In this document: positions 1 to 34,173 of the stretch, piece by piece
Position numbering within the stretch: the stretch's first letter is position 1
How the letters are laid out: each line of letters begins with the position of its first letter
UHGV virus genome: UHGV-0113711
Reading direction: 5' to 3' (one strand)
From: a virus
Length of the DNA stretch: 34,173 nt
Position numbers and translations under genes: made by a program
The notes under the pieces: model-generated
Told to the model about the DNA's origin: nothing
Databases searched by the model: none
The model's input: the letters and a program-made list of their open reading frames with translations, nothing else

Positions 1-8400: not shown

Positions 8401-8587
8401 ATATACTCCTTTGTAAAACTATATTTATAGCCTCCATAACATTACAAAAGAATGATATTTTTAATTTGAGGTGTCGTCCAAATATGATTATATTCCAAAG
8501 TGACATTAATGAATATTGTCCCGACTACGGAATAGGGATTAAAATAAACCGTAACCGGGAAATATATTTATTATCCATTTTTAACCA

Positions 8588-10357
8588 TCATGGATAGTAC
8601 AAATTTTTAAAGTGATTATTAATATCAACCATAGCATCAAGAATTGGTTTGAACAATGAAAAATCTATAGTCTGTCTATTTTCTCTGATAATATTGTTGG
8701 CAAACCTGTCTTTTCCAAAAGTAGTAGTGCTATCATGATTATTACTTTTATCAAAGGATTTACCGTTAATTGTCTTTGTCAGAACTTCATCTTTGAAAAA
8801 GTCTTCCATGCACGATTGTTTATCACCAGCCAATAGTGGAGTTAACAATACGTAGAGGTTATTCTCTAAATGTAAAAATTTATGTTTTCTTACGTCCTCT
8901 GATTTTCTAGGCAGGTGAGAATATTCTTTGATTATATTATTAATAAAATCAGATGGCCCAGTGTCATTATCCAAAACAATTATTACTGGATTTTTAGGCG
9001 GTTGTCTTTCAAATTTCTTGCATTGTTCTCTATGCCTTCTAAAGAATCTTACATAGTCAGCAGCCCCACCGTAGAGGTCTAAAAAATATTCCTTTTTTGC
9101 GTTTGTTTTGAATAACGTAATATTTAAAATTCTATTCTTTGTTCTATCGTCAACTCTAACCAGAGCAGGATAACTTAAATACAAAGAATCAATTGCACAT
9201 TTCAAATAAATTGGATCTGTTTTACCTTCTGTCAAAACTGTAGGCTTTATATTCCCATAAAAATACTTATAATGAAGAAAGTTACTGAATGCTGTCTCTC
9301 TTGAATTCAATTTGAGAGTAAAATTAATTCCAGTTTTCTTTAGCACATATTTTTCTGGGAGTGTATGTTTTTTAGCGTTAATGTTATTATACTTATCAAG
9401 CATATCAATATAAACGAAGCGGCCTTCAAGTTCATTTAGAGTACCTTTTCGCGGTTTTCCACTAATATCCAAAAGGGTAAAATCCCCTTCTTTATAAAGT
9501 GCATGCGCCATAGCTCTGGTTTTTTTAATATAATCTTTATTGACATTTATTTTTTTGTTTACGGTTAAACCTGTTACTTCCTGCCTTGATGTATGCCGCA
9601 ATATTCTGGTCTTATTATTATTAATTTTAAATCCAGCTTTTTCAATTTCATTAACTAACAATGGTCCTAACTCGTTAGAATTCTCATTTATAACAATTGA
9701 GTCAGGAAACTGATTTTTGTTAGTTGAGAATGTTATATCATCTGCATATCGACTATAACTGCATCCATTAGAAAGTGCCAACTTTGACAATCTAATATCT
9801 AAAATATTACATATAAGATTGCTTATTACAGGAGAGCAAGGACTTCCTTGCGGAAGTTTTCCATCATAGCAAGCTATCTGCGCAATTATAGTTGCTATTG
9901 ATGGGTGCAAATTAAAATATTGATTCGCGATAAAATAACCACGGACCCTACCGAAATTAAATGTAGGGAAAAAATCCTCAAGATCAATATTTAAAACATT
10001 GGTTTTATTTCTATGTCTTTCTGCATTTGTTATTATTGTTTTATTTTTCTCAAATCCATGAGATAAGCTAGGGGTGATATTATTTGTTTTCCATATTTCG
10101 CTCTGACAAACATACAATAAATCTGATAAACGCCTTTGTATGTCTTTTAGTTTTTCAGTAGGCGCAAATATCTCTCTGTCACCTCCAGACTTCTTTTTTA
10201 TAATAAATCTTTCATATTGATGCTCAGGTCGTATTCTGTACAGGACATTAGTAAGAAAAGAAACTTTAATTTGAAGTAAGCGTGCAAACTCAAATTTGGT
10301 CTTGCATGACTTGAGTCTTTCTAAGTAGGAGGGAGTGAACATAATAGTAAATTCCAT
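8588..10357 (-). CDS. Retron-type reverse transcriptase with C-terminal Toprim domain (Ec67-family architecture)
   Basis: Reverse-transcriptase motifs are KKSGGDREIFAPT (box 1/2), LNIDLEDFFPTFNF (box A), LPQGSPCSPVISNLICNILD (box B'), YSRYADDITFST (box C, YADD) and SRQEVTGLTVN. The C-terminal ~250 aa carry Toprim signatures TVLTEGKTDPIYLK (conserved Glu) and PVIIVLDNDTGPSD (DxD). Size (584-589 aa) and block order match my recollection of the Ec67 reverse transcriptase (586 aa). The true start may be the Met at 10342. Confidence 0.9.
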   Translation of the reverse strand: MEFTIMFTPSYLERLKSCKTKFEFARLLQIKVSFLTNVLYRIRPEHQYERFIIKKKSGGDREIFAPTEKLKDIQRRLSDLLYVCQSEIWKTNNITPSLSHGFEKNKTIITNAERHRNKTNVLNIDLEDFFPTFNFGRVRGYFIANQYFNLHPSIATIIAQIACYDGKLPQGSPCSPVISNLICNILDIRLSKLALSNGCSYSRYADDITFSTNKNQFPDSIVINENSNELGPLLVNEIEKAGFKINNNKTRILRHTSRQEVTGLTVNKKINVNKDYIKKTRAMAHALYKEGDFTLLDISGKPRKGTLNELEGRFVYIDMLDKYNNINAKKHTLPEKYVLKKTGINFTLKLNSRETAFSNFLHYKYFYGNIKPTVLTEGKTDPIYLKCAIDSLYLSYPALVRVDDRTKNRILNITLFKTNAKKEYFLDLYGGAADYVRFFRRHREQCKKFERQPPKNPVIIVLDNDTGPSDFINNIIKEYSHLPRKSEDVRKHKFLHLENNLYVLLTPLLAGDKQSCMEDFFKDEVLTKTINGKSFDKSNNHDSTTTFGKDRFANNIIRENRQTIDFSLFKPILDAMVDINNHFKNLYYP

Positions 10358-10373
10358 TATTAATTATGTTATT

Positions 10374-10502
10374 GCACATGCAGGCACTCTTACGCATTTC
10401 AAAGTGACGCCCAAGAAGATCCGACGTCCGTCAGAGGCGAATACTGCCGACCTTTTAATCACTGATTGCGATACCACAACCAACAAATCTACCTGCATGT
10501 GC
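10374..10502 (-). ncRNA. Candidate retron msr-msd non-coding RNA bounded by a1/a2 inverted repeats (approximate)
   Basis: Perfect 11-bp inverted repeat: gcacatgcagg (10374..10384) and cctgcatgtgc (10492..10502), spanning 129 bp immediately 5' of the reverse-transcriptase start on the minus strand. This is the position and scale expected for retron a2/a1. The internal msr/msd boundary and branch G are not determined. Confidence 0.5.
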
Positions 10503-10787
10503 CTTGCTAATTTATCATAGTTAACAATCAAAACAAGCACTTTTGAAAATGGCTGTATCTTATTGATTAACTAATCATGGTCAAAGCCGAACATTCCTCG
10601 TGAAGATTGTTAGAATTTGAGATCTTTACGAGCACTTAACAGACTGTCAGATTCAGTCATGGAGCAAGTTGAATGCAATGTTATCATGTATCACTTTTTC
10701 TTTTTCGTCGTTAAGATGGTTCATAAAACTTACCATTAAGTCGATTGATAACTAGTAATTACATCTGTAGGTTCTCTTGATGATTTG

Positions 10788-11528
10788 TCAGAGGGCATTT
10801 GAGCTAAATAAAGTTGATTCGACGAGTTCAATTGCTTCATCTTCGATAGTTGATTTGTCCATTGTTTTGGTCGGCTCAGAAATATCAATTTTCACAATTA
10901 CAATCTCGTCATCAAAAGATAGTTTTTCACCCCTTCTTTCTTTACGTAAAACGCTGTTCTCTTTGCTGAGTTCAGCGTTTTTCCTTTCTAACTCTGCGAC
11001 TCTTTTCATCAAATCTTCCATTTTGGAATTCACAACATCTAGTCTCTGCTCAGTCGGAAATTCAATACTTTCGATGATTTCAATAAATTCACCAGTATAC
11101 ATCTGAACAAACTGCTCGGTGTCTTTGATCTTCTGCATTCTTAGATCTGAACAGAAAGCTTTCCACGAGTTCTTTTTACCGTTAATTTCACAAGCAACGA
11201 TAACAGCATTATCGGTTGTATAAGCAACGATTGCAGGCAGATTATTAACTTCGGTCGTACCGATTTCGAAGCTATGCATATTTTTTACAGTCACAGCATT
11301 TTCAATCTTCTGTAACATCTTAGCTCGAACATTACGATGAATATCTATAGCTTTAACAAGAGCTTTCAGGCTGTTTTTGTTATTGGTCATTCTATTAACT
11401 TTGATAATATTTCTGTTCAGGCTTGCTTTAACTGTTCTGTCTAGATTTTCGAAGACTGCAAATTTGAAATTCAATTTATTTGCCTTTATTGATTGGTTGA
11501 GTTCTGATATTACGTTTTTTGCAAGCAT
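10788..11528 (-). CDS. Hypothetical protein (246 aa) with coiled-coil C-terminus
   Basis: Long ORF on the same strand as the retron and upstream of it. C-terminal KMEDLMKRVAELERKNAELSKENSVLRKERR is coiled-coil-like. The start may be a later Met because the 5' end overlaps the upstream small ORF. Confidence 0.6.
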   Translation of the reverse strand: MLAKNVISELNQSIKANKLNFKFAVFENLDRTVKASLNRNIIKVNRMTNNKNSLKALVKAIDIHRNVRAKMLQKIENAVTVKNMHSFEIGTTEVNNLPAIVAYTTDNAVIVACEINGKKNSWKAFCSDLRMQKIKDTEQFVQMYTGEFIEIIESIEFPTEQRLDVVNSKMEDLMKRVAELERKNAELSKENSVLRKERRGEKLSFDDEIVIVKIDISEPTKTMDKSTIEDEAIELVESTLFSSNAL

Positions 11529-11634
11529 TATACATCGTTGCTTTATTCATTTGTTTAGATTCTGCAATTTGCTGAAATGTCTCACCAGAGTCTAAGCGAG
11601 ATTCAATTTCGAATTTGTTAGGTATAAATTTCAT
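11476..11634 (-). CDS. Small putative HTH DNA-binding protein (52 aa)
   Basis: Internal Met of track ORF 11476..11670. ETFQQIAESKQMNKATMYNACKK resembles a helix-turn-helix. Weak ribosome-binding site; overlaps the downstream 246-aa ORF by ~50 bp in another frame. Confidence 0.35.
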   Translation of the reverse strand: MKFIPNKFEIESRLDSGETFQQIAESKQMNKATMYNACKKRNIRTQPINKGK

Positions 11635-11665
11635 GGGGTTGCCTTTTTTATTGAATTGAAAAATA

Positions 11666-11683
11666 AGCACTCCGAAGAGTGCT
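11666..11683. terminator. Hairpin agcactc-cgaa-gagtgct flanked by A/T runs
   Basis: 7-bp stem with a 4-nt loop. The upstream A-run (plus strand) would be a T-run for minus-strand transcripts, so it may insulate the HTH gene from the non-coding region to its right. Confidence 0.35.
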
Positions 11684-12016
11684 TTAAACTTAAGGAATTT
11701 TTAAATGAACTAAGCTAATTGCTTATATCTTATTTTATGACGGATAAAGTCAGTAGTAAACAAACGAGAGAAAATAACGAGGAAGAAGAAACTCTCTGTG
11801 TTCATACTAATATTTATATAGTTCACCGAAAGTGTAAACAAAGTCCGAAAAATAATTTAGTGAAAAGCAGGTGCATTGATGCACATCAAAACGCATCGAT
11901 AACGCATCGATGCGACTCGGAGAAGTGCATGGACCCTAGAAAAAATCGCCCTATAAGAACAATTGGATAAAGATGAACTGGAAGGATATAGAAGCAGTAC
12001 AAAACCTGGAAAACAT

Positions 12017-12159
12017 AGCGAAGCGAGCAGATTGCGCGAAGCGCGGGCGAAGCCCTAATTGATAAACATTAGCGCGAAGCGCGACAGATAACACTATCGA
12101 ACTTGATTACTAGCTACTGATTAGATGTTTCTAGATAAAGATTATTAGCGCTTCGCGCG
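12017..12159. repeat. Cluster of GCGAAGC mini-hairpin motifs (four direct, one inverted) in an otherwise AT-rich non-coding region
   Basis: GCGAAGC at 12017..12023, 12035..12041 (within gcgcgaagcgcg), 12046..12052 (within gggcgaagccc) and 12073..12079 (within gcgcgaagcgcg). The inverted copy gcgcttcgcgcg is at 12148..12159. Confidence 0.6.
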
Positions 12160-12621
12160 TTCGCTACGCTCACAATATTATTTTTCAGATCTGGATAATA
12201 ATGATTACTGGATAACTGCATTATACTGTTCGTCTGACAATCAATAAACATAACGATCGATAATTAATTGAAATAACGTTAATGAGTTCTCCTTCGCTAT
12301 CGCTACGTCGAACGGGCAAGCCCTATCTTTGATGATAGTAATGATTGACTGCTACATCATCCCTCCTCGCTTCTCCCTGCTTCTACTGACCTAATGATAC
12401 TCCAAGTCAATTCCCTGTTATCAAGTTCACCTGATGCTTCCTGCTTCGTTATCGACCTTATTGCTTTTGACTCTACGCTTTCAGCTTCGCAGGAAGTACG
12501 CCCTGCTGTTTGCAGATCGTTCTAAAGAACTGAGTAATCAAGTTCTCAACTATTTGATTCCTTGCGCCCCAAAGATGCCTCCAGTATCTGTGGTTTACAA
12601 TCTACTCATTTGAAATTCAAT

Positions 12622-12648
12622 AAAAAAGGGAGCACTAAGCTCCCTTTT
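12622..12648. terminator. Bidirectional Rho-independent terminator
   Basis: aaaaaa-gggagc-actaa-gctccc-tttt: a 6-bp GC-rich stem (12628..12644) flanked by an A-run and a T-run, immediately 3' of the 59-codon minus-strand gene. Confidence 0.7.
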
Positions 12649-12649
12649 G

Positions 12650-12829
12650 TCATTTCAGACCAAGCACTAATGCTTGTTCAAGTTTTTTCTCAAGCAGAGT
12701 GTTTAATCCACTTTCGAAAAATTCAATCGCTTGAACGTCTGAGTCTGTTTTTAAGCGAACAGCGGCATCGTCAACTGTTAACTCTTCGGTCTTAACATCA
12801 CCGTTTTTATAAACCACATTAGCAATCAT
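12650..12829 (-). CDS. Small acidic protein (59 aa), self-contained transcription unit
   Basis: ATG at 12829 preceded by AAAGGAGA; translation MIANVVYKNGDVKTEELTVDDAAVRLKTDSDVQAIEFFESGLNTLLEKKLEQALVLGLK. Absent from the ORF track (below its apparent length cutoff). Has its own promoter and terminator. Confidence 0.6.
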   Translation of the reverse strand: MIANVVYKNGDVKTEELTVDDAAVRLKTDSDVQAIEFFESGLNTLLEKKLEQALVLGLK

Positions 12830-12850
12830 GCTTTCTCCTTTGTTGCTAAA

Positions 12851-12879
12851 AAATAATAACCGAATGATATCACTTGTTC
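12851..12879 (-). promoter_or_regulatory. Sigma70-like promoter for the 59-codon gene (-35 TTGAAC, 17-bp spacer, -10 TATTAT)
   Basis: Minus-strand reading ttgaac-aagtgatatcattcggt-tattat, ending ~10 nt before the ribosome-binding site. Confidence 0.5.
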
Positions 12880-13067
12880 AATTTTTCTTTCAATCAAATA
12901 AGTATCCGATGAATAGTCGGCTCTCTAAACTAGCAGGTATGAAATAGTTCCTTAATTCTGAACTTCCTCACTTTGCTTCCTATTTAATATTGCAATTTTA
13001 AATCTAGTGTAATTAATTTAGCTACAAACTTGCATTTATTATACATTTAAAAAATCGCCTCCATTCG

Positions 13068-13502
13068 TTAGGCATTCTCAGTTTCACTCATTTCTCCTTT
13101 AGTGCTATTCACACAGCGAAGAAACTGATCCCTCTGATACGCGGCAGTTTTGTCTGACATCTGTTTTTTGAATAACTCAAAATCCCCCTCTGTACGTTTA
13201 AAAATAATCATGCTAATCGCAGATGGTTTTTTATTAGCCGATTTGCTAGCAAGAAGTTTTTCGATGTTATCGAATCCGAAAGCCTGATTCACGATTCGTT
13301 GTGCTTCAACAGCATCGACAACTTCAACCGTATTTTCAGCTTTAACTTCTTCAACAACTGTATATTCCTCGATGTTAGCTTTAACACGACGAACAACAGA
13401 ACGAGGAACATCGTATTTTTCAGCAAGCTTACTCTCTGACATATCAGTACCAGCGTTTAATTCAGAAGCAATTCGGTTTTCAACAGTCAGTTCAGTTTTC
13501 AT
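13068..13502 (-). CDS. Putative HTH DNA-binding protein (144 aa)
   Basis: Start moved to the internal ATG 13502 (AGGAGA 6 nt upstream); track start 13559 has no ribosome-binding site. SESKLAEKYDVPRSVVRRV looks like a helix-turn-helix. Divergent from the large terminase gene. Confidence 0.6.
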   Translation of the reverse strand: MKTELTVENRIASELNAGTDMSESKLAEKYDVPRSVVRRVKANIEEYTVVEEVKAENTVEVVDAVEAQRIVNQAFGFDNIEKLLASKSANKKPSAISMIIFKRTEGDFELFKKQMSDKTAAYQRDQFLRCVNSTKGEMSETENA

Positions 13503-13647
13503 TGTCGTTCTCCTGTGTTTTGTTGGAACAGACTTTAACAGGCGGATATCCAGGTGCAAGAACTCTTAGAAATAATTTTATGGAGGTTTTCATAAATACA
13601 GACAGAGAAATGAAATCCATTTTGGGTTCATCCACTTAGGGCTGATT

Positions 13648-15531
13648 ATGAAAAACTCAAATAAACTGAAAAGTATCTTACAGAATGCAAAGCGCTTTTT
13701 AATGCCACCTCCTGACTACACTCCGTCCGAGTGGGTCGAACAGTACCTGAAATTCCCTGATGGTCCTTATACAGGGCAGCCGATGAAACTGTTTGAGTTT
13801 CAGAAAGGCATGATTGACGTCATTAAAGAACGTAAGAAGAAAATCGTCTTCGAGACTTCTGCCCAGATTGGCAAGACAACCATCTTGAACGGAATTCTGT
13901 TCTATAAGTCTGCTACTGATCCCGGTAACGCTGGTGTCTTGCAGTCAACCGGTAAAGAGACGACTCAATGGCTATCAGGCAAGATTCGCCCAATGATTGA
14001 CGAATCGGAAGAAATGCAACGAATCGTCACCGACAAGAACGACAGAAACGCAGTGAATAACACCAGTCAAATTCAGCTACGTGCTGGAGGCTTTTGGTAT
14101 TTCATGTCGCTCAATAGCCCTTCTCACTTACGCGGTAAAACTCTTCCGCTGATGTTGCTTGATGAAGTTGACGCAGTTGAAACAGACACAGAAGAAGGCA
14201 ACCCGATTATCATCGCGGAACAACGTGCTACGACGTTCGGTGAAGACGCTCGTGTTTTCATTAGCTCGACGCCTACAAGTAAATACGGTGCTATCCACAC
14301 GCAGTATGAAGCATCCGACAAGCGCAAGTATCATGTTCCCTGTCCTACATGTGGTCATAAGCACGAACTGACGTGGGAGAATATCAAATTCGACTGGGTA
14401 AAAATCGATGGTAAATCATTACCTGATCCTAACTCTGCCAGAATTGAATGTCCTGAATGTCATCACGCTTTCTCTGAAGGCGACCGAGCACGAGCAATTA
14501 AACAAGGTGAATGGATTATTCATCAACCTGAAAGTCGAATTGCTGGATTCCACGTAAGTCGTTTATACAGCCCAATGAGTTCTATCAAATCAGTTGTTGA
14601 AGACTATAAGCAAGCATGGCAAACGTTCAGCTTGTCAACGTTTTATAACACTGTTCTTGGTCTACCGTTTGATGATTTAAACGAAGACATTGAGGTTAGT
14701 AAATTAGAAACACTCAAGACGAATATCGGCATCAGCAATATACCAGAAGACACGTTGTTTTTAACCGCTGGGGTTGACCAACAGCAAGACCGTTTAGAAG
14801 TAACCTTGATGGGTCACAACGAACGAACCGTTTATATTCTTGCACATCGTAGCTTTATGACAATGAACGCTGAGGTTATCGATTCCCCTGCTTATAAAGA
14901 ACTTCTTGCATACGTTAAAGCACCGTTCAGAACAGCTTTGGGAAGAAAGGTTCCTTTAGCGTGGGTGAACGTCGATAGCTCAAACGGTCGAGCAACTAAA
15001 ACAATCTATCGTTTCTGCTCTCAGTGGACAAACCTGAAAGCAATTAAAGGTGCCAGCTCTGTTGATGCCCCTTATGTTCCAACGAAAATCACGAAAACCG
15101 GTGGTTATGAACTTTATATGATTGGTGTAAACCAAGGAAAAAACTTAGTTCGTGAACTGCTAAACAGAAGCGTGAAATCTGGAAATACACCAGTCAGAGT
15201 CGAAATCTCTGATGATGTTCCAGATGATTACTGCGAACAGCTTATGTCCGAAGAATTAAAACGCTCTGGTAATACTGTTAGATGGGTTATTAAACAAGGC
15301 GGTGTTCGTAACGAAGGTCTTGACTGCTTTAACTACGGTTATTGCGCGCGTCTGCAAGTTCTAGAGAAAATCAAATTTCACGAGTGGAGGAAACTCGCTG
15401 CTAAATCTGATATTGAAATGCCAGAAGAACAAAACGAAACAAATTCTCCTGTTATTCAAACTCATGAACCTCGTCGAAACATTATCAAACGAAACAGACC
15501 AGTTAATAAGCCTCGTGGTTTCGGATTATAA
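13648..15531 (+). CDS. Terminase large subunit, lambda GpA family
   Basis: N-terminal PPPDYTPSEWVEQYLKFPDG parallels the lambda A N-terminus. The ATPase region IVFETSAQIGKTT and the zinc-finger-like HVPCPTCGHKHELTWENIKFD...ECPECHH parallel lambda A VACPHCGEEQYLKFGD. Length 627 aa. Confidence 0.85.
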   Translation: MKNSNKLKSILQNAKRFLMPPPDYTPSEWVEQYLKFPDGPYTGQPMKLFEFQKGMIDVIKERKKKIVFETSAQIGKTTILNGILFYKSATDPGNAGVLQSTGKETTQWLSGKIRPMIDESEEMQRIVTDKNDRNAVNNTSQIQLRAGGFWYFMSLNSPSHLRGKTLPLMLLDEVDAVETDTEEGNPIIIAEQRATTFGEDARVFISSTPTSKYGAIHTQYEASDKRKYHVPCPTCGHKHELTWENIKFDWVKIDGKSLPDPNSARIECPECHHAFSEGDRARAIKQGEWIIHQPESRIAGFHVSRLYSPMSSIKSVVEDYKQAWQTFSLSTFYNTVLGLPFDDLNEDIEVSKLETLKTNIGISNIPEDTLFLTAGVDQQQDRLEVTLMGHNERTVYILAHRSFMTMNAEVIDSPAYKELLAYVKAPFRTALGRKVPLAWVNVDSSNGRATKTIYRFCSQWTNLKAIKGASSVDAPYVPTKITKTGGYELYMIGVNQGKNLVRELLNRSVKSGNTPVRVEISDDVPDDYCEQLMSEELKRSGNTVRWVIKQGGVRNEGLDCFNYGYCARLQVLEKIKFHEWRKLAAKSDIEMPEEQNETNSPVIQTHEPRRNIIKRNRPVNKPRGFGL

Positions 15532-15551
15532 ATATAAGAAAGGAGAACTCA

Positions 15552-16046
15552 ATGCAAAAATCAAATTCAGAAATTTACATCGGTGAAAAACTCGCTGTTT
15601 ATAATCCTGAAGGTGCAACAGTCTCCATAGGCTCAACTGAAACTAAATTGTTTTCTCAAACTGATTGTCCAGCGAATATCTCGGTGGACACATCAGATTT
15701 TATCGAAGGAACTTTTTCTGTTGTTGTTCTCTATGAAGGTGCGCTTATCAGTAACAGCATTATCAAAGTGAAATCACCATTCGTTTCAAAAACGAAAAGA
15801 GAACAACTCAGAGAAATGATTAACGATATCGATACAGTTATTCAGTATCGTCTGACAAGTAACGAAGAAGCTATTCAACAAATGAGTATTAACGGTAAAT
15901 CATTCGTTTATGAAACGCTTGATTCGCTGCTTATGGCTCGAAAACGACTTTTAGCTAACTTAGCAAATCTGATTAAGTCAGAACAAATGGCAAACGGTAA
16001 ATCTCCGATTGTTACTATTAAAGCGAGGTTCACGAATCCATCATGA
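15552..16046 (+). CDS. Head-tail joining protein, gpW-like C-terminal domain with N-terminal extension
   Basis: Position between large terminase and portal as in lambda. C-terminal INGKSFVYETLDSLLMARKRL resembles gpW [24 protein letters not shown]. Stop overlaps the portal start (ATGA). Confidence 0.5.
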   Translation: MQKSNSEIYIGEKLAVYNPEGATVSIGSTETKLFSQTDCPANISVDTSDFIEGTFSVVVLYEGALISNSIIKVKSPFVSKTKREQLREMINDIDTVIQYRLTSNEEAIQQMSINGKSFVYETLDSLLMARKRLLANLANLIKSEQMANGKSPIVTIKARFTNPS

Positions 16047-17593
16047 GTATTAGAGATTTTTTCACATTTAAAAAAGCAGAACCGAAAACACGTAAACAGA
16101 AACAGAAACTGGTAATTGATAACGAGCAAGCATATGGCTCACAGTTACAGCGTATTCTTGGTCCTCGAACTGACCGTTTAGATGGCGACTTTCAAGAGAA
16201 CCTGATTACGACTGCAACGATTAATAACGAGATTCGAACTTATGCCGATGGCATTCGTAATATGTCTCGAACTCTTTCGATTAATACACCAGTTGGTAAA
16301 CGTGCTGTTCAATATCAAGTTGATAACGTTATCGGTGAAGGTATTAACCCACAATTGCGTATTCTGGGAACAAACGGAAAGCCAAGCAAGAAACTGAACT
16401 CTATGATTATGGACCAGTTCAGCTATTGGTCAAGTTCAGCAAAACGTTTCAGTAAAAATGAAAGAATGAACTGGCGCAGATTTCAAGAACTCGTTGAACG
16501 TTCAAGATTTGTTGACGGCGAGGTTTTTATTCGTATTCACGAATCTGATACTGAATTTAAGCTTGAAATTATCGAAGCTTCACGCTGTAAATTTGGCGAC
16601 AGAGAAACCTCCGACAACGGTTATGTTCTTGATGGTATCGAATATAATAACGATGATGTTCCAGTTCGTTACTGGTTTAACACAATAAGCAAAGCAACAC
16701 AGACTTCATCTGGTAAATCTGAAGGTATCGACGCTGAAAATATTATTCACTATTACAGAGAATTGTTCCCTGATCAACGCAGAGGCATTCCTGAATGTGT
16801 AGCGAATATTGATGTTATGAACCAATATGATGCTTTCACAAAAGCAACGTTGATTCAGAAACGCGCCGCAGCAAGCTCTATGGGTTTCATCACTCAAGAC
16901 AAAGACGGTCAAGATAATATCGAAATTGATAGCGATAACGAAGGCATTGAAGAATCTCCTGATGTTATTCAAAACTTTGAATCAGGGACAATTCATAAAC
17001 TTCCTGCTGGTTACGATATAAAGCAGTTTAGCTCTACTCAGGGCGGTGACGACTTTATGAACTTCACGAATCGTCTGGAAGACCTGCTTGCTATGGGTTA
17101 CGGTTTTTACAAACAAGGTTGGAAAGGTGACACAGCAAATATTAACTATTCTGCTGCCCGCTTCGGTGATCTTGCACAACGCGTAATGTTTAAATCAGTT
17201 CAGCGTAATATTAAAGAACAGGTTTTTGATGTTATTTTTGAACGTTGGTTACAATGGTCAATTATCAGAGAAACCGTTAATTTGAAAATGACAACTATTC
17301 CTTCAGTTCTTCGTCAGACTGTTTGGACATATCCTCAATGGCAAAGTATCGACCCAATTAAAGATACTCAGAAGGATATTTTTGATGTTGAAAACGGATT
17401 CAAATCTGCTTCTGATATTATTATTGCTCGCGGTGAAGACCCGGATATTGTATTTGCTCAGGTTGAACAAGAAAGAACTCGTTATGTTCCGAAATACGAT
17501 AATCAAATTAAAGTTGCTGCTGCACCTGCTGCATTAACGGCTGATGCTCAAGTGGAAGTTGCTGAAATTAATTCGGATAACTCGGTGGAATAA
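16043..17593 (+). CDS. Portal protein (lambda gpB family)
   Basis: 516 aa, immediately downstream of terminase and the gpW-like gene; size and position fit a lambda-type portal. Family assignment is from synteny and general resemblance, not a verified alignment. Confidence 0.75.
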   Translation: MSIRDFFTFKKAEPKTRKQKQKLVIDNEQAYGSQLQRILGPRTDRLDGDFQENLITTATINNEIRTYADGIRNMSRTLSINTPVGKRAVQYQVDNVIGEGINPQLRILGTNGKPSKKLNSMIMDQFSYWSSSAKRFSKNERMNWRRFQELVERSRFVDGEVFIRIHESDTEFKLEIIEASRCKFGDRETSDNGYVLDGIEYNNDDVPVRYWFNTISKATQTSSGKSEGIDAENIIHYYRELFPDQRRGIPECVANIDVMNQYDAFTKATLIQKRAAASSMGFITQDKDGQDNIEIDSDNEGIEESPDVIQNFESGTIHKLPAGYDIKQFSSTQGGDDFMNFTNRLEDLLAMGYGFYKQGWKGDTANINYSAARFGDLAQRVMFKSVQRNIKEQVFDVIFERWLQWSIIRETVNLKMTTIPSVLRQTVWTYPQWQSIDPIKDTQKDIFDVENGFKSASDIIIARGEDPDIVFAQVEQERTRYVPKYDNQIKVAAAPAALTADAQVEVAEINSDNSVE

Positions 17594-17652
17594 CACTAAA
17601 TACATTCAGAAAAACAAAGAGCGTCGAAAGACGCTCCAACAGAGGACTGGTA

Positions 17653-19557
17653 ATGCTAAAACTTAAGCGCGATTACACAGTTCAGGGTATTGATTCTGTT
17701 GATGGTGTTTTTGAAATTGCGTTCAGTTCTGAAACTCCTGTTGAAAGACAGATTCAGGATGAATACGGTCAAAACATTACTGTTAATGAAATTCTCGTTC
17801 ATGACGGCTCACATAACGCTGACTTGACCCGAATTAATAACGGTGCTGCTTTGCTGTTTAACCATGATTTTGATAAACACTTGGGAATCGTTATTCCTGA
17901 TTCTGTTCGAATCGATGAAGACAAAATAGGACGAGCAAAAGTCCAATTCAGTCAACACGGTGAATTAGCTAAAGAAATCGGTGCAAAAGTTCAAGAAGGA
18001 ACAATTAGTAAAATCTCTTTCGGATATGACATTAATGAATATCACTTAGAAGGCGACAATCTTATTGTTACGAAATGGGCACCATATGAAATTTCTTTCG
18101 TCACTGTTCCTGCTGACGATAAAGTCGGTTTGGGAAGACTACTAAATACAGATACAACAAACAAACTTAACAAAGGTACTCGAATGAAACGTATTGATGA
18201 AATGACTAAAGATGAACTGGCAGAAATGACTATCGATGAAATTGAAATGCTGTCCGATGAAGATCGTGCAAAGCGTGAAGAAATTCTGGAAGAAGTAGTC
18301 GTTGAAAATGAAAACGCTGGTGATTCTGCTGTTGAAAAAACTGATGACGCTCCTGCTGCTGTTCCTGCTGGTGACGAACTGACAGAAGAAGAACGCGAAG
18401 AAGAAGCGGAAGAAATTCTTGAAATCGCACAACGCTACAAAGTAGCACAGAAAGACGTTGCAAGCGCTATCGCTAAAGGCATGACCGCACGTCAATTCAA
18501 ACGCTCTATTAAACCTAATAAATCTGCAACGGTGATTCGCAACATGACTAAAGATACTAAACAAACTCTGGAAAATAAATTCGACCTTGGCGATGCTGTT
18601 CGCTCTATGATGAATGGTAAAGCTGTTCGCGGTGCTGCTGCTGAATATACTCAAGAAATGTCCCGTAAGCGTCTGATGCGCGGTGCTAACGTTTCTCAAG
18701 GTATCTATATGCCAGTTAGTGCTCTGCAAGGCAAACGCGCTATTAACACTGTATCAACTGTTTCCGCAGTACAAGAAACTGTTCAGCGTTATGATTCATT
18801 CGTTGAAATGCTGTTGAAAGACACTGTTGCTGATAAGCTGGGAGTTAACTTCCTGACTGGTCTGACTACTCCGATTTCTGTTCCTAAGCAGACAAAATCA
18901 AGTGTTGATGCATTCGGTTTCGTTGATGAAAACGGTGAATCTCCAGAAGGCGAAAGCAAATTCGAAAACATTCAGTTTATGCCTAAGACATTTACTGGTG
19001 GTAACCCGATTTCTCGTCAAGCTCTGTTGACTCTGCCTAATCTGGGTGCGTTCATTTCTGACCATATCGTGAATTTCTCACGCGCTAAACTGGAAGGTCT
19101 GATGTTCGGTTCTATTACCGACGCAAAAGCTCCTCAGTCTATCGTTGCTCAGTTAGTAGCAAAACAGATGGGAATGACCTACAAAGAATTCGTTGTTGAA
19201 GCTGCTAAAGCTAAAGGCGACGGCGTAGCAATGGACAAGTTCAAATATTTGATGGCTGCTGCTCTTGAAGGTGATTTGAAAACCACTCTGCGTGACGCTG
19301 GTGTTGCTGGTTATATCATCGACGACCTGAACAAACTGGGCGGACATGATGTTATCGGTTCCGGTCTTGTTAAAGAAGGTCAGGTTATCTCTGGTGACTT
19401 CTCTGCTGTAACCGTAGCTGAGTGGGAAGGTCTTGCTCTTGACCTAGACGACACAACTTACCGTAACAAAGGCGCTATCGTTCCTCGCGTTTGGGCTGAT
19501 ATCGATTGGAAAGTTTGTGCTGATGATCGTCTGTTCCTGCACGAAAAAAAAGCCTAA
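17653..19557 (+). CDS. Prohead protease (HK97/S78-like) - acidic linker - major capsid protein fusion
   Basis: N-terminal ~160 aa carry HK97-type prohead protease features (LLFNHDFDKHLGIV...ISFGYD...YEISFVTVPADDKV). A strongly acidic, coiled-coil-like segment follows (EEEREEEAEEILE). The C-terminal ~350 aa is capsid-like. A strong terminator follows. Confidence 0.7.
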   Translation: MLKLKRDYTVQGIDSVDGVFEIAFSSETPVERQIQDEYGQNITVNEILVHDGSHNADLTRINNGAALLFNHDFDKHLGIVIPDSVRIDEDKIGRAKVQFSQHGELAKEIGAKVQEGTISKISFGYDINEYHLEGDNLIVTKWAPYEISFVTVPADDKVGLGRLLNTDTTNKLNKGTRMKRIDEMTKDELAEMTIDEIEMLSDEDRAKREEILEEVVVENENAGDSAVEKTDDAPAAVPAGDELTEEEREEEAEEILEIAQRYKVAQKDVASAIAKGMTARQFKRSIKPNKSATVIRNMTKDTKQTLENKFDLGDAVRSMMNGKAVRGAAAEYTQEMSRKRLMRGANVSQGIYMPVSALQGKRAINTVSTVSAVQETVQRYDSFVEMLLKDTVADKLGVNFLTGLTTPISVPKQTKSSVDAFGFVDENGESPEGESKFENIQFMPKTFTGGNPISRQALLTLPNLGAFISDHIVNFSRAKLEGLMFGSITDAKAPQSIVAQLVAKQMGMTYKEFVVEAAKAKGDGVAMDKFKYLMAAALEGDLKTTLRDAGVAGYIIDDLNKLGGHDVIGSGLVKEGQVISGDFSAVTVAEWEGLALDLDDTTYRNKGAIVPRVWADIDWKVCADDRLFLHEKKA

Positions 19558-19596
19558 GAAAAGCAAAAGCGAAAGCTGAAACTGCTGAATAATCAG

Positions 19597-19622
19597 AGGA
19601 CTCCTTCGGGAGTCCTTTTTTC
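19597..19622 (+). terminator. Rho-independent terminator after the capsid gene
   Basis: aggactcc-ttcg-ggagtcct stem-loop followed by a T-run. Confidence 0.75.
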
Positions 19623-19656
19623 GTTTCTGGACTAAATATAATAAAAAGGAGACAAC

Positions 19657-19953
19657 ATGATTTTTCCATATTCAGAAAAACAAAAACAGTCTTTCTTAAC
19701 TCGTTTCGGACAGAAAATCAAAATTAACGATTCTGATGAACTCGGTATTGTTGAAATTGAGATTAACAACGATAACGGACAAGTAAGCGAGACAATCTAT
19801 ATAACCGCTGATATCAATAAAGTTAAGCAAGAAGATGAAGTTCTATTAAACGAGATTCTGTATACCATTGCGTATCTTGTTAATGATGGTTCAGGACTTG
19901 CTAATTGCTATCTGGCATTTAAAGGCGAACAGGAGACATCATTCTATGACTAA
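19657..19953 (+). CDS. Hypothetical structural-module protein (98 aa)
   Basis: ORF following the capsid terminator; stop overlaps the next gene's start (ATGACTAA). Confidence 0.6.
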   Translation: MIFPYSEKQKQSFLTRFGQKIKINDSDELGIVEIEINNDNGQVSETIYITADINKVKQEDEVLLNEILYTIAYLVNDGSGLANCYLAFKGEQETSFYD

Positions 19954-20344
19954 TCTGCCACGTTTAGGAATTAAACGCGCTCTGGAAGAAATAATCGTTA
20001 AAGAACTTAATCTGAAATACGTCAAAAACGCTTTCACAACTGGTGTTAAAGAACCTGTTCAAGTAATGATTCCAGGAATGACAGAAGAATATACGCGAAT
20101 CGGTTTGCAATCGAAACTTGCAAGTGTTCTTAGTATCACGATTGATATTTTCTCAGAGAAAAGCGAAACCGGCGTTCACAAAGCCGTTTACGACTTAATT
20201 TCTATTAATGCTAATCATGAAAAACTTATCCCATTTAAAATCGATAAGATTTATCCAAGTTCAAGTTTCACTGATTATGATAGTGAAGCATCAAATGGTC
20301 ATGTTAGCGCACAAATAATTTTAACTTTCGAATACTTAATGTGA
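19946..20344 (+). CDS. Hypothetical structural-module protein (132 aa)
   Basis: Start set at the ATG 19946 (AGGAGA 9 nt upstream) rather than track start 19868, which would overlap the previous gene by 86 bp. Confidence 0.6.
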   Translation: MTNLPRLGIKRALEEIIVKELNLKYVKNAFTTGVKEPVQVMIPGMTEEYTRIGLQSKLASVLSITIDIFSEKSETGVHKAVYDLISINANHEKLIPFKIDKIYPSSSFTDYDSEASNGHVSAQIILTFEYLM

Positions 20345-20351
20345 GACTAAA

Positions 20352-21377
20352 ATGACAAACGATATTTTTGTAGGAAATAACGTCAGAGTTTCAGTTAATC
20401 CGCTAATCGTTGAAATCCCAGGATATAACGACCCAGGTTATGTAAGCACTGATAAACTGGCTGCATTCCCTGTTATCGGATTTAGAAAAGAAGTTCAGAC
20501 ACTAGAAGATTACAGAACCGATTTTACAACGAAACTTTCAGGTGACGTAACAATTAATGACACTTCAATAAGCTTATTTGAAGACAGTTCTGACCCAGTT
20601 TATCAGTTGCTTGATGAAGCTCTTATGGAAAAGAAACTCCTTAGATTCAGAAGTCTTTATGTTATCGATGGAGAAACAAAGAAAGATAATGATGCTGGTC
20701 TTTATCATATTTTTAATGCTTATGTAACTAAGAAAGAAACAACAGGCTCCGAAAACTCAGTCGTTACAACAACTTTTAATCTTTCTCCTGATGGTCAGTT
20801 GTTTACAGGTTTTGCTGAATTCTCGGTTCCGTTAAACGTTGGCGATTATGGTATTGGTGCTGGTACAGAAGAAATCGCAGGTGTTAAAGACTTAGGATTA
20901 TTAACTGGTAACAGATGTGTAACAGTCGATGCAACAAACAGCGATAACCCTTATAACTCTGGCACGTCTGCTATGGCTATTCAGCATCCTGATGGTCAAG
21001 GTTGGGAGCTTATTGGTTCGTCAGTCGGTAATCCAAGCATCAGAATCAGAAACAAACAACAAAGCGGTGAAACTGTTACTGAATCTCCGTGGGTCAAAGT
21101 CTATACAGAACTTGAACGTCCAACTCCTGAAGATATTAATGCTTTGCCTATTACTGGTGGAGAACTCAAAGGATCTTTGACTATTCAGGAATATCTGAAC
21201 GTTCGTAAAAAGATTTCTGCGCCACAAGGTGAAATCTTGGCTCTAAATAGTAATGAAATTAACTCAACTTCTGTCAAGGTCAAAGGCAAAGAAGTCTATT
21301 CTCCAAGTAATAAACCAACGCCATTAGAGATTAATTGTGTAGCGTTAGGAGAAACCTTAGACGCAGGAGTATTTTAA
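20352..21377 (+). CDS. Hypothetical virion structural protein (341 aa)
   Basis: Long ORF in the structural block between head genes and the tail fibre; function not assignable by eye. Confidence 0.6.
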   Translation: MTNDIFVGNNVRVSVNPLIVEIPGYNDPGYVSTDKLAAFPVIGFRKEVQTLEDYRTDFTTKLSGDVTINDTSISLFEDSSDPVYQLLDEALMEKKLLRFRSLYVIDGETKKDNDAGLYHIFNAYVTKKETTGSENSVVTTTFNLSPDGQLFTGFAEFSVPLNVGDYGIGAGTEEIAGVKDLGLLTGNRCVTVDATNSDNPYNSGTSAMAIQHPDGQGWELIGSSVGNPSIRIRNKQQSGETVTESPWVKVYTELERPTPEDINALPITGGELKGSLTIQEYLNVRKKISAPQGEILALNSNEINSTSVKVKGKEVYSPSNKPTPLEINCVALGETLDAGVF

Positions 21378-21389
21378 CGGATAAAGAAA

Positions 21390-24300
21390 ATGGCAAATAA
21401 TAAAGTTAAACATTATAGAACAGACGTCGCCGGAAGAAAGCCAGAAGCGAAAAACATGCTTGATGGTGAAATCGCTATTAACTTAGCCGATAAAAAGATT
21501 TTCACTAAATTCGGTGACGCTGTTATTAACATCGGTAATGGTGCTGACGCTGTTGTTGAAGGCGGTCAGACCTTTACTGGTAAAATTAAAGCAAGTGATA
21601 TTGAATCCGATTCTAATCTGACTTTAAAAAATCTTGATAAAAGCGATATTGTTTTTGCTGATGAACACGACAAAGCAAAAGCGCGTATTAGTTCTCCTGC
21701 TCAAGCAGACGCTAAAGGTGAACTTCGTGTTACGGTAGCGAAAGGAAAAGCTACAGGAGAGAGTTCTGACTTTGTGCTTAACGGTAATGGTCAGTTATCT
21801 TTACCTGCTGCTCCTGTTGCTCCTGAAAGCGCTACGCGTAAAGATTACGTTGATTCTGAAATCAGTAAAGTCCAAACAGGCTCAAGTGCTGACCTGACGA
21901 AACTCGAACAGAAAGTTGATGCTAACGACGCTGCTATTAACACTCGCGTTGATAATCTGAATTCAAAAGTTGATCAGAACGACGCTGCTATTAATACGAA
22001 AGTTGATGCGAATAAAGCTGATGCTGACGAAAAGATTAAAGCTGTTAACGACCGTCTGACTGTTGATAATCAGACTCTGACTAATATGATTAACGAAAAA
22101 GTTAGTAAGTCTGGTGATACTATGACAGGCAATTTGACAGTTCCTTCTGTTCATGCTGCTGGTGATGTATACGCTGGAACTTTGAAAGTTACATCTGCTG
22201 GTAATAACGGTGGTGTTCTGAGTATTGAAAACCACGGCAGAACTTCAAAGACTATTCATCAAATTGCATACGCAACGGATACGGATGATCGACTGTTATT
22301 TCGTCGTGATGCTAACGAAGGAACCGACGCATTAGATCTAATGACCATGGCTTGGGGAAAGACAGGCAGAGGAATGTCAATTGATATTTCAGGTCAAGCT
22401 AGAATCACTGATACAGTAACAACTCCTTTAATGTCCGTTGCAAGCAACTTTGCCGTTGGAAATTCACTGGGTTTAAACTCTATCGCTATTGGTGATTCCG
22501 ACACTGGTTTTAAATGGAGACAAGACGGTTGGTTAAACTTCTATTCTAATAACGTTGTAACAGCTTCTATCGCAGGATCTGAAAACTACTTTAATAGAAA
22601 AACTTATTTCCGTTTCAGAAGTGATGATGGCGATTCGAATCTGTTGGCTCCTGAAGGTCAGGCATTAATTCAAATCGATACGACAACAGATGGGAATAAC
22701 GTTGGTGATTCCACGACTTATTTCGGATTAGTTAATGGTGGAAAATACAATCATTATCTGAGAGGTAAAGGCAGAACGTATATTGATACTCATGAAGGTC
22801 TCGGCGTTGCTGGTCCTGCAAGTTTCTATCAGACGATTTTTAACAACAAAGGATACGGAAGTTACGATAGTGAATCATTGCCAACTTGGACAGATGCTGC
22901 GTATCAATCGAATCATTTAAGAAAAGTAAGAGCTAAAAACGGCGGAGCAATTTTTCATGAAGCTGTTGTTGCCGAACACGGTGATTCTAGAGCTAGTCAG
23001 TCTATAAGCTGGTATCACGGTAATGGTCCTGAAAACTTCATCGCATCGATGCAGATTGACGGAACAATTAACGCAACTCGTTTTAATACGTCTGCTGAAT
23101 ATGAAGCGATTAACATCAAAACGAAAAATCGCGAAGCTGCTTATATTAGAGGCACAGACGGTGACAAAACTTCATGGTTATTTGGTCGTTTGAATCCCGG
23201 TGATAACAGGTTAATTGCTCGTTCTACTATCGACCAAGACGGAAGTTCTACTGTTGACTTGGAGATGGATTCAGGAAGCAAATACTTCGGTGTTAATGTT
23301 GGTGGGAATAGAATTGCAAGATTTCATGAAAAAAATATTATTATCGACGGAAGAAAGTGGGCTGCTGACAATAGTCACGCTTGGGCAGACCAATGGAATC
23401 AACTTCCTCCTGTTGCTATAGAATTTGGTGCTGTTCCTTCTGGAAGTGATTATTATCCTGGATATGCATTACAAAGTAGCTCTGTTGGTTTTGGTTATTC
23501 AACTCGATTCGAACTCGGTATGATTCGTGCTCCTGCTGATCAATTCGGTAGAGGTATTCTTCGTGTGGGAACATATGAAGAAGGTGCGTCGAAAACGATG
23601 GCGAATTACGAGTTCAGTATTGACGGAAGATTCGCAGTTCCTGGCAAAATTAATACTCCTTATCTAGAAACTTCTAGAATTACAAGTTTTGCTGTAGGTA
23701 ATACGAATAACGGTCTAGGCGGTAATTCAATTGCCTTCGGTGATCACGATACTGGTATTCGTCAGCAGGTTGACGGTATTCTTGAATTTCATGCTAATGG
23801 ATTTCATTCGATGTCTATCGATTCTGCTCAAGTTTGGTTAAACAGACATTTGAATATTTCTGCTCCTAACCACGGTCGTGGTGTTTATGTCAACGGTAAT
23901 CGAGAAGGTGCCAGCAATTCGATGATTCAAGGTCAAGTCGAAGGATGGGCTGATTGGGGTTCATGGCGTGAACGTCCTGCGGGAATGATTGTTGAAGCTT
24001 CTGCTCGTTCGAAATGCATTAATATCTGGAAACATGTTCACTGGGGCACAGAATATAGTGCTGCAATGGACGTTTATAATCCCGACGGTGCAGGTCCTGA
24101 AGCCCAATTACACGTTGGTGGTGCAAACTATCATTTCAGCGGTAACGGAACAGCAAACGCCATTTCTTGGGTTAGCACTTCTGATAAACGTCTGAAATCA
24201 AATTTTGAAGAAATTGAAAACGCGGTTGATAAAGTCGAGAAACTTACTGGTTACGTATACGATAAGAAATCTGATTTAGTCGAAACTGAATATTCATTCG

Positions 24301-24473
24301 AAGTTCGTGAAGCAGGTATTATTGCTCAAGAACTGAAAGAAGTATTACCAGAAGCTGTTAGTTCTTTCGGACCTGACGAAATTCTTGGTGTTAACTCTGC
24401 TGCTGTAAACGCGTTGCTGGTTAATGCTATCAAGGAATTAAGTGCTCGCGTTAAAGAACTTGAAGCTAAATAA
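21390..24473 (+). CDS. Tail fibre protein (P2 gpH / T4 gp37-like shaft) with C-terminal intramolecular chaperone (peptidase S74-type) domain
   Basis: RKDYVDSEISKV, SKSGDTMTGNLTV and repeated GDSDTGF/GDHDTGI blocks parallel P2 H (TQDYVDDKI, QKNGDTLSGGL, GDNDTGFKQNGDG). The C-terminus ISWVSTSDKRLKSNFEEIENAVDKVEKLTGYVYDKK...AGIIAQELKEVLPEAV matches the self-cleaving chaperone domain found at the end of many phage fibres and endosialidases. Confidence 0.85.
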   Translation: MANNKVKHYRTDVAGRKPEAKNMLDGEIAINLADKKIFTKFGDAVINIGNGADAVVEGGQTFTGKIKASDIESDSNLTLKNLDKSDIVFADEHDKAKARISSPAQADAKGELRVTVAKGKATGESSDFVLNGNGQLSLPAAPVAPESATRKDYVDSEISKVQTGSSADLTKLEQKVDANDAAINTRVDNLNSKVDQNDAAINTKVDANKADADEKIKAVNDRLTVDNQTLTNMINEKVSKSGDTMTGNLTVPSVHAAGDVYAGTLKVTSAGNNGGVLSIENHGRTSKTIHQIAYATDTDDRLLFRRDANEGTDALDLMTMAWGKTGRGMSIDISGQARITDTVTTPLMSVASNFAVGNSLGLNSIAIGDSDTGFKWRQDGWLNFYSNNVVTASIAGSENYFNRKTYFRFRSDDGDSNLLAPEGQALIQIDTTTDGNNVGDSTTYFGLVNGGKYNHYLRGKGRTYIDTHEGLGVAGPASFYQTIFNNKGYGSYDSESLPTWTDAAYQSNHLRKVRAKNGGAIFHEAVVAEHGDSRASQSISWYHGNGPENFIASMQIDGTINATRFNTSAEYEAINIKTKNREAAYIRGTDGDKTSWLFGRLNPGDNRLIARSTIDQDGSSTVDLEMDSGSKYFGVNVGGNRIARFHEKNIIIDGRKWAADNSHAWADQWNQLPPVAIEFGAVPSGSDYYPGYALQSSSVGFGYSTRFELGMIRAPADQFGRGILRVGTYEEGASKTMANYEFSIDGRFAVPGKINTPYLETSRITSFAVGNTNNGLGGNSIAFGDHDTGIRQQVDGILEFHANGFHSMSIDSAQVWLNRHLNISAPNHGRGVYVNGNREGASNSMIQGQVEGWADWGSWRERPAGMIVEASARSKCINIWKHVHWGTEYSAAMDVYNPDGAGPEAQLHVGGANYHFSGNGTANAISWVSTSDKRLKSNFEEIENAVDKVEKLTGYVYDKKSDLVETEYSFEVREAGIIAQELKEVLPEAVSSFGPDEILGVNSAAVNALLVNAIKELSARVKELEAK

Positions 24474-24476
24474 CAA

Positions 24477-24497
24477 AAAGGGGAGAAATCCCCTTTG
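24477..24497 (+). terminator. Putative Rho-independent terminator after the tail-fibre gene
   Basis: aaagggg-agaaat-ccccttt hairpin; short T-tract. Confidence 0.45.
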
Positions 24498-24534
24498 CTA
24501 AATAAACTATATTAACTCAAATAGGAAATTAAAA

Positions 24535-25011
24535 ATGGCAGACAAATTTGATATTTTTGCTGGCTCTTACGTCAGTGTGTTCTATAACTCAGAAATTGCA
24601 AACACCGATCTGAATTCAGAAAAGTTTGTTGAAATTCCTGAAACTGGTGCATTCCCTTCTACGGGTATTGAACGCGAAGTTATTACAGCTCCTAACTTCT
24701 CTCACAAATACTCCCGTAAACTGGTTGGTCGTGGCTCTGTTCCTGATATCGACTTGACCGTTAACTATATTCCAGAAAGCGTTCATGATGTTCTGATTAA
24801 GCTTGCGGAAGATGGTAAACGTGGTCAGTTTAAAATCGTTTATTGGATTGATGCTACTAAAAAACTGGGTGTTGCAAAAGTTTATAACGGCTTCTTGTCA
24901 AGCGCTGTTCATAATGGCGGTGAATCAGAAGTTCAAGGTCTGACAATGACACTGAGTGTTGATGGTGGTCCTGTTGTTTCTGGTGTTGTTGATTTGACAT
25001 CAAGTGATTAA
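24535..25011 (+). CDS. Putative major tail (tube) protein (158 aa)
   Basis: Size, beta-rich composition and the strong terminator immediately after it suggest an abundant structural protein. QFKIVYWIDATKKLGVAKVYNGFLSS...LTMTLSVDG is reminiscent of tail-tube proteins. Assignment is tentative. Confidence 0.4.
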   Translation: MADKFDIFAGSYVSVFYNSEIANTDLNSEKFVEIPETGAFPSTGIEREVITAPNFSHKYSRKLVGRGSVPDIDLTVNYIPESVHDVLIKLAEDGKRGQFKIVYWIDATKKLGVAKVYNGFLSSAVHNGGESEVQGLTMTLSVDGGPVVSGVVDLTSSD

Positions 25012-25017
25012 TTAAAA

Positions 25018-25041
25018 AGACTCCGCAAGGGGTCTTTTTTT
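25018..25041 (+). terminator. Rho-independent terminator
   Basis: agactcc-gcaa-ggggtct stem-loop followed by ttttttt. Confidence 0.75.
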
Positions 25042-25068
25042 GGCTCTAAATAAAGTCAGAGGTGAAAC

Positions 25069-25485
25069 ATGTTTAAATTTCAGGCTGACTTATCAAAATT
25101 ACTTAATCGCTATATCAATCAGCAACACGTTTTCGGTCAAAACGACTGTAATATCCTTGTTGCTGAATATATCGACCTTGTTTGTGCTACTGAATACACA
25201 GACAAATTAAAAGACAAATACACGAGTATTCCTGAAGGACTGAAGATCTGTAAAGACCTAACAGGATTTAATAACGTTCTCGAAGCGTGTGAAACGCATC
25301 TTGAGAAATCAGAAACTATAGAAACAGGCTCGGTTATCTTAATTAAGAAAAAGCATAAAAACCGAATCTATTACGTTGCGTCTATCGTTTTTAATAATAG
25401 AGCATTAGTTGAACATGAAAATAAATATCAACTGATAAACGTCAACGATTTTAATTTTGAATTAATTTTTAACAGGAGAAAATAA
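25069..25485 (+). CDS. Hypothetical protein (138 aa), possible papain-like (NlpC/P60-type) fold
   Basis: NDCNILVAEY and later His residues loosely resemble the Cys/His motifs of NlpC/P60 tail-assembly proteins. Weak. Confidence 0.5.
   Translation: MFKFQADLSKLLNRYINQQHVFGQNDCNILVAEYIDLVCATEYTDKLKDKYTSIPEGLKICKDLTGFNNVLEACETHLEKSETIETGSVILIKKKHKNRIYYVASIVFNNRALVEHENKYQLINVNDFNFELIFNRRK

Positions 25486-34173: not shown

What the first reader, a model, noticed from the sequence alone, without database searches (positions are those of the whole stretch)
10374..10502. Perfect 11-bp inverted repeats bounding a 129-bp candidate msr/msd
gcacatgcagg (10374..10384) and cctgcatgtgc (10492..10502) are exact reverse complements located 16-31 nt upstream of the reverse-transcriptase start on its strand. 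Retron ncRNAs are bounded by a1/a2 inverted repeats at exactly this position, and 129 nt fits a short msr plus a ~65-70 nt msd. I could not define a clean promoter, the branch G or the msd stem by eye.
Basis: seen in the sequence. Interest (0 to 1): 0.7.

Follow-up and report, generated by a model that had tools for sequence, protein, structure and literature searches.

The report
Ec67-family retron ncRNA gene (msr-msd)
The inverted repeat is real and bounds the non-coding RNA gene of a retron closely related to the well-studied E. coli retron Ec67/Eco2, so it is an unannotated but ordinary member of a known anti-phage system.

Summary
GCACATGCAGG (10374-10384) and CCTGCATGTGC (10492-10502) are exact reverse complements. 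They lie 16 or 31 nt upstream of a minus-strand gene whose product is a retron RT-TOPRIM fusion of type I-C (PADLOC E = 7e-216). It is 51% identical to Retron Ec67/Eco2, which has solved structures.

The 129-nt minus-strand element aligns along its length with the experimentally defined Eco2 ncRNA. The shared features are the a1/a2 stem (with compensatory changes), the invariant AGA holding the branching G (10489 here), the msr hairpin (10483-10462) and the UAAGAGU box before a2.

A covariance model built from five E. coli variants found a full-length copy directly upstream of the RT gene in 74 of 80 distant loci. Covariation there is strong.

- an extended -10 promoter (TG 10517-10516, TAAATT 10514-10509);
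- the branch G;
- a predicted msDNA of about 64 nt (+ strand 10388-10451).

The window is an E. coli prophage (100% match to strain MS 115-1). RefSeq already names the RT "retron Ec67 family"; the ncRNA is not annotated.

Verdict: a new member of a known kind, of low interest.

The parts
10509..10517 (-). Candidate extended -10 promoter: TG (10517-10516), one base, then hexamer TAAATT (10514-10509). The predicted transcription start is at about 10503/10502, the first base of a1.
   Evidence: The pattern TG-TA---T is invariant in five E. coli Ec67-family variants whose flanks are otherwise diverged. Similarity to about 520 other E. coli genomes starts at 10521, just upstream of it. The spacing to a1 matches that of Eco2, whose RNA position 1 lies 7 nt after the hexamer. 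This is inferred; there are no transcript data.
10374..10502 (-). Retron ncRNA gene (msr-msd), 129 nt from a1 to a2
   Evidence: Minus-strand fold is -52 kcal/mol, z = -4.6. It aligns end to end with the Eco2 ncRNA. The covariance model finds homologous full-length elements upstream of the RT in 74 of 80 distant loci.
10490..10502 (-). a1 arm: GCACAUGCAGG plus U and A, 13 nt as RNA
   Evidence: The stem is kept in all 5 E. coli variants, with changes on both sides at 4 of 13 pairs. Across 74 distinct sequences 95.8% of cells are paired and 12 of 13 pairs show compensatory changes.
10374..10386 (-). a2 arm: U and G plus CCUGCAUGUGC
   Evidence: Same as for a1.
10489..10489 (-). Predicted branching guanosine, whose 2'-OH primes msDNA synthesis; the equivalent of Eco2 G15
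   Evidence: It is the G of the A-G-A directly after a1. That column is G in 74 of 75 aligned elements, and both flanking A columns are 75 of 75. It aligns with Eco2 G15 (G15 per PMC12916289 and PMC12405507). This is inferred by homology.
10462..10483 (-). msr hairpin: 9 pairs, loop GUAU
   Evidence: Seen in the minimum-energy fold. It is conserved, with compensatory changes at all 9 pairs across the family. It corresponds to the Eco2 msrRNA stem-loop that bridges two RT subunits (PMC12405507).
10388..10451 (-). msd template, RNA positions 52-115. The predicted msDNA is the + strand read 10388 to 10451: 5'-TCTTACGCATTTCAAAGTGACGCCCAAGAAGATCCGACGTCCGTCAGAGGCGAATACTGCCGAC-3' (64 nt). The 3' end is uncertain by 1-2 nt.
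   Evidence: Obtained by position-for-position transfer from Eco2, whose template runs G52-A118 and gives dT1-dC67 (checked against PMC12405507). The base before the stop is G here and U in Eco2; it is G in 10 of 75 relatives.
10386..10392 (-). Conserved box UAAGAGU at the 3' end of msd and the start of a2. The fifth base, A at 10388, templates the first msDNA nucleotide.
   Evidence: The corresponding alignment columns (261, 263-266) are 74 or 75 of 75 identical across the family.
8588..10342 (-). Retron RT-TOPRIM fusion gene (584 aa). An alternative ATG at 10357 would give 589 aa.
   Evidence: PADLOC RT-Toprim_I-C E = 7e-216. Pfam RVT_1. Best PDB matches are Retron Ec67 protein 9lm3 and 9i2f, E about 5e-189. 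It is 51% identical to Eco2 over 581 residues, with F46, R184, YADD 199-202, EGKTD 372-376 and DND 458-460 all present. RefSeq WP_000494974.1 is named 'retron Ec67 family RNA-directed DNA polymerase/endonuclease'.

Best explanation
The 129-nt element at 10502-10374 on the minus strand is the msr-msd non-coding RNA gene of a type I-C (Ec67/Eco2-family) retron carried on an E. coli prophage.

The proposed mechanism has these steps:
1. An extended -10 promoter at 10517-10509 starts transcription at or next to the first base of a1. The same transcript probably continues into the RT-TOPRIM gene.
2. In the RNA, a1 (10502-10490) pairs with a2 (10386-10374). This places the branching G (10489) next to the 3' end of the msd template (A at 10388).
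3. The RT domain recognises the msr hairpin (10483-10462), primes from the 2'-OH of that G, and copies the template up to about 10451. The product is a branched RNA-DNA molecule with a DNA part of about 64 nt.
4. By analogy with Eco2, three RT-TOPRIM subunits and three msDNAs form a closed complex in which the msDNA cages the TOPRIM nuclease.
5. A phage nuclease (DenB of T-even phages, A1 of T5) degrades the msDNA. This frees TOPRIM to cut tRNA or other RNA, stops translation and aborts the infection.

What is shown here: the sequence anatomy, the homology to Eco2, RNA-level covariation of a1/a2 and the msr hairpin, and intact catalytic motifs. What is inferred: the promoter and transcription start, the branch position, the msDNA ends, complex assembly, the trigger and the target.
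For: RT identity:
- PADLOC RT-Toprim_I-C, E = 7e-216.
- The best solved structures are Retron Ec67 protein, E about 5e-189.
- 51% identity to Eco2, with all residues the Eco2 papers name as functional conserved (residues from PMC12916289 and PMC12405507).
- TOPRIM motifs EGxxD and DxD, as defined for I-C1/I-C3 (PMC7736814).

ncRNA:
- The Eco2 ncRNA was located at 100% identity in E. coli S10, the source strain of the Eco2 structure paper.
- It aligns with the window element over the whole length.
- In five E. coli variants the a1/a2 stem has no broken pair and shows A-U to G-C and C-G to U-A exchanges.
- Model R1 finds one full-length hit per locus, on the RT strand and ending about 5-70 nt before the RT match in 73 of 74 loci (L085: about 185 nt), in 74 of 80 loci from many phyla.
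- On that alignment 86% of cells are paired, against 33-46% for slid controls, and 0 of 500 shuffles reach the observed covariation.
- In a check that uses no model, 67 of 79 loci have a perfect inverted repeat of 9 bp or more (median 12) spanning 117-143 nt, in most of them followed directly by GATTT. Only 1 of 79 shuffled controls has one.

Strand: G-U pairs in both helices and a 20 kcal/mol advantage for the minus strand.

Cassette boundaries: only 8608-10521 is shared with about 520 other E. coli genomes.
Against: - There are no expression, msDNA or phage-challenge data for this locus.
- No Rfam family matches, either at gathering scores or at E up to 10.
- The 11-bp repeat alone is within chance expectation for a 34-kb window.
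- Model R1 includes the window's own sequence, so the window's score of 135.9 bits is by construction. The alignment used for pair counts was fitted to the model.
- The base before the predicted stop is G rather than the U51 that is flipped out in Eco2, so the msDNA 3' end may differ by a nucleotide or two.
- The central msd sequence is not similar to that of Eco2, so the trigger specificity and the DNA three-way junction cannot be carried over with confidence.
- The -35 region is poor, and a separate sigma-70-like site lies further upstream at 10584-10557. The true transcription start is therefore open.
Confidence: 0.93

Rival explanations
1. The ncRNA and RT are a decayed or silent relic. 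The sequence descends from a retron but no longer makes msDNA or defends, for example because the promoter or some element outside the conserved cassette has been lost in this prophage context.
For: This exact locus occurs in only 2 of 5,426 complete E. coli genomes. The -35 region is poor and no terminator was found. No experimental data exist.
Against: The RT-TOPRIM reading frame is full length with every catalytic and RNA-contact residue kept. The ncRNA has all nearly invariant family positions and a perfect a1/a2 stem. The extended -10 signature is kept.
Confidence: 0.05
2. The inverted repeat is a protein-binding operator, or a transcription terminator of the upstream minus-strand gene (10788-11528), and not an RNA structural element of a retron.
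For: It lies in an intergenic region between two genes on the same strand. The promoter/terminator scan flags a small internal hairpin at 10435-10420 as terminator-like.
Against: The arms are 107 nt apart and a2 is followed by AAUAACAUAAUU, not a T run. The arms change sequence between relatives while keeping complementarity, including through G-U intermediates, which is selection at the RNA level. The arm is always followed by the AGA branch motif and the conserved msr hairpin. The flagged internal hairpin lies inside the msd template and is not conserved.
Confidence: 0.01
3. The repeat is a chance match, or the region encodes one of the small mechanical ORFs (10335-10520 on the + strand, 61 aa; 10364-10540 on the - strand, 58 aa).
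For: About 3.4 perfect 11-bp inverted repeats of this spacing are expected per 34 kb. Both ORFs are listed.
Against: The closest variant (SK1144, 87% identical) differs by two separate 1-nt indels inside the element, which would shift either reading frame. Conservation follows base pairs, not codons. Homologous elements sit at the same place in 74 distant loci.
Confidence: 0.01

Closest known systems
Retron-Eco2 (Ec67), type I-C1, E. coli (PDB 9lm3, 9i2f, 9i2g, 9s1f; PMC12916289, PMC12405507)
   Same: - Single-gene RT-TOPRIM fusion preceded by the ncRNA on the same strand.
- a1/a2 stem of 12-13 pairs, then A-G-A with the branching G.
- Nearly identical msr segment (AGAUUUGUUGGUUGUG..AUCGCAA.CAGUG).
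- The G-A-G-U box before a2.
- Total length 129 nt against 132 nt.
- YADD, F46, R184, EGKTD and DND conserved.
- Carried on a prophage.
   Different: - The protein is only 51% identical.
- The central msd/msDNA sequence is unrelated, and the predicted msDNA is 64 nt against 67 nt.
- The base before the stop is G, not U.
- One nucleotide fewer between the -10 element and the branch G.
- Eco2 sits in a P2-like prophage between the replication endonuclease/DinI genes and the portal gene. This one sits between the terS and terL genes of a prophage with an HK97-family prohead protease, integrated beside ybiT.
The Ec67-family retron common in E. coli (SK1144, strains labelled O25b:H4-ST131, and about 520 complete genomes in all; RT WP_000476153.1)
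   Same: The closest relative in E. coli. The RT is 72% identical. The ncRNA with its -10 region is 87% identical, with identical a1/a2 arms and an identical msr.
   Different: The genomic context differs: next to dhaR, an IS5 element and ABC-three-component-system genes, not in this prophage. There are several substitutions and two 1-nt indels in the msd part. As far as I could find it is also uncharacterised.
Retron-Eco1 (Ec86, type II-A) and other retrons in general
   Same: The general retron plan: an ncRNA with terminal inverted repeats, a branching G, and an RT with a YADD motif. The RT domain matches Ec86 RT at E = 1.7e-32.
   Different: Eco1 has a separate effector and a long msd stem-loop. 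Here the effector is fused, and the msDNA has no strong predicted hairpin.

Membership tests
Retron (general) | A reverse transcriptase of the retron clade encoded next to the ncRNA | tested here: met
   In PADLOC every one of the 25 best families shown (of 50 matched) is a retron RT model, the best at E = 7e-216. PDB matches are Ec67, Ec86, Ec83, Ec78 and Eco8 RTs. YADD is present.
Retron (general) | An ncRNA bounded by inverted repeats a1/a2, on the RT strand, directly upstream of the RT gene | tested here: met
   An 11-bp perfect repeat (13 pairs as RNA) 16 or 31 nt upstream of the RT start. The pairing is supported by compensatory changes and by a search that used no model.
Retron (general) | A conserved branching guanosine at the 3' end of a1 | tested here: met
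   G10489 lies in the A-G-A motif; that column is G in 74 of 75 aligned relatives. It aligns to Eco2 G15. Its chemical role was not tested.
Retron (general) | Production of msDNA joined to the RNA by a 2'-5' bond | not testable with these tools
   This needs nucleic-acid extraction from the strain. The predicted product is given under parts.
Type I-C1 retron (Ec67/Eco2 family) | RT fused at its C-terminus to a TOPRIM domain with motif IV EGxxD and motif V DxD (PMC7736814); no separate effector gene | tested here: met
   There are full-length matches to four RT-Toprim_I-C models. EGKTD 372-376 and DND 458-460 are present and invariant in 20 homologues. I did not place the RT in a tree to separate I-C1 from I-C3; I-C2 is excluded because it has DxE.
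Type I-C1 retron (Ec67/Eco2 family) | An ncRNA homologous to the experimentally defined Eco2 ncRNA (a1, G15, msr stem-loop, template G52-A118, a2) | tested here: met
   The alignment is colinear, with identical msr core and end boxes. The family model recovers 74 of 80 distant loci.
Type I-C1 retron (Ec67/Eco2 family) | A 3:3 RT-TOPRIM/msDNA assembly, activated when a phage nuclease degrades the msDNA, leading to tRNA/RNA cleavage | not testable with these tools
   Known only for Eco2 (PMC12916289, PMC12405507). The conserved contact residues F46 and R184 are compatible with it.
Any Rfam RNA family | A match to a curated covariance model | tested here: not met
   No match at gathering scores in the whole window. 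Only chance-level snoRNA/miRNA hits at E up to 10 around the element. So Rfam release 15 holds no model that recognises this ncRNA.

The most novel reading that the evidence does not exclude
The msr, the end boxes and the promoter are held nearly constant (87% identity to the variant common in E. coli, against 73% for the whole cassette), while the central msd diverges freely. This msDNA variant might therefore be tuned to a different phage trigger, or to escape a different phage anti-retron factor, than Eco2. Its position between terS and terL, next to a TIR gene, might mark a prophage hotspot for defence cargo. Both are extensions of known biology, not a new kind of system.
Probability: 0.15. 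Interest if true: 0.35.

Novelty: new member of a known kind. Interest (0 to 1): 0.15.

Why it matters
The practical value is for annotation. RefSeq names the RT but leaves the ncRNA unmarked, and Rfam has no model that finds it. The coordinates, the branch G and the predicted msDNA given here make the locus ready for testing. The alignment of 75 elements could seed a family model.

It adds a second, diverged natural msDNA (about 64 nt) to the Eco2 family. That could help work on which msDNA features set trigger sensitivity, or on retron-based editing tools. It does not open a new question.

Tried and rejected
- Rfam search at permissive and at gathering thresholds found nothing relevant.
- A megablast of 8000-12000 against the phage collection found no match.
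- DNA folding of the predicted msDNA, looking for the classical msd hairpin, gave no fold better than shuffles for either this msDNA or Eco2's. I therefore do not claim an msd stem.
- The generic sigma-70 scan did not report the promoter I propose. It reported an upstream site at 10584-10557 that lies outside the conserved cassette. I prefer the extended -10 because it is conserved, but this remains an inference.
- Literature and supplement searches for the protein accession, the strain name and three sequence strings of the element found nothing.
- My first script for chance statistics timed out and was rerun.
- I considered a terminator, an operator, small ORFs and a chance repeat, and rejected them; see the rival explanations.

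Full report
**Observation.** The sequence shows GCACATGCAGG at 10374-10384 and CCTGCATGTGC at 10492-10502. The two are exact reverse complements with 107 nt between them (pair I13). A minus-strand ORF runs from 8588 to 10357 (589 aa).

A perfect 11-bp inverted repeat with a 30-300 nt loop is not rare in 34 kb. First-order Markov simulations of the window give 3.4 +/- 1.9, and the window has five. The chance of one within a given 300-nt stretch is about 0.9%. The repeat alone therefore proves little. What follows rests on the neighbouring gene and on comparison with relatives.

**The neighbouring gene.**
- The ORF matches PADLOC's single-gene retron model RT-Toprim_I-C over its full length (E = 7e-216), and Pfam RVT_1.
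- Among solved structures the best matches are the 'Retron Ec67 protein' chains 9lm3 and 9i2f/9i2g/9s1f (E about 5e-189).
- BLASTP against the Eco2 protein read from E. coli S10 gives 51% identity over 581 residues with two gaps.
- The residues the Eco2 structure papers single out are all present. These are F46 (stacks on the flipped template base), R184 (contacts the branching G), YADD 199-202, and the TOPRIM residues E374/D378/D460/D462, here E372/D376/D458/D460 (PMC12916289, PMC12405507). They are invariant in an alignment of 20 homologues.
- The motifs EGxxD and DxD are those Mestre et al. give for subtypes I-C1 and I-C3 (PMC7736814).

**Origin of the window.** The region is 100% identical to the chromosomes of E. 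coli MS 115-1 and 2021CK-01361. There RefSeq names the protein 'retron Ec67 family RNA-directed DNA polymerase/endonuclease', WP_000494974.1, starting at the ATG equivalent to 10342. No RNA feature is annotated. The surroundings are a prophage next to ybiT, with a serine recombinase, lysozyme, terminase, portal and an HK97-family prohead protease.

**The ncRNA.** I recalled the 132-nt Eco2 ncRNA from memory and checked it in two ways.
- It occurs at 100% identity in 14 E. coli genomes, including strain S10, which is the source named in PMC12405507. In each it lies directly before the Ec67-family gene.
- Its numbering reproduces every detail the papers give: G15, U51/G52, dT1, and a msDNA ending CTGCC.

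Aligned with the window's minus strand and three further E. coli variants, the elements are colinear. Four features are shared.
- The a1/a2 stem has 13 pairs, none broken in any of the five sequences. Four positions show exchanges such as A-U to G-C and C-G to U-A, with a U-G intermediate in Eco2.
- Directly after a1 comes A-G-A, whose G is Eco2's branching G15. In the window this G is at 10489.
- The next 30 nt (AGAUUUGUUGGUUGUGGUAUCGCAAUCAGUG) are almost identical to Eco2. They form the msr hairpin at 10483-10462.
- The element ends with the box UAAGAGU, which runs into a2.

Between these features the msd template is free to vary.

Transferring the Eco2 template limits position for position gives a template at 10451-10388. 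The predicted msDNA is 64 nt: 5'-TCTTACGCATTTCAAAGTGACGCCCAAGAAGATCCGACGTCCGTCAGAGGCGAATACTGCCGAC-3'. Its 3' end is uncertain by a nucleotide or two, because the base before the stop is G here and U in Eco2.

**Wider comparison.** The RT family is very large, with 6,930 proteins at E <= 1e-30 among the candidates scored. I fetched 80 loci from one-genome-per-species contigs spanning Gammaproteobacteria, Alpha- and Betaproteobacteria, Acidobacteriota, Cyanobacteria, Nitrospira and others.

A covariance model built from the five E. coli elements found exactly one full-length match in 74 of the 80 loci. Every match was on the RT strand, and in 73 of the 74 it ended about 5-70 nt before the RT match (in L085, about 185 nt before). 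It found only the one match in the window. The window's own score is by construction, since its sequence is in the model.

On the resulting alignment:
- 86% of cells pair, against 33-46% when the partners are slid by 1-3 columns.
- 12 of 13 a1/a2 pairs and all 9 hairpin pairs show changes on both sides.
- No shuffle of 500 reaches the observed covariation.

That alignment is fitted to the model, so I added a check that uses no model. Taking the longest perfect inverted repeat with an 80-180 nt loop in the 260 nt upstream of each RT, 67 of 79 loci have 9 bp or more (median 12). The span is 117-143 nt, and in most of them the 5' arm is followed at once by GATTT. Only 1 of 79 shuffled controls reaches 9 bp. 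The window's 129 nt lies inside this range.

The columns A-G-A, the hairpin-closing C-G and the box A-x-G-A-G-U are 74 or 75 of 75 identical, and the window has all of them.

**Strand and rivals.**
- *Strand.* G-U pairs in both helices, and a fold of -52 against -32 kcal/mol, point to the minus strand as the RNA.
- *Terminator or operator.* a2 is followed by AAUAACAUAAUU, not a T run, and the arms are 107 nt apart. An intrinsic terminator is therefore not credible. An operator would not tolerate arms that change sequence while keeping complementarity.
- *Small ORFs.* Two mechanical ORFs overlap the element. The 87%-identical SK1144 variant has two separate 1-nt indels inside it.
- *Silent relic.* This cannot be excluded without experiments, but nothing in the sequence points to decay.

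**Promoter.** The generic scan did not list a site just upstream of a1. It listed TTGACC-16-TAAGAT at 10584-10557. In the five-variant alignment, however, the only invariant bases upstream of a1 spell TG-TA---T, the extended -10 signature. In the window this is TG at 10517-10516 and TAAATT at 10514-10509. The seventh base after the hexamer is the first base of a1. In Eco2 it is RNA position 1.

The similarity shared with about 520 other E. coli genomes runs from 10521 to 8608: the -10 element, the ncRNA and the RT gene, and nothing else. This marks the retron as a discrete cassette. The promoter assignment is inference only.

**Mechanism.** Transferring the Eco2 findings (PMC12916289, PMC12405507) gives the following.
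1. The RT primes on the 2'-OH of the branching G and copies msd.
2. Three RT-TOPRIM subunits and three msDNAs form a closed trimer, in which the msDNA cages the TOPRIM nuclease.
3. Phage nucleases DenB or A1 degrade the msDNA.
4. The freed TOPRIM cuts tRNA (or RNA more generally) and stops translation.

None of this was tested for the present locus. The predicted msDNA folds no better than shuffles, and neither does Eco2's. That agrees with the report that Eco2 msDNA forms an inter-strand three-way junction rather than a hairpin.

**Novelty.** Type I-C retrons are said to make up about 11% of retrons and to be frequent on prophages (PMC12916289). The RT here is already named by RefSeq. The ncRNA is not annotated, and no Rfam family finds it. 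I found no paper or supplement that mentions this protein accession, this strain's retron or these sequences.

It is therefore a new, uncharacterised member of a well-understood kind. Interest is low. The main value is correct annotation, plus a second, diverged msDNA for comparative work on Eco2-type retrons.

Noticed in passing
window 6027-7222 (+): A 99-aa ORF directly abuts (start and stop share one base) a 298-aa protein with a C-terminal CAP12/Pycsar-type TIR domain (Pfam E = 4.8e-38). The TIR protein matches the PADLOC candidate defence family PDC-S35 (E about 1e-70). This is a second likely defence gene about 1.4 kb from the retron.
   Followed up: partly
window 7533-8081 (+) and 13648-15531 (+): The 182-aa ORF is a terminase small subunit (phrog_57, E = 3e-21), but the large subunit starts 5.5 kb further on. 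The interval holds the retron and several minus-strand ORFs of unknown function (246, 64 and 163 aa). This looks like cargo inserted between terS and terL.
   Followed up: partly
window 8608-10521: Only this block (RT gene, ncRNA and -10 element) is shared with about 520 other complete E. coli genomes, some labelled O25b:H4-ST131. In SK1144, the one such locus inspected, it sits beside dhaR, an IS5 element and ABC-three-component-system genes. The ncRNA end is 87% identical, while the block as a whole is 73% identical.
   Followed up: partly
window 12030-12159: The 16-nt unit ATTAGCGCGAAGCGCG occurs twice in direct orientation (12030, 12068), with a third copy at 12144 whose core is inverted (GCGCTTCGCGC). 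All lie in a stretch with few ORFs between the retron-side genes and the terminase. This could be a packaging or regulatory site.
   Followed up: no
L001 (E. coli MS 115-1) 5866-8974, against window 13648-15531: In MS 115-1 the terminase large-subunit gene is split by an IS3-family insertion. The window has it intact (627 aa). The window therefore comes from a copy without the IS, perhaps strain 2021CK-01361.
   Followed up: no
L003 2550-4430 (E. coli S10): RefSeq annotates the canonical Eco2 RT with a start 120 nt too far upstream (626 aa). That reading frame runs through most of the validated ncRNA (2501-2632). The 586-aa protein starts at 2670.
   Followed up: no

What the first reader, a model, noticed from the sequence alone, without database searches (positions are those of the whole stretch)
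12017..12160. Cluster of GCGAAGC mini-hairpin motifs in AT-rich non-coding DNA
Four direct copies and one inverted copy of GCGAAGC fall within 145 bp, three of them embedded in longer GC palindromes (gcgcgaagcgcg twice, gggcgaagccc). From established knowledge, d(GCGAAGC) forms an unusually stable DNA mini-hairpin and occurs at single-strand replication origins. In an AT-rich element that also encodes a single-stranded-DNA-producing retron, this could be an origin, primase or initiator site, or protein-binding array. Nearby are further short direct repeats (cctgcttc-N-gacc at ~12374 and ~12438; gata-r-taatgatt at ~12193 and ~12331).
Basis: partly seen in the sequence, partly recalled or inferred. 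Interest (0 to 1): 0.5.

Follow-up and report, generated by a model that had tools for sequence, protein, structure and literature searches.

The report
Conserved DNA mini-hairpin array in prophage
A rare E. coli prophage-like element carries a 1-kb gene-free control region with a cluster of tiny GC hairpins whose loops follow the rule for unusually stable DNA hairpins; relatives keep the hairpins while changing their stems, so the DNA structure is probably what is selected, most likely as a strand-opening or priming site, though no function has been tested.

Summary
GCGAAGC occurs at 12018, 12036, 12047 and 12074 (+) and 12150 (-), five copies in 145 bp. No shuffle gave more than 3.

The window is a ~32.6-kb prophage-like element between ybiT and ldtB, present in 6 of 5426 complete E. 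coli genomes. I found head, tail, lysis, recombinase and defence genes but no recognisable replication genes. The cluster lies in a ~1-kb non-coding stretch (11636-12650). That stretch runs from a leftward operon (HTH protein plus coiled-coil protein) to the packaging genes.

Twelve alignable relatives and four distant lineages, including phage DCP80, have the same layout. It has lineage-specific iterons, then short GC hairpins with loops G-N-A or G-NN-A on the + strand. An AT-rich spacer follows, then hairpins of the same kind on the - strand.

Stems change by compensatory substitution. Loop variants (GAA, GTA, GCA, GTAA, GTTA, GTCA) stay within the DNA mini-hairpin consensus. Relatives without the retron keep the array, so it is unrelated to the retron. 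No Rfam family matches and no convincing conserved RNA fold was found.

Best reading (confidence 0.35): a cis-acting DNA site whose strands fold when opened, an origin-like or priming signal analogous to IncQ ssiA/ssiB but of opposite polarity. Rivals are a leader-RNA element, a packaging site, and operator palindromes.

The parts
11636..12650 (.). Whole non-coding control region between the leftward HTH/coiled-coil operon and the small - strand ORF that precedes the packaging genes
   Evidence: No conserved ORF. It is 67-87% identical in 11 alignable relatives. The same layout occurs in distant lineages.
11665..11684 (-). 8-bp hairpin with a UUCG loop followed by a T-run, in the 5' leader of the leftward operon (or the end of a ~70-nt sRNA)
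   Evidence: Relatives have a different stem with a GCAA loop, a compensatory change. There is a weak sRNA-like Rfam hit only.
11732..11760 (-). Sigma-70-like leftward promoter TTTACT-17-TAAAAT
   Evidence: Both hexamers are conserved while the spacer varies. This is an inference, not shown experimentally.
11871..11914 (.). Iteron/palindrome block: GTGCATTGATGCAC and AACGCATCGAT x2 (CGCATCGATGCG)
   Evidence: It is conserved within clade 1. Distant lineages have different repeat families at the same place: GTGCAACGTT x7, AATGCAATTTCTGAACC x3, GGTATACTTCTGTGAAAAGTATACC x5.
11930..12000 (+). Most conserved block. It contains a candidate rightward promoter, TGGACC (11930-11935) - 16 nt - TATAAG (11952-11957).
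   Evidence: CCCTATAAGAACAAT is invariant in 12 sequences. The promoter assignment is my inference from the sequence.
12018..12024 (+). h1: GCGAAGC minimal mini-hairpin
   Evidence: Present in 9 of 12 relatives.
12034..12044 (+). h2: GCGC-GAA-GCGC, left member of the twin hairpin
   Evidence: It is replaced by GGG-CTTG-CCC in L030/L039 and weakened in L009.
12045..12055 (+). h3: GGGC-GAA-GCCC, right member of the twin hairpin
   Evidence: 100% paired in 9 sequences, with two covarying pairs (GGGC/GCCC, TGGC/GCCA, GCGC/GCGC). Loops are GAA, GTA or GTTA.
12072..12082 (+). h4: GCGC-GAA-GCGC
   Evidence: Loop variants GTAA (L002, L042) and GTA (L039), with the stem kept.
12084..12143 (.). AT-rich spacer of variable length, where the purine-rich strand switches
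   Evidence: About 30% GC. The cumulative GC and AT skew turns here. Length is 60-110 nt in relatives.
12148..12158 (-). h5: GCGC-GAA-GCGC read on the - strand
   Evidence: Invariant in all 12 sequences.
12163..12169 (-). h6: GCGTAGC read on the - strand
   Evidence: The variants GCGTCAGC (L009) and GCGAAGC (L040) keep the GCG(N)NAGC rule on the - strand.
12314..12323 (.). GGG-CAAG-CCC hairpin (G(CUUG)C on the - strand)
   Evidence: CAAG-loop hairpins with other stems occur in L021, L026 and L042.
12358..12460 (.). Pyrimidine-rich conserved blocks (TCCCTCCTCGCTTCTCCCTGCT; CCTGATGC..CCTGCTT..CGACC), partly complementary to the purine-rich left arm
   Evidence: (I3, I9, I19).
12484..12490 (-). 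Sixth GCGAAGC copy, on the - strand
   Evidence: It lies in the part that is poorly conserved in relatives.
12624..12648 (.). Bidirectional intrinsic-terminator-like hairpin closing the region on the right
   Evidence: I16.

Best explanation
The GCGAAGC cluster is the core of a conserved cis-acting DNA element, not a gene and not part of the retron.

It is an array of DNA mini-hairpins with a C:G closing pair and a G-N-A or G-NN-A loop. Four lie on the + strand (12018-12082) and two on the - strand (12148-12169). They face each other across an AT-rich spacer. Lineage-specific iterons and divergent promoters lie just to the left.

Proposed mechanism (inferred). A protein bound at the iterons, and/or transcription from the flanking promoter, opens the AT-rich DNA. 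The separated strands then snap into the very stable mini-hairpins. These keep the site open and free of SSB, and mark one start point on each strand for a primase or polymerase.

This makes it an origin-like single-strand initiation site. It would be used by host enzymes or by a co-infecting phage, because I found no recognisable replication gene in the element.

Shown: the motifs, their clustering, their conservation, the compensatory stem changes, the loop rule, and the strand order.

Inferred: folding in vivo, the opening step, and priming or replication.
For: - **Clustering.** Five copies lie in 145 bp; no shuffle exceeded 3.
- **Family-wide enrichment.** There are 2-6 GNA-type hairpins with stems of 4 bp or more per ~1-kb region in 12 lineages. 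Shuffles give 0.12-0.33. The other 33 kb of the window holds 6. In DCP80 all five GC-rich ones fall in the first 1.03 kb, against 9 scattered over a further 62 kb.
- **Structure is what is kept.** 91.7% of cells pair, against 84.5% in shuffles. Five pairs change on both sides, and h3 is 100% paired with three stem versions. Distant lineages have unrelated stems with the same loops.
- **Loop variants fit the DNA rule.** GAA, GTA, GCA, GTAA, GTTA and GTCA all fit GCGNAGC/GCGNNAGC (PMC13037366). GTTA and GTCA are not RNA GNRA loops. The region's evident RNA hairpins instead have 7-8-bp stems with UUCG or GCAA loops.
- **Strand order.** Hairpins on the + strand come first and those on the - strand second, in clade 1, L021, L026 and L032.
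- **Neighbouring features.** Iterons that differ by lineage lie next to the array. The AT-rich spacer sits at the skew switch.
- **Precedents.** Mini-hairpins occur at the G4/St-1/alpha3 primase sites and in RSF1010 ssiA. IncQ oriV combines iterons with two ssi hairpins on complementary strands (PMC13037366, PMC8567376; checked on an IncQ plasmid).
- **No conserved RNA fold, no Rfam family**.
Against: - The polarity is the reverse of IncQ, where the ssiB hairpin is on the - strand to the left of the ssiA hairpin on the + strand.
- There is no sequence similarity to ssiA/ssiB, and no match to any plasmid.
- The stems are only 2-5 bp in clade 1, so folding needs prior strand separation.
- A candidate promoter just upstream means h1-h4 are probably also transcribed, so an RNA role is not excluded.
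- The region sits just upstream of the packaging genes, and the DCP80 record begins at its left edge. This also fits a packaging site.
- Only about 5 independent lineages exist within clade 1, so covariation statistics are modest. The shuffle control does not correct for relatedness.
Confidence: 0.35

Rival explanations
1. RNA-level element. The region is transcribed from the candidate rightward promoter (about 11930-11957) as a long leader or ~680-nt non-coding RNA that ends at the 12624-12648 terminator. A convergent transcript may come from the right. The small hairpins would act in the RNA, for stability, processing, pausing or antitermination, or in leader-peptide control.
For: - The TGGACC-16-TATAAG block is invariant immediately upstream.
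- A terminator closes the region.
- Both strands fold better than shuffles, z = -3.6 (+) and -5.9 (-).
- A small ORF (11973-12062) runs through h1-h3 in every relative.
- With convergent transcription, both RNAs would carry the G-N-A loops.
Against: - The RNAalifold consensus is weak (-32/-42 kcal/mol over 789 columns), and its only long helix is the trivial h4:h5 pairing.
- No Rfam family matches.
- Triloops on 2-4-bp stems are poor RNA hairpins. The same elements use 7-8-bp stems with UUCG/GCAA loops where an RNA hairpin is evident.
- The GTTA and GTCA loop variants are not GNRA.
- The fold z-scores are similar on both strands, as expected for DNA dyad symmetry.
- The small ORF changes frame and peptide between relatives.
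- No conserved leftward promoter was found on the right side.
Confidence: 0.25
2. Packaging site. The region is the cos/pac recognition region of the gpA-type terminase. The iterons would be small-terminase binding sites (like lambda cosB R sites). The GC-rich hairpin block would be part of the cleavage or initiation site.
For: - TerL is a lambda gpA-type enzyme, and the region lies upstream of it in every lineage.
- The iterons are lineage-specific, as terminase recognition sites often are.
- The DCP80 record starts at the left edge of its version of the region, with repeats 85-240 nt from the end.
- GC-rich islands in AT-rich DNA resemble cohesive-end sequences.
Against: - The terS-like gene is 3-5.5 kb away, across a converging operon.
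- A 1-kb site with 4-6 hairpins is far larger than known cos sites.
- The GC block varies between elements whose TerL is 82-100% identical, whereas cosN is usually conserved.
- Self-folding overhangs would hinder end annealing.
- No contig ends or terminal data map here.
Confidence: 0.2
3. Double-stranded operator sites. The short palindromes GCGC-N3-GCGC and GGGC-N3-GCCC would be bound as duplex DNA by a dimeric regulator of the divergent promoters. No hairpin would ever form.
For: - h4 and h5 share the flank ATTAGCGC...GCGCG with only the central triplet inverted (D1), as expected if the centre is not read.
- Three HTH proteins are encoded next to the region.
Against: - A symmetric dimer does not explain why the first and last loop bases stay G and A while the middle base varies. 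It also does not explain the kept C:G closing pair.
- Loop length changes from 3 to 4 nt, which would shift the half-site spacing.
- The stems are completely different in lineages that keep the loop rule.
- The small HTH protein does not co-vary with the repeats: L039 and L043 share repeats but have HTH proteins about 40% identical.
Confidence: 0.13
4. The array is connected with the retron, as a target, template or origin for its single-stranded DNA, or it is a chance or decaying remnant with no function.
For: The retron lies 1.3-3.4 kb to the left in the window.
Against: - Four E. coli genomes and many other relatives lack the retron yet keep the array.
- The retron's own msr/msd is at about 10380-10503.
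- The clustering and the conservation with covariation exclude chance.
Confidence: 0.03

Closest known systems
IncQ (RSF1010/R1162) oriV: RepC iterons, an AT-rich stretch, and ssiA/ssiB priming hairpins
   Same: Both have direct repeats followed by AT-rich DNA and two hairpin signals on complementary strands. In both, each hairpin is capped by a C-GNA-G mini-hairpin. In an IncQ plasmid the loops are CCGAAGG in ssiA and CGCAG in ssiB (PMC8567376, PMC13037366).
   Different: - The polarity is reversed. IncQ has the - strand hairpin first and the + strand hairpin second; here it is + then -. Priming would therefore run outward rather than toward each other.
- Here there are 4+2 short hairpins instead of two 40-nt signals.
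- There is no sequence similarity.
- There are no RepA/RepB'/RepC genes, and the host is a tailed prophage-like element, not a plasmid.
DnaG-dependent complementary-strand origins of phages G4, St-1 and alpha3 (G-site ssi signals)
   Same: Both have clustered hairpins that contain GCGAAAGC or GCGTTAGC mini-hairpin sequences at the primase start site. L042 has the same GCGTTAGC-type loop, GGGC-GTTA-GCCC (PMC13037366).
   Different: Those are ssDNA phages with three longer hairpins on one strand. This is a dsDNA element with hairpins on both strands, and no primer start site is known.
Phage N4 virion RNA polymerase early promoters (DNA hairpin promoters)
   Same: Both have a 3-nt G-N-A loop closed by C:G on a short stem, extruded from duplex DNA (PMC13037366).
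   Different: N4 needs a 5-7-bp stem and a purine in the loop centre. Relatives here have GTA and GCA loops. No vRNAP-like gene is present.
Lambda-type cos region (cosQ-cosN-cosB with R-site repeats)
   Same: Both lie upstream of a gpA-type large terminase gene and have repeats nearby.
   Different: This region is about five times larger. It contains hairpin arrays that are not a feature of known cos sites, the terS-like gene is distant, and no termini have been mapped.

Membership tests
DNA mini-hairpin motif (GCGNAGC / GCGNNAGC, Hirao) | Sequence G-C-G-N(N)-A-G-C: a C:G closing pair, loop starting with G and ending with A | tested here: met
   Six copies in the window. All loop variants in relatives (GAA, GTA, GCA, GTAA, GTTA, GTCA) fit.
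DNA mini-hairpin motif (GCGNAGC / GCGNNAGC, Hirao) | Selection acts on the fold: stems covary, and the middle loop base is free | tested here: met
   5 pairs with double changes, 91.7% paired. Unrelated stems occur in L021, L026, L032 and DCP80. The number of independent lineages is modest.
DNA mini-hairpin motif (GCGNAGC / GCGNNAGC, Hirao) | Exceptional thermal and nuclease stability of the folded single strand | not testable with these tools
   Nearest-neighbour DNA folding may not carry a special term for GNA loops. It prefers a long h1h2:h5h6 stem, z about -2.
IncQ-type oriV | Iterons bound by an initiator next to an AT-rich stretch | tested here: inconclusive
   Repeats and an AT-rich spacer are present. 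No initiator was identified, and binding was not tested.
IncQ-type oriV | Two ssi hairpins on complementary strands, arranged as in RSF1010 | tested here: not met
   The hairpins are on complementary strands but with the opposite polarity. There is no sequence similarity.
IncQ-type oriV | RepA helicase, RepB' primase and RepC initiator encoded by the replicon | tested here: not met
   No such genes appear in Pfam, PHROGs or NCBIfam scans of the ORFs I scanned, i.e. most of the large ones.
G4-type (DnaG) single-strand initiation signal | Three adjacent hairpins on one strand with a primase start (CTG) 3' of hairpin I, and SSB dependence | not tested
   Three to four adjacent + strand hairpins exist. 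No CTG lies directly 3' of them. A priming assay is needed.
N4 vRNAP hairpin promoter | 5-7-bp stem, 3-nt loop with a central purine, and a vRNAP gene in the genome | tested here: not met
   Stems are 2-4 bp in the window. Relatives have central T or C. No giant RNAP gene is present.
Lambda-type cos | Mapped cohesive termini within the site; terS binding repeats adjacent | not testable with these tools
   A gpA-type TerL is present. The termini are unknown, and only the start of the DCP80 record is suggestive.
Known RNA families (Rfam 15) | A covariance-model match at the gathering score | tested here: not met
   No hit in the window. Only terminator-driven sub-threshold hits appear in 11500-12800.
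Retron msr/msd | a1/a2 inverted repeats directly upstream of the RT on the same strand; co-occurrence with the RT | tested here: not met
   msr/msd is at about 10380-10503 (-). The array persists in relatives that lack the retron.

The most novel reading that the evidence does not exclude
The array, together with its iterons, is the replication or priming origin of a tailed prophage-like element that encodes a full virion but no replisome. The hairpins would recruit host primase, or the replication machinery of a superinfecting T4-like phage. Phage DCP80 joins this same structural module and non-coding region to T4-type replication genes. If so, the element would be amplified and packaged as a structurally self-sufficient satellite. 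This would be a new kind of origin built from convergent DNA mini-hairpins.
Probability: 0.1. Interest if true: 0.8.

Novelty: new variant of a known kind. Interest (0 to 1): 0.5.

Why it matters
DNA mini-hairpins are well characterised chemically, but only a few biological sites are known: the G4-type primase sites, IncQ ssiA/ssiB, and the N4 promoters.

Here a whole family of enterobacterial prophage-like elements, plus one phage, maintains an array of them. The comparative evidence (covarying stems, a strict G..A loop rule, a fixed strand order) suggests that the DNA fold itself is under selection.

If the array is a priming or opening site, it would explain how an element with no recognisable replication genes gets copied. 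It would also give a compact, testable model for hairpin-marked initiation on duplex DNA. If it is a packaging or RNA element, it would still be a new type of signal.

The region also lies next to a defence-gene hotspot (retron, TIR, AAA+HNH). Its role therefore bears on how such cargo is mobilised.

Tried and rejected
- **Retron ncRNA.** Rejected. msr/msd is at about 10380-10503 (-), and relatives without the retron keep the array.
- **Hidden protein gene.** Rejected. The 83-aa ORF 11719-11970 gives only a weak zf-His_Me_endon hit (E = 0.004). Its frame and peptide are not conserved. The 29-aa ORF through h1-h3 changes frame in relatives.
- **Known RNA family or tRNA.** None.
- **Large structured ncRNA.** The RNAalifold consensus is weak on both strands. 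The single-sequence z-scores are negative on both strands, which fits DNA dyad symmetry.
- **DNA similarity to phages and plasmids.** No match. A scan of one genome per species found nothing.
- **Co-variation of repeat type with the small HTH, terS-like or coiled-coil proteins.** Not informative. The HTH does not track the repeats.
- **T4-type late promoters (TATAAATA) as a general feature of the element.** Not enriched, 3 against 1.9 expected.
- **Alignment of the DCP80 record ends to the window, to place a cos cut.** Only low-scoring matches that could arise by chance.
- **Generic T4-like intergenic hairpins.** Rejected. In DCP80 the GC-rich GNA hairpins are confined to this one region.
- **DnaA boxes.** Only near-matches specific to the window at 12190-12215, not conserved.
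Full report
**Observation**

GCGAAGC is present at 12018, 12036, 12047 and 12074 on the + strand and at 12150 on the - strand. A sixth copy lies at 12484 (-). The window holds ten copies against 3.2 expected.

Three + strand copies and the - strand copy sit inside perfect 4-bp-stem palindromes:
- GCGC-GAA-GCGC at 12034 and 12072
- GGGC-GAA-GCCC at 12045
- GCGC-TTC-GCGC at 12148

Five copies in 145 bp is not chance. The largest cluster in 1000 dinucleotide shuffles of the window was 3, seen once. In 2000 shuffles of the non-coding stretch alone it was 2.

**Context**

The window matches the chromosomes of E. coli 2021CK-01361 (100%) and MS 115-1 (99.9%). Four further genomes carry a 74-76% identical relative, making 6 of 5426 complete genomes.

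The element fills the gap between ybiT and ldtB, about 32.6 kb, which is essentially the whole window. Its genes are:
- a large serine recombinase
- a lysozyme
- a TIR protein
- a terS-like protein (7533-8081)
- an Ec67-family retron RT (8588-10357, -)
- a gpA-type large terminase (13648-15531)
- portal, protease-capsid fusion, tail fibre, J-like protein, endonuclease VII and tape measure

Pfam, PHROGs and NCBIfam scans of the ORFs I scanned (most of the large ones) gave no replication function.

The retron's own ncRNA, with its a1/a2 repeats, is at about 10380-10503 (-). The relatives in L3Cip3 and 2017.06.05CC lack the retron but keep the region under study. The retron is therefore cargo and is unrelated to the cluster.

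**The region**

11636-12650 has no conserved ORF. The longest one (83 aa) falls in different frames with unrelated peptides in relatives. This is expected in T-poor, purine-rich DNA.

From left to right the region holds:
1. On the - strand, an 8-bp UUCG hairpin with a T-run (11665-11684) downstream of a conserved TTTACT-17-TAAAAT promoter (11760-11732). This is the leader of a leftward operon encoding a 52-aa HTH protein and a ~230-aa coiled-coil protein.
2. Two GTAAACAAA repeats.
3. A repeat/palindrome block, GTGCATTGATGCAC and AACGCATCGAT x2 (11871-11914).
4. The most conserved block, which contains a candidate rightward promoter, TGGACC-16-TATAAG (11930-11957).
5. Hairpins h1-h4 on the + strand (12018-12082).
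6. An AT-rich spacer of variable length (12084-12143).
7. Hairpins h5 and h6, which read GCGCGAAGCGC and GCGTAGC on the - strand (12148-12169).
8. Further AT-rich DNA, a CAAG-loop hairpin (12314-12323) and pyrimidine-rich blocks.
9. A bidirectional terminator (12624-12648).

The + strand is purine-rich to the left of the spacer and pyrimidine-rich to the right. [h1+h2] is an imperfect inverted repeat of [h5+h6].

**Relatives**

I collected relatives in three ways: exact-pattern scans, TerL-based locus searches, and look-ups of homologues of the coiled-coil protein. These homologues occur in E. coli, Citrobacter, Enterobacter and Kluyvera.

This gave 12 alignable versions of the region (56-80% identical to the window in the alignment; 67-87% between blastn-alignable pairs). 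It also gave four distant lineages that cannot be aligned at the DNA level: L021, L026, L032 and phage DCP80 (TerL 52-75% identical).

Three of the four distant lineages share the layout. A leftward operon with a UUCG leader hairpin is followed by repeats specific to the lineage, and then by a cluster of short GC-rich hairpins. DCP80 has its own repeats and hairpin cluster but lacks the leftward operon (a thymidine-kinase-like gene lies on its left), and its hairpin orientations are mixed. The repeats are:
- L026: GTGCAACGTT x7
- L021: AATGCAATTTCTGAACC x3
- L032: GGTATACTTCTGTGAAAAGTATACC x5
- DCP80: a 33-nt palindrome x2

**Evidence that the hairpin fold is selected**

Within clade 1 the stems and loops vary as follows:

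| Hairpin | Variants seen |
|---|---|
| h3 | GGGC-GAA-GCCC, TGGC-GAA-GCCA, GCGC-GAA-GCGC, GGGC-GTA-GCCC, GGGC-GTTA-GCCC |
| h4 | loop GAA, GTAA or GTA on the same stem |
| h6 (- strand) | GCGTAGC, GCGTCAGC or GCGAAGC |
| h2 | can be replaced by GGG-CTTG-CCC |
| h5 | invariant |

On a 9-sequence alignment, 91.7% of cells pair against 84.5% after shuffling. Five of 20 pairs change on both sides, a value reached in 4 of 500 shuffles. The covariation score is 0.162 against 0.052, reached in 0 of 500 shuffles. Slid controls collapse. These controls do not remove relatedness, and only about five lineages are independent, so the support is moderate.

The distant lineages add stronger evidence. Their stems are unrelated (GTGGGC, TGGCC, TCCGCCC, GACGC, TCGGC, GCTCC and others), but the loops are again GAA, GTA or GCA, or their complements, closed by C:G.

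Each of 12 lineages has 2-6 such hairpins (stem of 4 bp or more) per ~1 kb, against 0.12-0.33 in shuffles. The rest of the window has 6 in 33 kb. In DCP80 all five GC-rich ones lie within the first 1.03 kb, and about 62 kb of other sequence has nine scattered AT-rich ones.

**DNA or RNA?**

The loop rule (first base G, last base A, middle base or bases free, C:G closing pair) is the published consensus for extraordinarily stable DNA mini-hairpins, GCGNAGC/GCGNNAGC (Kimoto and Hirao 2026, PMC13037366). Several points favour DNA:
- Two of the three tetraloop variants (GTTA, GTCA) are not GNRA.
- Where these elements have an evident RNA hairpin (the leftward leader), it has 7-8 bp and a UUCG or GCAA loop.
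- RNAalifold finds no convincing conserved fold over 789 columns on either strand.
- Rfam finds nothing.
- Single-sequence folding beats shuffles on both strands (z = -3.6 and -5.9). This is what DNA-level dyad symmetry gives.

An RNA role is not excluded, because h1-h4 lie about 55-120 nt downstream of the candidate rightward promoter.

**Strand order**

In clade 1, L021, L026 and L032, all hairpins with G-N-A on the + strand precede all those with G-N-A on the - strand. If the lineages are treated as independent, this order has a chance of roughly 1 in 700 (my arithmetic). DCP80 is mixed.

The hairpin-bearing strands therefore run 5' to 3' toward the AT-rich centre. A primer laid on them would be extended outward.

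**Comparison with known systems**

The closest architecture is IncQ oriV. It has RepC iterons, AT-rich DNA, and ssiA and ssiB on complementary strands, each capped by a mini-hairpin (PMC8567376, PMC13037366).

I checked this on an IncQ1 plasmid. The iterons are at 353-413, a GCA-loop hairpin lies on the - strand at 606-616, and a GAA-loop hairpin lies on the + strand at 712-722. That polarity is the opposite of the polarity found here. There is also no sequence similarity and no RepA/B'/C. The element may therefore work like such an origin, but it is not a member of that family.

- **N4 hairpin promoters** need a purine in the loop centre and a vRNAP gene. Neither condition holds here.
- **A lambda-type cos site** is a live alternative. 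TerL is gpA-type, the region always lies upstream of it, and the DCP80 record begins at the region's left edge. Against this, the site is very large, the GC block varies between near-identical TerLs, the terS-like gene is distant, and no termini are known.
- **Duplex operator palindromes** do not explain the loop rule, the 3-to-4-nt loop changes, or the unrelated stems. The small HTH protein does not track the repeat type.

**Verdict**

The DNA mini-hairpin reading is supported by comparative evidence. The retron link is rejected.

My best mechanistic reading is an origin-like opening and priming site: iterons or a promoter open the AT-rich DNA, and mini-hairpins on each strand mark and hold the site. 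I give this a confidence of 0.35. The rivals are an RNA leader element (0.25), a packaging site (0.2), operators (0.13), and a retron link or chance (0.03). The remainder is unassigned.

The array is a new variant of a known kind of signal, found in an unusual host element with no recognisable replisome. Its function needs the experiments listed under next steps.

Noticed in passing
window 8188-11635; L041 3591-5391; L002 5379-7177; L037 3274-3289: The slot between the terS-like gene and the leftward HTH/coiled-coil operon is a cargo hotspot. It holds an Ec67-type retron in the window, an AAA_21 ATPase plus HNH in L041, three unknown genes in L002/L044, and nothing in L037.
   Followed up: partly
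window 1515-5293 and 25485-34173: The tail module is oddly arranged. The tape measure is the last gene at the right end. The distal tail and hub genes are on the opposite strand at the left end, next to the serine recombinase. The J-like gene precedes the tape measure. This suggests an inversion or rearrangement, or a defective element. TerL carries IS insertions in both sequenced E. coli strains that hold this allele.
   Followed up: no
whole window: The ORFs I scanned in the 32.6-kb element gave no recognisable replication, repressor or antirepressor genes, although the element has a complete head, tail, lysis and terminase set.
   Followed up: partly
L012/L014/L027 (phage DCP80, PQ671644): The 141-kb record combines T4-like genes (motA, rIIA x2 inverted, gp44/45/46/47-like, gp55-like sigma, topoisomerase, tk) with this lambda-like/siphovirus structural module (TerL 52% identical). 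It is either a genuine chimeric phage or a mixed assembly. A TATAAATA late promoter precedes its packaging operon at 1259.
   Followed up: partly
window 11655-11760 (-): A promoter plus a UUCG hairpin with a T-run could make a ~70-nt sRNA or an attenuated leader. The intervening sequence AGTTCATTTAAAAATTCCTTAAG is highly conserved and carries an anti-SD-like UUCCUUAA. There is a weak Rfam TarB hit (E = 0.003), far below the gathering score.
   Followed up: no
window 11811-11818 (-): The T4 late-promoter consensus TATAAATA is kept exactly at this position in L037, L039, L042 and L044, and with 1-2 changes elsewhere. It is not enriched in the window as a whole (3 against 1.9 expected).
   Followed up: partly
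window 11642-11662 and 12609-12629: A 21-nt inverted repeat (90% complementary) brackets the whole non-coding region in the window. The right arm lies in sequence that relatives do not share.
   Followed up: no
L002 9037-9651; L042 1668-2114; L021 3377-3883; L026 3386-3875; L032 3882-4370: Free-standing homing endonuclease genes (NUMOD3/GIY-YIG type, HNH type) sit at the right edge of the region in relatives, or inside it. The window has none there. This is consistent with the region being a conserved target.
   Followed up: no
[not shown]
   Followed up: yes
window 11973-12062 (+): A 29-aa ORF (MNWKDIEAV...) starts in the invariant block and reads through h1-h3. Every relative has an ORF from the same ATG, but with a different length (9-40 aa), frame and peptide beyond the first 9 residues.
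   Followed up: partly

What the first reader, a model, noticed from the sequence alone, without database searches (positions are those of the whole stretch)
12622..12879. Unannotated 59-codon gene with its own promoter, strong ribosome-binding site and terminator
A near-consensus promoter (TTGAAC-17 bp-TATTAT), an AAAGGAGA site, a 59-aa acidic ORF (12829..12650) and a GC-rich terminator form a complete minimal transcription unit that the ORF track misses. Small acidic phage proteins of this kind are often anti-defence factors, antitoxins or regulators. It lies in the same cargo block as the retron.
Basis: seen in the sequence. Interest (0 to 1): 0.45.

Follow-up and report, generated by a model that had tools for sequence, protein, structure and literature searches.

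The report
Small conserved prophage gene, function unknown
The 59-codon reading frame is a real, self-contained small gene of an E. coli prophage. Public databases already list it as a hypothetical protein, it is independent of the neighbouring retron, and its function is unknown.

Summary
Window 12829..12650 (-) encodes a 59-aa acidic protein (pI 4.5) with an AAGGAG Shine-Dalgarno site 5 nt before the ATG. A 10-bp hairpin plus T-run terminator follows at 12648..12622, and sigma-70-like promoters lie just upstream.

It is a genuine protein gene. A 57-59-aa family (56-98% identity) occurs in related prophages of E. coli, Kluyvera, Enterobacter and Serratia. dN/dS is 0.08-0.36 on saturated synonymous sites, and the ribosome site and terminator are conserved.

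It is not unannotated: RefSeq lists it as hypothetical protein WP_000561393.1.

It is not tied to the retron. The single-gene type I-C retron sits in a separate hotspot 1.8 kb away. Close relatives carry Septu there, others carry nothing, and all keep this gene.

The gene occupies a fixed slot behind a GntR-like HTH gene, in a minus-strand non-structural block between the small and large terminase genes.

The AlphaFold model is confident (pLDDT 91, beta-beta-alpha-beta-alpha). It matches no known fold or family convincingly, so function is unknown. I infer a small protein-binding modulator made independently of the late operon.

This is an ordinary small phage gene of low interest. The conserved gene-less 0.9 kb next to it, which looks like a replication origin, is the more unusual feature.

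The parts
12650..12829 (-). ORF59: 59-aa acidic protein gene, equal to RefSeq WP_000561393.1 (hypothetical protein)
   Evidence: ORF listed. The exact protein occurs in 403 blocks of public assemblies and is called as a gene there. RefSeq annotation. Family of 57-59 aa at 56-98% identity. dN/dS 0.08-0.36. AF2 pLDDT 91.
12834..12841 (-). Shine-Dalgarno site AAAGGAGA, with AAGGAG 5 nt before the ATG
   Evidence: AAGGA(G) lies at the same distance from the ATG in L014, L016, L018, L020, L027 and L028.
12864..12893 (-). Promoter candidate P1: TTGAAA, 18 nt, TG-a-TATCAT (extended -10). This is the candidate best supported by comparison.
   Evidence: 10/12 matches with TG. TGn plus (A/T)AT(C/A)AT at a comparable position in L016, L020, L027, L028 and L029. 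Not tested experimentally.
12853..12881 (-).
   Evidence: 9/12 matches. Its -10 hexamer has no counterpart in the diverged relatives.
12622..12648 (-). Intrinsic terminator: 10-bp stem (6 G-C pairs), 5-nt loop, T run. An A-run upstream and a T-run downstream make it potentially bidirectional.
   Evidence: dG -20.7 kcal/mol, z -3.8. The hairpin is conserved with paired changes in relatives: GGGGAGC/GCTCCCC, GGGAGCC/GGCTCCC, GGGACTC/GAGTCCC. In relatives it is shared with convergent genes.
12855..13022 (-). Decayed remnant (pseudogene) of a small 'MKLDIP...' family gene. It fills most of the 238-nt spacer upstream of ORF59, and both promoter candidates lie in its 3' end.
   Evidence: tblastn of the intact L031 homologue gives 32% identity over 59 aa, E 1.6e-4. 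The translation shows 4 in-frame stops within the matched stretch 13022..12855. Intact copies sit directly upstream of ORF59 homologues in L015 and L030.
13068..13502 (-). Upstream neighbour: 144-aa GntR-like HTH protein, divergent from the large terminase gene. It heads the minus-strand block.

Best explanation
ORF59 is a genuine small gene of the prophage, not a companion of the retron.

Shown:
- The window is a 34-kb siphovirus-like prophage with a serine recombinase, integrated between ybiT and ldtB of E. coli.
- Its small terminase gene (7533..8081, +) and large terminase gene (13648.., +) are separated by a 5.5-kb block on the opposite strand. The order is HTH144, decayed small gene, ORF59, 0.9 kb of conserved non-coding DNA, a 52-aa HTH gene, a 246-aa gene, a defence hotspot (here the retron), and a Zn-ribbon gene.
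- ORF59 occupies a fixed slot in that block. It has its own sigma-70-type promoter, a strong ribosome site and an intrinsic terminator. In several relatives a second terminator lies just upstream, so the unit is insulated on both sides.
- The product is a 6.5-kDa soluble acidic protein predicted to fold as beta-hairpin, helix, strand, long helix. It has no membrane segment and no recognisable DNA-binding or catalytic motif.

Inferred:
- Because the cassette is insulated and carries a constitutive-looking promoter, the protein is probably made independently of the late structural operon, either in the lysogen or early after induction.
- Being too small and featureless for catalysis, it probably acts by binding another protein as a modulator or inhibitor.
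- The gene and the adjacent HTH gene diverge much faster than the structural genes (54-73% against 82-89% identity). Citrobacter relatives carry an 82-89-aa distant homologue with a different C-terminal helix. I therefore think the partner is a component of the phage's own regulatory or immunity circuit, or of a competing phage or host factor under arms-race pressure. The partner is unknown.
For: Real gene:
- Family of 14 clusters, all 47-59 aa (13 of 14 are 57-59 aa).
- pS 0.55-0.86 against pN 0.15-0.29, giving dN/dS 0.08-0.36. It is the only frame open in all lineages.
- The SD motif is enriched at gene starts.
- The terminator is conserved with paired changes.

Fixed slot independent of the retron:
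- Synteny is TerL, HTH, 0-2 small genes, ORF59 in E. coli, Kluyvera, Enterobacter and IMG/VR contigs.
- In Serratia the gene sits in an operon headed by the small terminase gene.
- The homology break lies at about 10894.
- ORF59 is 100% nucleotide-identical in relatives that carry Septu in place of the retron.
- The retron is type I-C, 'single gene'.

Insulated cassette: a terminator, then a TGn -10 promoter, then the SD site lie upstream in L020, L027 and L028.

Protein properties: pI 4.5. AF2 pLDDT 91.4, pTM 0.73.

Distant homologue in the same slot: hhalign probability 89.6%, E 1.9e-6 over 44 residues.

Relative divergence of the genes.

Terminase small subunit identification: phrog_57, E 3e-21.
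Against: - There is no transcript, TSS or peptide evidence. No tool here could supply it.
- Promoter-like hits are not enriched over chance in this AT-rich region.
- Both candidates lie in the relic 3' end of a decayed gene, so they partly reflect inherited coding sequence.
- No terminator separates HTH144 from ORF59 in this window, so the gene may simply be co-transcribed with HTH144.
- One relative (L031) has no ORF59-like gene in the slot, so the gene is dispensable for the phage.
- In close relatives the ORF has no substitutions at all, while the flanks differ by 1-3%. That is compatible with nucleotide-level constraint or recent recombination as well as with protein constraint.
Confidence: 0.8

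Rival explanations
1. ORF59 is an anti-defence factor, antitoxin or modulator dedicated to the neighbouring retron.
For: It lies on the same strand and in the same inter-terminase block as the retron RT, 2.3 kb upstream of it. It is small and acidic.
Against: ORF59 homologues occur in relatives with no retron (L014, L016, L018, L020, L027, L028). The identical gene occurs next to Septu PtuA/PtuB in place of the retron. PADLOC classifies the RT as a single-gene I-C system. Two conserved genes and 0.9 kb of conserved non-coding DNA lie between ORF59 and the retron.
Confidence: 0.03
2. ORF59 is a moron-type lysogenic-conversion or superinfection-exclusion gene. It would be expressed from the repressed prophage and act against incoming phages or on the host, as a general defence or anti-defence factor rather than a retron-specific one.
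For: The cassette is flanked by a promoter and a terminator, and in several lineages by terminators on both sides. The same slot in relatives carries typical moron cargo: lipoproteins and a YadA-anchor protein. The family diverges quickly and has a variable C-terminus. The gene stays intact in two IS-disrupted, probably defective prophages, including one where IS5 removed HTH144.
Against: The family is present in nearly all relatives at a fixed position rather than sporadically. G+C content is the same as the rest of the phage, 0.39 against 0.36-0.44. There are no hits to defence models apart from 14-16-bit PDC-S05 matches that I reject. No anti-defence library was available.
Confidence: 0.25
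3. ORF59 is a regulatory accessory of the phage's own life cycle. It could be a partner or antagonist of the adjacent HTH144 regulator, a lysis-lysogeny or replication modulator next to the origin-like region, or the recombination directionality factor of the large serine recombinase.
For: It lies immediately downstream of HTH144 in most lineages and upstream of the conserved origin-like DNA, the 52-aa HTH gene and the 246-aa gene. These are the only non-structural, non-lysis, non-defence genes in the 34-kb element. HTH144 and ORF59 diverge to similar extents. From my own knowledge, untested here: some RDFs of serine integrases are this small, for example TP901-1 Orf7 and SPbeta SprB.
Against: In Serratia the gene is not next to an HTH144 homologue. 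L031 lacks it. There is no DNA-binding fold and no similarity to any known regulator or RDF. Co-occurrence with the recombinase was seen only where the flanks reached it.
Confidence: 0.25
4. The ORF is a chance open frame, and the region functions as RNA or DNA or not at all.
For: ORFs of this length are common by chance here. Promoter-like sites are at chance density. There are no substitutions, not even synonymous ones, in close relatives.
Against: Length-conserved homologues reach down to 56% identity, with dN/dS well below 1 and all other frames closed. The SD site is conserved at a fixed distance. The fold prediction is confident. Rfam gives no significant hit.
Confidence: 0.02

Closest known systems
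Prophage 'morons': autonomous promoter-gene-terminator units such as lambda bor/lom or HK97 gp15 (own knowledge of the concept)
   Same: A short single-gene unit inside a prophage with its own sigma-70-like promoter, strong SD site and intrinsic terminator. In several relatives it is insulated by terminators on both sides. It shares its slot with typical moron cargo such as lipoproteins and a YadA-anchor protein.
   Different: It is not sporadic. The family, or a distant homologue, occupies the same slot in nearly all relatives. There is no compositional contrast with the phage. Expression in the lysogen is untested. It has no sequence similarity to any named moron.
Small acidic phage-encoded inhibitors and regulators, for example lambda Ral and CIII, T7 Ocr and Gp0.4, and anti-CRISPRs (own knowledge)
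   Same: Size (59 aa), acidity (pI 4.5), soluble compact fold, rapid divergence.
   Different: No sequence or fold similarity to any of them. No functional test.
C-terminal domains of WYL-type regulators (DriD, PafBC), and the lambda Ea22 C-terminal domain
Retron type I-C (Ec67-like RT-Toprim), the neighbouring system
   Same: Same strand and same inter-terminase block in this prophage.
   Different: The retron is a single-gene system in a separate, exchangeable hotspot. ORF59 is present without it.

Membership tests
Protein-coding gene (as opposed to a chance ORF) | Reading frame and length conserved in diverged relatives | tested here: met
   14 clusters of 47-59 aa (13 of 14 are 57-59 aa) at 56-98% identity. 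All other frames are closed in every lineage.
Protein-coding gene (as opposed to a chance ORF) | Purifying selection at the amino-acid level | tested here: met
   Nei-Gojobori pS 0.55-0.86 against pN 0.15-0.29. dN/dS is 0.08-0.36 where it can be computed.
Protein-coding gene (as opposed to a chance ORF) | Detected transcript or peptide | not testable with these tools
   No expression data are available. A full-text search for the accession found no paper.
Retron-associated accessory or effector gene | Co-occurs with the retron RT and ncRNA across relatives | tested here: not met
   The gene is present in retron-free relatives and next to Septu. The RT matches the 'RT-Toprim_I-C, single gene' model.
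Prophage moron | Own promoter and own terminator flanking a single gene | tested here: met
   In silico only.
Prophage moron | Sporadic presence among otherwise similar phages, and atypical composition | tested here: not met
   The slot is occupied by the family or a distant homologue in all but one relative examined. G+C is 0.39, the same as the surrounding phage.
Prophage moron | Expressed from the repressed prophage | not testable with these tools
   Needs RNA-seq of a lysogen.
Type II antitoxin | Adjacent, co-conserved toxin gene in one operon | tested here: not met
   Neighbours differ between lineages: none, a lipoprotein, an 'MKLDIP' small protein, or a 65-aa protein. In this window the unit is monocistronic.
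Type II antitoxin | Known antitoxin DNA-binding fold (RHH, HTH, AbrB, Phd/YefM) | tested here: not met
PADLOC candidate PDC-S05 (RhuM-domain defence candidate) | Significant match to the family model, and a Virulence_RhuM domain | tested here: not met
   Only 13.8-16.5 bits (E 0.002-0.013) in 3 of 11 family members scanned, over about 30 N-terminal residues. There is no RhuM hit in Pfam. A bioRxiv preprint describes a tested PDC-S05 representative as carrying a RhuM domain (10.1101/2024.09.26.614923).
Known anti-defence protein families (Acr, Ocr/Ard, anti-retron and others) | Sequence or structural similarity to a characterised member | tested here: inconclusive
Recombination directionality factor of a large serine recombinase | Binds the integrase and switches it to excision; co-inherited with the integrase | not tested
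   The prophage does encode a 501-aa serine recombinase. The rest is a lead from memory only.

The most novel reading that the evidence does not exclude
ORF59 and its 82-89-aa distant homologues form an uncharacterised, fast-evolving family of prophage-encoded small inhibitor proteins. They share a conserved beta-beta-alpha-beta core and a variable C-terminal helix. They would be expressed from an insulated cassette in the lysogen and would block either a host defence system or a competing phage, making them a new anti-defence or superinfection-exclusion family with no known fold relative.
Probability: 0.12. Interest if true: 0.45.

Novelty: new member of a known kind. Interest (0 to 1): 0.17.

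Why it matters
On its own it matters little. It is one more small phage gene with no characterised relatives, already catalogued as a hypothetical protein.

Its practical value is negative information for anyone studying the retron: the retron here is a self-contained cargo in an exchangeable hotspot, and ORF59 is not part of it.

The work also maps this poorly represented prophage lineage, whose closest cultured phage has only 52% TerL identity. The map includes an unusual opposite-strand block between the small and large terminase genes. That block carries the regulator, ORF59, an origin-like conserved non-coding element and a defence hotspot. This gives a framework for testing what the small gene does.

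Tried and rejected
- Sequence family searches of ORF59 in Pfam, PHROGs, NCBIfam and PADLOC found nothing significant.
- A profile search against PDB sequences found nothing.
- tblastn against cultured phages found one chance hit at E = 6. tblastn against plasmids found none.
- A scan of one genome per GTDB species found no relative.
- Foldseek against BFVD gave no hit with E <= 0.001. afdb50 was unavailable.
- The PADLOC PDC-S05 lead was followed and rejected. The scores are weak and partial, and a bioRxiv preprint describes a tested PDC-S05 representative as carrying a RhuM domain.
- The idea that the Serratia downstream 65-aa gene is a paralogue was rejected by hhalign (probability 0.3%).
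- The 38-nt match to KVP40-like vibriophages covers only the generic terminator hairpin.
- The Rfam hits, STnc320 at 12610-12656 and TarB at 11655-11726, fall far below gathering scores and overlap the terminator hairpins.
- Modelling HTH144 to decide between repressor and packaging protein showed only a generic HTH regulator. The small terminase is a different gene.
- Literature searches for the accession and for an inter-terminase hotspot gave nothing relevant.

Full report
**1. The observation**

The minus strand of window 12900..12610 reads as follows. TTGAAA-18 nt-TATCAT (with TG upstream) overlaps TTGAAC-17 nt-TATTAT. Then come AAAGGAGA, 4 more nt, and an ATG at 12829. A 59-codon ORF ends with TGA at 12650. 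The hairpin AAAAGGGAGC-TTAGT-GCTCCCTTTT plus TT follows at 12648..12622.

- The product has pI 4.54 and net charge -4.5.
- The hairpin folds at -20.7 kcal/mol, z = -3.8, and 0 of 200 shuffles fold as well. The simple terminator scan missed it, probably because four T's are absorbed into the stem.
- AAGGAG-N4-8-ATG occurs 8 times in the window against 1.5 expected, and at least six of the eight occurrences coincide with ORF starts.
- Promoter-like hits are at chance density in this AT-rich region (13 against 10.7 +/- 3.8).
- ORFs of this size are common by chance.

The sequence description is therefore correct, but on its own it would not prove a gene.

**2. It is a real protein-coding gene, and it is already catalogued**

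The exact protein is recorded in 403 blocks of public assemblies, and gene callers call it in every locus fetched. NCBI lists it as 'MULTISPECIES: hypothetical protein [Enterobacteriaceae]' (EFJ99661.1 and others). RefSeq lists it as WP_000561393.1 in E. coli MS 115-1 and 2021CK-01361.

An exhaustive HMMER search and a profile search found a small family of 14 clusters. All are 47-59 aa (13 of 14 are 57-59 aa) at 56-98% identity, from E. coli, Kluyvera, Enterobacter and Serratia.

Between lineages, synonymous sites are saturated (pS 0.55-0.86) while pN is 0.15-0.29. dN/dS is 0.08-0.36, and the frame is the only one open in all lineages. AAGGA(G) sits at the same distance from the ATG everywhere. 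The terminator hairpin is kept with paired changes: GGGGAGC/GCTCCCC, GGGAGCC/GGCTCCC, GGGACTC/GAGTCCC.

**3. Where it sits**

The window is essentially one 34-kb prophage integrated between ybiT and ldtB. It carries:

- a large serine recombinase;
- a lysozyme;
- a YuaX plus TIR pair (PADLOC PDC-S35);
- a small terminase at 7533..8081 (phrog_57, E 3e-21);
- a lambda-GpA-type large terminase at 13648..15531;
- portal, protease-capsid fusion, tail fibre, tail tip and tape-measure genes.

The closest cultured phage has only 52% TerL identity.

The two terminase genes are on the plus strand. They are separated by a 5.5-kb minus-strand block in this order:

1. HTH144, GntR-like;
2. a 238-nt spacer;
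3. ORF59;
4. about 0.95 kb without genes;
5. a 52-aa HTH gene;
6. a 246-aa gene;
7. retron ncRNA and RT;
8. a 70-aa Zn-ribbon gene.

The same order recurs in E. coli, Kluyvera, Enterobacter and IMG/VR relatives. In Serratia, ORF59 sits in an operon headed by the small-terminase homologue, and the 52-aa and 246-aa pair again lies downstream.

**4. No link to the retron**

The RT matches PADLOC 'RT-Toprim_I-C, single gene' at E 7e-216. RefSeq calls it 'retron Ec67 family'.

Homology with relatives that lack the retron extends through ORF59 and breaks only at about window 10894, in the 3' end of the 246-aa gene. The interval between that gene and the Zn-ribbon gene holds different content in different relatives:

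- the retron here;
- Septu PtuA/PtuB in L005-7 and L012 (E 1e-155 and 2.5e-94);
- unrelated genes in L020 and L027;
- nothing in L014 and L028.

ORF59 is retained in all of these. It is 100% nucleotide-identical in the Septu-bearing relatives, whose flanks differ by 1-3%. The retron is therefore cargo in an exchangeable hotspot, and ORF59 belongs to the conserved framework 1.8 kb away.

**5. The expression cassette**

P1 is the extended -10 candidate at 12893..12864. Its counterparts are TGA-AATCAT in L020 and L027, TGG-AATCAT in L028, and TGG-AATAAT in L016 and L029. Each has a -35-like hexamer 17 nt upstream.

In L020, L027 and L028 a terminator hairpin lies just upstream of this promoter, so the unit is insulated on both sides.

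In this window the 238-nt spacer is instead a decayed gene. It translates, with four in-frame stops in the matched stretch, into a recognisable remnant of a small 'MKLDIP...' family. That family is intact directly upstream of ORF59 homologues in L015 and L030. Both promoter candidates lie in its relic 3' end.

No clear terminator separates HTH144 from ORF59 here, so read-through transcription is also possible. In strain 2021CK-01361 an IS5 element has removed HTH144 but left ORF59 and its upstream 270 nt intact.

**6. The protein**

AlphaFold2 with the 14-sequence alignment gives pLDDT 91.4 and pTM 0.73. The elements are strand 2-7, strand 12-16, helix 19-28, strand 32-37 and helix 40-56, with a less confident hydrophobic C-terminal tail. 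Invariant residues are mostly core hydrophobics.

Citrobacter relatives have no ORF59 by BLAST. They carry, in the same slot and with the same type of promoter and terminator, an 82-89-aa protein whose first 44 residues align to the ORF59 profile (hhalign 89.6%, E 1.9e-6). One relative, L031, has neither.

The slot also hosts lipoproteins and a YadA-anchor protein in some relatives. ORF59 and HTH144 are 54-73% identical between lineages, where TerL is 82-89% identical.

**7. What it most likely does**

Shown: this is a real, independently equipped small gene of the prophage's non-structural block, unrelated to the retron.

Inferred: it is expressed independently of the late operon, and it acts by binding another protein. 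The reasons for the second point are that it is too small for catalysis and has no membrane segment and no DNA-binding motif.

I cannot discriminate between two roles. One is a part in the phage's own regulatory, immunity, replication or excision circuit (about 0.25). The other is a moron-like exclusion or anti-defence role (about 0.25). A retron-specific role is about 0.03, and a non-coding artefact about 0.02.

**8. Comparison and novelty**

In architecture the unit works like a prophage moron: promoter, gene, terminator. It fails the 'sporadic and compositionally foreign' criterion. It belongs to no described protein family. It is an ordinary, already-catalogued small phage gene with no characterised relatives, so it counts as a new member of a known kind and is of low interest.

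**9. Seen in passing**

The gene-less 0.9 kb next to ORF59 (about 11635-12490) is conserved at 69-74% DNA identity in lineages where ORF59 itself is only about 63% identical. Its features are:

- an invariant TATAAT;
- several GCGAAGC/GCTTCGC mini-hairpin motifs;
- 11-bp-period direct repeats, AACGCATCGAT x2 here and CCCAGTTACGA x3.9 at the aligned position in Serratia;
- TTTGTTTAC repeats;
- a covarying terminator hairpin just before the 52-aa HTH gene.

It has no Rfam match and no match in cultured phages. It looks like a replication origin or operator array with lineage-specific iterons, or possibly a non-coding RNA. It deserves a look more than ORF59 does.

Noticed in passing
window 11635..12490 (core), between the ORF59 terminator and the 52-aa HTH gene at 11634..11476: A gene-less stretch of about 0.9 kb is conserved at 69-74% DNA identity in distant relatives (Enterobacter, E. 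coli, Serratia, IMG/VR). The neighbouring coding genes are more diverged than that. It contains an invariant TATAAT (about 12223-12218, minus strand) and about six GCGAAGC/GCTTCGC mini-hairpin motifs. It also has 11-bp-period direct repeats: AACGCATCGAT x2 at 11890-11911, replaced by CCCAGTTACGA x3.9 at the aligned position in Serratia. TTTGTTTAC repeats and a terminator hairpin at 11684-11665 with compensatory changes complete it. It is probably a replication origin or iteron array for the downstream 52-aa HTH and 246-aa proteins, or else a 300-550-nt ncRNA. There is no Rfam hit and no match in cultured phages.
   Followed up: partly
window about 8400..10894 (retron ncRNA region 10358-10787 and RT 8588-10357), bounded by the 246-aa gene and the Zn-ribbon gene 8188-8400: An exchangeable defence hotspot lies between the 246-aa gene and a 70-aa Zn-ribbon gene. 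It holds a type I-C (Ec67-like RT-Toprim) retron here, Septu PtuA/PtuB in L005-7 and L012, other genes in L020 and L027, and nothing in L014 and L028. In L014 my own ORF scan joins the 246-aa homologue and the Zn-ribbon region in one 302-aa open frame; the assembly's gene call there lists only the 70-aa Zn-ribbon gene.
   Followed up: partly
window 7533..8081 (+) and 13648..15531 (+): The small terminase (phrog_57, E 3e-21) and large terminase genes are on the same strand. They are separated by a 5.5-kb block transcribed in the opposite direction. That block holds what look like the phage's only regulatory and replication genes, plus the defence hotspot. This is an unusual packaging-module layout.
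   Followed up: partly
window 12855..13022 (-): The 'intergenic' spacer between HTH144 and ORF59 is a pseudogene. It is a remnant, with four in-frame stops, of a small 'MKLDIP...W.HDF.IS.CGK.ITL' protein family that is intact in relatives (L015, L030, L031; distant in Serratia L018).
   Followed up: yes
window 6027..7222 (+): A YuaX-like 95-99-aa gene and a 298-aa CAP12/PCTIR-type TIR protein (PADLOC PDC-S35, E 1e-70) form a second probable defence cargo between the lysozyme and small terminase genes. The pair is 98-100% identical in otherwise diverged relatives, which suggests recent exchange.
   Followed up: no
L013 (NZ_CP107720.1) and L023 (NZ_CP146665.1, E. coli MS 115-1): The only two complete RefSeq E. 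coli genomes with this prophage (2 of 5426) carry IS-disrupted copies. IS3 sits inside TerL in MS 115-1. In 2021CK-01361 an IS5 element (ISEc68) replaces HTH144 and the 5' part of TerL, and a second ISEc68 copy lies in the tail region. ORF59 is intact in both.
   Followed up: partly
window 12620..12657: A 38-nt match at 94.7% to an intergenic site in KVP40-like T4-type vibriophages. It covers only the AAAAGGGAGC...GCTCCCTTTTTT terminator hairpin. The same hairpin type recurs after several genes in the related prophages, so this is a stereotyped terminator rather than homology.
   Followed up: partly
L014 8200..9548, L018 8402..11036, L020 8148..9006 (the region equivalent to window 12490..12615): Relatives carry convergent genes between ORF59 and the origin-like DNA. 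These are a small Cys-containing lipoprotein family (58-83 aa) and a GIY-YIG/NUMOD3 homing-endonuclease-like gene (201-207 aa). In the window they are deleted. Only weak short matches (12-13 aa, E 0.002-0.009) to the 3' ends of two such genes remain next to the ORF59 terminator, possibly a relic.
   Followed up: partly

What the first reader, a model, noticed from the sequence alone, without database searches (positions are those of the whole stretch)
17653..19557. Prohead protease, acidic linker and major capsid protein encoded as one 634-aa ORF
The N-terminal third looks like an HK97-type prohead protease, the middle is highly acidic and coiled-coil-like (a scaffold or delta-domain analogue), and the C-terminal ~350 aa is capsid-like. 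A single open frame implies either a self-processing polyprotein or nested internal starts. This is less common than separate genes and is relevant to the assembly mechanism.
Basis: partly seen in the sequence, partly recalled or inferred. Interest (0 to 1): 0.4.

Follow-up and report, generated by a model that had tools for sequence, protein, structure and literature searches.

The report
Fused protease–scaffold–capsid phage gene
This prophage gene really does encode the head-maturation protease, an internal scaffold and the major capsid protein as one 634-residue chain, an arrangement already common in phages; sequence statistics suggest a second in-frame start also makes a protease-less copy.

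Summary
The ORF (17653-19557, +, 634 aa) is real. Its three-part make-up is confirmed:
- an S78 (HK97 gp4-type) prohead serine protease at residues 1-165, with His71 and Ser122 aligned to the HK97 catalytic pair;
- a helical scaffold-like middle at 178-369, acidic and then basic;
- an HK97-fold capsid domain at about 370-634.

It is not a sequencing artefact. Thousands of homologues from many bacterial phyla and from isolated phages (R4C, VP882, phiHAP-1, Persinger) have the same single ORF. [quoted passage not shown]

In phage R4C the virion capsid chain (PDB 8GTA) is exactly the last 268 of 629 residues. The N-terminal about 370 residues here are therefore most likely cut away.

Across 76 sequence clusters, the first in-frame ATG after the protease domain has a Shine-Dalgarno site almost as strong as true starts. 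The site is kept by synonymous codon choice and lies in unusually unstructured mRNA. In this window it is Met178 (ATG 18184), with a weak AAAGG but very open RNA.

The likely outcome is two products, 70 kDa with protease and 50 kDa without, resembling lambda C/Nu3. This is inferred, not shown. Overall it is an ordinary family member of modest interest.

The parts
17642..17646 (+). Shine-Dalgarno site (GAGGA) of the full-length start
   Evidence: Duplex energy with the 16S tail is -5.8 kcal/mol, 6 nt upstream of ATG 17653.
17653..19557 (+). Single ORF of 634 aa (69.8 kDa): protease-scaffold-capsid precursor
   Evidence: End-to-end match to PHROG 617 (residues 3-621 on positions 8-612 of 626, E 1e-78). 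RefSeq WP_000916040.1, named 'HK97 family phage prohead protease'.
17653..18147 (+). Prohead serine protease domain (residues 1-165), family S78
   Evidence: Pfam PF04586, E 1.4e-10. BLASTP to HK97 gp4, E 2e-4. AlphaFold2 predicts a beta-rich domain at 1-150.
17863..17865 (+). Codon of His71, the putative catalytic histidine
   Evidence: Aligns with His65 of HK97 gp4. Invariant in the 17- and 36-sequence alignments.
18016..18018 (+). Codon of Ser122, the putative catalytic serine
   Evidence: Aligns with Ser114 of HK97 gp4. Invariant in the alignments.
18148..18183 (+). Short disordered linker (residues 166-177) between protease and scaffold
   Evidence: pLDDT below 50 for residues 152-177. 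Variable in length and sequence among homologues.
18172..18176 (+). Weak internal Shine-Dalgarno-like element (AAAGG), 7 nt upstream of ATG 18184
   Evidence: Duplex energy -3.9 kcal/mol. AAAGG, AAAGGA or AAGGA is kept at the same place in close relatives although the linker varies.
18184..18186 (+). In-frame ATG of Met178, candidate internal start giving a 457-aa (50.1 kDa) scaffold-capsid protein
   Evidence: It is the first ATG after the protease domain. Local RNA MFE for -30..+30 is only -2.0 kcal/mol here, against -13.6 at Met1.
18184..18759 (+). Scaffold / delta-domain-like region (residues 178-369): acidic 181-260, basic 261-369
   Evidence: Charge profile. Predicted helices at 186-224, 245-285 and 303-342. 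Invariant E254, I255, A272, F282, R317, A330, G344 and P354. The corresponding part is absent from the R4C virion chain.
18760..19554 (+). HK97-fold major capsid domain (residues about 370-634, 28.7 kDa), the expected mature capsid protein
   Evidence: phmmer to PDB 8GTA, E 2e-17, residues 379-619. Pfam PF05065. Foldseek: 8gta_A E 5e-17, TM 0.72; HK97 1ohg TM 0.69. The N-terminal boundary is set by homology only and is an upper limit.
13648..15531 (+). Context: terminase large subunit (lambda gpA type)
   Evidence: Pfam GpA_ATPase and GpA_nuclease.
15552..16046 (+). Context: head-tail joining (gpW-position) protein
   Evidence: PHROG 5774, E 2e-10.
16043..17593 (+). Context: portal protein (lambda family), directly upstream of the fused gene
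   Evidence: Pfam Phage_portal_2, E 2e-60. No separate protease or scaffold gene lies between the portal gene and the fused ORF.

Best explanation
The ORF is the head-assembly gene of a lambda/HK97-like prophage of Escherichia coli.

SHOWN BY SEQUENCE. One reading frame joins three parts:
- an S78 prohead serine protease (residues 1-165, catalytic His71 and Ser122);
- a helical scaffold (delta-domain-like) region (178-369);
- an HK97-fold major capsid domain (about 370-634).

INFERRED FROM HOMOLOGUES. The chain assembles through its capsid domain, which places the scaffold and the tethered protease inside the procapsid. The protease then removes itself and the scaffold. This leaves a mature capsid protein of about 29-31 kDa that starts at or a little before residue 370.

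INFERRED FROM FAMILY-WIDE STATISTICS. The same mRNA is also read from an internal in-frame start just after the protease domain (Met178, ATG 18184). That start would give a 50-kDa scaffold-capsid subunit without protease. A procapsid would then be built from a mixture of the two products, and the ratio of the two initiation events would set the protease dose. This is the logic of lambda C/Nu3 and herpesvirus UL26/UL26.5, extended here through the capsid protein.
For: DOMAINS. Pfam S78 and Phage_capsid both score above their cut-offs. PHROG 617 matches full length and PHROG 4523 is 'major head and protease protein'. HK97 gp4 His65 and Ser114 align with His71 and Ser122, which are invariant in the alignments. 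The AlphaFold2 model shows three modules. Foldseek gives the HK97 fold, with R4C 8gta_A as top hit.

REAL FUSION. The word-indexed search found 2293 homologues; the best 120 are all 626-681 aa and carry both domains. The cluster-representative search found 4658 clusters at E<=1e-3, and nearly all of the best 150 are 570-690 aa. An uninterrupted frame is present in 164 loci from many phyla. Isolated phages have the same gene after the same terminase, gpW-like and portal genes.

PROCESSING. The R4C gene encodes 629 aa, but the virion chain 8GTA is exactly its last 268 residues.

INTERNAL START, tested in 76 clusters at 70% identity:
- The first linker ATG has an SD duplex energy of median -5.4 kcal/mol, with 58% at or below -5. 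Other internal ATGs have median -2.2 (13%) and non-start linker codons -2.1 (15%); p about 1e-15.
- True N-terminal starts have median -6.0, with 70% at or below -5.
- With the peptide kept and synonymous codons resampled, the observed mean is -4.92 against -3.59 (p 5e-6). Control ATGs show no effect (p 0.79).
- RNA around the linker ATG is open: median MFE -6.25 against -14.4 for other internal ATGs (p 1e-21). The value at window Met178 is -2.0.
- R4C (-9.5), VP882 (-7.1) and DCP80 (-6.2) each have an internal site at least as strong as their first start.
- Close relatives keep AAAGG, AAAGGA or AAGGA 7-10 nt before ATG-AAA even though the linker varies.
Against: - No protein data exist for this element or, as far as I could find, for any family member that would show two translation products.
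- The internal SD in this window is weak (AAAGG, -3.9 kcal/mol) and weaker than the one at Met1 (-5.8).
- One enterobacterial clade (L007 group with 18 members, L008, L111, L114) has no ATG, or no ATG with an SD, in the linker. Full-length-only expression can therefore apparently suffice.
- The internal SD plus ATG could be a relic of an ancestral separate capsid gene.
- The clusters are phylogenetically related, so the p-values overstate independence.
- The mature N-terminus is inferred from the sequence deposited for 8GTA, which may reflect the modelled residues rather than a measured terminus.
- My volume estimate does not exclude 415 full-length chains per T=7 shell: about 17 MDa, or 41-62% of the interior for the 20-23 nm inner radii that I assumed.
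Confidence: 0.55

Rival explanations
1. Obligate polyprotein. Only the 634-residue chain is made, every capsid subunit brings its own protease and scaffold, and all are removed by self-cleavage. The internal SD-like sequence and Met178 are non-functional here, either by chance or as a relic of an ancestral gene boundary.
For: - The window's internal SD is weak (-3.9) compared with Met1 (-5.8).
- A related clade lacks any usable internal start in the linker, so full-length-only genes exist.
- The interior volume allows 415 copies of the 41-kDa cargo at about 41-62% occupancy (my estimate).
Against: - The internal ATG carries an SD nearly as strong as true starts across 76 clusters.
- The SD is maintained at synonymous sites.
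- It sits in exceptionally open RNA, including in this window.
- A relic would be expected to decay at 25-30% protein identity.
Confidence: 0.38
2. Artefactual fusion. A sequencing or assembly error, or a recent frameshift or stop-loss mutation, joined a separate protease gene to a separate capsid gene. On this view the ORF is a pseudogene-like accident of this strain.
For: None was found. The only hint is that the copy of this island in E. coli MS 115-1 is partly decayed, with an IS3 in the terminase gene.
Against: - The same single ORF occurs at 99.9% identity in two complete genomes.
- It also occurs at 25-90% identity in thousands of proteins and 164 loci, including isolated, plaque-forming phages.
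- PHROG 617 is a full-length profile of the fused form.
Confidence: 0.01
3. Dead protease domain. The N-terminal domain has lost catalysis and serves only as extra scaffold or as a packaged internal protein. Maturation would rely on another protease or on none.
For: No activity data exist. No solved structure matches the domain by sequence.
Against: - His71 and Ser122 are invariant across alignments that go down to 25% identity and align with the HK97 gp4 catalytic pair.
- No other protease gene was recognised among the head-module ORFs that were scanned (13648-21377).
- The R4C virion chain lacks the N-terminal 361 residues, so cleavage does occur in the family.
Confidence: 0.04

Closest known systems
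Dinoroseobacter phage vB_DshS-R4C gp6 (629 aa; capsid structure PDB 8GTA) and other full-length homologues: Vibrio phage VP882 gp07, Halomonas phage phiHAP-1, Pseudomonas phage Persinger, E. coli phages ECO1230-10 and ep3 (PHROG 617)
   Same: - Same three-part single ORF and the same gene order (gpA-type terminase, gpW-like, lambda-type portal, fused gene).
- End-to-end alignment at 25-28% identity.
- An in-frame SD plus ATG directly after the protease domain.
[quoted passage not shown]
   Different: - Only 25-30% identical.
- The linker here is strongly acidic and longer.
- The internal SD is weaker here.
- The tails differ: R4C is a siphovirus with an RcGTA-like tail and VP882 is a myovirus.
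HK97 gp4 (protease) plus gp5 (delta domain fused to capsid protein)
   Same: - Same protease family with the same catalytic His and Ser.
- Same capsid fold.
- The scaffold is an N-terminal extension of the capsid protein that the protease removes (PMC10275583).
   Different: - In HK97 the protease is a separate gene that ends 2 nt before gene 5. Here there is no stop codon, so the protease is covalently joined.
- The scaffold region here is about 190 aa, against 103 in HK97.
- Whether the HK97 Lys169-Asn356 crosslink exists here was not tested.
Nested in-frame protease/scaffold genes: lambda C/Nu3, herpes simplex UL26/UL26.5, Haloferax virus HFTV1 gp17/gp17.5
   Same: A long product carries the protease. 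A shorter, 3'-coterminal product from an internal in-frame start lacks it. Both share the C-terminal part that targets them to the shell (bioRxiv 10.64898/2026.09.13.751334). The sequence signals found here fit that scheme.
   Different: - In those systems the shared part is only the scaffold, and the capsid protein is a separate gene. Here the shared part would be scaffold plus capsid protein.
- The lambda protease belongs to a different family (S49, from general knowledge).
- Two products are demonstrated there and only inferred here.
[quoted passage not shown] Microbacterium cluster EE)
   Same: It is a recognised annotation class for a single gene encoding protease and capsid protein, said to be 'common in small-genome siphoviruses' (PMC9671004).
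   Different: Sequence relatedness to this ORF was not tested here. The hosts and genome sizes differ.

Membership tests
Peptidase S78 (HK97 gp4-type prohead serine protease, Pfam PF04586) | Profile match above the curated threshold | tested here: met
   41.9 bits against a cut-off of 21, E 1.4e-10, residues 63-156.
Peptidase S78 (HK97 gp4-type prohead serine protease, Pfam PF04586) | Catalytic His and Ser at the positions of HK97 gp4 His65 and Ser114 | tested here: met
   His71 and Ser122 align with them and are invariant in the 17- and 36-sequence alignments. The identity of the HK97 catalytic residues is from my own knowledge of the HK97 literature.
Peptidase S78 (HK97 gp4-type prohead serine protease, Pfam PF04586) | Herpesvirus-protease-like fold | not tested
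   The model shows a beta-rich domain at 1-150. The fold search of the whole model was dominated by capsid hits, and no solved structure matched by sequence.
Peptidase S78 (HK97 gp4-type prohead serine protease, Pfam PF04586) | Proteolytic activity on scaffold and capsid precursor | not testable with these tools
   Needs biochemistry or mutants.
HK97-fold major capsid protein (Pfam PF05065) | Profile match above the curated threshold | tested here: met
   28.5 bits against 24.2, residues 380-623. phmmer to 8GTA, E 2e-17.
HK97-fold major capsid protein (Pfam PF05065) | Predicted structure superposes on solved HK97-fold capsid proteins | tested here: met
   Foldseek: 8gta_A E 5e-17, TM(target) 0.72; HK97 1ohg_A TM 0.69; RcGTA 6tb9 TM 0.65. 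The model pLDDT is mostly 75-90 over residues 440-634.
HK97-fold major capsid protein (Pfam PF05065) | N-terminal scaffold part absent from the mature virion | tested here: inconclusive
   True for the homologue R4C, where the 8GTA chain equals residues 362-629 of 629. There are no data for this element.
HK97-fold major capsid protein (Pfam PF05065) | HK97-type isopeptide crosslink residues (Lys169, Asn356, Glu363) | not tested
   Identity to HK97 gp5 is only about 13%, and the alignment is too uncertain to call single residues.
Fused protease-scaffold-capsid genes (PHROG 617 / PHROG 4523) | End-to-end match to the fused profile | tested here: met
   Residues 3-621 on profile positions 8-612 of 626, E 1.1e-78.
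Fused protease-scaffold-capsid genes (PHROG 617 / PHROG 4523) | Uninterrupted single frame conserved in relatives | tested here: met
   stop-to-stop frames contain both the protease anchor and at least 400 further residues in 159 of 164 loci.
Fused protease-scaffold-capsid genes (PHROG 617 / PHROG 4523) | Placed directly after the portal gene, with no separate protease or scaffold gene | tested here: met
   Window. The same holds in DCP80, R4C and VP882.
Nested in-frame protease/scaffold gene pairs (lambda C/Nu3 type) | In-frame start codon just downstream of the protease domain | tested here: met
   Met178 lies 12 residues after the end of the protease anchor. An ATG is present in the linker of 74 of 76 clusters, although chance alone would give one often.
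Nested in-frame protease/scaffold gene pairs (lambda C/Nu3 type) | Ribosome-binding site and accessible RNA at the internal start | tested here: inconclusive
   Clearly met for the family. In this window the SD is weak (-3.9), but the RNA is very open (MFE -2.0) and the motif is conserved in the clade.
Nested in-frame protease/scaffold gene pairs (lambda C/Nu3 type) | Two protein products observed | not testable with these tools
   Needs start-site profiling, western blot or mass spectrometry.

The most novel reading that the evidence does not exclude
The fused protease-scaffold-capsid genes of this large family, this ORF included, are dual-initiation genes. A conserved internal ribosome-binding site right after the protease domain makes a protease-less scaffold-capsid subunit alongside the full-length chain. 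The protease copy number per procapsid would then be set by the ratio of two translation starts on one mRNA. This would extend the lambda C/Nu3 and herpesvirus UL26/UL26.5 principle through the capsid protein itself. I found no paper describing it in the library searched.
Probability: 0.55. Interest if true: 0.45.

Novelty: new member of a known kind. Interest (0 to 1): 0.3.

Why it matters
The gene itself is an ordinary member of an already catalogued family, so it changes little.

Its modest value has three parts:
- It shows that automated names for one and the same protein type ('HK97 family phage prohead protease' against 'major capsid protein') each hide two thirds of the protein.
- It gives a homology-based prediction of the mature capsid protein (about residues 370-634) that can be checked by mass spectrometry.
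- The family-wide signal of a conserved internal start offers a simple, testable answer to how a virus that fuses its protease to its capsid protein avoids loading about 415 protease copies into each shell. If confirmed, many 'major capsid protein' annotations would need a second, nested coding sequence.

Tried and rejected
- Sequencing error or artificial fusion: rejected by conservation of the single frame.
- Inactive protease: unlikely, because His71 and Ser122 are invariant.
- Other internal starts in the window: Met277, 298, 319/320, 336 and 342 have no SD. Met353 (-3.9) and Met484 (-6.1) lie in structured RNA and inside conserved protein segments, so I treat them as chance.
- Alternative GTG or TTG starts in the clade without a linker ATG: none convincing.
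- Sequence search of the protease domain alone against solved structures: only a chance hit to a pollen allergen, E 1.1.
- Rfam scan of the window (no match at gathering score) and a direct-repeat scan (only short, probably chance families). Both were side checks on the island, not on the ORF, and showed nothing of note.
- The R4C structure paper and a marine phage proteomics paper, searched for a stated mature N-terminus or any mention of the protease: nothing found.
- Papers describing an internal start in fused protease-capsid genes: none found in six searches. The library lacks most subscription-journal papers, so absence is weak evidence.
- Interior-volume argument against 415 full-length chains: not decisive, at 41-62% occupancy.
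Full report
OBSERVATION

A GAGGA Shine-Dalgarno (SD) site lies 6 nt upstream. The upstream genes are a lambda gpA-type large terminase (13648-15531), a gpW-position head-tail joining protein (15552-16046) and a lambda-family portal (16043-17593). No separate protease or scaffold gene lies between the portal gene and this ORF.

DOMAIN ARCHITECTURE

- Pfam finds Peptidase_S78 at residues 63-156 (E 1.4e-10) and Phage_capsid at 380-623 (E 1.3e-6). Both are above the curated cut-offs.
- PHROG 617 ('major head protein', a 626-position profile) matches from residue 3 to 621 with E 1e-78. PHROG 4523 is literally 'major head and protease protein'.
- BLASTP against HK97 gp4 aligns His71 with His65 and Ser122 with Ser114. 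That these two are the catalytic residues of gp4 is my own knowledge of the HK97 literature. Both residues are invariant in alignments that reach 25% identity.
- Residues 181-260 carry 32 acidic and 6 basic residues (pI 4.05). Residues 261-369 are basic (pI 10.9).
- An AlphaFold2 model (mean pLDDT 70.6) shows a beta-rich domain at 1-150 and disorder at 152-177. Three helical segments follow (186-224, 245-285, 303-342), separated by disordered stretches. Residues 360-383 are disordered, and a well-predicted C-terminal domain follows.
- Foldseek places that C-terminal domain in the HK97 fold. The top hit is the R4C capsid 8gta_A (E 5e-17, TM 0.72), followed by HK97, RcGTA and D3.

NOT AN ARTEFACT, AND NOT RARE

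- The word-indexed search found 2293 homologues. The best 120 are all 626-681 aa and carry both Pfam domains.
- The exhaustive search of cluster representatives found 4658 clusters at E<=1e-3. Nearly all of the best 150 are 570-690 aa.
- Scans of genomes and viral contigs returned 160 loci from Enterobacterales, Neisseria, Rhodobacterales, Acinetobacter, Burkholderia, Planctomycetota, Verrucomicrobiota and others. The uninterrupted frame is present throughout.
- Isolated phages with the same gene include R4C, RcCronus, VP882, phiHAP-1, Persinger, Arya, ECO1230-10 and ep3. R4C and VP882, and also the DCP80 record, were checked and have the same gene order.
- The literature already names the class. 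[quoted passage not shown] - This exact protein is RefSeq WP_000916040.1, annotated as 'HK97 family phage prohead protease'.

PROCESSING

R4C gene 006 encodes 629 residues. The capsid chain deposited for the R4C virion, 8GTA, is 268 residues and coincides exactly with residues 362-629. The window protein aligns with R4C gp6 from end to end (E 4e-45), and the equivalent position is residue 370.

I therefore infer that the protease and scaffold parts (about 41 kDa) are removed, leaving a capsid protein of about 29-31 kDa. The true cleavage site may lie somewhat upstream of residue 370. An invariant G344...P354 motif precedes the disordered 360-383 stretch. Neither the R4C paper nor a later proteomics paper states a measured N-terminus.

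THE INTERNAL-START QUESTION

In the window the first in-frame ATG after the protease domain is Met178 (18184). It is preceded by AAAGG at a 7-nt spacing, with a weak duplex energy of -3.9 kcal/mol. In DCP80, R4C and VP882 the corresponding ATG has an SD at least as strong as that of the annotated start (-6.2, -9.5 and -7.1).

I then tested the whole set of loci, reduced to 76 clusters at 70% identity.

1. SD strength. The first ATG in the linker has a median SD energy of -5.4, with 58% at or below -5. The 962 other internal ATGs have a median of -2.2 (13%), and non-start codons of the same linkers -2.1 (15%). Mann-Whitney p is about 1e-15.
2. Positive control. The N-terminal starts of the same genes have a median of -6.0, with 70% at or below -5.
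3. Synonymous sites. I kept each upstream peptide and resampled synonymous codons from the gene's own usage. The observed mean is -4.92 against -3.59 (Wilcoxon p 5e-6). Control ATGs show no difference (p 0.79). Selection therefore acts on the nucleotides, not only on the peptide.
4. RNA openness. The 60 nt around the linker ATG fold weakly, with a median of -6.25 kcal/mol. Other internal ATGs give -14.4 (p 1e-21) and other linker positions -11.7 (p 6e-11). Window Met178 has -2.0, against -13.6 at Met1.
5. Conservation in the clade. Close relatives of the window keep AAAGG, AAAGGA or AAGGA 7-10 nt before ATG-AAA although the surrounding linker varies in length and sequence.

Together these points argue that most genes of this family carry a functional internal start. 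That start would produce a scaffold-capsid protein without protease, 457 aa and 50.1 kDa in this window.

Caveats:
- No protein evidence exists.
- The clusters are related by descent, so the p-values overstate independence.
- The window's own SD is weak.
- One enterobacterial clade (L007 group, L008, L111, L114) has no usable start in the linker, so full-length-only genes apparently work.
- My estimate of interior occupancy does not exclude an all-full-length shell. It gives 415 x 41 kDa = 17 MDa, or 41-62% of the interior for the 20-23 nm inner radii that I assumed.

MOST LIKELY MECHANISM

1. Two products are translated from one mRNA: a 70-kDa protease-scaffold-capsid chain and a 50-kDa scaffold-capsid chain.
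2. They co-assemble through the capsid domain around the portal, with the scaffold helices and the tethered protease inside.
3. The protease (His71, Ser122) then cleaves itself and the scaffold away. The fragments leave, and the shell of about 29-kDa subunits expands on DNA packaging.

The domain assignments and the conservation are shown. The processing is inferred from R4C. The dual initiation is inferred from sequence statistics.

COMPARISON WITH KNOWN SYSTEMS

- The gene is a member of the fused protease-capsid family (PHROG 617).
- It works like HK97 gp4 plus gp5, with the stop codon between them absent. In HK97 the two genes are 2 nt apart, and the delta domain is the scaffold (PMC10275583).
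- The inferred dual initiation parallels lambda C/Nu3, herpes simplex UL26/UL26.5 and the recently reported HFTV1 gp17/gp17.5 (bioRxiv 10.64898/2026.09.13.751334). The difference is that the shared C-terminal part here includes the capsid protein.
- A plausible origin is loss of the stop codon of an HK97-like protease gene with retention of the capsid gene's own start. This is inference.

SOURCE OF THE WINDOW

The window is an island of about 34 kb in the E. coli chromosome between ybiT and ldtB. It is 99.9% identical to strains MS 115-1 and 2021CK-01361 and is found in only 2-3 of 5426 complete E. coli genomes.

VERDICT

The feature is an uncharacterised member of a known and common kind. The only element that may be new is the family-wide evidence for a nested start, which is testable. 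Interest 0.3.

Noticed in passing
window 8588-10357 (- strand): A 589-aa reverse transcriptase matches PADLOC RT-Toprim type I-C retron models (E 7e-216), and RefSeq names it a 'retron Ec67 family RNA-directed DNA polymerase/endonuclease'. No msr/msd RNA was found by Rfam at gathering score. From memory, not verified: retron-Ec67 was first described on a prophage-like element of about 34 kb at 19 min of the E. coli map, which would fit this island.
   Followed up: partly
window 6326-7222 (+), with the small ORF 6027-6326 upstream: A 298-aa TIR-domain protein matches Pfam CAP12-PCTIR_TIR (E 5e-38) and the PADLOC candidate defence family PDC-S35 (E 1e-70). It sits near the retron, so the prophage seems to carry a small defence cluster.
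   Followed up: partly
window 1-3020 and the whole window: The window is an island between ybiT (1-1475, - strand) and ldtB of E. coli, bounded on the left by a large serine recombinase gene (1515-3020). It occurs in only 2-3 of 5426 complete E. coli genomes. In strain MS 115-1 the terminase gene is split by an IS3, whereas in the window it is intact. No replication genes were recognised among the ORFs I scanned.
   Followed up: partly
window 20352-34173 and 3945-5293 (- strand): The tail genes are in an unusual order. A 341-aa protein with a major-tail-like N-terminus and a fibre-like C-terminus (20352-21377) and a 1027-aa tail fibre (21390-24473) come before the 158-aa major tail protein (24535-25011). 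A 1229-aa J-like tip protein (25485-29174) comes before the chaperone-like gene and the 799-aa last ORF. An endonuclease VII gene (29501-29977) sits inside the tail module. A DUF2163 hub-like gene lies on the opposite strand at the far left (3945-4592).
   Followed up: no
L007, L008, L111, L114 and their clusters (for example L101-L122): An enterobacterial clade of the fused family (about 33-37% identical to the query) has a very acidic linker with no ATG, GTG or TTG carrying an SD for 70-100 codons after the protease domain. These genes may be expressed as full-length chains only, a natural contrast to the rest of the family.
   Followed up: partly
P0175 (893 aa), P0238 (879 aa), P0164 (818 aa), P0268 (812 aa); L157 and L162 (about 500 residues of open frame before the protease anchor): Some family members have 140-500 extra residues N-terminal to the protease domain, which suggests a further fusion with an upstream head gene or a mis-called start.
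   Followed up: no
L001 = PQ671644.1 positions 1-15786 (Escherichia phage DCP80): This record is classified as a 141-kb T4-like phage (Straboviridae). Yet its first 16 kb encode a gpA-type terminase, a lambda-type portal and a fused protease-capsid gene 64% identical to the window's. This looks like a chimeric assembly or a contaminating contig.
   Followed up: no
window 18142-18729 (- strand): A 195-aa antisense ORF overlaps the acidic linker. Its Phe/Ser-rich translation looks like the mirror image of the GAA-rich coding strand and is probably not a gene.
   Followed up: no
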